Shown here in pieces: positions 1 through 54,487 of a DNA stretch of 54,487 bases (position 1 is the first letter of the stretch; each line of letters starts with the position of its first letter). Below the pieces are notes generated by a model, which was given only the letters and a program-made list of their open reading frames with translations, did no database searches and was not told the DNA's origin. A program made the position numbers and the translations under genes. This stretch comes from a virus (Duplodnaviria; Caudoviricetes): the IMG/VR virus record IMGVR_UViG_3300033148_005240, positions 1-54,487 of that record. One strand, written 5' to 3'.

Positions 1-159
1 GGTTTGAGAATTTACGCTCAAGGATATTATATTGGCAATGATTATGATAACGGTGAAAATTGTTGTAAAAAAATAATTTATTTTGAACCTTTAAAAAGAG
101 TTAATTTAAAACAGCCCAAAAAACCTCCAACAAGAGGATGGTGTTATATAAATGTCTAA
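1..159 (+). CDS. hypothetical protein, 5'-partial
   Basis: Open frame from base 1 (GLRIYAQGYY...PPTRGWCYINV) ending TAA at 157-159 and overlapping the next ATG; my own translation, not in the ORF track. Confidence 0.5.
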   Translation, partial: GLRIYAQGYYIGNDYDNGENCCKKIIYFEPLKRVNLKQPKKPPTRGWCYINV

Positions 160-355
160 ATATTGTATTTGTAATCCTATTTCTAGAGTATTTAATAAAA
201 AAGGAAATTGTAGTTTTTGTGACAAACCATTTAAAAGAATAGTGTTTAGAAGAACTTGGAAAAGAAAGCCCCAAACTCAAATCAAAAAAAGCGATAAAAT
301 ATATAATCGTAAAAAAGCGAAAAGAAAATTAAAGAAAAGATTAAAGGAGGAATAA
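152..355 (+). CDS. small basic Cys-containing hypothetical protein
   Basis: 67 aa with CxC...CxxC and a Lys/Arg-rich tail; AGAGGA upstream. Confidence 0.55.
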   Translation: MSKYCICNPISRVFNKKGNCSFCDKPFKRIVFRRTWKRKPQTQIKKSDKIYNRKKAKRKLKKRLKEE

Positions 356-495
356 TGATTATAAATATAATATTAATATTCATAGGAGTATTAGCGTATT
401 ATAAAGGATATTACGAAGGATATAAAAAAGCTAAATTTGATTTGGGATGTTCAACAAATAAACCGAAAGATATGAACTACGGAAAAAATAGATAA
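355..495 (+). CDS. small membrane protein (46 aa)
   Basis: TAATG coupling and AAGGAGG RBS; MIINIILIFIGVLAYYKGYYEG... has an N-terminal hydrophobic helix; my own translation. Confidence 0.55.
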   Translation: MIINIILIFIGVLAYYKGYYEGYKKAKFDLGCSTNKPKDMNYGKNR

Positions 496-514
496 GGAAA
501 GGAGGACAAAGATT

Positions 515-760
515 ATGTTGACAGGAAGAGATGCGACAGGAGATGCAAGGATTCTTGATAATTTAGCTAAAGGTAAAGATGGCGATGATTTACAGATTCA
601 ATTGCTTCGAGGAATAGTTAAAGGTGTATCATTAGTGATAAAGCTTTTGGTAAGCATACGAGGTAATCAAGTAGCTATTATGAAGAAAACAGGGGTAACG
701 CTAAGACAGCCTGAAGATAGGGATAAAGGTAAAAATAGCACCAATGATACAGAAAAATAA
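515..760 (+). CDS. hypothetical protein
   Basis: 81 aa ORF with a strong AAGGAGG RBS. Confidence 0.65.
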   Translation: MLTGRDATGDARILDNLAKGKDGDDLQIQLLRGIVKGVSLVIKLLVSIRGNQVAIMKKTGVTLRQPEDRDKGKNSTNDTEK

Positions 761-770
761 GGGAAATTAC

Positions 771-809
771 GCTGAAGTATAAGTCTTTAACAGAGATTTT
801 TACTTCAGC
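771..809 (+). terminator. stem-loop, probable terminator or processing hairpin
   Basis: GCTGAAGTA (771-779) pairs with TACTTCAGC (801-809), with inner AAGTCTT/GAGATTT pairing; directly after the stop at 760; U-tract is weak. Confidence 0.45.
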
Positions 810-852
810 TAACCTTATTATTGTTAAAAGAACAAAAGTTGGTTAGATACTA

Positions 853-882
853 TTGACAATGGGGATAGAAATATGATATACT
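853..882 (+). promoter_or_regulatory. sigma70-type promoter with extended -10
   Basis: TTGACA (853-858), 18-nt spacer containing TG at 874-875, TATACT (877-882); upstream of the long + strand gene run. Confidence 0.7.
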
Positions 883-1043
883 ATATAAGGGAGAGAGAAA
901 TAGATTGTAGACAATGTAAAAAAGGAAAATTAAGACTTGGGAATAATTTTCCTTATAGTAAAATTCTAGTTGTTTATTATAGATGTGATAATTGTGGACA
1001 CGAAATTAAAATAACTTATAGAAAAAATGAAGATAATAATTAA
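873..1043 (+). CDS. small zinc-ribbon protein (start uncertain)
   Basis: IDCRQCKKG...YRCDNCGHEIK has two CxxC; stop at 1041-1043; the only in-frame ATG lies inside the promoter. Confidence 0.45.
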   Translation: MIYYIREREIDCRQCKKGKLRLGNNFPYSKILVVYYRCDNCGHEIKITYRKNEDNN

Positions 1044-1218
1044 AGAAAATAAAGAACATTATTATTTAAATAAAGCTGAACAGAAATTTTTAGATACTAT
1101 TAGATTTAATTTTTTAAATAAAGAAATACAATCCTCTATTTTTAGAGATTTAATGTCTAATGCTGAAATTATAGATAAAGATAATAACATAAAAGAAAGA
1201 TTAAAAATAGGATTATAA
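1027..1218 (+). CDS. hypothetical protein
   Basis: 63 aa ORF abutting the next gene. Confidence 0.55.
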   Translation: MKIIIKENKEHYYLNKAEQKFLDTIRFNFLNKEIQSSIFRDLMSNAEIIDKDNNIKERLKIGL

Positions 1219-1494
1219 ATGAAAAATAAAGGTAGGAAAGCGGAAGAGCATTTTATTAAAACAATAAACAGCGGAGCATTTTTCCATGATGCAGATGCTA
1301 CTTCTGATAAATATGCTCTTGAACACAAATATACAGAAAAGAAAAGTTTTAGAATTACTACGGACTTATTAAAAAAAATACATAATGAAGCATTTGACCA
1401 AAACAAATTTCCTTTATTTGGTATTACAATTAAAGAAGGTGAAAGTCTTTGGATGTTAAAAGTAACCATCCTTAAAAAAACAGGAGGAATTTAA
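1219..1494 (+). CDS. Holliday junction resolvase-like PD-(D/E)XK nuclease
   Basis: KNKGRKAEE...SGA..DAD...LEHK pattern resembles Hjc-type phage resolvases. Confidence 0.6.
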   Translation: MKNKGRKAEEHFIKTINSGAFFHDADATSDKYALEHKYTEKKSFRITTDLLKKIHNEAFDQNKFPLFGITIKEGESLWMLKVTILKKTGGI

Positions 1495-1495
1495 A

Positions 1496-2626
1496 ATGAA
1501 GAAAATATGGACAAAAGAAAAACTTGATGTTTTAAAAATGTATTTAGAAGCTGGAGCTACTTATCGTGAAATCGCCCAAAAACTTAGTCTTACTTATGAC
1601 CAAGTAGAACATGCTGTGAGGAGATACGATTTAAGAGCAGGGGTTAGTAATACTCTCGTATTACCTAAAGATAAAAGTAAGCTAAAAAAAGACGATGTTA
1701 CAAAATTGGCTAGGCTTATCGGACAAAATATCTATGAGAATTATCGGACAATTCAATTGCGAGAGCCAAAAGCGTTAAAAAGTATAGCAAAAAGAGAAGA
1801 ACATTCTATTTTAGATATTTCAGATATTCATGGTGGAATGATTAATGAAGTATTCGACAGCAAATCTGGAAAGAAAGAGATAACCTATAATCAGAATATT
1901 TTTGAAAAAGAGCTTGCTAATTTACAAGAATCTGTATTTCAAATTCATGAAATCCTCAGAAACGCTTATAAATTAAAGGAATTAACTATTTTTTCTCTTG
2001 GCGACCTTATCACTAATGACCGTATATTTCCTGAACAAACTTTTGAAATAGAGAAAGTTGTTGGACTTCAGATATGGGATATGGTTGGATATTTAACTAA
2101 ATTTATCAACAACTTGCTTAAAATTTATGAAAAAATTACTTTTGTTGGAGTAGTAGGAAATCATGGAAGGTCAAATCCTACTCATTATAATGAACCAGTA
2201 GAAAATAATTTTGAATATTTTCTCTATAAAACTCTTCAGAAACAATTTGCCAATACCAAACGAGTAAATATAATCGTTCCTGAAACAAGACGATATATCC
2301 ATAAAATTTATGGTTGGAGACATCTTATAGAACATGGAGATAGTATGAGAGGGTCAAGTCGTAATTATATCGAAAAACAGATTAAAGACCTTAAATTAAA
2401 TGTAGGAGGTTTTGATGTTTTGCATTTTGGACACTTTCATAAATTAGAGGAAATGGAAATTTCTGATAGTGTAATAGTTAAACAGAATGGTTGTTGGATT
2501 CCAAAGGATAATTATGGTTTTAACAAATTTAAAAACTATAGTATACCTAAACAACATTTTTTTGGCTGTAATGTCAAACGCCCTGAAACATGGAGTTATA
2601 AAATAGATTTAAGAGTAGAACAATAA
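1496..2626 (+). CDS. HTH-fused calcineurin-like metallophosphoesterase
   Basis: N-terminal HTH (GATYREIAQKLSLTYDQV); motifs SDIH, GDL, GNHG, EHGD, GHFH. Confidence 0.8.
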   Translation: MKKIWTKEKLDVLKMYLEAGATYREIAQKLSLTYDQVEHAVRRYDLRAGVSNTLVLPKDKSKLKKDDVTKLARLIGQNIYENYRTIQLREPKALKSIAKREEHSILDISDIHGGMINEVFDSKSGKKEITYNQNIFEKELANLQESVFQIHEILRNAYKLKELTIFSLGDLITNDRIFPEQTFEIEKVVGLQIWDMVGYLTKFINNLLKIYEKITFVGVVGNHGRSNPTHYNEPVENNFEYFLYKTLQKQFANTKRVNIIVPETRRYIHKIYGWRHLIEHGDSMRGSSRNYIEKQIKDLKLNVGGFDVLHFGHFHKLEEMEISDSVIVKQNGCWIPKDNYGFNKFKNYSIPKQHFFGCNVKRPETWSYKIDLRVEQ

Positions 2627-2640
2627 AATAGGAGGAAAAA

Positions 2641-2880
2641 ATGAATAACCTTACTCCCCGAAGATACGAAAAAGTTGATGCGAATACAATAAAAATAATT
2701 GTAGAACAAGAGAAGGCTATTGATTTAGCTAATCTTATTGCAGGTAAAGACCAATTAACAGCACAGATAAAAGATTTAACTGAAAGATTAAAGAATATTG
2801 ATGAAATTATTGTAGAAGCAAAGAAGTTGGGTATTGTTCCTAAAGTTAAATCTAAAGATGTAAAAAAGAAAGGGAAATAA
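2641..2880 (+). CDS. hypothetical coiled-coil protein
   Basis: 79 aa, AGGAGG RBS, heptad-like middle. Confidence 0.65.
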   Translation: MNNLTPRRYEKVDANTIKIIVEQEKAIDLANLIAGKDQLTAQIKDLTERLKNIDEIIVEAKKLGIVPKVKSKDVKKKGK

Positions 2881-2881
2881 A

Positions 2882-3124
2882 TTGACAGCAGAAATAATTA
2901 AAATTACTAAACAAAGGTCAAAATTTGGAGGAGATGTATATCTGGTTTGTTTTAAATCTTTAATGGGAAAAAGTTATATTTCTTATATTGCTCCTAAGTT
3001 TCGTAATTTTAGTCGTTGGAAAAAAGTTCTTTCCGTAGGAATTACTTTAACTGGTCTTAAATTATCGAGTAAAGGTAAAAATCTTATTGATGCGGATAGT
3101 CGGTTTCAAACAGTAGGAAAATAA
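2882..3124 (+). CDS. hypothetical protein
   Basis: 80 aa, TTG start, packed between neighbours. Confidence 0.6.
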   Translation: MTAEIIKITKQRSKFGGDVYLVCFKSLMGKSYISYIAPKFRNFSRWKKVLSVGITLTGLKLSSKGKNLIDADSRFQTVGK

Positions 3125-3125
3125 T

Positions 3126-3806
3126 ATGAAGAAATGTTCTAAATGTAAAATCAAAAAACCTATTATCGAGTTTCGTAAAAACAAAACTACTAAAAATGGC
3201 TATACTTATTACTGTAAAGACTGTCTGAAACCTATAAATAAAAAAGACAGAATTAAACATAAAGAAAAAAGGAGGGAATATAGAATTAAATATAAGAAAA
3301 ATCACTACCAAGAAATTAAAAATAAAGAAAAGGAATATCGTTTAAAAAATCGAGATAAATTAAATTTAAAAAGCAAGAAATGGCGAGAAAATCATAAAAC
3401 ATATATTAGAAACTATAGCCAAAAACGAAAAAAGAGGCGAAATAAATATGAACGAGAAAGAAGGGAAAAAGATAAAACATTAAAATTAATTAATGCTATA
3501 AGAAAAAGAATGTGGGAAGTTTTAAAAGGAAAAAAGAAATCTTTTTCATCATTGAAATTATTAGGATGTTCTATAAAACAACTAAAACAGCATTTAAAAA
3601 ATCAATTCAAAATAGGAATGACTTGGGAAAATTATGGGAGAGGTTGGTATGATAGGCAAGAGTGGCAAATAGACCATATTCGTCCTTGTGCTTCTTTTGA
3701 TTTAAGTAAAGCAAGTGAACAAAGAAAATGTTTTAATTATAGTAACCTGCGACCCCTGTGGGCGAAGGAAAATTTAAGTAGAAGTAAAACGAGGAGAATA
3801 ATATGA
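3126..3806 (+). CDS. HNH-type homing endonuclease (paralog 1 of 5)
   Basis: N-terminal CxxC..CxxC; C-terminal GMTWENYG..WQIDHIRPCASFDL..CFNYSNLRPLWAKENL. Confidence 0.8.
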   Translation: MKKCSKCKIKKPIIEFRKNKTTKNGYTYYCKDCLKPINKKDRIKHKEKRREYRIKYKKNHYQEIKNKEKEYRLKNRDKLNLKSKKWRENHKTYIRNYSQKRKKRRNKYERERREKDKTLKLINAIRKRMWEVLKGKKKSFSSLKLLGCSIKQLKQHLKNQFKIGMTWENYGRGWYDRQEWQIDHIRPCASFDLSKASEQRKCFNYSNLRPLWAKENLSRSKTRRII

Positions 3807-4069
3807 GTATACATAAATCTTTAAAATCTAAACGGTTTCCTAAAATTCGCACTGTTCGAAAAAGATATGAACGTATTGAGAAACTTAAAAGAACTTTAAA
3901 ATGGGTAGAAGGAATGTCAATTTATGGATTGCCAAAAGAAATTATACGAAGATTAAAATGGAAAATCAAGAAAGAAGAAGTAAAAAAGGAAATAGTTCCG
4001 CTTTACGATTTTATACAGGAAGAGTCAAAGAAGAAGAAAACAAGTCGAGATATTGGTAAAATAAAATAA
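3803..4069 (+). CDS. small basic protein resembling the PVC-superphylum signature protein (TIGR04137-like)
   Basis: MSIHKSLK...RTVRKRYERIEKLK...W.EGMSIYGLPK fits the recalled consensus MSxHxSLK..R.V..R.ERI..L...W......GLPK. Confidence 0.7.
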   Translation: MSIHKSLKSKRFPKIRTVRKRYERIEKLKRTLKWVEGMSIYGLPKEIIRRLKWKIKKEEVKKEIVPLYDFIQEESKKKKTSRDIGKIK

Positions 4070-4522
4070 TGAAATTTTTAGTGTTAAATAGAAAAGAAAT
4101 GGAAACTTTTGAGACACATATGAAACATATTGTTATTTCTATATGTGCCCCCTGAAGCGAAACCTGTTGAAATTTTTTCAAACAATCCTCCAGAAGGGAT
4201 TTTATATTTAAGATTTCCAGATTTTGATGAACCATATATAAAAGGTTATCCATATAATTATTTATTATTTGATGAATATAATACTAAAGATATTTTAAGA
4301 TTTGTAACTAATTATAAAGATAAAGTAGAACTGATAATATGTCAATGTGAAGCAGGGGTTTCTCGCAGTGCTGGAGTTGCAGGGGCATTAAGTAGAATTT
4401 TAAATAGAAACGATTTTTATCGATTTGAGGTTTATAAAAGGAATGGTTATAGAACCTTAGTTATTTGGGAACATGAACTTAAAGATGAAAATAGATTAAA
4501 GAGAAAATTATTAGAATTTTAA
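4069..4522 (+). pseudogene. protein-tyrosine/dual-specificity phosphatase-like gene, frameshifted, with an endonuclease-like C-terminal tail
   Basis: The ATG 4069 frame (MKFLVLNRKE...HIVISICAP) stops at 4155; the 4130 frame carries CEAGVSRS (CX5R); removing one C from the C5 run at 4148-4152 joins them. Confidence 0.6.
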
Positions 4523-4534
4523 GGAATATGTAAT

Positions 4535-5401
4535 ATGAAAATTTTAATTTGTGGAGATTCTCATATTTCTGAGAGAAGTATACCTGAACTAACAGAAGTC
4601 TTTAATGAAATATTAAAAATCAAAGCAGATAGGTTTGTGCAATTAGGTGATTTCTTTGAGCATAATAGACCAACCCCTGCGGAGTTGAGATTTGCCAGTT
4701 CTATCGTAAAAAAATTAAAAAAGAAATTTAAAGATGTTACTATTATTTCTGGCACTGGAACTCATGATTTATTACATGATATTTCAGTGATTGAATTTTT
4801 AAAAGAGTTAGATATTAATGCTGTTAAAGGGGATTATGTTAAAGATAATATATTGTTTGCTCATTACATGCTTCATGAATCCGTATTAGAGTATGGTTCA
4901 GGTAAATGTGGTATTAAAGATTTAGCAAAGTATAATTTTGTATTTTTAGGGCATCAACATAATCCACAAGATATAACAAAAAAAATATTTCATGTTGGTT
5001 CTGTAAGGTATCAAAATTTTAATGAAGTAGTCGATAAATTTAAAAGAGTAGCGATTTTAGAAAACGGTATTGTGAAATTTGTTCCTTTAAAATCTCCTTA
5101 TCCAATGATTGATGTTCATTCTTTAGAAGAATTAAAAAAGATAGAACCTGGTAAAAAGAAAGTTAGATTAATTATAAATAGTTTCGAGCAATTTAAAAAA
5201 GAAGTAAATGAGATAGGACAATGGCGACATAAATTTAATGTGTTTAAGATAAAGTTAGATTTTAAAAACATGCCAACTACTAAACCTGAAAAAATTCTAT
5301 CACAATCTAAAAAATTAAAAGAAATTCTTATGGAAGGTATAAAAAAAGTTAAAGATGAAGATGTTCGCAAACTTTTAAAGGGGGTTTTAGATGAAAAATA
5401 A
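4535..5401 (+). CDS. sbcD: Mre11/SbcD-like DNA repair nuclease
   Basis: GDSH, GDFF, GTHD, AHY, GHQH and GS motifs; a Rad50-like gene lies downstream. Confidence 0.75.
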   Translation: MKILICGDSHISERSIPELTEVFNEILKIKADRFVQLGDFFEHNRPTPAELRFASSIVKKLKKKFKDVTIISGTGTHDLLHDISVIEFLKELDINAVKGDYVKDNILFAHYMLHESVLEYGSGKCGIKDLAKYNFVFLGHQHNPQDITKKIFHVGSVRYQNFNEVVDKFKRVAILENGIVKFVPLKSPYPMIDVHSLEELKKIEPGKKKVRLIINSFEQFKKEVNEIGQWRHKFNVFKIKLDFKNMPTTKPEKILSQSKKLKEILMEGIKKVKDEDVRKLLKGVLDEK

Positions 5402-6302
5402 ATTAACAAAATATATTAATGCTTGTAAAAAACTTATAGATATGCCTTATAATAAATTGAACCTTGAGAACTATAAAGGCAAAGTATTAAATGCTTATAA
5501 TTTAAAAACTCTTGAATTTATCGATACTAACCCAAAATTACCTATTAAATTAATGTCAAATCAACATGACAATGCTGGCATTATCAAATCCGTTGTTAAA
5601 CCTAATAAAAAAAGAAATATTTATATAGTAGGTAAAGGGATTCTGTTTGATGCAGGAGGGTATGATTTAAAACCAAGTGGTCGGATGGATGATATGAAAT
5701 GTGATATGAGTGGGATGGCTATTGCTTTTGCAGTGGCTTCTTATTTAAAAAATGATAATGTAATTGCCTATTGTCCTGTTTCAGTTAATTTAATTCCCAA
5801 TGGTATAACTCCAGGAGACCAAATTAAGATAGGAAATAAAGAAGTTGAAATAACCAATACAGATGCCGAAGGAAGATTAATTTTAGCCGAAGCATTAACT
5901 CATCTTTCTATCAAAAAGAACGATATAGTTATTACCGTAGCAACTTTGACAGGGGCTTGTGCTTATGCGTTAGGAGAAAAGGCAACTGCATTTATGACTC
6001 CGACCAAAGAGCTGACTAAGAAATATAAAATAGCAGGGGAGAAAGCTGGGGAGCTTTGTTGGCGTTTACCTCTTTGGGATTATTTACAAAAGAAATATTA
6101 TAACAAAAGAAGAATTCGAAACAGTATTAAGGAAATTAAAGCTGGCACTATAGAAGGAGGCTTATTTATCAAACAATTTGTTCCATTTCCTAAGAATTGG
6201 ATTCATCTTGATATTGCCTCAAGTGGCTATGATAATGTAAAAAATCGAGCAACTGGTGAGCCTATAAGAACCCTTGTCGAATTTATTAGAAGGATAAAAT
6301 GA
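5391..6302 (+). CDS. pepA: M17 leucyl aminopeptidase, essentially catalytic domain only
   Basis: VGKGILFDAGGYDLKP, MKCDMSG, NTDAEGRL, ATLTGA, HLDIA. Confidence 0.9.
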   Translation: MKNKLTKYINACKKLIDMPYNKLNLENYKGKVLNAYNLKTLEFIDTNPKLPIKLMSNQHDNAGIIKSVVKPNKKRNIYIVGKGILFDAGGYDLKPSGRMDDMKCDMSGMAIAFAVASYLKNDNVIAYCPVSVNLIPNGITPGDQIKIGNKEVEITNTDAEGRLILAEALTHLSIKKNDIVITVATLTGACAYALGEKATAFMTPTKELTKKYKIAGEKAGELCWRLPLWDYLQKKYYNKRRIRNSIKEIKAGTIEGGLFIKQFVPFPKNWIHLDIASSGYDNVKNRATGEPIRTLVEFIRRIK

Positions 6303-7051
6303 CCAAAAAACCAAAGAAAATTTTTACATCTGCGAATATAGAAAAACTATTAAGTAATCGATTTGCTCCTCCAGCTTGGGCATTTTTACCTCAAGTAAGA
6401 AATGGAACAGGTTATGCAAGAACAGCTAGAACAGCAGATGCAATTGCAATGAGTCTATATCCTAGTAGGGGATTATATTTAAATGGTTTTGAAATAAAAA
6501 TATCTCGTAGTGATTGGCTTAATGAATTAAAAAATCCAGACAAAGCAGAGGCAATTGCTAAATATTGTGATTATTGGTGGATTGTAGCTCCAAAAGATAT
6601 TGTTAAAATTGAAGAATTACCTTCTAATTGGGGTTTAATGATTCCTTTTGGTGCAACAACTAAAATTGTCAAAGAAGCAAAACAATTGAAATCAAAAAAT
6701 CCTGATAAGCTTTTTTTAGCAGGGGTATTAAGAAAAGCTCAAGAAGTAATTACTCCTACAGCAGAACTAAGAGAAGAACATAAAAAAGGATATGATTTAG
6801 GTAAAAATAATACAGAATCCAATTTTAAATGGGAGAAAGATGAACACAAGAAACTTAAACAGACAGTTCTTGAATTTGAACAAGCAAGTGGAGTTAAAAT
6901 AGATACTTGGCAAGATAGCAAGGAAATTGGAGAAGCTGTTAAATTAGTTTTGAATGGTGAATATCTTAGGATAAAGAAAAATTTACAACGATTACTTAAA
7001 AATGCCGAAGACATTGTTATTGATATAAAAGAAAATTTAGGAAAAAAATGA
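6299..7051 (+). CDS. PD-(D/E)XK nuclease, MmcB-like
   Basis: RTADAIAMSLYPSRG..GFEIKISRSDW..EL..PDK....YCDYWWIV. Confidence 0.65.
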   Translation: MTKKPKKIFTSANIEKLLSNRFAPPAWAFLPQVRNGTGYARTARTADAIAMSLYPSRGLYLNGFEIKISRSDWLNELKNPDKAEAIAKYCDYWWIVAPKDIVKIEELPSNWGLMIPFGATTKIVKEAKQLKSKNPDKLFLAGVLRKAQEVITPTAELREEHKKGYDLGKNNTESNFKWEKDEHKKLKQTVLEFEQASGVKIDTWQDSKEIGEAVKLVLNGEYLRIKKNLQRLLKNAEDIVIDIKENLGKK

Positions 7052-8484
7052 ATATAAAAACCATCAAATTAACTAATTTTAAGTGTTTTAAGGGGATTAA
7101 ATTCGCATTTGACCCAATGACTCTAATTAGAGGGAAAAATGGCGTAGGTAAGACCACAGCCACGCTGGAAGCCCTTTTATATACTCTATATGGCTACACG
7201 ACCAAAGAATTACTCTCTGATTTGCCTACAAGAGGAGTATCCAAATCTTGTGCTGTAGAAGTAGAATTTACTAGAAATAATCATACTTATATCGTAAAAA
7301 GAGCTTATCCTAGCAAGCTTTTTATTATTAAAGACGGTTCAGTAATTAAATTTAATACTACTGCGGAAGGAAATACTTTTTTAACTGAATTAGTAGGGTC
7401 AAGGGAATATTTTCAGAAATTTAGAGTTATAGATAAAGCTAAAGAAAGTAATCTTTTAGAGCAAGGTAATGTAGCTTTAAAGAGAATTATCTTTGCAGGT
7501 TCGGATGAAATTTTTAATAATATGAGGGTTAGATTATTAGAGATAAAAAGAAAGCGAGAACTCCTTAATAAAGATAGAGTAAAGGTCTCTTCTCATTATC
7601 CTTCAGAAAAAAGATTATCAGTGGTGACAAATAAAATGAAGGAATTAGAGGAACAAGAGACAGATTTGATTAAAACTATAAGAGAATTTGAAACTGATTT
7701 TCGTAAAACAGAAAGAGAAACAGGGAAATTAGAAAATGAAAAAGTCAATTATAATAATCGGAAAAATATATTAAATCGTCCTAGCAAGAAATGTTATGCT
7801 TGTGAACAACTTCTTCCTATTCCTAAAGCTAAAGAAATGTTAGAAGAAGCAAATAAAAAAATCAAAGAAATTAATAATTCTTTAGCAACTAAAAATTCTG
7901 AAATAAAAGAAATGAAAGACCTTATAAATTCTCATAGAACTATAAAAGGCAACATTTCCAATAAATTACAAACCTTATTTGAGTTAAGAAATGAATTAGA
8001 ATCTAGATTAAAGATGAAGGATTTTATTTACACTAATAAAGATGAAGAAATAGTTAAACAAGCGGTGAAAGAATTGGATAATATTTCTTCTTATTATTTA
8101 ACAAAAACTGTTAAAACTTTAACGCCAATAATAAATTCCATTTTACAAAAAATTAATTTTACAATTTCTTTTAATGTAAATAATAAAGGTAAATTTGCAA
8201 TTGAATTACAAAAACCCAATGCCATTTATAAATACAAAGACCTTAGTTGCGGTGAAAAAATCATGCTTCAAATTGCTTTTAAATTGGCTATACTTTTACA
8301 AAATAACGATACAGGTATTATCGTTGCAGATGAAGGGTTTGCTTCATTAGATGAAGATAATTTGCGACATATCTTAGAAATTTTTGAAGGTCTTCCTTTT
8401 CAGCTTTTATTAGTATTGCACCATGCTCCTGATTTAGGAGACAATATAAAAACAATAGATTTAAATAATGAAAAACAAAAGTAA
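7048..8484 (+). CDS. sbcC: Rad50/SbcC-like SMC ATPase
   Basis: Walker A GKNGVGKT, coiled coil, zinc hook CYAC, signature LSCGEK, Walker B VADEG, H-loop. Confidence 0.9.
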   Translation: MNIKTIKLTNFKCFKGIKFAFDPMTLIRGKNGVGKTTATLEALLYTLYGYTTKELLSDLPTRGVSKSCAVEVEFTRNNHTYIVKRAYPSKLFIIKDGSVIKFNTTAEGNTFLTELVGSREYFQKFRVIDKAKESNLLEQGNVALKRIIFAGSDEIFNNMRVRLLEIKRKRELLNKDRVKVSSHYPSEKRLSVVTNKMKELEEQETDLIKTIREFETDFRKTERETGKLENEKVNYNNRKNILNRPSKKCYACEQLLPIPKAKEMLEEANKKIKEINNSLATKNSEIKEMKDLINSHRTIKGNISNKLQTLFELRNELESRLKMKDFIYTNKDEEIVKQAVKELDNISSYYLTKTVKTLTPIINSILQKINFTISFNVNNKGKFAIELQKPNAIYKYKDLSCGEKIMLQIAFKLAILLQNNDTGIIVADEGFASLDEDNLRHILEIFEGLPFQLLLVLHHAPDLGDNIKTIDLNNEKQK

Positions 8485-9166
8485 ATATAATAATTATAGT
8501 AAAAATAAATATTGTAAATGTGGAAAATTGATTACTAATTTTGCAATGGACTGTAGAAAATGTGCCGATAGACAACATAGTTTACAAATGAAAGGGAATA
8601 AAAATTCTATGTATGGAAGTAAACGAATAGGTAAGGAAAATCCTTTCTTTGGTAGAAAACATAACGAAAAAACAAAGCAAATAATGAGAAAATTTCGTTT
8701 AGGTAAAAAACATACACAAAATACTATTAAAAAAATAAAAAAACACGCTACTAAATATTGGTTAAATAAAAAACGTCCTAAAAAAACTTGTCAAAAAATT
8801 AGCAAAACTCGAATAGTTCGTAAGGTTGCTAAAGGGAGAAAAAATCCTCATTTTGGAAAACCAGCTTCTCAAGCAAAAAAGATAATATACAAAAAGATTT
8901 TAATGAGAAGTTCTTGGGAAATAGCTTATGCCAAATGGTTAGATAAAAATAATATTAAATGGTCATATGAATCTAAAACTTTTGATTTAGGGAATTCTAC
9001 TTATACTCCCGATTTTTATTTACCTAAACAAAATAAATATATAGAAATTAAAGGATATTATAGAAAAAGTTTTATCAAAAAATTTCAAAGATTTAAAAAA
9101 TTATATCCAGAAATCAATATCCAAATTGAGAATAAAAAATTGTTAAAAAAAGAAGGAATAATTTAG
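8468..9166 (+). CDS. NUMOD3-repeat homing endonuclease with PD-(D/E)XK domain
   Basis: GKENPFFGRKHNEKTK-type repeats; MRSSWE..YAKWLD..W.YE..YTPDFYL..YIEIKG. Confidence 0.75.
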   Translation: MKNKSKYNNYSKNKYCKCGKLITNFAMDCRKCADRQHSLQMKGNKNSMYGSKRIGKENPFFGRKHNEKTKQIMRKFRLGKKHTQNTIKKIKKHATKYWLNKKRPKKTCQKISKTRIVRKVAKGRKNPHFGKPASQAKKIIYKKILMRSSWEIAYAKWLDKNNIKWSYESKTFDLGNSTYTPDFYLPKQNKYIEIKGYYRKSFIKKFQRFKKLYPEINIQIENKKLLKKEGII

Positions 9167-9169
9167 ATA

Positions 9170-9355
9170 ATGAATAAAATAAAACAAAGATTGGTTTGGT
9201 TATTACTATTGTCTACTTCTTTTTTAACATTGTTAATTTTAAATGGATTTAAGTGGAAATATTTTTCGAATCTCTTTAAAAATTACAAACAAGTTCTAAA
9301 AAAAGGTAGCAAATATACAGAAGATGGGGACTATTATTTAACTCGTAAAAACTAA
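9170..9355 (+). CDS. small membrane protein
   Basis: 61 aa with one hydrophobic helix. Confidence 0.55.
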   Translation: MNKIKQRLVWLLLLSTSFLTLLILNGFKWKYFSNLFKNYKQVLKKGSKYTEDGDYYLTRKN

Positions 9356-9486
9356 TGAAACATAAATTAATAAAATATAAAATACAATTAAAACAATTAA
9401 ATGAAATTATAGAGTATTTTATCAAAAAGAGATTTAAACTATTACAAAAAATAGCTAAAATAAAAAAGAAAGAACCAAGAAAATGA
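9355..9486 (+). CDS. small basic hypothetical protein (43 aa)
   Basis: TAATG coupling at the start and ATGA coupling at the end; my own translation. Confidence 0.4.
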   Translation: MKHKLIKYKIQLKQLNEIIEYFIKKRFKLLQKIAKIKKKEPRK

Positions 9487-9641
9487 ACCAATATTTTGAT
9501 ACAGAACGGATTGTTTGTTTGGCTTGTGGACATATATGGAAACTTAATTCAGATAAACCAATTACTGATGAACAACATTGGAATTGGGTAAGAGATATGC
9601 TAAGAGAACATAATGAAATAAAAAAAGGGAAAGATGAATAA
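9483..9641 (+). CDS. small hypothetical protein (52 aa)
   Basis: MNQYFDTERIVCLACGHIWKLNSDK...; overlaps both neighbours; my own translation. Confidence 0.5.
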   Translation: MNQYFDTERIVCLACGHIWKLNSDKPITDEQHWNWVRDMLREHNEIKKGKDE

Positions 9642-10218
9642 ATTATTTTTTATAATTGGTATGAGACGTTCTGGAACTTCAATATTGAGAGATTTAATTT
9701 CAAAACATCCTCAAGTTGATAAAATTTTATTTGAACCCTATGAACTTTTCCATGCCATTGCAGTGTCTCATTTAGGAAGATATAAAAACGACCCCTATGT
9801 TAAAAAAATAATAAACGATTTTCGTAATACCTCTGCAAAATATAAAGGAGCTAAGTTCGCCCTTAATGCTGGAATAGAAGCTATGACTTGGAGAAGATTG
9901 GCTTTAGTATTTCCTGAAGCAAAATTTATATTTATTGTTAGAAATGCCGAACAAACTTATAAATCTTGGATAGGACAGGATTTTAATAGTGTAAGAGGTT
10001 TATGTTCTAAAGAGTTATATATGGGATTTAGACATCATATAGTAGATAGTTTTGTTCATTTTGAAGAAAAAAATTTAAATAATAGTAGTATGGTATCGTA
10101 TGAATTTTTAGTAGAAAATCCTGATGAAGAATTAAAAGAAGTATGGAAAATTTTAGGAATTGAACCTATAACTGGATTAAAACAATATATGAAAAAACCT
10201 AAAAATTGGAGTAAATAA
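9634..10218 (+). CDS. sulfotransferase
   Basis: 5'-PSB loop GMRRSGTS, FIFIVRN 3'-PB motif, SYEFLVENP..EL. Confidence 0.85.
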   Translation: MNKLFFIIGMRRSGTSILRDLISKHPQVDKILFEPYELFHAIAVSHLGRYKNDPYVKKIINDFRNTSAKYKGAKFALNAGIEAMTWRRLALVFPEAKFIFIVRNAEQTYKSWIGQDFNSVRGLCSKELYMGFRHHIVDSFVHFEEKNLNNSSMVSYEFLVENPDEELKEVWKILGIEPITGLKQYMKKPKNWSK

Positions 10219-10709
10219 TGAATATATTGGATATTATGTATGAGCCAAATAAAAATAAATATTCTATTTTAGAAGAAAATGGACATAGAAAAGAAATTAC
10301 AAAAAAAGAATTTTATGAAATTTTAAAATCAAATAAATCAAAGGTAGAATTTACTGGAGAATGGAGTTTATTTATAGGAAGATGGCAACCTTTACATGAA
10401 GGGCATATAAAATTAATGAGAACAGTTTTAGATAAAGGAGGGAAAATTTGTATAGGTATTAGAAATACTAAACAGGATGAAAAAAATCCTTATAATGTAA
10501 AAGAACGAATTGAAATGATTAAAAAAGTTTTTGATAAAGAAATTAAGGAAAATAAAGTAAAATGGGTATCTTTACCTGATATAAAAGAGATTTGTCATGG
10601 CAGAAAAGTAGGTTGGGGTATTACTGAAATAATTTTAGACAAAAAGACTGAAACGATTTCAGCAACAGAAATAAGGAAGCAAAATGAAAAAAAGGAAAAT
10701 TCATCGTAG
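10218..10709 (+). CDS. HxGH-family nucleotidyltransferase
   Basis: FIGRWQPLHEGH, NPY...ERIEMI, ISATEIR. Confidence 0.8.
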   Translation: MNILDIMYEPNKNKYSILEENGHRKEITKKEFYEILKSNKSKVEFTGEWSLFIGRWQPLHEGHIKLMRTVLDKGGKICIGIRNTKQDEKNPYNVKERIEMIKKVFDKEIKENKVKWVSLPDIKEICHGRKVGWGITEIILDKKTETISATEIRKQNEKKENSS

Positions 10710-11430
10710 AAATTTTAGTTTTCAGGGAATTATTTATAGAATTTTTGTAATTTGTGTAAATGCCTTATTTTTTAAAGTTGGAGCTAAACAAGCCATGCAA
10801 AATTATGGAGCATTAGGGGCTTCTTTAATTTGGAACAGTATTAATATGGCATTATACTTTTTTTATCATGGGATATTTTTAAAATTATTTTCTTTAGAAA
10901 TTAAAACTAAAGGAGCAGTGGTTTGGTTTACTGGACTTCCTTGTTCGGGTAAAACTACTATTGCAGATGCAGTAGCAATTGTATTAAAAAAATTAGGAAA
11001 AAACGTGGAAAGATTAGACGGTGATGTTGTCCGTAAAGGGAAATTAAGTGATGATTTAGGCTTTTCACAAGAAGATAGGGATAAAAATATAAATAGAGTA
11101 AATTTTGTAAGCAAACTTTTATCAAGAAATGAAACTATAGTTTTAGCTTCTTTTGTTTCTCCTTATCGAAAAGTAAGAGATAAAATAAGAAAAAATGTTA
11201 TAAATTTTATAGAAGTTTATGTAGATACTTCTTCTGAAGAATGTGCTCGAAGAGATGTTAAAGGAATGTGGAAACTTGCTAAAGAAAAGAAAATAAAAAA
11301 TTTTACTGGTTATAATGCCCCTTATGAACGACCCTTTAAAAATGAGATTACTGTTTGGACTGAATTAGAAACCATAGAACAAAGCACTCAAAAAGTAATT
11401 AATTATCTTAAACAAAAAAAGCTTATATGA
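10684..11430 (+). CDS. cysC: adenylyl-sulfate (APS) kinase with an N-terminal membrane domain (DUF2061-like)
   Basis: VWFTGLPCSGKTT, LDGDVVR, DLGFSQEDR, SFVSPY, RDVKG, FTG..APYE; two hydrophobic helices at the N-terminus. Confidence 0.92.
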   Translation: MKKRKIHRRNFSFQGIIYRIFVICVNALFFKVGAKQAMQNYGALGASLIWNSINMALYFFYHGIFLKLFSLEIKTKGAVVWFTGLPCSGKTTIADAVAIVLKKLGKNVERLDGDVVRKGKLSDDLGFSQEDRDKNINRVNFVSKLLSRNETIVLASFVSPYRKVRDKIRKNVINFIEVYVDTSSEECARRDVKGMWKLAKEKKIKNFTGYNAPYERPFKNEITVWTELETIEQSTQKVINYLKQKKLI

Positions 11431-12122
11431 AAACTAAATTTTGTAGCAAATGCCATAAGAGAAAAAATATAATAGAATTTCATAAAGATAAAAATAGGAA
11501 ATACAGAAGACATGCTTATTGTAAAGAATGTAGACAAACTTTTAATATGAAAACTCGTAATAAATTAAGAAAAATAAATAAGAAAATATGTTGTCATTGT
11601 AAGCAAATTTTACCTTTAAATGCCTTTTCAAATGATAAATTATCTTTAGATAGTAAAACTTTTATATGCAAAAAATGTAAATATTATGTAGATAAAAAAT
11701 ATCGATTGACAAATAAAGAAAATATTAGAAAAAAGAAGAAAGAATATAAAATAAAAAATAGAACAAAAATATCTTTACATTCAAAAAATTATAATAAAAA
11801 GAAATATAAAATAAATTTAAATTTTAGATTGTTAAATATTTTGAGAAGTAGAATATACTTGGCATTAAAAGAAAAACATAAATCGTTGTCAACAATAAAG
11901 TTGATAGGTTGTTCCGTTAAAAAATTACGAAAATATTTAGAAAAACAATTTAAAAGAGGAATGACTTGGGGTAATTATGGTTTATATAGTTGGCATATTG
12001 ACCATATCAAACCATGTGCTTCTTTTGATTTAAGTAAAGTAAATGAACAGCAAAAATGCTTTAATTATAAAAACTTACAGCCCTTATGGGCAAAAGAGAA
12101 TTTAAGTAAGGGGAAATCATAA
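11427..12122 (+). CDS. HNH-type homing endonuclease (paralog 2 of 5)
   Basis: Four CxxC at the N-terminus; WHIDHIKPCASFDL..CFNYKNLQPLWAKENL. Confidence 0.8.
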   Translation: MKTKFCSKCHKRKNIIEFHKDKNRKYRRHAYCKECRQTFNMKTRNKLRKINKKICCHCKQILPLNAFSNDKLSLDSKTFICKKCKYYVDKKYRLTNKENIRKKKKEYKIKNRTKISLHSKNYNKKKYKINLNFRLLNILRSRIYLALKEKHKSLSTIKLIGCSVKKLRKYLEKQFKRGMTWGNYGLYSWHIDHIKPCASFDLSKVNEQQKCFNYKNLQPLWAKENLSKGKS

Positions 12123-13108
12123 TGAAATTAATAACGATTGGAGGACACAGAAAATCAGGAACTACCTTGCTTGCTAGTCTTTTGGATGGACATCCTAACC
12201 TTTTTGTTTATCCTTATGATTTACATTGGACATACAGTTTTTATCCAGAATATATAAAATCCAAATATTCTAAAAAAGAAAAAATAACGCAAATTACAAA
12301 TATAATTTTACCAGACCTTTATCAGATTTTAGAAAAATGGGTAAAATATGATAAACAAACAATTCAAAATAAAATAAAACCAGAGATTGAAAGAAGAATT
12401 AGAAATTATTTACAAAATAAAAATTCCACAAAAGATTATTTAGATGCACAAATAAAAAGTGTAGTTGCAGTATTAGGTAAAGAACCCAATAACACAATTG
12501 TAATAAAAGATACCCATTGTGAAGTTTATGCGAATTTATTATTTAATTTTTATCCAGATTCTAAATTTGTTAATATAATTAGAGACCCTAGAGATAATTT
12601 TGCTTCTATTTTAACTGGATGGGATAAACATTATAAAAATCAATACGATAGTAAAGAAAGATTATTAAGAGATTTTATAGATAGGGGGTATTTATGTATG
12701 AGAATGGCAAAGGATAATGCGATTAAATTTGGCGTTGGTAAATACATAACCATTCGCTATGAAAATTTAGTGCAATATCCAATACAAGTCATGGCAGAAT
12801 TATGTCAATGGATAGGAATTAGAGAATCTCTTTTAAATCTTAATCCGACTTTTTGTGGAGTAGAGTGGAAAGGAAATAGTTTTACGAAAACTTACAAAGG
12901 AATCAGTAAAAACAGAATTGGTATTTACAAAGAAATATTATCAAAATATCAGAGAAAAGTTATTGAATATTATTTTGGAGACTTAATGGAATCTTTTGGA
13001 TATGCTCTCGATTATAAAAAAGAAGAATGTGTAAATGCAATTAGAGAACATTATAAATGGCTTAATGCTAATGGATTCCACTCTGGAAAACCTTATAGGA
13101 AATATTAA
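12122..13108 (+). CDS. sulfotransferase
   Basis: GGHRKSGTTLLASLLDGHP, IIRDPRDNFAS, RYENLV. Confidence 0.88.
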   Translation: MKLITIGGHRKSGTTLLASLLDGHPNLFVYPYDLHWTYSFYPEYIKSKYSKKEKITQITNIILPDLYQILEKWVKYDKQTIQNKIKPEIERRIRNYLQNKNSTKDYLDAQIKSVVAVLGKEPNNTIVIKDTHCEVYANLLFNFYPDSKFVNIIRDPRDNFASILTGWDKHYKNQYDSKERLLRDFIDRGYLCMRMAKDNAIKFGVGKYITIRYENLVQYPIQVMAELCQWIGIRESLLNLNPTFCGVEWKGNSFTKTYKGISKNRIGIYKEILSKYQRKVIEYYFGDLMESFGYALDYKKEECVNAIREHYKWLNANGFHSGKPYRKY

Positions 13109-14235
13109 TGAAAAAAATTAAAAGAAATATTATATTAACCCCAGCACCAGCTACAACAACTGATACTGTTAAATATGCTCAAGTTGTTCCTGATATTTGT
13201 CCAAGAGAAAAAGAATTTGGAGAATTAATGAATAATATTAGACAAGATTTAATAAAAATTATTCATGGAGATAAGAAATATACTTCTATATTATTTACAG
13301 CTTCAGGAACTTCAATTATGGATGCTGTTATTAATTCTGTTATTCCTAAAAGTGGGAAATTATTAATTTTAGAAAATGGGGCTTATGGTAAAAGAATAGA
13401 ACAAATTGCAGAAGCATATAATATAAAATATAAAACTTTAAAAGTTAAATGGGGAACATCTTTAGATTTGAAATATTTAGATGAATATTTAAGTTGTTAT
13501 TGCAATGCTTTTTCCGCAGTAGCAGTTATTCATCATGAAACAACTACAGGTATTTTAAATGATATTGAAGCTATAGGAAAGATAGTCAAAAAATATAAAA
13601 AAGTTTATATTATAGATACTATTTCCAGTTTTGGAGGGATACCTATCAATATTAAAAAAATAAAAGCAGATTATATTATGGGTTCGGCAAATAAATGTTT
13701 ACAAGGGATGCCTGGTATTTCTTTTGTTATAGCTAAAAAATCTGAATTAAAGAAAATAAAAAATTATTCTGTAAGGTCTTATTATTTAAATCTATGGCGT
13801 AATTATGAATATTTTGAAAAGAAAAAACAAACCCCATTTACTCCAGCTATTCAATGTATTTATGCTTTGAAACAAGCATTAAAAGAATATTTTAAAGAGG
13901 GAGAAGGTAATAGATGGAAACGCTATCAAAAAAATTGGATAATTTTAAGTATAGGTATGGAAGAATTAGGGTTCGAACCTTATTTAAATTTTGGTTTAGA
14001 AAGTAGAATTGTTACTACTTATTATGAACCTAAATCCCCTTATTATAAAAGAAAAAAATTTAATTTTAATAAATTTCATGATAAATTAAAACAAAAAGGC
14101 TTTACTATTTATCCTGGAAAATTAACAGATGAAAAAACTTTTAGATTAGGAAATATTGGAGACATAACAAGAAAAGATATTAAAAAATTTTTAAAAGCAG
14201 TAAAGAAGGTGAAAAATGATTGTTTTATCTCATAA
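13108..14235 (+). CDS. phnW: 2-aminoethylphosphonate transaminase (class V PLP; PhnW/AepZ-like)
   Basis: LTPAPATT, DICPREKEF, NGAYGKR, HHETTTGILN, DTISSFG, SANKCLQGMPG (PLP Lys), FTP, IYPGK. Confidence 0.92.
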   Translation: MKKIKRNIILTPAPATTTDTVKYAQVVPDICPREKEFGELMNNIRQDLIKIIHGDKKYTSILFTASGTSIMDAVINSVIPKSGKLLILENGAYGKRIEQIAEAYNIKYKTLKVKWGTSLDLKYLDEYLSCYCNAFSAVAVIHHETTTGILNDIEAIGKIVKKYKKVYIIDTISSFGGIPINIKKIKADYIMGSANKCLQGMPGISFVIAKKSELKKIKNYSVRSYYLNLWRNYEYFEKKKQTPFTPAIQCIYALKQALKEYFKEGEGNRWKRYQKNWIILSIGMEELGFEPYLNFGLESRIVTTYYEPKSPYYKRKKFNFNKFHDKLKQKGFTIYPGKLTDEKTFRLGNIGDITRKDIKKFLKAVKKVKNDCFIS

Positions 14236-15184
14236 ACAAATAACTTCTTTAAATATCACTTTTAATGAATGTTTAAATGCCATAGTAGATGTTTTAAAAG
14301 AACACGCTAAGAAGCGAGTTTTTATGCCATCTAAAGTAAGTATTACTCCTGAAGAAGGGATATTTTTCACATCAATGCCTTCTTATGTTCCGAAATATAA
14401 TATGTCAGGAATTAAATGGGTAAGTCGTTTTCCCAAAAATAGTAATAAAAATATTCCAAAAGTAATTAGCACTTATTTACTAAATGATATGATTACAGGG
14501 CATCCTTTAGCAGTAATGGAAGCTAGTTGGCTTACTGCTATGAGAACAGGAGCAATGGCTGGCTTAACTGCTAAATATTTTGCTATTCAAGAAGCCAAAA
14601 CCCTTTCAATTATAGGAGCAGGGGTGCAATCAGTAGCTTGTTTACAATTTATAAAATTACTGTGTCCCCAAATTAAGAAAATAAAAATTTATAGATATAA
14701 GAATACCACAATTCGATTTATTAAAAGATTTAAATCGTCAAAATTAATTTTTGAAATTTGTTCATCAATTAAAAAAACAATAGAAAATTCTGATATTATT
14801 TTAACAGCAACTACTTATGCAGATAAACCTTTTATCAATCCAGAATGGTTGAAACCAGGAATTTTAGCATTACCAATTCATCATAGAGGTTGGGAAAAAT
14901 GTGCTATGAAATTTGATAAAACTATTACAGATGATAAAAAACAAACTTTATATTATAAATCAAAAGGAGAATTTAGCGGAGGATTACCGACTATTTATGC
15001 AGAATTAGGCGAGATTATTTTAGGCAAAATAGCAAGGTCTAATAATAGAGAAAAAATTATAGCTTATAATATAGGAATAGCTATTTGCGACATTGCTTTA
15101 GCTAAAATAATATACGAAAAAGCAGTAAAAAAAGGAATTAAAAATCAACTTTTTAATGATTATAAAATAGGATTTTATTTATGA
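14216..15184 (+). CDS. ornithine cyclodeaminase/mu-crystallin family NAD(P)-dependent oxidoreductase
   Basis: MPSY..GIKWVSRFP, TG.PLAVM..LTAMRTGA, IIGAGVQ, DIILTAT, GIAICD. Confidence 0.88.
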   Translation: MIVLSHKQITSLNITFNECLNAIVDVLKEHAKKRVFMPSKVSITPEEGIFFTSMPSYVPKYNMSGIKWVSRFPKNSNKNIPKVISTYLLNDMITGHPLAVMEASWLTAMRTGAMAGLTAKYFAIQEAKTLSIIGAGVQSVACLQFIKLLCPQIKKIKIYRYKNTTIRFIKRFKSSKLIFEICSSIKKTIENSDIILTATTYADKPFINPEWLKPGILALPIHHRGWEKCAMKFDKTITDDKKQTLYYKSKGEFSGGLPTIYAELGEIILGKIARSNNREKIIAYNIGIAICDIALAKIIYEKAVKKGIKNQLFNDYKIGFYL

Positions 15185-16418
15185 AAAAGAAAATAATAGT
15201 ATATGCTAATGTAGTATGTGACATGCCTCATAGGGGACATATCGAATTTTTTCGAAAAGCAAAAGCTTTAGGAGATTATCTTATTGTAGGAGTGCATCCT
15301 GATAATATAACTCAAGAATATAAAAGAAAACCTATAATGTCTTATGAAGATAGGCTAGAAATTTTAAAGTCAATTAAAGAAATAGATTTGGTAATTAAAG
15401 ATTGTAGAGATAAAGAATCTCCTACAATATACGAAAATTTAAAAAAATATAATGTCGATATAATAGTTCATGGAGACGATTTCATACCTTCTTATACAAA
15501 AAAAGTAGAAGAGATGGGAATAAAACCGATATTAGTTCCTTATTATCCAAATTTATCTACTACTAAATTACTACAAAATATTAGAAGCAAAAATACTCTA
15601 AAAAATGCTTTAAAAGAGAAAGAAAAATTAATAATAATATCTGCTAATGATGCAATTACAGCGAAACTAGTAGAACAATATGGATTTGATGGGATTTGGA
15701 TTTCTTCCTTTGAAACAAGTGCTAGATTAGGATTAGTAGATAATGAAACTATAAATTTAACAGATATGATAAATATAGCTAGACCAATTGTAGAATCTGT
15801 AAATATTCCTGTTATAGTGGATGCCGATACAGGATAACAGTTAAAGAATTAGAAAAAATCGGAATATCTGCTGTTTGCATCGAAGATAATATATTTCCAA
15901 AATCTAATTCTCTTTGGGGAGACAAAATTCCTATAGCAGGTATGAAATTTTTCGGTGCAAAAATCAAAGCAGGAAAGGATATTCAAAAAACAAAATATTT
16001 TTGTATTGTAGCAAGAACAGAAGCTCTCATTAGAGGATATGGCAAAAAAGAAGCTTTAAAAAGAGCCAATTATTATGCAGATTGTGGTGCAGATTTAATT
16101 TTAATGCACAGTAGGGATAAAACTGGAAAAGAAGCATTAGAAATTCCTAAATATTGGAAAAGAAATATTCCTTTAATAATTATACCTTCTAAATTCCCAC
16201 AAATTACAAACAAACAATTATTTAAAGCAGGGTATTCTGTAATAATCTTTGCTAACCAAACTCAAAGAGCCAAAATATTTGGAGTTAAAAAAATATTACA
16301 GATATTGAAAACTAAACAAACTGCAAAATCATTGGAAAATTATATAGCAACTTTAGATGAATTTCGTAGTTTAACCCCAATAGAAGAAACAAAAAGAAGA
16401 AAATTAAAATATGAATAA
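15181..16418 (+). pseudogene. pepM: cytidylyltransferase-phosphoenolpyruvate mutase fusion, split by a frameshifting lesion at ~15835
   Basis: N-terminal TagD-type HRGH...STT domain, then GFDGIWISS..DADTG*; a second frame resumes ITVKELEKIGISAVCIEDNIFPKSNSL..VARTEALI..GADLILMHS. Confidence 0.85.
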
Positions 16419-16758
16419 AAAATTTGATTTCATAGCAGGAGTGCCTTGTAGCAAATTTAAAGGAATTGTAGATTATAATAAAATTTTAATTTCTACAAGA
16501 GAAGATGAAGCGTTAGCTATGGCAGTTGGGGCATATTTGGTTGGGAAAAAATCAATGACTTTTATGCAAAATAGTGGTTTAGGCAATTGTGTAGATGTTA
16601 TAACTAGTCTTTTGAAACCTTATAATATTTCTATTCCCTTATTGATAAGCGTTAGATATAATCCTGAACATCATAGATTTATGGGTTTAATAACAAAAAA
16701 ATTATTAAAACTTTTAAATTATAATAATTACAAATTAATAGAGAAAGATAATGACTAG
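16411..16758 (+). CDS. phosphonopyruvate decarboxylase alpha subunit (ThDP enzyme, PYR domain)
   Basis: GVPCS, TREDEALAMAVGAYL, FMQNSGLGN, PEH. Confidence 0.8.
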   Translation: MNKKFDFIAGVPCSKFKGIVDYNKILISTREDEALAMAVGAYLVGKKSMTFMQNSGLGNCVDVITSLLKPYNISIPLLISVRYNPEHHRFMGLITKKLLKLLNYNNYKLIEKDND

Positions 16759-17224
16759 AAAAGAAGCTATAAAAAATATTGTAAAAGCAGTAAAAAAAGG
16801 AGATATTATTGTTTCTTCTACAGGTATGACCAGTAGGGAATTATATAATATAAAGGATAGACCTTTAAATTTTTATATTATGGCATCGATGGGTAATACT
16901 CTTGCAGTAGGATTGGGAATGGCTCTTAACACTTCTAAAAAAGTTATAGTAATAATAGGAGATGGGGAAGCATTAATGGGATTAGGAAGTTTTATAACTT
17001 TAAATAAATTGAAACCAAATAATTTAATAGTTTATGTCTTAAATAATCAAGAACATGCTTCTACAGGTGGACAAATAACTTCTTCTCTTTATTGCAGATT
17101 TCAAAGTTTAGCTCCTTTCAATGTTATAAATGTTCCTATAGATAAAGGCAAAGGTAATGCCCTAAGAATCCCATTATCTTGCAAAACAATAAAAGAAAGA
17201 TTTATGAGGGCTTTAAATGAGTAA
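16751..17224 (+). CDS. phosphonopyruvate decarboxylase beta subunit (ThDP-binding domain)
   Basis: TGMTSRELY, DRPLNFY..ASMG, GDGEALM...NN..HASTGGQ. Confidence 0.8.
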   Translation: MTRKEAIKNIVKAVKKGDIIVSSTGMTSRELYNIKDRPLNFYIMASMGNTLAVGLGMALNTSKKVIVIIGDGEALMGLGSFITLNKLKPNNLIVYVLNNQEHASTGGQITSSLYCRFQSLAPFNVINVPIDKGKGNALRIPLSCKTIKERFMRALNE

Positions 17225-17792
17225 GCTTATTGGATTAAAAAATTATCTTTTTAAAATGGCAGATGTATTAAAAAAATATAATGTCGAATTTTTCTTATCT
17301 TCTGGAACTCTTTTGGGAGCAATTAGAGATAAAGATTTTATTAAAGGAGATATTGATATTGATATAGGAGTTAAAATTAATTACTTTAAAGATAACAAAT
17401 TGCTTGCAAAAGTATGTGCAGATTTAAAAAAAGTTAATATTTATCCTCATATAAATTGGAATGATTTTGCTTCTACATGTTTTTTAAATTCTAATAAAAT
17501 ACCTTTGGATATATATTATTATAATAAGAAAGGAAAATATTATAATATTTATTTAAAAGATAAAATAAGTAGATTTCCACAAGAATTTATAGATTCATTA
17601 GATAAAATTATTTTTTTAGGTAGAGAATTTAAAATTCCTCATAATCCTGAAAAATATTTAGAATATCTTTATGGTAAAGATTGGAGAATTCCTCAAGTTG
17701 GGAAAAAGGGAACAAGTAATAAAATACCTTATAAACATTATACTCTAATAAGTTATCATTCGATTATACCATTATATAGAAAGCAAAAATGA
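17217..17792 (+). CDS. licD: LicD-family phosphotransferase
   Basis: GTLLGAIRDKDFIKGDIDIDIG, LDIY, P.NPEKYLEYLYG.DWRIP. Confidence 0.85.
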   Translation: MSKLIGLKNYLFKMADVLKKYNVEFFLSSGTLLGAIRDKDFIKGDIDIDIGVKINYFKDNKLLAKVCADLKKVNIYPHINWNDFASTCFLNSNKIPLDIYYYNKKGKYYNIYLKDKISRFPQEFIDSLDKIIFLGREFKIPHNPEKYLEYLYGKDWRIPQVGKKGTSNKIPYKHYTLISYHSIIPLYRKQK

Positions 17793-18370
17793 ATAAAATT
17801 AAGGCAAAACAATTATTATTCAAAGTAATAGAATCTTTAGAAGAAAATAATATCGATTATTTTTTAGAAGCTGGAACATTATTAGGAGCTATAAGAAATA
17901 AGGAATTTATTAAATACGATAAAGATATAGATATAGGAACAACTAATAATTTTTTCGATGATTATAATAAATTTCAAGCTTTTTTGGCTTCTTTATATAA
18001 GAGAGGTTTAAAAGTTCCTTTAATTAGAGGTAATTGGTCGATTAAAATAAAGGGAGACGATTCTTTACATGTTGATATTGATAGATATTTTTTAAATAAG
18101 AAGAAAGATATTTATTATTGTATAGATTTAAGTAAGCAACATATCAGATATTTTCCAATGGAAATAATATCGGAAAGAAATGGGTATACGTTTTTAGGTA
18201 AAGAAGTTAAAATACTTTTAAATTACAAATCTTATTTAAATATTTTATATGGTAATGATTGGAAAAAACCAAAAAAGAATTTTTATACTAATAATAATAC
18301 TCGGAAATATAACTTAAATAAAAGACTTACAATCGAACATATAATAACGGTAGAAAATGAAGAAATATAA
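17789..18370 (+). CDS. licD: LicD-family phosphotransferase
   Basis: GTLLGAIRNKEFIKYDKDIDIG, VDID, YL..LYGNDWKKP. Confidence 0.85.
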   Translation: MNKIKAKQLLFKVIESLEENNIDYFLEAGTLLGAIRNKEFIKYDKDIDIGTTNNFFDDYNKFQAFLASLYKRGLKVPLIRGNWSIKIKGDDSLHVDIDRYFLNKKKDIYYCIDLSKQHIRYFPMEIISERNGYTFLGKEVKILLNYKSYLNILYGNDWKKPKKNFYTNNNTRKYNLNKRLTIEHIITVENEEI

Positions 18371-19325
18371 ACTATTAATATTAGGTTATCCAGTAAAAAA
18401 TAAGAAACAAATTAATTTATGTTTTTCAATGCTTACTTATGGATTGGAACAAGCTTTTAAACAAATGGGGCATGTCACTTTAATCGAAAGCGATTATTTT
18501 ACAAAGACTAATAAAAATTATAGTGGACTTTCAATGCCAAAATTAGATTTATCAAAAATACCAAATGTAGATTTTATTATAGTAATAAACTATCATCCTT
18601 TCTTTACTCAAGAAAATATATCGTTATTAAAGAAGAAATGTAAAAAAGTTATATCATTCTTAGAAATAGGAGAATTATCGGATTTTTCTTTTATGTTCAA
18701 AAATACTTCTTTCAAACAGGATAAAGATAAAACAGAAATAATTTCAGCCCCTTATATTTCTAATTTTTATTCTAATGTTCCAAAAGAATCTAAGTCGATT
18801 TTATTAGACCATATATATTTAAATGCTTGGAAAAATGATAAAATCAACCATTATGCTTGGTCAAAAAGAATTTGGACTTGGCTGGAAGAAATAAAAAATG
18901 AATATAAAATATATAGTTTAATTTCTCGTTCTATAGAATTGAAATGCGGTAATCCAAAAGAAGAACATTTAAAAACATTACCTAAATGGATTATTCCTAT
19001 ACAAGCGACTAACTATATCGATTATTTAAAGAAAACTCAAACAATGGAAACTTTTATAGTTACCCATGTGGGCAGTTATAATTTTAGTGTAATTGACATG
19101 TTAGTAAGAGGTATAAGGGTATTAAGTCCTGTTGAAGCAATACCTAAATTTAATATCGATAGATTTAATATTCCAATTTTTAATAATAGAATAGAATTAT
19201 TGAGACTAATCAATGCTCCAATAAACAAAGACAAATGGAATAACCAAATACAAAAATGCACAGGTATGAAAAAAGTAGTTTCTATTATAGACAATAAAAT
19301 TCAAGGATGGTTAAATGAAAAATAG
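18357..19325 (+). CDS. hypothetical protein, possible GT-B glycosyltransferase
   Basis: 322 aa inside the cluster; FIVTHVGSYNFSVIDMLVRGIRVL loosely resembles the GT-B C-terminal motif. Confidence 0.45.
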   Translation: MKKYKLLILGYPVKNKKQINLCFSMLTYGLEQAFKQMGHVTLIESDYFTKTNKNYSGLSMPKLDLSKIPNVDFIIVINYHPFFTQENISLLKKKCKKVISFLEIGELSDFSFMFKNTSFKQDKDKTEIISAPYISNFYSNVPKESKSILLDHIYLNAWKNDKINHYAWSKRIWTWLEEIKNEYKIYSLISRSIELKCGNPKEEHLKTLPKWIIPIQATNYIDYLKKTQTMETFIVTHVGSYNFSVIDMLVRGIRVLSPVEAIPKFNIDRFNIPIFNNRIELLRLINAPINKDKWNNQIQKCTGMKKVVSIIDNKIQGWLNEK

Positions 19326-21015
19326 AAAACCCACATGTTCAATAATAATACCTTCTTTTAAAAGGGCACATTTACTAAAGTGGGGATTATATTCTTTATC
19401 TCAACAAAAATGTTCTTATTCTTTTGAAATTATAATTTTAAATGATGGAATTCCTGATGATACGGAAAAGGTATGTAAGCTATATGAAAACAAGTTAAAT
19501 ATTAAATATATTTTTACAGGACAAAGAAATTTAAAAGATACTACTTTTTGGAGATGTCCAGGTTATGCAATAAATATAGGAGTTAAACAAGCTAAAGGTA
19601 AATATATTATTTTAACCTGTCCCGAAATTTTTCATTTAGATAACCACGCCATTGAAAAAGTAATTAAAAATTTGATAAAAAAGAAAAAAAAACTAGTTAA
19701 AACTTTTGGTAAAGATGATAGAAAAGGTTTATTTTTAGAATATATCGAAAATACTAAAGGAGAAATAATAGATAAATCTAAAGTAAATTCTTTAAGAGGA
19801 TTACAAACTCATCTTCCTTTCTTTTTGGGAATAAATAAAAAAGATTATTTGAATATTGGAGGATATGATGAAGGTTTTATTGGTTGGGCTTACGACGATA
19901 CCGATTTCATTGCAAGATTAAAAAGATATGGATGTAGTTATATAAAAATAAATTCTACAATTATTCATTTATATCATCCTCGTCATAGAATAGGATTAAA
20001 AAGTATTATGCAATTATATCATTATAACAAAGATTTATATAAGAAACATGAAAAAGAAGGGGTTATATTTGCTAATGTTGGAAAAGATTGGGGACAAATA
20101 AAAGACAGTAAAGATAACAAAAAATTAGTAAAACTGTATACAGAAAGAGAAATGAAATGGAATTTAAAAAAGATACCTAAAATAGCCCATTTTTATTGGG
20201 GAGAAGAAAAACTTCCCTTTCTTAGATATTTAACAGTATATTCTTTTATTAAATTTAATCCAGATTGGAAAATAAAATTTTACGTCCCGAAATTTCCTAC
20301 TAAACAAAAGACCTGGAAAACTAACGAACAAAAATATCAATTAACAGGAACTGATTATTTTTCTAAGTTAAAAGATTTAGGGATAAAAATTTATCCTGTA
20401 GATATGAGAAATATAGGAGTAACCAATAAGATTTCAGAAGTGCATAAATCGGATTTTTTAAGATGGCATTTATTGTCATCTGTTGGAGGGCTTTGGTCAG
20501 ATATGGATATAATATATTTTGAATCTATGAAACAAATGAAAATTAATAAGGAAAATTTTAATCAAACTGACACTGTTGTTTGTATAGGAAAAGATTATGG
20601 ACATTCTATAGGATTTATGCTATCTTCTCCTAAAAATAAATATTTTAAGTATATTTATAAACAAGCTCGTAAAAGATTTGACCCTCTTAATTATCAAGGT
20701 ATAGGAGTTAAATTATTAAATAGTCAGTTTTCTTCTACTGAAGCTATAAACAAAATGTTTCCAGTGTTATTTCCTAAAAATATTCCAGAATCTACAGTTT
20801 ATCCTTATAATGCCACTAAAATAAATGAAATATATACAGAGCCTAATTTATGTAGAATAACAGAAGATACTATAGGATTACATTGGTATGCTGGACATCC
20901 TTTAGCTGGTAGAATGGTAAATAAAGTTTGTGAAGAAAATTGGCAAAAATTTGATAAAGTTATAGGTTTAAGTATGAGAAAAGTGTTAGACGATAAATTT
21001 AATGGGAGAGATTAA
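19315..21015 (+). CDS. two-domain glycosyltransferase (GT2 plus GT32-like DXD domain)
   Basis: SIIIPSFKR..EIIILNDG..GGYDEGFIGWAYDD; then IPKIAHFYW..SDFLR..GGLWSDMD. Confidence 0.85.
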   Translation: MKNRKPTCSIIIPSFKRAHLLKWGLYSLSQQKCSYSFEIIILNDGIPDDTEKVCKLYENKLNIKYIFTGQRNLKDTTFWRCPGYAINIGVKQAKGKYIILTCPEIFHLDNHAIEKVIKNLIKKKKKLVKTFGKDDRKGLFLEYIENTKGEIIDKSKVNSLRGLQTHLPFFLGINKKDYLNIGGYDEGFIGWAYDDTDFIARLKRYGCSYIKINSTIIHLYHPRHRIGLKSIMQLYHYNKDLYKKHEKEGVIFANVGKDWGQIKDSKDNKKLVKLYTEREMKWNLKKIPKIAHFYWGEEKLPFLRYLTVYSFIKFNPDWKIKFYVPKFPTKQKTWKTNEQKYQLTGTDYFSKLKDLGIKIYPVDMRNIGVTNKISEVHKSDFLRWHLLSSVGGLWSDMDIIYFESMKQMKINKENFNQTDTVVCIGKDYGHSIGFMLSSPKNKYFKYIYKQARKRFDPLNYQGIGVKLLNSQFSSTEAINKMFPVLFPKNIPESTVYPYNATKINEIYTEPNLCRITEDTIGLHWYAGHPLAGRMVNKVCEENWQKFDKVIGLSMRKVLDDKFNGRD

Positions 21016-21017
21016 TT

Positions 21018-22091
21018 ATGAAAATAATTACAATTTTAGGAACTAGACCCGAAATTATCAGGCTTTCTCGGATTATACCTAAACTTGATAAAGTTTGTAA
21101 ACATATTTTAGTGCATACAGGACAAAACTATGATAAAAATCTTAGCGATATTTTCTTTAGGGATTTAGGTCTAAGACAACCTGATTATTATTTGGGAGCT
21201 AAAGGAAGTATGGGCGAACAAATCGCTACAATTCTGCGAGAAGTTGAGAAGATATTTATGAAAGAGAAGCCAGATAAAGTTTTGGTATTGGGTGATACAA
21301 ATTCAGGATTATCTACAATTATAGCAGAAAGAATGAAAATACCCTGTTTACATATGGAAGCTGGTAATAGGGCAGGGGAACGCATACCAGAGGAGATAAA
21401 TAGGCATATTATAGATAGTGTATGCACTATTAATGCCCCATATACCGATAAATCTAAAGAAAATTTATTACGAGAAGGATTCAATCCTAAAAAAATAGTG
21501 GTATCAGGAAATCCGATATTAGAAGTAATTAACTACTATAAGCCACAAATCGATAAAAGCAATATATTAGAACAGTTGAATTTAAAAGCTAAACAATATA
21601 TGCTTGTTACTGTGCATCGTCAAGAAAATGTCGATGATGTAAAAAGATTTAATAAGATAGTTCAAGCATATAATTCGATAGCTGAAACAGGTATACAAGT
21701 TATTATTTCAACACATCCTCGCACTCGAAGTAAAATGAATAATTTAAAAATTAAAATACATCCAAATGTGAGATTTTTAGAACCTTTTGGATTTTTTGAT
21801 TTTATTACTCTTGAAAAAAATGCTAAAGTTATATTAACCGATAGCGGAACTGTTCAAGAAGAAGCTTGTATATTGCATATTCCTTGTGTTATAACAAGAA
21901 AAGCAACTGAAAGAATGGAAACTATTGAATGTGGAGCTACTATTTTGGCTGGAATAGAAAGTAAAAATATTTATGAAAGTTATAAGCAAGCAATGGAGAT
22001 GAATATAAATTGGATAGCACCTAAAGAATATTTGGATGAAGATGTAAGTGATAAAATTATTAATTATCTTTCAAATAAATGGGAATATTAA
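21018..22091 (+). CDS. wecB: UDP-N-acetylhexosamine 2-epimerase, non-hydrolysing (FnlC/CapG/WecB-like)
   Basis: GTRPEIIRL, HTGQNYD, LGDTNS, HMEAGNR, PEEINR, HRQEN, TDSGTVQEE. Confidence 0.93.
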   Translation: MKIITILGTRPEIIRLSRIIPKLDKVCKHILVHTGQNYDKNLSDIFFRDLGLRQPDYYLGAKGSMGEQIATILREVEKIFMKEKPDKVLVLGDTNSGLSTIIAERMKIPCLHMEAGNRAGERIPEEINRHIIDSVCTINAPYTDKSKENLLREGFNPKKIVVSGNPILEVINYYKPQIDKSNILEQLNLKAKQYMLVTVHRQENVDDVKRFNKIVQAYNSIAETGIQVIISTHPRTRSKMNNLKIKIHPNVRFLEPFGFFDFITLEKNAKVILTDSGTVQEEACILHIPCVITRKATERMETIECGATILAGIESKNIYESYKQAMEMNINWIAPKEYLDEDVSDKIINYLSNKWEY

Positions 22092-22092
22092 G

Positions 22093-22734
22093 ATGAAAAG
22101 AAAAAAATGCACTTGTTGCAGAAAATTAAAAAAGTTATCCCAATTTTCTATTCGTAAACAAAATAAAGATAATCATGATTCTTGGTGTCAAGAATGTTAT
22201 AGAATAAAAAGTAGGGAATATGGTAAAAAACATTTAAAACAAAAATTAGAATATAACAAAAAATGGAGGAAAGAAAATTCAGAAAAATATCATAAATCAA
22301 ATAAAGATTATTACGCTAAAAATAAAAAAATAATGAATAAAAGAGTTAAATTATGGAAAATAAATAATTCGAAAAAAGTTAAAAAATGGAGAATAAAAGA
22401 TTATAAATATAGAATAAATAATGATATAAGTTGGAAAATATTACGGAATTTACGAACCAGAATACATCATGCTTTAGTTCGTGAAACTAAAAGTAAACCG
22501 ACAATAAAATTATTAAACTGTTCTATAAAAAAATTAAAATATTATATACAAAAACAATTCAAAAAAGACATGACTTGGAATAATTATGGTAAATGGCATA
22601 TAGACCATATTAGACCTTGTGCTAGTTTTGATTTATCTAAACCTGAAGAACAAAGAAAATGTTTTAATTATAAAAATTTACAGCCATTATGGGGTAAAGA
22701 AAATCAATCAAAAGGGGCAAAATATGAAAAATAA
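22093..22734 (+). CDS. HNH-type homing endonuclease (paralog 3 of 5)
   Basis: Start moved to ATG 22093 (MKRKKCTCC); WHIDHIRPCASFDL..CFNYKNLQPLW. Confidence 0.8.
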   Translation: MKRKKCTCCRKLKKLSQFSIRKQNKDNHDSWCQECYRIKSREYGKKHLKQKLEYNKKWRKENSEKYHKSNKDYYAKNKKIMNKRVKLWKINNSKKVKKWRIKDYKYRINNDISWKILRNLRTRIHHALVRETKSKPTIKLLNCSIKKLKYYIQKQFKKDMTWNNYGKWHIDHIRPCASFDLSKPEEQRKCFNYKNLQPLWGKENQSKGAKYEK

Positions 22735-23707
22735 TTTATTTAAAAATAAAAGAATTTTAATTGTCGGAGGCACTGGGAGTTGGGGATATTGTTTAACTAA
22801 AAAACTTTTGAATTTAGAACCATCTCAAATAGTAATATTTTCAAGAAACGAATTTAATCAGGTAAAAATGGCAAGGTTCTATAATAATAATAAATTGAAA
22901 TTTATTATAGGAGATGTTAGAGATTTCGAAGCTATTAATAACGCTTGTAAAAATATAGATATGGTTTTTCATTTGGGAGCATTGAAACATGTAATTTTAT
23001 GTGAAAAATTTCCAAACGAAGCGATTAAGACCAATATTATAGGAACTGAAAATGTAATAAAAGCTTCTATTAATAACAATATAAAGAGAGTAATAGATGT
23101 ATCTTCGGACAAAGCTTGCGAACCAGTGCAAGTTTATGGAGCTACTAAATTAATAGGAGAACGATTAATTATACATGCTAGCACTTCACAATCCAATACC
23201 AAATTTATGGTTATTCGTTCAGGTAATGTATTAGGTTCGGCAGGGTCTATTTTGGAGTTTTGGATAAACCATGCAAAAAATAAGAAAGCGATTCCTTTAA
23301 CTAATCCTTCAATGACTAGATATTTTTTAACCCTATCCCAAGCAATAGATTTACTTTTTGTTGCAATAAATTCAGATATTAACGGAGGTAAATTCGTTAT
23401 GAAAATGCCAGCTTTAAAATTAATAAATCTTGCAGAAGTTATTAATGAATACTATAATAATAAAGCTGGTGTTAAAATTATAGGCATTAAACAAGGGGAA
23501 AAAATTCATGAAAGCTTGGTTTCGAAGCACGAATCTTTAAATACTTTCATATATAACGATAATTATTATTTGATTATGGATAACCCTACTCATGATACAG
23601 TAAATTATTATAAAAAAGTAACTTTTAAAGAATATAATTCAGCTACTAATTTAATGACTAAAGAAGAGATTAAAGAATTACTTAAAAGGGGAGGATATTT
23701 AAAATGA
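22724..23707 (+). CDS. UDP-GlcNAc 4,6-dehydratase (FnlA/CapE/PseB-like)
   Basis: Start moved to ATG 22724; GGTGSWG, GDVRD, ALKHV..CE, SSDKA, YGATK, GNVLGS, MTRY, GEKIHE. Confidence 0.9.
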   Translation: MKNNLFKNKRILIVGGTGSWGYCLTKKLLNLEPSQIVIFSRNEFNQVKMARFYNNNKLKFIIGDVRDFEAINNACKNIDMVFHLGALKHVILCEKFPNEAIKTNIIGTENVIKASINNNIKRVIDVSSDKACEPVQVYGATKLIGERLIIHASTSQSNTKFMVIRSGNVLGSAGSILEFWINHAKNKKAIPLTNPSMTRYFLTLSQAIDLLFVAINSDINGGKFVMKMPALKLINLAEVINEYYNNKAGVKIIGIKQGEKIHESLVSKHESLNTFIYNDNYYLIMDNPTHDTVNYYKKVTFKEYNSATNLMTKEEIKELLKRGGYLK

Positions 23708-23892
23708 AAAAAATAAGACCGATTCCATATCGACCATTAGGTAAATTAATTATATCAGCAACAGGATTACGGAAAATGGCTAATGCTCTCCAGAAAAAAC
23801 ATAAAACCAAAGGAGATGTTTTGGTAAATGCTTATGTAGAATATTGGATGGAGAAAAATAAAGCCAAATATACTATAGGGATTAAAATTTAG
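23704..23892 (+). CDS. hypothetical protein
   Basis: 62 aa, ATGA-coupled, GGAGG RBS. Confidence 0.55.
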   Translation: MKKIRPIPYRPLGKLIISATGLRKMANALQKKHKTKGDVLVNAYVEYWMEKNKAKYTIGIKI

Positions 23893-24743
23893 TGAATAAA
23901 AAGAAAATTCTTATTATCGGTAGCAGGGGTATGGCTGGTCATACTATCTTTAAATATTTGAGGTCGTTAAATAAATATTATTTAATAGATATAGCTCGAC
24001 AAAAATTAACTCCTAACACATTGTCGATAGATGTTAAGAAACAGCCGAATTATCTGAGACGTGTAATCGAAAATTCTCAACCTGACGTAATAATTAACTG
24101 TATAGGAATATTAGTAGATGCTTGTAATAAAGACCCTGAAAATGCTATCTGGATTAATTCTTATTTCCCTTATTATCTCGCTAAAATTACCGCAAACACA
24201 AAGACGAAAATCATTCATCTTTCAACAGATTGCGTTTTTGATGGTCAATTTCAAGGTAAATATACAGAAAAAGACCTACCAACTGAAACCAATCTTTATG
24301 GAAGAACTAAAGCAATGGGTGAGATTAATAACGATAAAGATTTAACATTGAGATTGTCTATTATAGGAGATGAATTAAAAGAGAATGGCACTGGGTTATT
24401 TAATTGGTTTATGAAACAAAAAGGAAATGTTTATGGATATGCTAGAGTAATTTGGGACGGAATTACAACTCTCGAACTTGCCAAACAATTGGATAAAATT
24501 ATTAATACCAAATTAACAGGGCTTTATCATCTTGCTCCTGATTTTAATATAAGCAAATTTAATTTATTAGCAAAAATAAATAGAATATGGGATAGAAAAG
24601 ACGTTTTAGTTATTCCGAGATTTAAAGTTCAACAAAATAAAACTTTGGTTAATAATCGTAAAGAAGAATATGACCCTAAAATACCTGATTATGAAACTCA
24701 ATTAATAGAAATGAAGGAATTTATTGAAAGGAAAGAAAAATGA
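23892..24743 (+). CDS. RmlD-family nucleotide-sugar 4-reductase (FnlB/WbvR-like)
   Basis: GSRGMAG, PDVIINCIG, HLSTDCVFDG, YGRTK, SIIG, GLFNWF. Confidence 0.88.
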   Translation: MNKKKILIIGSRGMAGHTIFKYLRSLNKYYLIDIARQKLTPNTLSIDVKKQPNYLRRVIENSQPDVIINCIGILVDACNKDPENAIWINSYFPYYLAKITANTKTKIIHLSTDCVFDGQFQGKYTEKDLPTETNLYGRTKAMGEINNDKDLTLRLSIIGDELKENGTGLFNWFMKQKGNVYGYARVIWDGITTLELAKQLDKIINTKLTGLYHLAPDFNISKFNLLAKINRIWDRKDVLVIPRFKVQQNKTLVNNRKEEYDPKIPDYETQLIEMKEFIERKEK

Positions 24744-24952
24744 ATAATTTTGGTTATATGAATATAAAGACAAATTTATTAGAAAGAAGCAAAAGAATAC
24801 TTAACAAAGTTGTTAATAGTAGAAATAATGGAAAATTTGCAAGCGGTTGGAAAAGAGAAGGTTTTTCTACAATTCAAGATTGGGCTAAAAAAGAAATTTC
24901 TTTAATAGATTGGGAATTAGAAACAAGAAAGAGATATTTTAATAATGAATAA
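24740..24952 (+). CDS. hypothetical protein
   Basis: 70 aa, coupled at both ends. Confidence 0.5.
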   Translation: MNNFGYMNIKTNLLERSKRILNKVVNSRNNGKFASGWKREGFSTIQDWAKKEISLIDWELETRKRYFNNE

Positions 24953-25754
24953 AATCAGATTTCCTCGTCGAGAAAATCAAAGATACTATAGGTATCACTA
25001 TACTTTTCTTCTTAACGTATTCAAAGAAGCTGGAATTAATGTTCAATTATGCCCTTCTACAGAATTAGATACTACTAGATTCACTATAAATATTGATGGG
25101 GAAAATGTTTGCATAGATTTTTCAGACCATACTGAATTATATAAAGACCATAAAAAATATAAACATTATTTTAAATATCATTATACCGAAGGGCTACACG
25201 AAAAATATTCTAATGTATATCCTTTAAGTCCTATTAGTTTTTTAAATTGGGATAATTATTTCTTTAATGATATTAAATATACTTGTAATAATAATATTAT
25301 TTTAAATAATCAAAGACCTTATGCTGGTGCTTTAGAAAGACGTAGAAAAGTGCAACACTTATTAAAAAGTGCGTATAAATGGAGAAATCTAGATTTTAAA
25401 TTAACTGACCAAAAAACTTATTGGGAAAAAATTAATAATTGTTTGGTTCATGTCTTCGTGCCAGGTGCAAGAAATGATATGCTAGATAGAGGACAATTTC
25501 AGTATATGGCATTTGGTTGTTGCACAATTTCTCCCATATTAAAAACAAAATTACCTTACAGTCAAGAGTTAGTGCCAGGTTATCATTATATCGAGATTAA
25601 ACCTGATTATTCTGATTTAATAGAAAAAATAGAATGGTGCAAAACTCATAGGAAGGAATGTATTAAAATAGGACAGAACGCTAAATATTTATTTACAGCA
25701 TTTTGTAGACCTGCTAAGATAGTTAGATGGATGGAGCTATGTTTAAACAAATGA
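24945..25754 (+). CDS. probable glycosyltransferase (GT90/CAP10-like C-terminus)
   Basis: LVPGYHYIEIKPDYSDLIEKIEW....ECIKIGQNAK. Confidence 0.6.
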   Translation: MNKIRFPRRENQRYYRYHYTFLLNVFKEAGINVQLCPSTELDTTRFTINIDGENVCIDFSDHTELYKDHKKYKHYFKYHYTEGLHEKYSNVYPLSPISFLNWDNYFFNDIKYTCNNNIILNNQRPYAGALERRRKVQHLLKSAYKWRNLDFKLTDQKTYWEKINNCLVHVFVPGARNDMLDRGQFQYMAFGCCTISPILKTKLPYSQELVPGYHYIEIKPDYSDLIEKIEWCKTHRKECIKIGQNAKYLFTAFCRPAKIVRWMELCLNK

Positions 25755-26383
25755 CAATACCAATTATAATATCATATTTTACTCGTAATACTCCATATGA
25801 GAAGGTAATGAATACTCATTTACTTCCTTCATTAAAAAAGTTTGATTTACCCTATGATATTGAGGCTGTAGAGGACTTCGGTAACTGGCAGAAGAATACG
25901 TCCTATAAAGCCCAATTCGTGTTCCAGAAGCTCTTACAGCACCAAAGAACAGTGGTTTTTATCGACTCTGATGCCACTATAGAACAATATCCCTCTTTAT
26001 TCACCCAAATACCTCCTGAATTCGATATAGCGTGCCATTACCAAAATTATATATTACAATGGAGAGGAAGAACAGATGGTAAAAGATTTGACCTATTAAG
26101 TGGGACTTTAATGTTTCGTTATAATGAGAAAGTCTTATCTTTAGTTCGTAAATGGATAGAAAGGACTAAAACTTCTAATAAGTGGGAGCAAATTATTTTG
26201 CAGAAGTTGACCGAAGAAAATAAAGATATAAAAATATTTTCACTCCCTGTTACGTATTGCACAGTAAATACACATAAAAATGAAATACCTTCTTATATTA
26301 AAAAAGAAGAAGTTGTAATAAGACACTGGCAAGCTAGTAGGAAATATAAATCAAGAAGAAAAGGAGATTGGACAAAGAAATGA
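25751..26383 (+). CDS. GT-A fold nucleotide-diphospho-sugar transferase
   Basis: Start moved to ATG 25751; YKAQF..VVFIDSDA (DxD), LSGTL, WEQ..L, LP.TYC, HWQASR. Confidence 0.7.
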   Translation: MTIPIIISYFTRNTPYEKVMNTHLLPSLKKFDLPYDIEAVEDFGNWQKNTSYKAQFVFQKLLQHQRTVVFIDSDATIEQYPSLFTQIPPEFDIACHYQNYILQWRGRTDGKRFDLLSGTLMFRYNEKVLSLVRKWIERTKTSNKWEQIILQKLTEENKDIKIFSLPVTYCTVNTHKNEIPSYIKKEEVVIRHWQASRKYKSRRKGDWTKK

Positions 26384-27051
26384 ATAAACCCATACAGTGC
26401 ATAATTCTAGGTGGAGGTTCAAGTATCCAGGAAGGGATAAAGAAAAATCTATGGTCTCGTATTAAAAATAAATTCGTTATAGGTATAAATTATTCTTATC
26501 ATCATTTTACCAATCCTACTTTTCAAGTTTATCTTGATTATAAATTTTATAATGGAAATAAAAAAGATGTTGATAATCTTCCTCTAATAATAACAAAACC
26601 AGGCAAACAATTACCTTCAAATACTATTCAAATTAAAACAATGTCCAATTACAAAAGAGATATTAGACAAGGTTGTTATAAAGGAAGTTTAAGTGGAATT
26701 TATGCGGTTTCATTAGGAATTTATTTACTTGATGTAGGGGAGATTTTTCTTTTAGGATATGATTTTTGTGGAATAGGAAAAGACAAAAAAGGTAGAGCAA
26801 AGACACATTATTATGAAAATATTGAACATAGAGGTAGGGGAAAAGTTAATTATTATAGTAATAAAACCAGATGGAATAAAGATTTTGCTCCATTTATAAA
26901 TGAAAAAAAAGTTAAAATTTATAATGTAAGTTTACAATCTAAAATCACAAATTTCCCTAAAATTTCATATGACCAGTTCTTTAAAATGTTAAATGGGCAG
27001 GGGTTTGACCAAAAACAGTTAAGACAATATATTAAGGAAAAATTAAAATGA
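26380..27051 (+). CDS. Maf/sialyltransferase-like (DUF115-type) transferase
   Basis: Start moved to ATG 26380; CIILGGGSS, GIN, SG.YAVSL, IFLLGYDF, HYY, IYNVS. Confidence 0.6.
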   Translation: MNKPIQCIILGGGSSIQEGIKKNLWSRIKNKFVIGINYSYHHFTNPTFQVYLDYKFYNGNKKDVDNLPLIITKPGKQLPSNTIQIKTMSNYKRDIRQGCYKGSLSGIYAVSLGIYLLDVGEIFLLGYDFCGIGKDKKGRAKTHYYENIEHRGRGKVNYYSNKTRWNKDFAPFINEKKVKIYNVSLQSKITNFPKISYDQFFKMLNGQGFDQKQLRQYIKEKLK

Positions 27052-27530
27052 TTCGTAAAGGTAATATTTTATTAATCGCAAATAAATTCGACCCTATTAG
27101 TTATATTATCAAATATTTTACTCATAGTAAATGGTCACATGCTTGTTGGTGTCTAAATGAATCTAAAATATTAGAATCAAGAACAAGTGGGATTATTATT
27201 ACTCCTATTAAAAAATATTTGAATAAAAAAATTTATAAAACTAAATTATTATCTCTCAAAGGAATATCAAAAGATAAAATAAAAAACGCTATGAAAACAG
27301 GATTAAATTATGAAAGAGGGAGAAGTTATTTCCAATTTCTTTGGACATTAGTATTAATAGGATTTGGATATGCAAGAAGAAGACCTATAATGAGTTGTTC
27401 GGGATTAATTGCTAACTGTTTAAGTCAGGTAGGGTTTTATTTCAAACAATATAAGAATCCGCTTTTAATTACTCCAGCCGATATTGACCAATCTAAACAT
27501 ACAATTAATATAACTGCTAAAGAATTATAA
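27048..27530 (+). CDS. permuted papain-like NlpC/P60 protein (YiiX/YebB-like)
   Basis: KGNILL, T.SKWSHA (His before Cys), LES, CSGLIA, ITPADI. Confidence 0.75.
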   Translation: MIRKGNILLIANKFDPISYIIKYFTHSKWSHACWCLNESKILESRTSGIIITPIKKYLNKKIYKTKLLSLKGISKDKIKNAMKTGLNYERGRSYFQFLWTLVLIGFGYARRRPIMSCSGLIANCLSQVGFYFKQYKNPLLITPADIDQSKHTINITAKEL

Positions 27531-27545
27531 AAAAGAATTAAATTA

Positions 27546-29645
27546 TTATAATCCTTCTTCTCCTTTTATTGCGGTAGGAATTAAAGGAATAACAGAAGGA
27601 AGATTAGCTACTGGTTCAAATCCAAAATATTGCGAATGGAATCCCTTGTCATGACTCCAATTATAAGAATCGATAGTTGCAGAATAATATCTATTTGAAT
27701 CTCCTCTAGGCATATCATAGTTAATTACTGGAGTTTTAATTTCATTATAACTACTAGGAACATTATAATAATTAATAATTATATAACAGCCCTTATCTAT
27801 ATAACTGGTTTTTTGTTCTTCAGTTAAATCTAAAACTATATAGCCACTAGCATACCATTTTTTGACAGGAATTTCTTTAGCATAAAGAACTACATCGGCA
27901 TTAGCGATATTAATTGTTATCCTATCTCCAAGTTGTCCACCACTAAAATAAATATAATTATTATTAACTGCAAAAATTTTATCTTGATTAGTATAATTTC
28001 CTAAATCTGCATATTCTACCCTGTCCCATGTATTACCCTGTATTGTCAATTTTACTGATTTATCAATCGTGTCAGGTTTTAGATATAATTGAAATGATAT
28101 TTTTTTAACTCCTGTTGTATAACTGTGTTTTTCTTCAGCAATAAAATCTACTCCATCCTCTTTTGCTAATAAATAACTGTTTCCGAATTTAATATCTACC
28201 CATTGAGTGTAAAAACCTAAAGGGTCATATATAGTTTCCATTACTTCTTGGGTAATATTGATATTAAATTTCAAATCTGAATTTTCGGTTAGCACTCTTG
28301 TTAATTCTAGCTTTTTCTTTTTTGATAGTAATTTTCGGGTTCTTTCTTCGGCAGTATCTGTATTTGATAAGCTCCAATTAGTAGGAACAAGAATAGAATG
28401 ATTTCCTGTTATATTTGTTCCTTGAAGAGAAATAGATTCTAAATAACTATTTCCTCCTATTTGGTCAAGTGCACAAGGAAGCATTGGAGGGCTCACTAAT
28501 GCGGAGTTGTCCATTTTTCTTTCATGAAATCCGTCTTCAATTATACCAGAAGATTGTGTTAAAGGAGAGACTTGATTACGAAAATAATATTCCCAAGTTC
28601 CCCCACATTCTGAACGAGTAGCTTGTGATAATTTTCCTGAAGTAGAACTATCTTCAAGAAAACCACAAGATTTTATTTTTGGTTGAGAAAATTTTTCAAA
28701 AGTATCTCTGTCTATCACACAAGGATAACCATAAGTTTCATCAACTAAAGTAGGGATTATATTAAATTCTTGTAATTCATAACTTTCTATTTGACCTATA
28801 TCTGCGGAGGGGTCTGGATAAACAGCAACATCCATCATAAAAGTATTGTAATTATTATAAGAACGATAAGCGTTCATTCCTTGTCGTCTATGACTTCCCC
28901 TCGTTCCTAACCATTCATACCAAAAACTTCCAAGTTTAACTTGTTGATAACTGCCATGAGGTTGTTCGCCTCCTACAGTTCTTAATTCGTATTGGTCTGC
29001 ATCATATTCGTGATATGCACCACAACTATCTTCTTCTTGATAATTTATACTCCAACTATTGAAACCCTGCCAATAAAAGAATTCTTGTTGACAACTAAGA
29101 GCATAACAAGCAACAATTAAATCATTATTATAAACTGTATTAGCATTAATAAATCTATTCACAAGAAGCATAGTAGGGGCAACAGAAAGATAATGCCTTA
29201 AATCTTCTATATGAACAGCCTTTATATATACACGTTTTCGAGTTTCTAAATTAGGGTCATGCCAATCTAATTGATGATTATTTTCGTTATATTCATTACC
29301 TTCTTCATCATAATTAAAATATTGTTCTTTAGTCTGACCAGTAATCTCTAATATTTTTTCTGTAGATTCTCGCAATTCCAATATATGAGACTTATACATA
29401 TCAATAAAACGACTTACATTTGTATTTATTTTAGTAAAAGTTGTCCTTTTTCCTATAGGAATTCCAACACTTATTTCTTGTTCTTTTCGGAGGTCTTGTA
29501 ATTCTGTGATATGAATAGGTTTAATATAAGTAACCCCTTTATAATTTTCTCCAGCTTGACCTTTTGGAGTTCTTATTGGGTCATCGATATAACTGGGGGG
29601 GTCTAATTTAGAAAAACAGCGTGGACAACGTTTCTCTTCAGCCAT
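27546..29645 (-). CDS. putative tail-tip/virion protein
   Basis: 699 aa, last gene of the tail module; two IK..HI.(E/D)L-type repeats near the N-terminus. Confidence 0.5.
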   Translation of the reverse strand: MAEEKRCPRCFSKLDPPSYIDDPIRTPKGQAGENYKGVTYIKPIHITELQDLRKEQEISVGIPIGKRTTFTKINTNVSRFIDMYKSHILELRESTEKILEITGQTKEQYFNYDEEGNEYNENNHQLDWHDPNLETRKRVYIKAVHIEDLRHYLSVAPTMLLVNRFINANTVYNNDLIVACYALSCQQEFFYWQGFNSWSINYQEEDSCGAYHEYDADQYELRTVGGEQPHGSYQQVKLGSFWYEWLGTRGSHRRQGMNAYRSYNNYNTFMMDVAVYPDPSADIGQIESYELQEFNIIPTLVDETYGYPCVIDRDTFEKFSQPKIKSCGFLEDSSTSGKLSQATRSECGGTWEYYFRNQVSPLTQSSGIIEDGFHERKMDNSALVSPPMLPCALDQIGGNSYLESISLQGTNITGNHSILVPTNWSLSNTDTAEERTRKLLSKKKKLELTRVLTENSDLKFNINITQEVMETIYDPLGFYTQWVDIKFGNSYLLAKEDGVDFIAEEKHSYTTGVKKISFQLYLKPDTIDKSVKLTIQGNTWDRVEYADLGNYTNQDKIFAVNNNYIYFSGGQLGDRITINIANADVVLYAKEIPVKKWYASGYIVLDLTEEQKTSYIDKGCYIIINYYNVPSSYNEIKTPVINYDMPRGDSNRYYSATIDSYNWSHDKGFHSQYFGFEPVANLPSVIPLIPTAIKGEEGL

Positions 29646-30219
29646 TTCCGATTCCTTTCTTTAAATTCTCTTTCGCCCATAGGGGCTGTAAATTCTTATA
29701 ATTAAAGCATTTTTGCTGTTTATTTTCTTTACTTAAATCGAAAGAAGCACAAGGTATTTTATGGTCTATATGCCAACCATATAGACCATAGTTACTCCAA
29801 TTCATACCTTTTTTAAATTGATTTTGTAAATGTTGTTTTAATTGTATTATAGTGCATCCTATTAATTTTTCGGTTTTAATAGATTTCATATTATTTTTTA
29901 AAGCAATATTTACTCTACTTCTTAAATTTGCAAGAATTTTAATATTTATATTATTCTTTCTTCTTTCTCTTGCATATTTATTAATTTCTTTTTTATTATT
30001 TTTACGCTGTTTTTTACGTTGTTCTTTTATTTTATCAAGATTTTTTTCATAATATTTTTTATGTTTTTTTTGGATTTCTGTTCTATTTTTTTGATAATAT
30101 ATTTTACCGACTTTCCCTAAACATTTTTTACAACAATAACAATAATTATCTTTTCTTGATTTATCAATGGAAAATTTATCGATATTTTTCTTTATATAAC
30201 ATTTAGTGCAAATTTTCAT
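29638..30219 (-). CDS. HNH-type homing endonuclease (paralog 4 of 5)
   Basis: Start moved to 30219 (MKICTKC); WHIDHKIPCASFDL..CFNYKNLQPLWAKENL. Confidence 0.8.
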   Translation of the reverse strand: MKICTKCYIKKNIDKFSIDKSRKDNYCYCCKKCLGKVGKIYYQKNRTEIQKKHKKYYEKNLDKIKEQRKKQRKNNKKEINKYARERRKNNINIKILANLRSRVNIALKNNMKSIKTEKLIGCTIIQLKQHLQNQFKKGMNWSNYGLYGWHIDHKIPCASFDLSKENKQQKCFNYKNLQPLWAKENLKKGIGNG

Positions 30220-30238
30220 TATCTTTTTATTTTTCTTA

Positions 30239-30442
30239 TTAGTCCTTATAGATTGCATAATGTTTCCAAGTTTTACTAATTCCATCAAAAACCTTATCGA
30301 CATTATCCCAATAATCAAAATTCCCGATTTTTGAATGAGGATTTTTTATACCATTTTCCACTATTTCTGATAATTCTTCCATTCTAGCCAGTAAAAATTC
30401 ATTTTGTTTTTTTAACAATTCCAATTGTTTCTTTATTGTCAT
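30239..30442 (-). CDS. hypothetical protein
   Basis: 67 aa with a GAGGA RBS. Confidence 0.55.
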   Translation of the reverse strand: MTIKKQLELLKKQNEFLLARMEELSEIVENGIKNPHSKIGNFDYWDNVDKVFDGISKTWKHYAIYKD

Positions 30443-30456
30443 ACTAACTTCCTCCT

Positions 30457-33114
30457 CTATTCCCCATGACTAGGAATACTTACGCTACGTTTAAAGTATC
30501 TTCCATTTTCTAATTCTAAGGATACTTTCCAATTTGATAGATTATAGGAAATGGAAACAATATTTAACGGATTATTTATAATTCCATCTATCATAATTCT
30601 TTTAGATAAATTTATATCATAAAAACAAATAGTATCTAATGTTAATTCTATATTACCCTTTGTTTTTATATCACAGTTTTTACTTAGTTGCCAATTCGCA
30701 TAATCTTTGGCAAAATCTGTATCGTCCCATGAAGGGACATAGGTATATTCACTAGGATTGCCATTCGAATCTCTAGCAGAAACATACCATCCTCCATTTT
30801 GAATATTTAGTCCAGACAAACTCAAATCATCTAAAATGGTCTCTGAATAATCTCCGCACTTTGTAGTGAAAAACATTAAAGGATTGGATACATCACTTGA
30901 GGGGTCGTCTCCTGGGTCTTCTGTGCGAGAATAATATTGTTTTTTATATATGGCAACAGTGACTATAGGTTTTCTAATCGCTATTTTTTTACCAGTATCG
31001 TCTGTCTGGTAAAAATAAATTCTTTCATTAAATGTTAATTCTCCTTTTTCATAATCTATGGTAAAACCTTCTGTTAATTCTAATTCAGTGGGGTTAGTTC
31101 CTATCGACGATAATGTTAAAGGAACAGAACTTTTCCAATTACCAACAAAAGGAATACGAATAGTAACTCTTGGGGCAAATCTATCTGACCAATTTTCCAA
31201 ATTTGGGTCTAAACCAAATAAATCATATTTAATAAACACATCTTTATATAAATCATTTTCGTCAATAGGATGATTAAATACTCCACTTGTTCCTACTTGA
31301 GGAATAATATCTCCATTATTATCTATATGAGCAGGTTCATAATCATCTGTTGCTAATCTTGCGTAATTTTCTCCCCCGAAATTATCCCATGCAGAAAAAC
31401 AAGTGCTTCTATATTGGAAAAATTTATAACCAGCATATGTTTTTGTTCCTCCAGAATCATTAAATCTTCTAACAGTTTGATTTCCCATTTGAACTCTGAA
31501 TTTATTTACTATTTTTTCTATAGAGTCACTAAAAGAATGTTTTATTACTTGATATAATCCTAAATTTTTTCCTATTTCTTGTTTTTCTAAATTAATTATA
31601 TCGCCTTGTCCTGATACCCACAATTTTTTACTATTATCTGTCTCATAAAACCAACCATAATTTCCAGCATTAGATACTAAATGTGAAATACAGTCAGATT
31701 CACCAGTTCCAAATAAGTTCTCAGTTTGTGGTATGAAATTTCCAATCCCAAAACTTGCTCCGCAAGCAGACAATCCTTCTGATATGGTATTATAATAAAG
31801 TTCTTGATTATCTGTAGGCTTATGACCCACAGAAAAATATTTTTTGGTTTTATTTTGTTTCCAATATTTATCTTGACAACTGATTTTTATAGAATCTGGA
31901 CTATCTGTTGGATTAATTTGAGTAATATATCCTTTATATAAAGTCCAAATATGATATTTAATTTCAACTACAGATTCTTGAGTGGGTTTTGTATTATCAT
32001 AAGGTCTACCTAAAACAAATTCTGCTGTATGGGAAGTATTGATAGATTTTGATATTGTAATACTATTTACATCTACATCGGTTTGTTCTACACTATCTAT
32101 ATAAAGTCTTATATAAGTCTTGCCTAAAGAAATAAAACCTGCATCGCCAGCAACTTGCCATGACTTTAAAAATCTAATATCATTAGTAATGTCGGATTTA
32201 TTTTCTGCCAAAGTTCTAATGTCATTAGTAATGTCGTTTATTTCAGATTTACAAAAAGAAATTATATTATTGATATATTTTCTTATTGTAAATATTAAAG
32301 TAGTAACTATACTATCCGAAAGAAAAGTAGTATCTTTTAAATTACTGCGAATAACAAATTCATAGTCTTCATTAAGGGCTAAACCTTCATCTTCTTCGGA
32401 AGTATATCCTTTTAGGATTTCATCTGAAAGAGTAAGAGTATCTGATAATCGTTTAGTTTCTTTGGGAATATTAGCTACGATTTTATCTGAAAGAGTAAGA
32501 GTATCTGATAAATAAAGCTGTTCTGTTGGTAGTAAGTTTAAGTTTTTTATATATCCTGTGTAAGTGCTTCCACTACCGCTTCCACCAAGCCTTTGTAAGC
32601 AAAAAAGATAACGAAAATCTACTTTTTCATGTAAATCTAATTGTAAAGTGTCTAATAAATTTGTTCTATTAATATCGTCGTAAATATAACAATAAAGTCT
32701 TCCATAATCTCCAATGGATTCATCTCGTTCTATAGTTAAATAATAATCCGTAGATTCTGAATAATTACCAGAATCGTCATATTCATTACTATCATTTCGT
32801 TCATAAAGTGTAATTAATTTATTACCCCCATAATTCCTTAAAGCTATTCCTAATCCATCAACACAACTTTTAAAATCGGTAATAGCATTAGTTAATGACC
32901 AAATGATAGCTCGTCCATAACCTCCAGTATCGGCAGAAATGTTTACTTGTATTTGATGAAATAAATCTTCATCAAAATAATCTAAAGTAAAATCTTTATA
33001 AACCCAAGTATTTGCTCCATTATCTAAAGTATCAAAAGAACAAGTGTCTGAAGTAATAGTCAAGTCACTATTAGGGTCTACTTTTGTATATGTAGTTAAA
33101 TTCTCATAAGCCAT
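30457..33114 (-). CDS. tail protein (tail hub/baseplate-like, with an N-terminal beta-rich domain)
   Basis: 885 aa downstream of the tape measure; LYKGYI..ISCQD and a C-terminal G.IELTL..IVSISYN hub-like pattern. Confidence 0.55.
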   Translation of the reverse strand: MAYENLTTYTKVDPNSDLTITSDTCSFDTLDNGANTWVYKDFTLDYFDEDLFHQIQVNISADTGGYGRAIIWSLTNAITDFKSCVDGLGIALRNYGGNKLITLYERNDSNEYDDSGNYSESTDYYLTIERDESIGDYGRLYCYIYDDINRTNLLDTLQLDLHEKVDFRYLFCLQRLGGSGSGSTYTGYIKNLNLLPTEQLYLSDTLTLSDKIVANIPKETKRLSDTLTLSDEILKGYTSEEDEGLALNEDYEFVIRSNLKDTTFLSDSIVTTLIFTIRKYINNIISFCKSEINDITNDIRTLAENKSDITNDIRFLKSWQVAGDAGFISLGKTYIRLYIDSVEQTDVDVNSITISKSINTSHTAEFVLGRPYDNTKPTQESVVEIKYHIWTLYKGYITQINPTDSPDSIKISCQDKYWKQNKTKKYFSVGHKPTDNQELYYNTISEGLSACGASFGIGNFIPQTENLFGTGESDCISHLVSNAGNYGWFYETDNSKKLWVSGQGDIINLEKQEIGKNLGLYQVIKHSFSDSIEKIVNKFRVQMGNQTVRRFNDSGGTKTYAGYKFFQYRSTCFSAWDNFGGENYARLATDDYEPAHIDNNGDIIPQVGTSGVFNHPIDENDLYKDVFIKYDLFGLDPNLENWSDRFAPRVTIRIPFVGNWKSSVPLTLSSIGTNPTELELTEGFTIDYEKGELTFNERIYFYQTDDTGKKIAIRKPIVTVAIYKKQYYSRTEDPGDDPSSDVSNPLMFFTTKCGDYSETILDDLSLSGLNIQNGGWYVSARDSNGNPSEYTYVPSWDDTDFAKDYANWQLSKNCDIKTKGNIELTLDTICFYDINLSKRIMIDGIINNPLNIVSISYNLSNWKVSLELENGRYFKRSVSIPSHGE
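32173..32236. repeat. in-frame near-exact 22-bp direct repeat (DITNDIR x2)
   Basis: TCTAAT(A/G)TCATTAGTAATGTCG at 32173-32194 and 32215-32236, period 42 nt. Confidence 0.8.
32422..32511. repeat. in-frame exact 27-bp direct repeat (LSDTLTLSD x2)
   Basis: ATCTGAAAGAGTAAGAGTATCTGATAA at 32422-32448 and 32485-32511, period 63 nt. Confidence 0.85.
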
Positions 33115-33162
33115 TTAAAATATTTCACCACCTTAATTATTTATAGTTAGTTTTTATTTATA

Positions 33163-33618
33163 TTATGAAACAGTTATTGTAATTTTTACATATAAATCAG
33201 TATCAACATCAACATTTTTTGCTGTAAACTTAAATCTATCCAATAAAGTATCTCCTGTTTCAGTAGCATTATCTCCAACTCCAGCTTCAGTTATAGCATA
33301 TTCTTCACCTGTTCCAAAAGTAAAAGTGTTTTCAAATGTAACTTTATAACTTGCTTCATAAGCAACTGTCGCCAAAGCTCTATCTACTTCTGTCTGGAGA
33401 GAAGTATCTGTAGCTTGAGCAGTTGCAGTTCCTGTTCCTATACCAATATAATTAAAACCTGTTAAACCAGTTCCAATTCCTTCACCAATAAGTTTTGCAA
33501 CTCTTTCTTTACCAGAATTAACAATTATATTTTTAACTTCTTCCCTATCTACAATTGAACCATCTTTTCTTCTAGTTTCAATTATAGCATTTCCTCTTAA
33601 CTTAATTCCGTCTTTCAT
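33163..33618 (-). CDS. tail fibre/baseplate-associated structural protein
   Basis: NIIVNSG...YIGIGTG......DTSL..E...ITEAG pattern common in phage tail-fibre anchor proteins. Confidence 0.65.
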   Translation of the reverse strand: MKDGIKLRGNAIIETRRKDGSIVDREEVKNIIVNSGKERVAKLIGEGIGTGLTGFNYIGIGTGTATAQATDTSLQTEVDRALATVAYEASYKVTFENTFTFGTGEEYAITEAGVGDNATETGDTLLDRFKFTAKNVDVDTDLYVKITITVS

Positions 33619-33633
33619 TTAGTTTGCCTCCTT

Positions 33634-34020
33634 TTATTTCCATCCTTCAAAATTTAATTTCTTTATCCATTTATTTTCTTCTTTATAAATTGTCCTTTTA
33701 ATATCTCCTATTTCATGTTTTGAATTTTTAAATAAAGCTATCTTATAAGTAGTTATAAAACCCTTTTTTTTCCCCATAATATAAACAAATTCAATTCTTT
33801 TTTTACCTTTGGTTTTTCCATGAATATCTTCTGTTACCTCAATCATTTGATAATATTTTTCATAACCTTCTAAACAAAGTCTATTACCATCTGGTAAAGT
33901 ATAAAAGATACGTTTTATTTTTTTATTAGGAATATCACTCCACTTAGTATTATGATAATCTCCACCAACGAAAATGGATTTATCTTCAAATATAATATTA
34001 TAAAGTATAAATTTTTTCAT
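33634..34020 (-). CDS. hypothetical protein
   Basis: 128 aa with an AAGGAG RBS. Confidence 0.6.
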   Translation of the reverse strand: MKKFILYNIIFEDKSIFVGGDYHNTKWSDIPNKKIKRIFYTLPDGNRLCLEGYEKYYQMIEVTEDIHGKTKGKKRIEFVYIMGKKKGFITTYKIALFKNSKHEIGDIKRTIYKEENKWIKKLNFEGWK

Positions 34021-34032
34021 TTTTACTCCTTT

Positions 34033-34689
34033 TTATAGGTAAGTATATCTTACTGTTAATACAAAAGTTTCAACTGCTGGAGTATCGTAATTGGCTGGAA
34101 TTACTATAGCTAAATTTGCATATAATTCGGTAGTTTCGCCTGTTGCAGGAGCATTTAACGCCCCATTTCCGTTATTTAATAATAACACATCTGTTCCTGC
34201 TATTGATGCAACTGCTGTTCCTTCCCAACCAGCTCCAGGGTCTCCCAAAGTTGTGCAAACTGCTTTTACAAAAGAATCTTCCCCTGTTTCTACGCCAAGC
34301 ACGTTTTTATCAACAGAATTATGATTAGAATCATCCCACGCTTCTAATTGAGGTTCAGTAGCAGTTGCCCCATCAAAAGAAAAAGCAAATACATATCGTT
34401 TATTTTCACCCATACCTTCTACTTCTTCAAGAATACCGTTTCCACCATCTCCATCATAATCAAACAGTAAACAATGTGCCACTTTAACATCGGCATCTGT
34501 AATAATAGTAGAAGCTTGATTTAATTCATCTTGACTAGGTTCAGCTTCTCCAGCTTTAACATCATCACTACCAGCAGTCCAAATTAGATAATCATTAATT
34601 AAATCTACATCTATATAGTCTGCTCCAGTTTCTCCATAAGATATATCAGGGTCTCCTTTATTCACTCTAAAAGTTAAGTTTGTTGCCAT
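34033..34689 (-). CDS. putative virion structural protein
   Basis: 218 aa, acidic and Gly/Ala/Thr-rich, in the tail module. Confidence 0.55.
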   Translation of the reverse strand: MATNLTFRVNKGDPDISYGETGADYIDVDLINDYLIWTAGSDDVKAGEAEPSQDELNQASTIITDADVKVAHCLLFDYDGDGGNGILEEVEGMGENKRYVFAFSFDGATATEPQLEAWDDSNHNSVDKNVLGVETGEDSFVKAVCTTLGDPGAGWEGTAVASIAGTDVLLLNNGNGALNAPATGETTELYANLAIVIPANYDTPAVETFVLTVRYTYL

Positions 34690-34736
34690 AAATATTTCTC
34701 CTTATTTTAAAATATTTTCTTTTCTTAATTTTTCCT

Positions 34737-35156
34737 TTAATAAGCAATAACCAAAAAATCAATCTCATAATCCTGACTTGAAGTGCGAAAACTCTTCGGG
34801 AAGCGGATTTCAGAATTTCTAAAAACAGTATACGACCAATCATTTATCCACGAAACTCCTTCTAGATGTTTCATAGTTAAAGTTGCAGTATCAGTTGTAA
34901 TTGCAGTTCTCATTTCATTAATAAGAGTTGTTAAATCTTTATATCCATCGGCATCTATTAATTTACCTCTAACAGTAATCACTTGCGATTTTTTTCCACC
35001 TTTAATTCTGATACTTCCATCTCCCCTAGTTCCTTTGATTATAATATCTTTTGAAGCAGGTTCAGGGTCGGATACTTGTTGAACATAATTAAATACATAT
35101 TCTACAGCCCCTGTTATTTGTTCTTTAAATGTTATTCTTACTGTATAATCAGCCAT
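34737..35156 (-). CDS. distal tail (Dit)-like protein
   Basis: 139 aa directly after the tape measure; G.RGDG...ITVRG; mainly a positional call. Confidence 0.45.
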   Translation of the reverse strand: MADYTVRITFKEQITGAVEYVFNYVQQVSDPEPASKDIIIKGTRGDGSIRIKGGKKSQVITVRGKLIDADGYKDLTTLINEMRTAITTDTATLTMKHLEGVSWINDWSYTVFRNSEIRFPKSFRTSSQDYEIDFLVIAY

Positions 35157-35168
35157 TTTTATTTCTCC

Positions 35169-37850
35169 TTATAAGGATTGTAATCCTTCATCTATACGTT
35201 TTTTAATATCTTGACTATCGAGCATGTTTTTTAATTTTTCTTTGACTTGTTTTCCAGCTTCTTCTGCGATGTCTTCGCTAGTAGGGACTTCTATATGAAT
35301 ATCCCCAAGAGATATGGTTATTCCTGCTTTAGCAAATTGTGCTTGTATTTTTCGTCTTTCTTCATAATTCTCATAACCTGATTTTTCCCATACTCCAGGT
35401 CTCGTTTTTCCTAAACCTTGTTCTACCATAAAATTTTCTAAGTTCAACTCTGATATTTTTCGTTGTCCTTCTTCTAGCCAATTTTGCCAAAAAAGTTTAG
35501 GGGTATCTACTGCAAATGTTTGTGCAATTTCTTTAAAAGTTCTTTCTTCCATATCTTCTAAAGCTATAGGTTTAACAGGTTTTTCTCCTTCTGAAGCTCC
35601 TTTTCTTACCCATTCATAATATTCCTCTTTATATTTTGCAAGGGCTTCAGTTCTGGCTTCCCATACATCAGGAGAAATATATTTATCCAAATCAAATTCT
35701 CTTCTTAAACTTTCGCCCATTGCTCTCTTTTGTCTAGCAGAAAAATGTTGCCAGAATTTATCAATTACAGTAAAATCTAATGGGTCTTTTATAGCTCTAC
35801 CTAATTCACCAGGAGTCATTTTTACCAAATCCAACATGCGTTCTATCTGTTTTCTTTCCTCTGCGTTAGCTTTGGCATATTGTTTATATATATTACTGGC
35901 TGTGTTTAATTCTTTTTGTTTTGCTTTCTGCAAAGCCACTGCTTGTTGAAGTCTTAATTTTTCACTTTGAAGTAAAAATTGTGCTGGCAATATAGAATCT
36001 TCATCTGTCTTTAATTGTTGCATTTTAATATTTAATATTTGAAGCTCCGATGCCCCCATTGCTTTTAATAAATCAACACCAGCCGATTGCATTGTTTTAT
36101 AAATTTGTTTTGCATGTTGTTCTCGTTTTTCTAAAACTTTATTGTGGGCTTTTGCCAAAGCCAAAGCCTCGTCATCGGTTAGCTCTCTAAATGCGTTTAA
36201 AGCTTTTAAAGATTTTAATTCGGCTTCGGCTATATCTAATTGATGCACTCCTCGAGCTTTTAATAGTGCTGTAGTATGACGAATTATTTCGGCTGATTTT
36301 TTCTTTTGTTGTATATCAAATTCCCCTATTTTTTTGTCTTCTTTTGCTAATCTGTTACGTTTTTCTGCTCCTTCATCTGCCAATTTCTCGGCATCTAATT
36401 GTTCCTCTAAATATTCTACAGGAGCTACGAAACCATATATTCCACCGCCCAGCATATGTTGAATTTGTGTAATAGCTTCAACTATTTCTTTATATTTTAG
36501 ACCTATAGTGCCAGGATTTAATATTTCTGCGACAGTAACTCCTTTTTTCGCAAACTCGTCTAAGACCAATATCCCATTAGATATATTTGTAAACAACCAA
36601 CCTAAAGAATCTCCTAAAGCTTTAGCAGGGATGGCTAAATCTTTAAGGGCTTCGTTAAAAGCCATTAAAGCCTTAGTCCAACCATCAGCCCCAAATGCTC
36701 CTGTGACAAATTCATTTGTTAAAACTGCAAAAATATTTTTCATTCTTTCGCCTTGTGCGGTAATTGTTCCCATTCTTATTTTGTTCATAGCTTCTGCGAA
36801 TCCTTCAGCTCCTAGTCTGGCTAATTTTATAGTTTCTTCTAATTCCTCAAAATGACTAACTAATATTCTTACAACTACACCAGCCCTTGTTGCAAATACC
36901 TCTTGGAGGGCTTGACCCTGTTTTGCTGTAATTTGAGCTGTTTTGCCCATAGCTTCATGAATTTGTTTTATAGTATCTAAAAAATTGATTTGTTGATTGG
37001 GGTCAAAAGTTATTCCAAAAATCGAAGCCAATTTTTCAGCATTTTTAGTCAATTGTAAAATAGCTCTACCTGTTAATCGACCAGTTCTCCCTGCTCTTAA
37101 TAAACGAGTATTTAAAAAACCTAACAAAGTCACTATATCTCCAAACTCGTCAGATAAGCCTGATAAATAGGGAGCTAATTTAGTATAAGATTGGACTAAT
37201 TCGCTTAATTGAACATCCTGTGTAGCATAGGTGTAAGTTAATATGTCAGCTATTTTTGTAAATTTCTCTGTGATAGTCATATTTTCATCTAAGAATTTTC
37301 CCATAGTGTTATATGCACCAGCGACAGCTCTAGCGGTATCTTTTGCATTATTACCAGTTCCAATCATAGCATTTACTGTAGGAATAAATCCAGCCATAGC
37401 TTCTTCGGCTGATAAGTTTGCAGTTTGTAAGAAGTAAAAAGCCTCTGCCAAATCTTTAATACTTGCTCTGGAATTTACAGCAGTATCTAAAATTTGACGT
37501 TTAATAGCTATCATATCGGCTTCTATTTGGGAAGATGTCCCATGTAATACTGTGCGAATCCTTGCCATTCCTTCTTCTAAATCTAAATTAGCTCTTACCA
37601 TATCTCCAATAGTTCTTATAAATCCCATCATAATACTTCTTAACATCATCCAAACAGGAGCAACTATTAAAGCCCTTTTAGTGGCTTTGGTCAACATATC
37701 ATTAAAGGATTGGGTTCGTCCAATCGCTGTTTTTGTAGTCTTAGCGTATTTACTTGTCCCTGCTTCCATCTGTTGTAATCCAGCTACAACAGCTTTATTC
37801 CCTGATATAGTTGCAAGGAAACTGATTAAATATTGTCTCGCATTAAGCAT
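35169..37850 (-). CDS. tail tape measure protein (TP901-type core)
   Basis: 893 aa, helical and Ala-rich; LEEGMARIRTV..DLAEAFYFL..ADIL....A...LSEL..GR.GR. Confidence 0.9.
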   Translation of the reverse strand: MLNARQYLISFLATISGNKAVVAGLQQMEAGTSKYAKTTKTAIGRTQSFNDMLTKATKRALIVAPVWMMLRSIMMGFIRTIGDMVRANLDLEEGMARIRTVLHGTSSQIEADMIAIKRQILDTAVNSRASIKDLAEAFYFLQTANLSAEEAMAGFIPTVNAMIGTGNNAKDTARAVAGAYNTMGKFLDENMTITEKFTKIADILTYTYATQDVQLSELVQSYTKLAPYLSGLSDEFGDIVTLLGFLNTRLLRAGRTGRLTGRAILQLTKNAEKLASIFGITFDPNQQINFLDTIKQIHEAMGKTAQITAKQGQALQEVFATRAGVVVRILVSHFEELEETIKLARLGAEGFAEAMNKIRMGTITAQGERMKNIFAVLTNEFVTGAFGADGWTKALMAFNEALKDLAIPAKALGDSLGWLFTNISNGILVLDEFAKKGVTVAEILNPGTIGLKYKEIVEAITQIQHMLGGGIYGFVAPVEYLEEQLDAEKLADEGAEKRNRLAKEDKKIGEFDIQQKKKSAEIIRHTTALLKARGVHQLDIAEAELKSLKALNAFRELTDDEALALAKAHNKVLEKREQHAKQIYKTMQSAGVDLLKAMGASELQILNIKMQQLKTDEDSILPAQFLLQSEKLRLQQAVALQKAKQKELNTASNIYKQYAKANAEERKQIERMLDLVKMTPGELGRAIKDPLDFTVIDKFWQHFSARQKRAMGESLRREFDLDKYISPDVWEARTEALAKYKEEYYEWVRKGASEGEKPVKPIALEDMEERTFKEIAQTFAVDTPKLFWQNWLEEGQRKISELNLENFMVEQGLGKTRPGVWEKSGYENYEERRKIQAQFAKAGITISLGDIHIEVPTSEDIAEEAGKQVKEKLKNMLDSQDIKKRIDEGLQSL

Positions 37851-37853
37851 AAA

Positions 37854-38417
37854 TTATACTTCCTTAATTAGATGTTTATGTTTTCTTAAATTTTCCTCAG
37901 CCCATAAAGGCTGTAAATTAGTATAATGAAAACATTTCTTTTGTTCACTCGGTTTATTTAAATTAAAATTACAACAAGGGATAATATGGTCTATATGCCA
38001 ACCATATCTCCCATAGTTATTCCAAGTCATTCCTTTTTTGAATCTTTTTTCTAAATGTTGTTTTAATTTTTGTAAAGAACATCCTAATAAATTTTTAGTG
38101 CTATCTATTTTAACTTTTCCTCTAATAACTCTATTTAATCTGCATCTTAAAACATGCAATAATCTAAAATTTAAATCAATTTTTCTTCGTTCTCTAAAAT
38201 AATCTCTTATATATTTTTTATGTGTTAAACGATAATAAATATGATATTCTTTACGTCTTTCTTGTATTTCTATTTTATTATCTTTGTTATATTTTCTGTC
38301 ATATTGTTTTTTATATTGTATTCTATTTTGCTCGAAACAATCATCAGAACAATAGTTTTTATGTCTTCTAGTTGATGTAAAATTTTTACCACAATATTTA
38401 CATATTTTATTTTTCAT
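37854..38417 (-). CDS. HNH-type homing endonuclease (paralog 5 of 5)
   Basis: CKYCGK..YCSDDC; GMTWNNYG..WHIDHIIPCCNF..CFHYTNLQPLWAEENL. Confidence 0.8.
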   Translation of the reverse strand: MKNKICKYCGKNFTSTRRHKNYCSDDCFEQNRIQYKKQYDRKYNKDNKIEIQERRKEYHIYYRLTHKKYIRDYFRERRKIDLNFRLLHVLRCRLNRVIRGKVKIDSTKNLLGCSLQKLKQHLEKRFKKGMTWNNYGRYGWHIDHIIPCCNFNLNKPSEQKKCFHYTNLQPLWAEENLRKHKHLIKEV

Positions 38418-38420
38418 TTC

Positions 38421-38777
38421 TTACTTCCCTCTAAAAATAACTGAAGACATACCGCCAGATGTATTCACTTCTTTTTTATTTGATTTATTTTTTCCCTTAT
38501 CGTCTTTTGATTTTCTTCTTAGTAACAAATAAGCATCTGTTCTTATATCATCTGCAATTACTTCTTCGCTTATATAATTTTTACCCTCTGCTAAATCTCG
38601 ATATAACATATTATAGATTTCAAGAAAATAAAGAAACCAATTTTGAACTTTAGACAAATCGGAATCATTGCTAAATAATTTTAGACTTCCTAATTCTTTT
38701 GCTCTATTATATAAAATCTGACATCTATCAGATTTAGCTAGTTTTCTTAGTATCGTTAAATTCATAATTATGTCCAT
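38421..38777 (-). CDS. putative tail assembly chaperone (second ORF)
   Basis: 118 aa between the tail tube and tape measure genes; positional call. Confidence 0.45.
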   Translation of the reverse strand: MDIIMNLTILRKLAKSDRCQILYNRAKELGSLKLFSNDSDLSKVQNWFLYFLEIYNMLYRDLAEGKNYISEEVIADDIRTDAYLLLRRKSKDDKGKNKSNKKEVNTSGGMSSVIFRGK

Positions 38778-39408
38778 ACATTAAATGATTTATAAAATAA
38801 AAAGTTTTATTAATTAAATCATCATTCTCTGATTTTTCAAAGTCTTCATAAGAATTAAAATGTTTAGTCCATTTATCTTTTTCTTGTCTCTCTAATACTC
38901 TATAGGCAGTATAAGAATTTACATGAATTAAAAGTTGGTCTTCAATCGAATAAACAAGTAAATCTGTTTTTTCCAAAGATAAATTATACATTTTTTCTTT
39001 AGTTTTATCAATTTCATTTTTTAATAGTTGTATTGATTTAGAATCTGTTGTTTTTGCTAATCTCAACAATAAACTTTCATAATCTCCTTGTGCTCTTTTA
39101 ATATCGTCATCCATTTTATTAATATCTATACCTTTTTTCTTATAATTTTGTATCCACTGTTTTCTAAATAAAAAACTATCATCTGCCACTAATTCCATAT
39201 ATTTTTTTCGCCTAATATGGTCTATCTCATGTTCTTCGCCTAAAGTTGGCTTTCTAACTCTAAAGGACTTTCCACCAGATTCAAAAACTATTTTATTATC
39301 TTTAACAACATTTTCCATCTTGGTAGTTTCCTCTATTTCCTGAATAGCTTTCATACCTTCTTTAGCAAACAGATGCTTCTCTGCTTTTTTATTTTTGTTT
39401 TTGTCCAT
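38734..39408 (-). CDS. putative tail assembly chaperone
   Basis: Start moved to 39408 behind AGGGAGG; GKSFRVRKPT..E motif; positional call. Confidence 0.5.
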   Translation of the reverse strand: MDKNKNKKAEKHLFAKEGMKAIQEIEETTKMENVVKDNKIVFESGGKSFRVRKPTLGEEHEIDHIRRKKYMELVADDSFLFRKQWIQNYKKKGIDINKMDDDIKRAQGDYESLLLRLAKTTDSKSIQLLKNEIDKTKEKMYNLSLEKTDLLVYSIEDQLLIHVNSYTAYRVLERQEKDKWTKHFNSYEDFEKSENDDLINKTFYFINHLMYGHNYEFNDTKKTS

Positions 39409-39446
39409 TATTTCCTCCCTTACATAAAAAATCCCAAAGTAAGAAA

Positions 39447-39680
39447 CTATTCCTCTTCTTTGGGTTTCGATTCGAATTTCACGCCACAATCAAAAGATGT
39501 TATAAGTGCTTTAATATTTCTAGCATTTTCATAAATTAATTCTTTGACAGACTTCTTTATATCTTCTTTATTTTCTAAAATTTCAAACCTCTTGCACACT
39601 ATACCCACAAGAGTTCTAGAAGTCTTTGCCAATATATTATCTAAAAAGGTTTCTGTAATTTTATATTCTTCCATTTTCAT
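39447..39680 (-). CDS. hypothetical protein
   Basis: 77 aa with a TAAGGA RBS. Confidence 0.55.
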   Translation of the reverse strand: MKMEEYKITETFLDNILAKTSRTLVGIVCKRFEILENKEDIKKSVKELIYENARNIKALITSFDCGVKFESKPKEEE

Positions 39681-39701
39681 ACCTTTCCTTACGTTTTTAT
39701 C

Positions 39702-39738
39702 GGAAGGGGAACTTGGGAAAACCCAACTTTCCCCTTCC
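39702..39738 (-). terminator. GC-rich hairpin after the major tail protein gene
   Basis: Plus-strand GGAAGGGGAA..TTGGG-AAAA-CCCAA..TTCCCCTTCC; no U-tract on the - strand. Confidence 0.55.
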
Positions 39739-39753
39739 TTATTATATATTATT

Positions 39754-41001
39754 CTATAGTGTCCATTTTATCTTATTATTTTCATCAGCAGAAATGATTA
39801 AACTTTCACCTTCAAGGGTGTTATCTTTTTTAACATATTCATTAATTCCAGCTCCACCACGAAGTTCTGTCGCTGTTAATCCAGTAGCTTTAAATCCATA
39901 TAAGAAAGTGCCTTTAGTATTATCACTAAAAATTTTCACTATCAATACACATTTATCTGAAAGATTTTCCACATCAATTATACCTATGTCTGAACCATGT
40001 AAAGCATCTTCAAGTGTGAAATCTTCAAGAATTTGACCTAATGTAACTGAAACTGTTGAATTTCTAATTCCTCTTGCAACAACATCTTTATTACCAATTT
40101 CTCTAACATCTTCTCTATCAAATCTAACATCAAGAGTAACACTCTGCAATCTGTAAACATAACTAGAAGTAAGGTCTCCACCAGTTGCAGGAACATAAAG
40201 ATAAATTGAAGCAGAATCTCCAAGTAATGCCGAAGCATCTATATCATTTTCTGTAAACTGAACATCGGGAGCACTTAATGAACTATAAAACATTTTAATT
40301 ATATCGCCAGCTTCAGCACTTACAAGAGTAAGCGTTCCAGCAACATAACTATAATCTGTAGTTATTGTCAATTCAGTAGAAGTTGTTCCTCTAACTCTAA
40401 CAATCCTAAAGAAATAACTTTCAGAAGTATTCGGGTCTTCTACAGGAACTTGTTCAAAATCTGCCCCTGTTCCAAAAGTAATCTCAGTATCTCCACCTGA
40501 ACCACAAGTATAAGCTTGATAAATCAAATATTTATTACCATCTTTCAAAATCTTATATTTTTCTCCAACAAAATCAAAACTTCTTTCTATTCTCGCTTGG
40601 GGGTCTCCAATTGAAAATGAAAAACCAGCAACTCTTAGTGCTGGATAATATAATGTTCCAGTAAACGTATCATCATCATCTGTTAAATAAGCACATATAT
40701 CAAAATACGGAGTTTTGAAATCAGAAATATCTATTTCAGTCTCTCCATTATTTCCTAATACATCACTATTAACCAATTTCTGATAAAATTCTATAGAACC
40801 ATTATCTAACTGTGTTAATCTATAACCAACTGTAGGACTTTTCGTCAACCAACCAACAGGCAAAACTCTACCTATTTCTTCTACCTTTTCTTTATTAAGA
40901 GAAACTGTAGGGTCAATCGCTTGTGCCCTATCTATCTCCGAAGGAACTGTATCTCCATTTATCGGAAATATTCTAGGTTTGTATTTACTCGAATGTTGCA
41001 T
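39754..41001 (-). CDS. major tail (tube) protein
   Basis: 415 aa, acidic, with two R.Q...E.V.EIG-type repeats; strong RBS; followed by a hairpin and chaperone genes. Confidence 0.65.
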   Translation of the reverse strand: MQHSSKYKPRIFPINGDTVPSEIDRAQAIDPTVSLNKEKVEEIGRVLPVGWLTKSPTVGYRLTQLDNGSIEFYQKLVNSDVLGNNGETEIDISDFKTPYFDICAYLTDDDDTFTGTLYYPALRVAGFSFSIGDPQARIERSFDFVGEKYKILKDGNKYLIYQAYTCGSGGDTEITFGTGADFEQVPVEDPNTSESYFFRIVRVRGTTSTELTITTDYSYVAGTLTLVSAEAGDIIKMFYSSLSAPDVQFTENDIDASALLGDSASIYLYVPATGGDLTSSYVYRLQSVTLDVRFDREDVREIGNKDVVARGIRNSTVSVTLGQILEDFTLEDALHGSDIGIIDVENLSDKCVLIVKIFSDNTKGTFLYGFKATGLTATELRGGAGINEYVKKDNTLEGESLIISADENNKIKWTL

Positions 41002-41110
41002 TTTACTACCTCCTATGTAGTTTTTTATTTTAGTGTTACTTTTTCCACCTTTGAAATTTCACACTTACTTACTATTTAAAACTCCTTACATTCTATCTTT
41101 TGAAATTATT

Positions 41111-41416
41111 TCAAATATTTTTTTTCGGATGACGTTCATCGCAGATGGCTTTTCTAACAGCTAGACCTTTATCAATATGACCTAATCGCCTAAAAATCTT
41201 ACCCAAATCTTTTTTTAAATCTATTTTGATGTCTTTATTCTCGTCTTTTAATTCTTTAATATCTTGATTTATATGCTTTAAATCATTCTGAACAATTTTG
41301 GTAGTGGTAACTTTTGTTATAATAAAGTTAAATACACTACCTACCAAAGCTAAAAGAGATACACTCGCAGGAACTAAAAATCTCCAATCTGTTATAAGTT
41401 TTATGTCAAAATTCAT
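41111..41416 (-). CDS. membrane-anchored coiled-coil protein (holin-like?)
   Basis: One N-terminal TM segment plus NDLKHI..DIKE coiled coil. Confidence 0.4.
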   Translation of the reverse strand: MNFDIKLITDWRFLVPASVSLLALVGSVFNFIITKVTTTKIVQNDLKHINQDIKELKDENKDIKIDLKKDLGKIFRRLGHIDKGLAVRKAICDERHPKKNI

Positions 41417-41883
41417 TATACTTCTATCCTTCCAAGAGTTGTTGTTAAACTAATTAAAGCTCTATAACGGTCATGCACAACATCAGAATCAAAATCTAAT
41501 GGAGTTACTTCAATATTTGTAAATCGAATTCTACCATTGGCAGTTTTACTCTTTACTACTCCATCCTCGATAACAAAATCGTAATAGATACAACCGCCTT
41601 TAATTTTTTCTACAATATAATCACAAAAATCTTCTTTTTGACCGTCTGATGTGCAAAATATATCTATAAGAATCTGGACTTCTCTAATAGTAGAATTTCC
41701 ACCGATTTCGGCTTTATCGTGTCTTGTATTATTTGCTCTTATACATACAACAGGTAAATCAATGGAATACACTCTACTAAATGATTTTTCGATTGAAACA
41801 TTTGTCCAATCTGCATTAAAATGAGTTGTAAGAAAATCAATAATACTTGCTTCTATATTTCTACTAGGTCTATAATTTCCCAT
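41416..41883 (-). CDS. tail terminator/completion-like protein
   Basis: 155 aa; LPVVCI...EIG...IDIF pattern; upstream of the tail tube gene. Confidence 0.5.
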   Translation of the reverse strand: MGNYRPSRNIEASIIDFLTTHFNADWTNVSIEKSFSRVYSIDLPVVCIRANNTRHDKAEIGGNSTIREVQILIDIFCTSDGQKEDFCDYIVEKIKGGCIYYDFVIEDGVVKSKTANGRIRFTNIEVTPLDFDSDVVHDRYRALISLTTTLGRIEV

Positions 41884-41910
41884 AAATCTTCTCCTTAAAA
41901 TATGTTTTCA

Positions 41911-42432
41911 CTATTTCCCCATTCTAATACGAGCTAATAAAATATTTAGATTAGCGTTAAGCCGAACTTTCGTCGCAGATATATAATTCATAGGTCTCAC
42001 TATCGATTTGGGATACATTCCAAATCCGCTACCATCCGCTATATTAAATTTTTCTACTCCACCTTTTAATGCTGAACTTGGTTTATTCCCTTCAAAACTT
42101 CCTGGCACGAATTTTCCTTTAAATGGAACAAAAGGTTCTCCTGAAATCATTTTACCGTAGTTAGTAACATACCAATATTTAGGTAACGAAGGAATAAATC
42201 CTATTCCCCAAGAAACTAATCCAGTCGATGTAAAGCCTTGAAATTTCATAGCTTTAGCAAGCTTACCAGTTCCTCCACGTCTGCGACGTTTGCGATTAAT
42301 ATAATTGCTCATGTAAACTGCAAGGCGTTGTCCCATGATATATGCTGAATTTTGAAAAATAAACCAATCTTTTCTAATTGTTTCATCATATATTTCTTTT
42401 GCGGAAAATTTTGGGACAACGGTCATTCTCAT
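41911..42432 (-). CDS. neck/tail completion protein (HK97 gp10-like)
   Basis: Basic; TGKLAKAM...YW...NYG...RPMNYI. Confidence 0.45.
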   Translation of the reverse strand: MRMTVVPKFSAKEIYDETIRKDWFIFQNSAYIMGQRLAVYMSNYINRKRRRRGGTGKLAKAMKFQGFTSTGLVSWGIGFIPSLPKYWYVTNYGKMISGEPFVPFKGKFVPGSFEGNKPSSALKGGVEKFNIADGSGFGMYPKSIVRPMNYISATKVRLNANLNILLARIRMGK

Positions 42433-42548
42433 TGTTTTGATTCCTGTTCCATAAAATACATTTTCCCATTTTTTATATAAATGGCATAAACTTTCTCTTT
42501 ATCCGTCCAGTAGTCTACCACAATATATACTCTTTTTGATTCCTTCAT
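42429..42548 (-). CDS. small hypothetical protein (39 aa)
   Basis: MKESKRVYIVVDYWTD...; ATGA-coupled to the next gene; my own translation. Confidence 0.4.
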   Translation of the reverse strand: MKESKRVYIVVDYWTDKEKVYAIYIKNGKMYFMEQESKQ

Positions 42549-42550
42549 AG

Positions 42551-42907
42551 TTAAACTTTTTTAATGTAAATATAAATTCTACAATAATTTCCTTCTTCTC
42601 TAATTTGCATTTTGCTATTTGTTTTCCAACCTTCATAATAATCAGTATCTCCTACAATTTGTATCTTTCTGGACATTTCAAGTATTGGTCTATCTTTTTT
42701 TCTTATGATTATCTCCTTTGCTTTATCGGTTATAATTCCTGGCATTGCGTATTGAACTTTAGCAGTTGTTAAATCTGTTATTATCGCAGAAATAACCACA
42801 AACCCTCTTTCTGTTAAATCTACTGTTTTTTCATAAGGGTCATTTATAGTTTCTTGTTGAAAAAATATTCTAATTTTTTTGTTCATTTCGTTAAATAATT
42901 CGTCCAT
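42551..42907 (-). CDS. head closure/stopper-like protein
   Basis: About 118 aa (start 42907), beta-rich; positional call. Confidence 0.4.
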   Translation of the reverse strand: MDELFNEMNKKIRIFFQQETINDPYEKTVDLTERGFVVISAIITDLTTAKVQYAMPGIITDKAKEIIIRKKDRPILEMSRKIQIVGDTDYYEGWKTNSKMQIREEGNYCRIYIYIKKV

Positions 42908-42909
42908 AA

Positions 42910-45222
42910 TTAATTCCAAAATACTCCTGTTCCATGTATTTTTAAATCTTTATTATTATGAGTTATAATTTTATAAGCCATATGTGTTCCTGACCCCATA
43001 CCAGTAACATCCAAATTTACTATTCCTGATAAAACTCTTTTTGTTCCTTCGTAATTTCCTTCATCTTCTAAAGTTACTTGTTCCCAAGTTGCTCCTGTTC
43101 CATTTTCTCTAGTTACATACGCCTTCAAATCCACATTGAGTGAGATTGCATCCACGTTCTCTTGGAAGATTATAATCCTAGATTGTGAAGGACTTGCTTC
43201 AGCAGTTTGTGAATTACTGATAAGGGTCATATTTTGGGTTAATCCTACAGCATACATATTATCTATATAAAAAGTATTATCATTAGAACCTGTATCGCTA
43301 GATATAATTTTTATTATAATTGAATCAATATCGTCTTTATTTGCACTAGAAATACCTGATATATCCCAAGTAATAGTTTTCCAACTATCTTCTTCTCCTG
43401 TTTCTATTGTTATATTTTTAGTAGAAGTCGTGCCTCCACTATCGTGTATTTGTATTTGTAAATTAGTCCCTACTTCTGAAGCATAAACATCTAATTTTAT
43501 AGTATTGTAATTAGTTAAATCTAAATGATTCTCTGTTCCTAAAGTTTTAGTTATTGTTTCATTTAGAGAATCCCCCACATCTGCTATAGCTTTTAAAGAA
43601 TAAGAACCTTGAGTTTTTATTGTATCTTCTGAATAAATATTTAAAGAACCATCTACAGGTTCTGCATATTCTTCTATAGGAATATCTATAGTGTCATTAG
43701 GAGTATCATTTGGAGTTGCGTTAAATATATTGCTTTTGTGTATCCTTAATTCATCCATGTATCCATCTAACCATCTACCAGGGGTAGAATCAACCATAGC
43801 ACCAATACCAAGAATCCCATCAAAAGTAGCTGTGGCTGTATTAGAAGCATAAGCCACCTGCGTTCCATCAAGATATATGCCCCACAATGTATTCGGGTCA
43901 TCCCAAACTTTACAAAGAGCCACATGATGCCAGTCAGTATCAGTAAGAATATCATTTGCAGAATCAAAACTTATAATATTTGAATTATTAGTTCGAACAG
44001 TAAATCTAAGTAATCTTTCCGTATCATTCCGATAAAATATCCAATTGTTTTCGTTATTGTCATTTTCGCATTGAGCAATGAAGGTTTCGTGAACTGACCC
44101 CCCTGTTGTATTAAACTTTACCCACAAATCTATTGTATAATCTTGGGAAGCACTACCTGCAATATCCCAATCTACATTATCAGCATAATAAATATAACCA
44201 CTATCTCCATCAAATAATCCTGAAGCACTCCCCCATTTTTTAACATTGGTTTTAGTTTGAACAGTAGCAACTACTGTAGCGTTACCATGTTCTGCTGGAG
44301 AAGAATCTGTAAAAATAACACCTTCATCTTCACCATTACAATGAAGCATTAATACAGTATTTGCATCTATTCCTTCTCCTGTTATTTCAGGGTCTGAACT
44401 AATCCAAGAAGCTCTAGCTAGCTCATCAGAACTGTATTCTATATAATCCAATTCTAAATTTTCTATAGAAGTCGGTTGATAATAATCACTACCTGTAGAA
44501 TAGTCTTCATTAATAGATTCTTCAGTATCTATTCCACTTTCGTCTTCGTATTCATCAATAAATCCATCTACTAAATTATAAATAGATAAAGAATCTCGCA
44601 CAGCATCTTTAAAAAAGTTAAGCATTATATTTTGTTCAATACGGTCTGCAATTTTAAGTTTAGAGTCTTCATATTTTATTGTAAAATCGTCTACACTGGT
44701 AGACAAATCGGGCACATTATTATCTACATATGCTTTTATACTTTGTTGAGTAGCAAGCATTTTATCAGAATTACTTGCCATATCGTCTTCATCTTTTACA
44801 TCTGATATATCAGCCACTGATGGAAAATTTATATTTTTTCCATTTAAATCCAAATCTCCCCCAAGTTGAGGAGTTGTATCTTCTGATAAATTTTCAAGAT
44901 AAGTTCCTAAATCACTTATATCCGCTTCTACTAAAGCTCTCGATTCCCAACTATCTCCATCAGCTATCAATACATTCTTATTGGTTGGGGTCGTAACTCC
45001 TACATCTGATAATTCTGATAATTGAGATGCTCCACCAGAAGGTGCTTCGGCTTTCCATTTACCAGAGGCATTATCATAAGTCAATACATTATTATCAGCA
45101 GGAGTTCCAGTATCAAAATCCACATCTAATAAATCAACTAAATTACCACCTGCAATTGCACCATCGACATAAGTTTTTACTGCTTTTTCTGTAGGCACTG
45201 CTAGGTCACTATTCCCTGCCAA
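42910..45222 (-). CDS. virion fibre protein with LamG/ConA-like and CBM-like domains (3' part of a broken gene)
   Basis: NTVLMLH..FDG..YTIDLWV..WHHVAL..YLDG..LDGYMDELRI (LamG); L.DV fibre repeats; the frame stays open upstream of the TTG to ~45290. Confidence 0.8.
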   Translation of the reverse strand: MAGNSDLAVPTEKAVKTYVDGAIAGGNLVDLLDVDFDTGTPADNNVLTYDNASGKWKAEAPSGGASQLSELSDVGVTTPTNKNVLIADGDSWESRALVEADISDLGTYLENLSEDTTPQLGGDLDLNGKNINFPSVADISDVKDEDDMASNSDKMLATQQSIKAYVDNNVPDLSTSVDDFTIKYEDSKLKIADRIEQNIMLNFFKDAVRDSLSIYNLVDGFIDEYEDESGIDTEESINEDYSTGSDYYQPTSIENLELDYIEYSSDELARASWISSDPEITGEGIDANTVLMLHCNGEDEGVIFTDSSPAEHGNATVVATVQTKTNVKKWGSASGLFDGDSGYIYYADNVDWDIAGSASQDYTIDLWVKFNTTGGSVHETFIAQCENDNNENNWIFYRNDTERLLRFTVRTNNSNIISFDSANDILTDTDWHHVALCKVWDDPNTLWGIYLDGTQVAYASNTATATFDGILGIGAMVDSTPGRWLDGYMDELRIHKSNIFNATPNDTPNDTIDIPIEEYAEPVDGSLNIYSEDTIKTQGSYSLKAIADVGDSLNETITKTLGTENHLDLTNYNTIKLDVYASEVGTNLQIQIHDSGGTTSTKNITIETGEEDSWKTITWDISGISSANKDDIDSIIIKIISSDTGSNDNTFYIDNMYAVGLTQNMTLISNSQTAEASPSQSRIIIFQENVDAISLNVDLKAYVTRENGTGATWEQVTLEDEGNYEGTKRVLSGIVNLDVTGMGSGTHMAYKIITHNNKDLKIHGTGVFWN

Positions 45223-45269
45223 TGTTCCATCTGAAGAAAATTCATTAATAGCTACTCCACTGACTAAAG

Positions 45270-46508
45270 TTAATTTACCATCGCTTCTGTATAATCCGCA
45301 GAGGTTAGATGATAATATTCTCCAGTAGTTCCACCTTGTAATCCTGTTAAAGCATTATGATTAGTTGTGCTGATTTCTACTCTTGAAATAACTTCACTTC
45401 GCCAGTCGATATAATCATCACCTTCATCAGTAGAAATAACCCTTGCTTTCATCGTATTGTTATAATTATCTCTAGTTTGAAAAATTACAGTAGCTATGGG
45501 TCTAATTTCAGGAAAAAGAATATCATTTAATATAAGTTCTCGTATTTCTGATTCAGCTCCTGTTTGAGCTTTCGTTTTAGTTGTATAAGTATCCTGACCT
45601 ACTATTGCAATCATTGGTTTATCTTTTTCAGTAGTCGCAAATATGTGGCATAATACGAATTGAAGATTACCTACTTCAGTTAATTGCCAAGCACCACCAG
45701 TATATTCATTCCAAGCAAGTCTATCTTCGCCTGTTGAGCCTGTTTTTAAGACACTATATCCTGTATTAATCGTTTTATTCCAAGTAGGAGTAGCTCCTGT
45801 CATATAATAGATAGGAAGTCCAATAGTTGAAATTATAGCAGAAATATTGAAAAATAAATCTTCATCAGTAACTTCTCCAGTATCTATTCCAAATTGAGCA
45901 TCTTCATTATCATTACCATTTTGGTCAACAGAAAGAGTATTTAATCCTAGTCCCGATAAATATCTTAACCCTTCAGTAAAATGTAAATATGTATGAGTAA
46001 CTGGTGACATGTTTTTACCATGTCGTTCTTCGCCAATGTAAATACCTTCATTATCCGTAGCGTTCCAATAAACAATACTAACAAGAGCTTTAGTTTCTAT
46101 GAGAGAAACAATAGTTGTATATGAAGGATTGGCTACAGTTGTTAAGGTATCTCCATCATAATAAATAAAATGCACACCTTCCACATCTGTTATTTGAACG
46201 GTATCGCCAGTTGAGGAATATTTGACTCCTGCAATCCAATAATTAAAGGGAACACCTGTTGCTGTTGGTTGAATAGATAATGTTCTATCAGGGGTGGAGT
46301 CTGTCCAAGTCAATTCACTGTCTGTTCTATTCTCAAATCCATTTTGATTCCATTCAGATACTGTTGGAACTGCTATCCATGTAAATTTTTTAGTTGCAAA
46401 ATCATATTTAGGAACATAATTATCTACTTCAGAATTAGTAGATGCTAAATCTTTTGGAAATAAATCATCGTCCTTAAATTGACTCCCTCTAATTCGAGTT
46501 CTTCCCAT
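45270..46508 (-). CDS. virion fibre protein (5' part)
   Basis: 412 aa; ends HNALTGLQGGTTGEYYHLT, a fibre-type motif; AAGGA RBS. Confidence 0.65.
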   Translation of the reverse strand: MGRTRIRGSQFKDDDLFPKDLASTNSEVDNYVPKYDFATKKFTWIAVPTVSEWNQNGFENRTDSELTWTDSTPDRTLSIQPTATGVPFNYWIAGVKYSSTGDTVQITDVEGVHFIYYDGDTLTTVANPSYTTIVSLIETKALVSIVYWNATDNEGIYIGEERHGKNMSPVTHTYLHFTEGLRYLSGLGLNTLSVDQNGNDNEDAQFGIDTGEVTDEDLFFNISAIISTIGLPIYYMTGATPTWNKTINTGYSVLKTGSTGEDRLAWNEYTGGAWQLTEVGNLQFVLCHIFATTEKDKPMIAIVGQDTYTTKTKAQTGAESEIRELILNDILFPEIRPIATVIFQTRDNYNNTMKARVISTDEGDDYIDWRSEVISRVEISTTNHNALTGLQGGTTGEYYHLTSADYTEAMVN

Positions 46509-46660
46509 TATTTATTTTCCTTCTTTAAATTTTCATAATCTTTTTTAGAAATTATACCTTTTTTTATTAAAAGTATAATCAAATTTTCTAACAAAGATTG
46601 ATATTTCTTTTTATTATTTAATTCCTTAATTTTTTTAATATTACGAATTCTTCTAATCAT
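46508..46660 (-). CDS. small basic hypothetical protein (50 aa)
   Basis: TAATG-coupled at both ends; my own translation. Confidence 0.45.
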   Translation of the reverse strand: MIRRIRNIKKIKELNNKKKYQSLLENLIILLIKKGIISKKDYENLKKENK

Positions 46661-46950
46661 TATTCCTTTTCCTTTGTATTGGATTCTTTAAGCAATTGTG
46701 TTAATACTAAAATACTTCCATTAAGTTTAAATATTTCTCCAGTATTTATTTGAATATTTTTTTTCCAACTTTCAATAGCTTCTAAACCTTTTTTCTTTTG
46801 TTCTATAGCCCATTCTAATTTTTCTTGTATATTTTTTCGAAGTCTTATATTATCTTTTTTACGAATTTTTTCCATACGTTTTGTAGTTTTATCTATTTTA
46901 GCTTTTTGTTTTTTATTTAATCGATTATAATTTTTACCTCTAGGTTTCAT
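46660..46950 (-). CDS. hypothetical coiled-coil protein
   Basis: 96 aa with an AAGGA RBS. Confidence 0.55.
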   Translation of the reverse strand: MKPRGKNYNRLNKKQKAKIDKTTKRMEKIRKKDNIRLRKNIQEKLEWAIEQKKKGLEAIESWKKNIQINTGEIFKLNGSILVLTQLLKESNTKEKE

Positions 46951-46999
46951 AATATTCCTTTTTTAAGTTGTAATTTGATGTGTTTTTTAGATTTTTAGA

Positions 47000-47596
47000 T
47001 TACGTTATAATATAATCAGCAATAACTAAGTCAGAAGCATCAACCGCTTCAGCAAAAACTATGCTCGAACCATCAATCGTATAATCTTCACCAGTTCCAG
47101 GCTGTTGCAATAATCCATTGAGATATATATTAACTGTATTAGCAACAGGACTATTAGCGAGAGTATAATCAGTGTCTGAACCTGTATCAGGTTCAAGAAC
47201 TTCATTCCTAATTATATCATCATCAGTAATAACATCCCCGAAATCATCAACAGATAAAACACCAGCAGTAGCTGTTAAGCCAGTTCCAGCTATAGCAGTT
47301 ATAAGGTCAGCAATAGTATCTCTTTTAGTAGCATCTGAATCGGAATTATCAGTAATAGCTATACTATCAGAAGCAACATCTACTACAACTTCTCCAACTT
47401 CATTCAGGTCAACTTCTAAAGAACCATCACCATTTTGAGCTATACCGACACCAGCTACATCAGCGTTAATTTTATCCTTATCAACAGCATCATTGTTTAT
47501 CTGCAACGTCTCAATCGCACTATCAGCTATTTGAGCAGTATCTATGCCTTTATCTAAAATCTGAATTCCACGAATTCTTGTATTTCTATTTGCCAT
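47000..47596 (-). CDS. virion structural/decoration protein
   Basis: 198 aa, acidic; I..D.V...KI repeats and C-terminal YTLANSP....IYLNGLLQ....DYTI; TAAGGAGG RBS. Confidence 0.65.
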   Translation of the reverse strand: MANRNTRIRGIQILDKGIDTAQIADSAIETLQINNDAVDKDKINADVAGVGIAQNGDGSLEVDLNEVGEVVVDVASDSIAITDNSDSDATKRDTIADLITAIAGTGLTATAGVLSVDDFGDVITDDDIIRNEVLEPDTGSDTDYTLANSPVANTVNIYLNGLLQQPGTGEDYTIDGSSIVFAEAVDASDLVIADYIIT

Positions 47597-47725
47597 TAAA
47601 TTTTTCCTCCTTAAATAATATTTTCATTTTTAAGGTTCATTTTTCAATTTTCGGATTCTTTCGAATCAATTAGGGAATTTAACCTTTCCCAACACATCAA
47701 ATCACTCATTTTCATCATTAATTTT

Positions 47726-48004
47726 TTAAGTTTTATTTCGAAAACCAGACCCACCACAATCAATACAAACTTTATAACCTTGTCGTAATTTTGCACCGCA
47801 TGGACAATTTTCTAAAATTTTATTATCTTTTAAAGTTTTAAATAATTTATATAAATTTTCGTAAGTATTATTCATAATCTCTTGTCTAAAATAGCGAAAT
47901 TCCTTAGTGCGTTTATCAAATTTAAATTCCACTAAATCTAAAATTTTCTTCATGGTATTAAGACTTTTTAAGAATATTTCTCTGGCAATTTGTATTTTTT
48001 CCAT
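47726..48004 (-). CDS. hypothetical protein with a C-terminal zinc finger
   Basis: CPC...CIDCGGSG. Confidence 0.6.
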   Translation of the reverse strand: MEKIQIAREIFLKSLNTMKKILDLVEFKFDKRTKEFRYFRQEIMNNTYENLYKLFKTLKDNKILENCPCGAKLRQGYKVCIDCGGSGFRNKT

Positions 48005-48021
48005 TATTATTCCTTACTTTT

Positions 48022-48372
48022 TTAAACCGAACTTTCAAGATATTCTACTTCTACATAATCAAGTGCAAGGTCTATAGAATCTAAAAGAGTAAATAACCTA
48101 TTTGAGTCTTCTTGAATTTGAGAAATTTTTTCTTTTATACCATTTATATATACTTTCAAACTGCCTGAAGCGTAAAAAGAAGATGTTTGAAATTGTAACC
48201 CACTTACATGAGTAGGAACTTCTTGCTTTAAATTAGATTCTGTATATCTTCTATAATAATCTAAAATATCTATGACTTTTAATTCGACTGTAATTATTTC
48301 TTTTTCTACGAGTTCGACATTGATTAATTCTTTTTCAATAATTTCTACTTCAAAATTTCCTTGCAATGCCAT
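48022..48372 (-). CDS. putative virion protein
   Basis: 116 aa; SLKVYINGI motif like the C-terminus of 47000-47596. Confidence 0.55.
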   Translation of the reverse strand: MALQGNFEVEIIEKELINVELVEKEIITVELKVIDILDYYRRYTESNLKQEVPTHVSGLQFQTSSFYASGSLKVYINGIKEKISQIQEDSNRLFTLLDSIDLALDYVEVEYLESSV

Positions 48373-48382
48373 TATATTTTCC

Positions 48383-48727
48383 TTATTCTCTCGTTTTTCT
48401 AACCGATTCTATTATTTTCAACTTTCCTTGACAAAATACCCCTTCTTGGTCATCATCGTCTTTCCAGTCCACACTGAAATAATAATTCCCTGCATCTATA
48501 TTAGTATCAATAGCTTCTAAAGTTATTAAAGTTTTGCCTTTTTTAGGGTCGCTATGAGAAGTAATTGTTTTTGAAATTTTTGCATTAGCATCTGAATCAT
48601 TCATATTAGATTTAGCAGTAAAATAAACTGTCCAATCAGTTATATCCTGATATACTCCATTTTTTTTGAATGTTAATTCATAAATTCTAGTAGTTTTTTT
48701 GGTAATTTCTAAGTCTTTATGTGTCAT
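48383..48727 (-). CDS. BppU N-terminal-like structural protein
   Basis: DITDWTVYFTAK..D.DA...KT...G...ITL...DT....G.YY pattern. Confidence 0.55.
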   Translation of the reverse strand: MTHKDLEITKKTTRIYELTFKKNGVYQDITDWTVYFTAKSNMNDSDANAKISKTITSHSDPKKGKTLITLEAIDTNIDAGNYYFSVDWKDDDDQEGVFCQGKLKIIESVRKTRE

Positions 48728-48745
48728 ATCTTTCTCCTTATATTT

Positions 48746-49327
48746 TTAATCCCACTCTAGCACATTTGATACTCCCAAACCGAGAGTAAACCTGTTAATT
48801 AATTTTTCTATTCTGTCTTCTTTTGAAATTCTATGACTATATCTTACAGTTAAAGTCGGTAAAATATATTGAGTCCAATCTGGTTTAATTAAAATCGAGG
48901 CTATTAATACTATAAGGTCAAGGGTGCGATTGTCAGGCGTGGGAAAAATGTCTCCATTCTCTAATTCAAAATCATTTTCGCTAGCATCGAATACACTCAT
49001 CCACACTAAACTTGCTTTAATCCATTCATCTAATTCTGTAGTGCTATATTTATAATAGGTATAATAAATAATTATAACATCCCCATTCACTAAATCATTT
49101 CCAGTATTAGGAGTAATTTCTACTTCATATAATTCGGAATCAAAAGAATATTCCCCTAAACCAAGTGGCACTCCATTTTTAGTAACTTGAGTTATAGATT
49201 CTATATTTTCTTCAGCAAGGGTGAAAATAGCAGGATTAGTATAGGTAAAACTTTCTTTATCAGATTTTATAATATCATTTACAAGTGCTCTAATTTTTGC
49301 TCTTAAAGTTTCTATTGTTGATAACAT
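48746..49327 (-). CDS. head-tail adaptor/connector-like protein
   Basis: LRAKIRALVND...YSTTELDEWI helical frame with an inserted beta domain; downstream of the capsid gene. Confidence 0.45.
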   Translation of the reverse strand: MLSTIETLRAKIRALVNDIIKSDKESFTYTNPAIFTLAEENIESITQVTKNGVPLGLGEYSFDSELYEVEITPNTGNDLVNGDVIIIYYTYYKYSTTELDEWIKASLVWMSVFDASENDFELENGDIFPTPDNRTLDLIVLIASILIKPDWTQYILPTLTVRYSHRISKEDRIEKLINRFTLGLGVSNVLEWD

Positions 49328-49328
49328 A

Positions 49329-49526
49329 TTATTTTACTCCTTTAATTTTTATTCCTCCAAAAAATCCAGCTCTCACTCTAGTTACTAAATCGCAATGAGA
49401 GTTGTCACAAATTATAACCTGTTTGCTTTTATCAAAATATCTAAATATAGTGCCTTGTTTACCGCAAATATCACATTTCTTATTTTCGAACCAACTTTTT
49501 CTTTTAAAATTTCTATTCTTCTGCAT
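49329..49526 (-). CDS. small zinc-finger protein
   Basis: CDICGK...CDNSHC. Confidence 0.55.
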   Translation of the reverse strand: MQKNRNFKRKSWFENKKCDICGKQGTIFRYFDKSKQVIICDNSHCDLVTRVRAGFFGGIKIKGVK

Positions 49527-49986
49527 TATCTTTCCTTATTTTTTGAGTAGGTTGTGAAATATATTGTCTAAATAATAATGCCTCGACTCCTCTATCTTTT
49601 AAATATCTAAAACCATTTCTTTCTAAAACTCTCATTAAAGGATTTAATTTTTTAATTTTTGCATATAAATCGGTTTTAATTGACCAATTTACTATTTTAA
49701 GCAATCTACTAGCAGAATTTTCGTCTTTGGCTAAAATTTTTAAATATATTCTTTTTGCTTTGTCCGAAAACCCATATATTAGAATTATTCCATCTTCTTC
49801 TCCAAAAATTATTTTATCGCCTTTTTGAAGACATTCAAATAAAATATCTTGATTTTCTCGAAGGAATAATCTTAAATTTGACCGAGTAACATAAAAATCT
49901 TTATAGATGTCTGTAATTTCATTCAATAAATTTTCAATAATTACTTTATCTTTTTTTGATAATTTGCCAGATTTAAATTGTATCAC
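49513..49986 (-). CDS. hypothetical protein, possible GNAT fold
   Basis: A.RLL...LYAKI..LNP...VLERNGF resembles the GNAT C-terminal motif. Confidence 0.4.
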   Translation of the reverse strand: MIQFKSGKLSKKDKVIIENLLNEITDIYKDFYVTRSNLRLFLRENQDILFECLQKGDKIIFGEEDGIILIYGFSDKAKRIYLKILAKDENSASRLLKIVNWSIKTDLYAKIKKLNPLMRVLERNGFRYLKDRGVEALLFRQYISQPTQKIRKDNAEE

Positions 49987-50659
49987 AAGATTCCTCCATA
50001 TATTTTTGAAAATATTTTGTCCAATATTTTCTATTTGTATTTGTTCGTCTATGGCAACCCATACATAACGATATTAAATTATTTAAAATACTATTTTCTT
50101 TATTATAATCGATATGATGACAATCTAATTGCTTGCCATTTTCTAATTGAGAACAACCACATTCCCTACATTTATAACCATCTCTAAATCTAACTTGCTC
50201 TTTTAAAGCATTATCGAATTCTGCACCGTATTCTGAATTCTCTCCAGGAATACCTGTTCCCCCTGCACTACAAGAACGACATAACCCTGAACCATAAAAC
50301 CAAGACCAGTAACTAATTTTTTTATTACAATTTTTACAATGATGAATTTCAGTATATCTACCGTCTATATAATTTCCGTTTTTATTTCCAATTCTTTTAC
50401 TATTAATTTTACTTAAATCTGGTCGCTTATGACCTTTTTTAGATTCACTTATTTTTAATCGAACTTCTAATTTTTTTGAAGGATTTTTATTGCCTGAAAT
50501 ATCTGCATGTGCTTCGGATTTATTTCTTATTTTAATATTAAGTCTCTTTAAATTTCTCCAAATAGTTGAAGGACTGTGATTAGTTTCTTCAGCAATTTGC
50601 TTTAAAGGTTTTTTATTTATTTTATATTTTTTTATTAAAAGTTGTTTTGTTAATTTCAT
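49973..50659 (-). CDS. HNH endonuclease with HTH and NUMOD-like N-terminus
   Basis: LKEQVRFRDGYKCRECG..LDCHHIDYNK.N....NLISLCMGCH. Confidence 0.85.
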   Translation of the reverse strand: MKLTKQLLIKKYKINKKPLKQIAEETNHSPSTIWRNLKRLNIKIRNKSEAHADISGNKNPSKKLEVRLKISESKKGHKRPDLSKINSKRIGNKNGNYIDGRYTEIHHCKNCNKKISYWSWFYGSGLCRSCSAGGTGIPGENSEYGAEFDNALKEQVRFRDGYKCRECGCSQLENGKQLDCHHIDYNKENSILNNLISLCMGCHRRTNTNRKYWTKYFQKYMEESCDTI

Positions 50660-50678
50660 TTTTGCCTTACTTTTAGAA

Positions 50679-50710
50679 TCTTAGGGGAAGTTTTGAGGCT
50701 TCCCCCAAGA
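50679..50710 (-). terminator. GC-rich hairpin after the major capsid gene
   Basis: Minus-strand TCTTGGGGGAAG-loop-CTTCCCCTAAGA, 11 nt after the capsid stop. Confidence 0.6.
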
Positions 50711-50721
50711 ATAATTATCGA

Positions 50722-51663
50722 TTAGAGAATATCGGTAGCGTCGCACAAACATAGAGCCTTCGGGTTAGTGATTGTCATGGCTATCGATTCATATCCATAT
50801 ATCCCATAGGCGAGTGTCTTAACATTTGCATCTGTAAGAACAGGTGTCGGATTGACAATAACTGCTCTTTGAGCTGTCTCAACAGTTGCTCCCATTAACT
50901 TAGCTATATCAGCAGAAATCTTCCTTCTTACGAATTTTACAGGTTTGCCATCGGCAATTCTGCTATTTCTTGCAACAAGAATCATCTTTTTCTTAGCTAA
51001 AAGGTCTACACTATTAAGCTGACCAAATACCTTAACAACTTCGATTCCGAGACGTTTTAGTGTCTCCAGAATACCTATCCTATATTCAAACGTAGCAACA
51101 TTGTCTTTATCATAGGTGTCCAGCTTTTCTTTCACTGTTGACCCACAAAGAAGAACAAATTTATCTCCATAATCTTCAACTAGGTGTTTCATCTCTAAAA
51201 TAGCATCGTAAAGGTCTAATCCTGTTACGCTAACTACTTCTGGTAATACACCTGGAAATGCTCCTGCTGTCAAATTAACGATAGCATCCATTATATTTTT
51301 AACTTCTTTCTTATCCATCGACCTTGTAATAGAAGCTTTTCTTCGAGCTAATACTTGTGTATTATCAGTTTCTCCAAGAATTTCATCTATCTCAACATAT
51401 TCTAACTTCGAACTTAATCCACTAAATGTAATCTCTGCATCACCTGTCGGGGTCTTTTTAACTGCATTAATCGTTCCAGCACCATCAACAGCGTAAACTG
51501 CATCACCGTAGTTAGGGTCAAATTCAGTGTATCTCCACACCTTTTCGCCCACTTCGGCTGTCATTACGTCTGCTATCGCAGATAACTCAAAAGGAACTGG
51601 TTTACTTGGGTCTATCGGTTGTCCAACTTGCTTTGCAATTTCTAAAAAAATATTGTTATCCAT
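50722..51663 (-). CDS. major capsid protein
   Basis: 313 aa directly after the protease/scaffold and followed by a hairpin; HK97-like layout with a long helix (LARRKASITRSMDKKE) and C-terminal YG...TNPKA. Confidence 0.7.
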   Translation of the reverse strand: MDNNIFLEIAKQVGQPIDPSKPVPFELSAIADVMTAEVGEKVWRYTEFDPNYGDAVYAVDGAGTINAVKKTPTGDAEITFSGLSSKLEYVEIDEILGETDNTQVLARRKASITRSMDKKEVKNIMDAIVNLTAGAFPGVLPEVVSVTGLDLYDAILEMKHLVEDYGDKFVLLCGSTVKEKLDTYDKDNVATFEYRIGILETLKRLGIEVVKVFGQLNSVDLLAKKKMILVARNSRIADGKPVKFVRRKISADIAKLMGATVETAQRAVIVNPTPVLTDANVKTLAYGIYGYESIAMTITNPKALCLCDATDIL

Positions 51664-51772
51664 TATATTTTCCTCTTATACTTTATTTTTAGGTATATCT
51701 TTTTCTTTTCTATCTGTTTTTGCATTTATCTTTGCTAAATATCTTTACTATCTTATTCCGATAGCTGGATTA

Positions 51773-53899
51773 TTATTCTGATGTTTTAAACGCTTCATCA
51801 TCAATAGCTTTACGCTTTTTAGCATACCATTTATCGTCATGTTTATATTTCTTACCAGATATATCATTACCTGTATTTAATTCGGTAACTTTAGCTTTGG
51901 TTAATTCTTTTTCAGCCTTTACTTTACCAAATTTATCGTCATTAAGAATTTCTTCATCTGTCAACTTAGTATCGCCTAATTCCTGTCGCCTTGCTATAAT
52001 CGTTTTAGCATTTTCAGCATATAATTTAACTTTATTTTCAAGAGAGGTTTTCTCTTTTCTTAAAGTCTTTATCATTTTAGCAAGTTTTTTAATACCGGCT
52101 TTAAAACGGTCTTCCTTAGATATTTCTACTTTAGGTTTTTCCGTTTTAGATATAAGGTCGGCTTTTTCTTTTGGTGTTGCTTTCTCAGTTGCTTCAACCT
52201 TAATCTCTTTTTTAGGCTCAACTTTAGGTTCTTCGGCTTTAGGAGTTTCCTTAGCTTCTGGCTTCTCTATTGCCTTTTCAACCTTCTTATCTTCTTTCTT
52301 CTCCTCAACTTTAGGCTCTTCAACTTTTTCGACAGTTTTGGGAGTCTTTTCCGCTTTTGGAGTTTCTTTAGCTTCTTCTTTTTCTTCAACTTTAGTTTTT
52401 TCTGTTACAGTAGTAGCTAAAACATTTACTTCTTTATCGTCTTTTTTTGAAATATCCGTATCATTAACTTTATCCTTTTTAGGGATTTCAGCTTTAATTT
52501 CCATCTTTTCTTTTTCTTTACCTTCAATCTTTACTTCCTCTGTAACTTCCTTTTTAGCAATTTTATCCATTTCTTTCTTAACTTCAATCTTCTTTTCAGA
52601 AGCTTTTTTAACTTCTTTCTTCATTTCTTTTCCTCCTTCTTCCGAAGATTCCTTTGACTTATCTATTTCAGTTTCCTTTTTAGGAATGACTTCTTCTATT
52701 TTTGTAATATTTTTATATCTATCGTGACTTATATCGTAAGAAAATGTTAATCCACATCTCTTACATTTAATTGACCTTGTTTTTACTGACGAAACTCCAG
52801 CTACATAAATCGGAGTATGACATTGTAAACAACTTACTTTACTTGTATAAAGAAAATTAAAATCATCAGCAATATTATGTTCTTTCTTAGTTGCAAAAGT
52901 TAAATCATATTCTTTTGAACAACCCATACATCTAACTTTATTTTTATCTTCTTTCTTAGATAAAATTAACCAATTATTCATTTTACAACTTGGACATAGC
53001 ATTTTAAAATCTTTAATTTGGGGAGGGTAAATCATATTTCCGCTTTTGTCTAAAATTGCAAAACATTTCGGGCATTTGATTTTATCTATTACACCAGAAT
53101 CAAATTCTTCGCCACAATTTGAACATTTAATTTTAGAAATAGTTTGAGTTGTCTTTTCTTCCAATTCTTGTTTAGTAATAAAACGCTCTGTCCCATCTTT
53201 TTGAATTTCTTCAGCTTTAACTAATTCGCATTTACCATTTTTACAAGTAATTATTTCATCCTCTTTATGTTTAGAAGCATAAACTAATTCTAAATTTAAT
53301 TCTTTTTTATTTTTTGCAATAGCAAGCACTTTAGCATCTTTAAATGCTGGTTCATTATTCTTATCTTCATATATAAGTGCTCCACCTGCTATTTCCATTT
53401 GATGTAATTCATAAGAACCGTCTTCTTTAATAGTTCTTTTATCTTTTGGACTCCAAATTTCAAAAGAAGTAGAAAGCTTTTTCTTTTTCATTAATGTTTT
53501 AGCTTCTTCAAATTCTTTTTCAAAATTTGTTTTATAATAAATACCATAGGCATTTATTTGACTATCTTTCTGTTTATACCTATAATCTATATAATGTCCA
53601 ACCACAAACCTTCTTTCATGATTGATATTTATAGGTTTCCCTACTATTTGAGGAAGAACACGCAATAATTCTTTTTTAGGAAGAATAGCTCCATTTGAGT
53701 TAGGTTGGTCAGTAAAGGCATATATCGTCTTAAAAACAGCCAAATCTCTCGAACCTTTAATTTTAATACCCCTTGCTTCAGCTATCTTTTCTATTTCGTT
53801 CTTTTCTTTACTGCCTTCTTCAAGAATAATGGTCTCTGAATTCTCTTCAAAATCATTTAAAAATTCTTGAACCTCTACATTAGTTATTTTTTTATCCAT
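51773..53899 (-). CDS. prohead protease-scaffold fusion with zinc ribbons
   Basis: N.NG....E......IVGKPININH..VVG..STSFEI protease domain; six CxxC; Lys/Glu-rich linker; C-terminal coiled coil. Confidence 0.7.
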   Translation of the reverse strand: MDKKITNVEVQEFLNDFEENSETIILEEGSKEKNEIEKIAEARGIKIKGSRDLAVFKTIYAFTDQPNSNGAILPKKELLRVLPQIVGKPININHERRFVVGHYIDYRYKQKDSQINAYGIYYKTNFEKEFEEAKTLMKKKKLSTSFEIWSPKDKRTIKEDGSYELHQMEIAGGALIYEDKNNEPAFKDAKVLAIAKNKKELNLELVYASKHKEDEIITCKNGKCELVKAEEIQKDGTERFITKQELEEKTTQTISKIKCSNCGEEFDSGVIDKIKCPKCFAILDKSGNMIYPPQIKDFKMLCPSCKMNNWLILSKKEDKNKVRCMGCSKEYDLTFATKKEHNIADDFNFLYTSKVSCLQCHTPIYVAGVSSVKTRSIKCKRCGLTFSYDISHDRYKNITKIEEVIPKKETEIDKSKESSEEGGKEMKKEVKKASEKKIEVKKEMDKIAKKEVTEEVKIEGKEKEKMEIKAEIPKKDKVNDTDISKKDDKEVNVLATTVTEKTKVEEKEEAKETPKAEKTPKTVEKVEEPKVEEKKEDKKVEKAIEKPEAKETPKAEEPKVEPKKEIKVEATEKATPKEKADLISKTEKPKVEISKEDRFKAGIKKLAKMIKTLRKEKTSLENKVKLYAENAKTIIARRQELGDTKLTDEEILNDDKFGKVKAEKELTKAKVTELNTGNDISGKKYKHDDKWYAKKRKAIDDEAFKTSE

Positions 53900-53928
53900 A
53901 AAATTATTTCCTCCTTGATTTTTTACTT

Positions 53929-54487
53929 TTATATTTTATTAATAGATACTAATGTCATATAACTATCTGGAATACCTATTAAAATTTTCTGTGTTCCTGC
54001 TTTATGATGAAAATAAACTTCTAAAGTATCTCCTACCTCTAAATGTAAAGTATTAAAAATATTTATAGTTCCAATATCTGCACCTATAGCAGAATCTTCA
54101 TATTGATTAAATAAAAATGTTTCGTTTTTATAAATAGCTAAACTTATAAATGTTTGGTCTCCTGTTTAAAGACCAGCATTAGACATTATTGTATAATATC
54201 CTTCTTCTTTAGCTGTAAAAGTGCCATTATTAAATTCATTATTTGTATCCCAATCTTTAGTATTAAATTCAATCTTAGTATCTGTATCATTAGGTATCCA
54301 TTGAAATTGAGTTAATCTAGCTCTTACTCTTGCTCCTGATACTGGTTCGCCCCCCCCCCCCTCCGTCGGGGGTGGATATTGTCCAATCTGAAGATGTTAA
54401 TCCAGTAGAAACATATATTTTTTTATTTATTATATCCATATACAATTGAGTTATATATTCAGGAGTTATTATTCCTATAGGAGAACT
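53929..54487 (-). pseudogene. C1q/TNF-like domain virion protein, 5'-partial, interrupted by a G12 frameshift and an in-frame TAA
   Basis: ...WTISTPDG[G12]EPVSGARVRA..IEFNTKDWDTNNEFNNGTFTAKEEGYY..L*..IYKN..LHLEVGDTLEV; my own translation. Confidence 0.65.
54350..54361. repeat. C12 (G12 on the coding strand) homopolymer
   Basis: Twelve consecutive C in an otherwise very AT-rich sequence. Confidence 0.9.

Follow-up and report, generated by a model that had tools for sequence, protein, structure and literature searches.

The gene at the centre of this analysis lies at positions 3803..4069 on the plus strand of the window, by which we mean the whole stretch of 54,487 nucleotides analysed here. 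It encodes an 88-residue small basic protein, a viral-type homologue of the PVC superphylum's signature protein, as identified from the open reading frame (ORF) list and a match to TIGR04137. The frame starts with ATG, stops with TAA (4067–4069), and is preceded by a Shine–Dalgarno-like GAGGAG, read directly from the sequence at 3791..3796 (plus strand), six bases before the ATG. The start codon shares the four bases ATGA (3803–3806) with the stop codon of the upstream gene. The product has a pI of 10.45 and a net charge of +19, and comprises a conserved N-terminal core of residues 1–45 (3803..3937, plus strand), which is the part matched by the family profile, and a C-terminal region ending in the virus-specific tail motif KKKKTSRDIGKIK (residues 76–88; 4028..4066, plus strand), as defined by tail-motif comparison. 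The protein string quoted in the earlier sequence-only reading of this DNA is identical, letter for letter, to the first 45 residues of this ORF. Scans of positions 1–9500 for sigma-70 promoters (52 promoter-like sites, with 52.5 expected) and for terminators (3 terminator-like sites, with 2.8 expected) are uninformative, because the counts match expectation, and no RNA family was found in the window with Rfam. The ORF at 3803–4069 is a genuine, expressed-looking tailed-phage gene.

The gene sits within a nuclease/recombination block, not in a host flank. The upstream neighbour is an endonuclease VII or HNH-type nuclease gene (3126..3806, plus strand; phrog_1035, E 5.4e-12; phrog_2255, HNH endonuclease). 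The C-terminal domain of this nuclease has four paralogues within the window. Downstream lies a phosphatase-like gene (4069..4522, plus strand; phrog_5614, with a weak DSPc match), which is present as a 28-residue piece from ATG 4069 and a 130-residue ORF at 4130–4522. It is apparently split by a frameshift at a run of C near 4143–4147, and its orthologue in viral contig L083 is a single intact ORF of 142 residues that starts with MKFLVL. The same conserved module includes an SbcD/Mre11-like exonuclease (1496..2626, plus strand; phrog_284, E 2e-37; 89% identical in L083). Further along the plus strand are an SbcD-like metallophosphoesterase (4535..5401; Pfam Metallophos, E 8.5e-9; kept in L083 and in the related record G004) and an SbcC-like ATPase/nuclease subunit (7048..8484; phrog_77, E 2.9e-32; 62% identical in G004). 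The neighbourhood of the 3803 gene is the same in viral contigs L082 and L083.

The window is a linear IMG/VR virus record with a GC content of ~28%, a CheckV completeness of 35% and no terminal repeats. The viral nature of the DNA, as claimed by the sequence-only reading, is confirmed by this record, by the exonuclease and SbcC-like genes, by a T7 endonuclease I/I-TevI finger protein, and by a gene for a tail tape measure protein (35169..37850, minus strand; phrog_28, E 4.9e-15). The latter lies in a tailed-phage structural arm on the minus strand (27546–53899), all of which is collinear with 5–33 kb of the related genome G005. Tail-fibre matches in the window are weak (PHROGs), and in the search for terminase, portal and HK97-type major capsid protein the large structural-arm proteins tested gave no PHROG or Pfam family, the window being a fragment. 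The AF2 model of a 414-residue conserved structural protein, built from six sequences, has a pLDDT of 34, too low for use. Positions 27048–27530 were considered as an endolysin gene (Peptidase_C92, 28.2 bits with the cut-off at 27); because this score is marginal and PHROGs names another family, the match is not used as host evidence. Sugar, sulfate and phosphonate genes of host-like character take up about 17 kb of the window. The related records that are complete or nearly so measure 89–104 kb, and two have terminal repeats; the window represents part of a phage genome of roughly 90–110 kb.

In an NCBIfam profile search, the 88-residue protein matches TIGR04137.1 ('Chlam_Ver_rRNA', small basic protein) with 52.2 bits and an E value of 3.9e-14, a narrow margin over the curated cut-off of 50 bits, and the family named by the sequence-only reading is thereby borne out. 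The match spans residues 1–45 of the protein and positions 1–46 of the 50 positions of the profile, and TIGR04137.1 is the sole NCBIfam family at E ≤ 10. When the window DNA is searched, the profile scores 52.3 bits, and none of 14 control genomes exceeds the cut-off in the same search. The near- or fully invariant residues of the family, with columns defined from a 110-row alignment (a 24-row alignment was also used), are all kept: M1, S2, S6, L7, R16, V18, R21, E23, R24, W34, G42, L43, P44 and K45. The family pattern of His or Asp at position 4 is kept as well. Judged from these alignments, the residue conservation in the window protein is far beyond chance. Its size and basicity are also typical of the family (88 residues, compared with 49–127 among the cellular loci sampled). 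The family-typical Leu at position 19 and Val, Ile, Leu or Thr after LPK are absent from the window protein, and because its residues at positions 19 and 46 are atypical, we file it as a member of a diverged viral subfamily and not as an equivalog. We note that the TIGR04137 model is of the hypothetical equivalog type, and that the window gene lies among the phage genes of a virus record, not on a PVC chromosome.

Beyond this family, Pfam and PHROGs give only sub-threshold noise for the 88-residue protein, and a tblastn search of 50,697 INPHARED phage records returned no match to it. In the ESM Atlas, the nearest clusters, taken as leads only, belong to the cellular family and come from Planctomycetota and Omnitrophota. 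The sequence-only reading held that the family is not known to be described in phages, in agreement with our literature search, which found no paper describing a phage-borne TIGR04137 family.

The viral-type proteins are distinguished by LPKE after the core, by Arg in place of Leu at position 19 and often by a KKKTS[RK]D tail. In the alignment, Leu occupies position 19 in 78 of the 81 cellular rows and in none of the 29 viral rows, which have Arg, His, Asn and other residues (Arg in the window protein). Position 46 is Glu in every viral row, the same position having been used to sort the rows. Further viral substitutions are an aromatic residue at position 12 and Arg or Leu at position 30, together with a loop that is shorter by one residue. 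Of 30 distinct viral-type proteins, 16 have a tail motif of the form [ST][RK]D[DVI] or KNKD[IV], which is seen in 0 of 160 other distinct members. The viral rows form one clade of 30 (SH-aLRT 93), and a profile built for the viral type scores 119–122 bits on viral records, compared with 72.9 bits for the best of 301 Omnitrophota genomes. The median dN/dS is 0.23 (64 usable pairs, 14 genes, 62 codons), a rough value because dS is saturated (median 1.6). By these comparisons, the viral-type proteins are a monophyletic subfamily with its own substitutions, under purifying selection. That this selection keeps the conserved head, with its invariant N-terminus, suggests that a specific partner matters more than bulk charge.

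Copies of the LPKE type are confined to contigs that are low in GC and phage-like; these include a syntenic relative of 54.6 kb, a record of 100.6 kb and a terminal-repeat genome of 89.5 kb. In G005, which also encodes a family-B DNA polymerase, primase and clamp loader, the copy lies between SbcD-like and SbcC-like genes. The ~3.9 kb beyond the trimmed end of G005 (in L120) carry sugar-modifying genes like those of the glycan block of the window and no recognisable host flank. A MurB-like gene is present in L120. CheckV rates both G408 and G409 as 100% complete, and each carries direct terminal repeats; there is no detectable copy of the small basic protein in G408 (complete, 104 kb), and the copy in G409 is a weak match. 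The gene does not belong to the core genes of the phage clade. Unlike the window protein, most viral members score under the curated TIGR04137 cut-off, including the copies of G005, G004 and G409 (42.7, 41.1 and 33.6 bits, respectively), and 19 of 19 viral-type proteins match the profile at E ≤ 0.001. Among the 150 best cluster representatives at 50% identity, at least 26 are of the viral type, which spans ~30 clusters at that level. In metagenomes, other window-like phage genes are found at 16 of 20 viral-type loci versus none of 56 other loci, whereas the SPOR/SH3/aroB/GNAT neighbourhood of Omnitrophota is found at none of the 20 and at 29 of the 56.

The sequence-only reading had inferred a PVC bacterium as host and had proposed a phylogeny against PVC homologues as a check. 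In a tree of 62 columns, obtained by a quick search that is clearly suboptimal and from a sample without named Chlamydiota, Verrucomicrobiota and Lentisphaerota sequences, the viral clade falls in a 96-supported half with Omnitrophota and the ~50-residue T-type, apart from Planctomycetota; it lies outside all sampled cellular groups and is nested in none. When the viral clade is constrained to group with five low-GC Omnitrophota-type rows, the likelihood is better than that of the free quick tree (p-AU 0.988), and a grouping with five Planctomycetota rows is likewise not rejected (p-AU 0.317). Both groups were chosen once the tree was known, and an AT-rich composition could draw rows together. 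The viral profile scores 66.3 bits on one Omnitrophota genome versus 59.5 and 55.4 bits on two Planctomycetota genomes. The small basic protein is present in 280 of 301 sampled Omnitrophota genomes, and no viral-type copy was found in the 301 genomes or in 80 genome-contig loci. The proposed PVC host is upheld in part: the tree puts the viral clade on the Omnitrophota side, and this placement comes from a single gene, an independent host link not having been found. For a conserved structural protein, none of 401 sampled Omnitrophota genomes and no INPHARED record gave a match, neither tRNAs nor a host flank were found in the phage DNA examined, and a cluster look-up of ten viral-type proteins returned no taxon names.

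The AF2 model of the 88-residue protein has pLDDT values of 84–91 over residues 1–50, with one helix (residues 21–31) and the rest extended, and values below 50 in the tail (residues 76–88). The predicted extended structure with a single helix fits a protein that would become ordered on a large nucleic-acid partner. No fold is assigned, because Foldseek returned 0 matches to the model and the best Z from the wide VIA-align search is only 2.3. Searches of the PDB by sequence and by profile gave best E values of 0.27 and 8.8, neither of which is significant. A likeness to the helical hairpin of the ribosomal protein uS2 is local and non-significant (E about 9) and is not counted. The cellular protein is said to bind nucleic acids in gel shifts, reportedly the work of Lagkouvardos and colleagues in 2014. 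In Omnitrophota the cellular gene has SPOR-domain and aroB genes as neighbours, and in Planctomycetota its neighbours vary, with no ribosomal link; beside 12 T-type loci Rfam finds no rRNA and one RNase P RNA only. No report placing the cellular protein on the ribosome was found in the literature searched, and no match to it in the PDB. PMC5541142 lists CT421.2 among the most highly expressed genes of C. trachomatis. We tentatively consider structured RNA or the ribosome the likeliest target of the phage protein; DNA or the nucleoid comes next, and is unlikely.

Taken together, we favour, with moderate confidence, a reading in which the window gene encodes a diverged phage form of the PVC signature protein, gained from a PVC (likely Omnitrophota-like) host lineage, which replaces or competes with the host protein. 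A PVC bacterium, most likely an Omnitrophota-like one, would have been the source from which an ancestor of the phage clade acquired the gene, and Omnitrophota-like PVC bacteria would be the hosts of these phages. The phage protein would retain the head that binds the nucleic-acid target of the cellular protein, and the altered positions and the tail would lead to replacement of, or competition with, the host protein in infection, comparable to the proposal made for phage bS21. The phage protein is probably co-produced with the products of the replication and recombination genes.

With the same origin and host, the target might instead be DNA, and the protein a nucleoid-associated or recombination accessory factor that is co-expressed with the exonuclease/SbcCD/endonuclease module and aids it. 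We regard this as somewhat unlikely. A DNA target is favoured by the place of the gene, which in the window, G004 and G005 lies between or beside genes of the SbcD-like and SbcC-like kinds, by the overlap of its start with the endonuclease VII/HNH gene and by the missing ribosomal link among the cellular neighbours; the gel shifts reported with the cellular protein concern nucleic acids generally. However, phage gene order often mirrors timing and not partnership, and the universal retention of this basic protein of ~50 residues in very small genomes, its high expression and the extended AF2 model are more like small ribosomal proteins than like known nucleoid proteins, without being decisive.

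It is doubtful, in our judgement, that the hosts are non-PVC organisms, such as another AT-rich sediment bacterium or an archaeon, in which case the gene would have been transferred once and would now serve the phage genome as a generic DNA or RNA binder, acting for instance in its compaction or replication, or in recombination with the neighbouring SbcCD-type nucleases. Such a host would be in keeping with the missing independent host link, with a viral clade that branches outside every sampled cellular group and with the phage GC of ~28%, which is below that of every cellular locus seen with the family (0.33–0.75). In addition, the best INPHARED matches to the family-B polymerase of G005 share only ~23% identity with it and come from haloarchaeal tailed viruses and T4-like cyanophages, the named relatives of a sugar epimerase gene considered as a host clue are a mixture of archaea and bacteria, and the small basic protein gene, always amid DNA-metabolism genes, is dispensable in G408. 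Against a non-PVC host, the family was met only in PVC genomes or in these viral contigs in the present searches, and PMC3444138 reports it from PVC phyla only, as the one gene common to that superphylum and confined to it. The purifying selection on the head across the ~30 clusters, with the specific partner that it suggests, also counts against it, as do the bacterial-type genes, namely a T7 endonuclease I/I-TevI finger protein encoded in the window (Pfam), LicD and the MurB-like gene in L120.

A cellular or chimeric contig, with the chromosomal signature gene of an unsampled low-GC PVC bacterium beside a prophage, would accord with the 'provirus' label given by IMG/VR to the related 100.6-kb record, with the host-like genes of the window and with its lack of terminal repeats, but is very improbable and largely refuted by the phage nuclease genes on both flanks (overlapping or with short spacers), the synteny in L082 and L083, the homologue in the complete terminal-repeat genome G409, the uniform GC of G005, its lack of tRNA and its window-like sugar-modifying genes beyond the trimmed end, and the absence of the cellular neighbourhood from viral-type loci and of viral-type copies from the Omnitrophota genomes and genome-contig loci.

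The conserved, selected and consistently altered copies throughout a clade of large phages show that the signature protein is not strictly cellular, which matters for its use as a taxonomic marker in metagenomes. For phages of Omnitrophota-like bacteria, which are hard to assign to hosts, the gene is a candidate marker of the host. The sites altered in the viruses (12, 19, 30, 46 and the tail), with the head kept, are a guide to binding and competition studies. A bolder proposal, which we judge improbable as a whole, holds that the signature protein is a lineage-specific translation component or a close partner of one, and that a specificity-switched version (L19R, V46E, aromatic 12 and the KKKTS[RK]D tail), encoded by a diverse clade of AT-rich sediment phages of roughly 90–110 kb (~30 clusters at 50% identity), displaces that of the host and reprogrammes Omnitrophota-like hosts. 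If this were true, the gene would be the first sequence marker assigning uncultivated phages to PVC/Omnitrophota hosts, and the viral proteins would form a natural 'mutant series' for finding the binding partner of the signature protein.

Compared with the cellular PVC signature protein (CT421.2/TIGR04137), the phage protein matches over the whole core and shares its invariant residues, Met1 through K45; both are small and strongly basic, and the variable charged tail after the core resembles that of Planctomycetota and Omnitrophota members. The phage protein differs in being phage-encoded, in forming a separate clade and in lying outside the SPOR–aroB context. Leu19 is replaced by Arg, His or Asn, and Val, Ile or Thr at position 46 by Glu, position 12 is aromatic and the loop is one residue shorter, whereas the tail is Lys/Glu-rich and ends in KKKTS[RK]D in the phage proteins and is Ala/Glu/Lys-rich in the cellular ones.

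Phages are known to encode ribosomal proteins, bS21 above all, as described in Mizuno et al. 2019 (PMC6375957) and Chen et al. 2022 (PMC9723584). The signature protein has no sequence relation to bS21 and, unlike it, is not a known ribosomal protein in its cellular form, no ribosome link having been found here. The window gene lies in a replication/recombination block, whereas the bS21 phages are reported to tie expression to late-stage replication. Like phage bS21, the phage protein corresponds to a housekeeping protein of the host lineage that is small and basic and binds nucleic acids; both are encoded by large uncultivated phages, are conserved within phage clades and are proposed to help the phage seize a core host machine. 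The finding extends the theme of small basic housekeeping proteins carried by phages beyond the known ribosomal proteins.

The plus-strand ORF at 3803–4069 encodes 88 residues, the first 45 of which are exactly the string quoted in the sequence-only reading. A GAGGAG hexamer lies six bases 5' of its ATG, and the preceding gene's stop codon overlaps this start codon (ATGA). In an hmmscan of the 88-aa protein, TIGR04137.1 ('Chlam_Ver_rRNA', small basic protein) was the sole NCBIfam family returned, with residues 1–45 aligned to profile positions 1–46 of 50 (E 3.9e-14). The family match proposed in that reading is borne out, and the profile search proposed as its check gave 52.2 bits against the curated cut-off of 50 bits. 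A six-frame search of the record gave 52.3 bits, and none of 14 control genomes rose above the cut-off; Pfam and PHROGs searches with the protein returned nothing beyond noise. According to the sequence-only reading, this family is not known to have been described in phages, in agreement with our literature searches: among papers naming TIGR04137, CT421.2 or the PVC signature protein none has a title on phages, and a search combining the signature protein with phage genomes found nothing.

Of 43 candidates from a word-indexed protein search, 33 matched at E ≤ 0.001; 14 of the 33 (P0002–P0015, 76–95 aa) resemble the window protein across most of its length, and the remainder are of the cellular type (72–105 aa). 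The metagenome scan recovered 76 family loci, 20 of them with LPKE after the core, which we term the viral type. These 20 have a GC of 0.27–0.33 (one exception at 0.39), and other window-like phage genes lie beside 16 of them, against none of the remaining 56 loci, whereas the Omnitrophota neighbourhood (SPOR-domain gene, SH3, aroB, GNAT) surrounds 29 of the 56 and none of the 20. Long viral-type contigs include L113 (52,158 bp), L120 (108,997 bp) and L123 (109,022 bp). All 19 proteins of the viral-type alignment match TIGR04137 at E ≤ 0.001. The profile built from this alignment scores viral records at 119–122 bits, and an Omnitrophota, a Brocadiaceae and a Thalassoglobus genome at 66.3, 59.5 and 55.4 bits, respectively. 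It matches 280 of 301 sampled Omnitrophota genomes with a top score of 72.9 bits, and the viral-type copy is therefore present in none of the 301. Against 1.84 billion cluster representatives, the same profile found 799 proteins at E ≤ 0.001 (93 at ≤ 1e-10); LPKE occurs in 26 of the best 150, one of which (P0225) is otherwise cellular-looking, and four further viral variants among these 150 are missed by the LPKE pattern.

The differences extend beyond LPKE in a family alignment of 110 rows, hand-picked from ~190 distinct sequences with mostly Planctomycetota rows left out. Of the 81 cellular rows, 78 have Leu at position 19, where all 29 viral rows have Arg, His, Asn or others; position 12 is aromatic in viral rows and Leu, Gly or Asp in cellular ones; position 30 is Arg or Leu versus Glu, Asp or Lys; and position 35 also discriminates the two. 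The contrast at position 46 (viral Glu, cellular Val, Ile or Thr) is circular, because that position was used for sorting the rows. The C-terminal motif [ST][RK]D[DVI], which reads KKKKTSRDIGKIK in the window, is carried by 16 of the 30 distinct viral-type proteins and by none of 160 others. Pairwise Nei–Gojobori estimates were made for 14 viral genes over 62 gap-free codons. Usable dS was obtained for 64 of 91 pairs, whose median dN/dS is 0.23, a rough figure since the median dS is 1.6; pairs involving the window range from 0.09 to 0.38, with two saturated.

The gene lies in a single 54,487-base contig of GC 0.25–0.35, classed as linear in its IMG/VR virus record with a CheckV completeness of 35%, in which no terminal repeats and no tRNA were found. 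Near the contig end (about 54350–54361), a run of twelve C is followed by TCCGTCGGGGGTGG, the rest of the sequence being 28% GC; the run could have arisen in assembly at the contig end, or could be a site related to packaging. Two gene arms converge. The minus-strand arm (27.5–53.9 kb) encodes a tape measure protein (phrog_28, E 4.9e-15), besides weak matches to tail-fibre and lectin-like proteins, and the plus-strand arm opens with a nuclease/recombination block that includes the small basic protein gene. An endonuclease VII/HNH-type gene precedes it, and a phosphatase-like gene and then an SbcD-like metallophosphoesterase follow it; the block also encodes, on the same strand, an exonuclease (phrog_284, E 2e-37), an SbcC-like protein (phrog_77, E 2.9e-32), a T7 endonuclease I/I-TevI-finger protein, a DNA-repair-like protein and, at 5391–6302, an M17 (leucyl) aminopeptidase catalytic domain (Pfam E 2e-62) that lacks the N-terminal domain it usually follows. 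The phosphatase-like gene directly 3' of the small basic protein gene (4069–4522, +) is split, apparently by a frameshift in a run of C near 4143–4147, which could be an assembly error or real; its orthologue on the related contig L083 is a single intact 142-aa ORF (10380–10808). The endonuclease VII/HNH-type C-terminal domain is common to five paralogous genes (3126–3806, 11427–12122 and 22048–22734 on the plus strand; 29638–30318 and 37854–38417 on the minus strand), spread over both arms with one among the tail genes, a scattered placement like that of homing endonucleases.

After the nuclease block, ~17 kb of the plus strand (9634–26383) holds host-like genes related to sulfate, phosphonates and sugars. 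They encode two sulfotransferases, an APS kinase, two cytidylyltransferase domains, a class-V aminotransferase, an ornithine cyclodeaminase-like protein, a PEP mutase in two pieces (15181–15837 and 15942–16418) and TPP-enzyme pieces resembling phosphonopyruvate decarboxylase. Two LicD genes are also present, as are GT2, UDP-GlcNAc 2-epimerase, Polysacc_synt_2 and RmlD-like genes, and GT90-like and other sugar transferases. Taken together, these genes resemble a cassette, borne by the phage, for glycans with phosphonate and sulfate decorations.

Among the proteins searched, neither a terminase nor a portal or capsid family was recognised, which places the phage far from cultivated ones; five of ten large window proteins had no PHROG family, and the conserved 414-aa structural protein had no INPHARED match. 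Four IMG/VR contigs carry a homologue of the small basic protein (L001, L082, L083 and L084; GC 0.27–0.28). L083 (record G004; 54,640 bp, linear, 58% complete) is syntenic with the window from the exonuclease (89% identity) via the small basic protein to SbcC, and synteny was also seen in L082. The record holding L084, G005 (100,617 bp, 100% complete), shares the entire structural arm, additionally encodes a family-B DNA polymerase, primase, clamp loader and nucleotidyltransferase, and carries its small basic protein gene between the SbcD-like and SbcC-like genes. It is labelled a provirus. Its GC is uniform (0.26–0.33), no tRNA was found, and no host flank was seen, including in ~3.9 kb of contig past the trimmed end. 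This stretch, 12217–16141 of the 108,997-bp contig L120, carries further sugar-modifying genes (a 358-aa ORF and SDR-like, cytidylyltransferase-like, LicD-like and MurB-like ORFs, labelled from reading translations, not HMM matches), and the provirus label may have been caused by host-like genes of this kind. Baiting with the 414-aa structural protein recovered five IMG/VR records, of which two (G408 and G409) are 100% complete and end in direct terminal repeats. G409 (89,485 bp, behind L194) holds a divergent copy (viral profile 47.8 bits, TIGR04137 33.6 bits), whereas G408 (104,368 bp, behind L193) has no match, and the gene is therefore widespread in this phage clade but not universal. Three baited fragments also lack a match, which says little at 26–52% completeness. 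The G409 copy (G409:C1:29711–29914) is strongly diverged, has 71 aa and lacks Trp34.

The sequence-only reading had proposed a PVC host. A quick tree was inferred with IQ-TREE for 184 distinct rows and 62 columns, from 207 sequences trimmed to their first 62 residues with duplicates and X-containing rows removed; named sequences of Chlamydiota, Verrucomicrobiota and Lentisphaerota were absent from the sample. All 30 viral rows fall into a single clade (SH-aLRT 93), and a branch with support 96 separates this clade, 41 Omnitrophota-type, 14 short (~50-aa) cellular and 3 other rows from the Planctomycetota side. Rather than nesting inside the 58-row cellular group, the viral clade is sister to all of it (support 82). 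Constraining the viral rows with five low-GC Omnitrophota-type rows raised the log-likelihood by 73 (p-AU 0.988), the quick search not being optimal; grouping them with five Planctomycetota rows lowered it by 20 and was not rejected (p-AU 0.317). Both constraint groups were named after the tree was seen, and AT-rich composition may attract rows. The structural protein, the epimerase gene and tRNAs gave no independent host evidence for these phages. The proposal is thus upheld in part: the viral clade falls on the Omnitrophota side, but outside the sampled cellular groups and with no independent host link. From the tree placement and the failed independent evidence, we therefore regard the host as probably a PVC bacterium, with an even chance that it is Omnitrophota-like. 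In Omnitrophota loci such as L103, L106, L108, L125 and L130, the gene for the signature protein belongs to a conserved gene order (SPOR-domain gene, small basic protein, SH3-domain gene, aroB, GNAT), with the SPOR-domain gene in 16 and aroB in 12 examined Omnitrophota loci; the order recurs in 29 metagenome loci.

The cellular signature protein reportedly binds nucleic acids, as attributed to Lagkouvardos et al. 2014. It is retained in very small genomes of the Omnitrophota sample (280 of 301 with a match). An AF2 model from 110 sequences has pLDDT 84–91 at residues 1–50, with a single helix (21–31) in an otherwise extended chain and a disordered tail, and matched no solved fold. Together with the retention in very small genomes, this predicted pattern is consistent with a protein that becomes ordered when bound to a large nucleic-acid partner. 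As a curiosity only, positions 24–60 of the family alignment (core ERIxxL...W...YGLPK) show a local, non-significant likeness (E 8.8) to a helical hairpin of B. subtilis ribosomal protein uS2 (residues 101–137; PDB 6htq_b). The cellular protein is reported to be the one protein common to, and restricted to, PVC phyla, with ~53 aa in Chlamydiaceae and >80 aa in Planctomycetes (PMC3444138); its gene is among the highly expressed C. trachomatis genes (PMC5541142).

The main rival reading is that the phage protein acts on DNA, together with the neighbouring nucleases. Our preferred reading, that it replaces or competes with the host signature protein, is drawn by analogy; the altered positions and the C-terminal tail would then give the phage version a different output from that of the host protein. 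The precedent is phage-encoded bS21 (PMC6375957 and PMC9723584).
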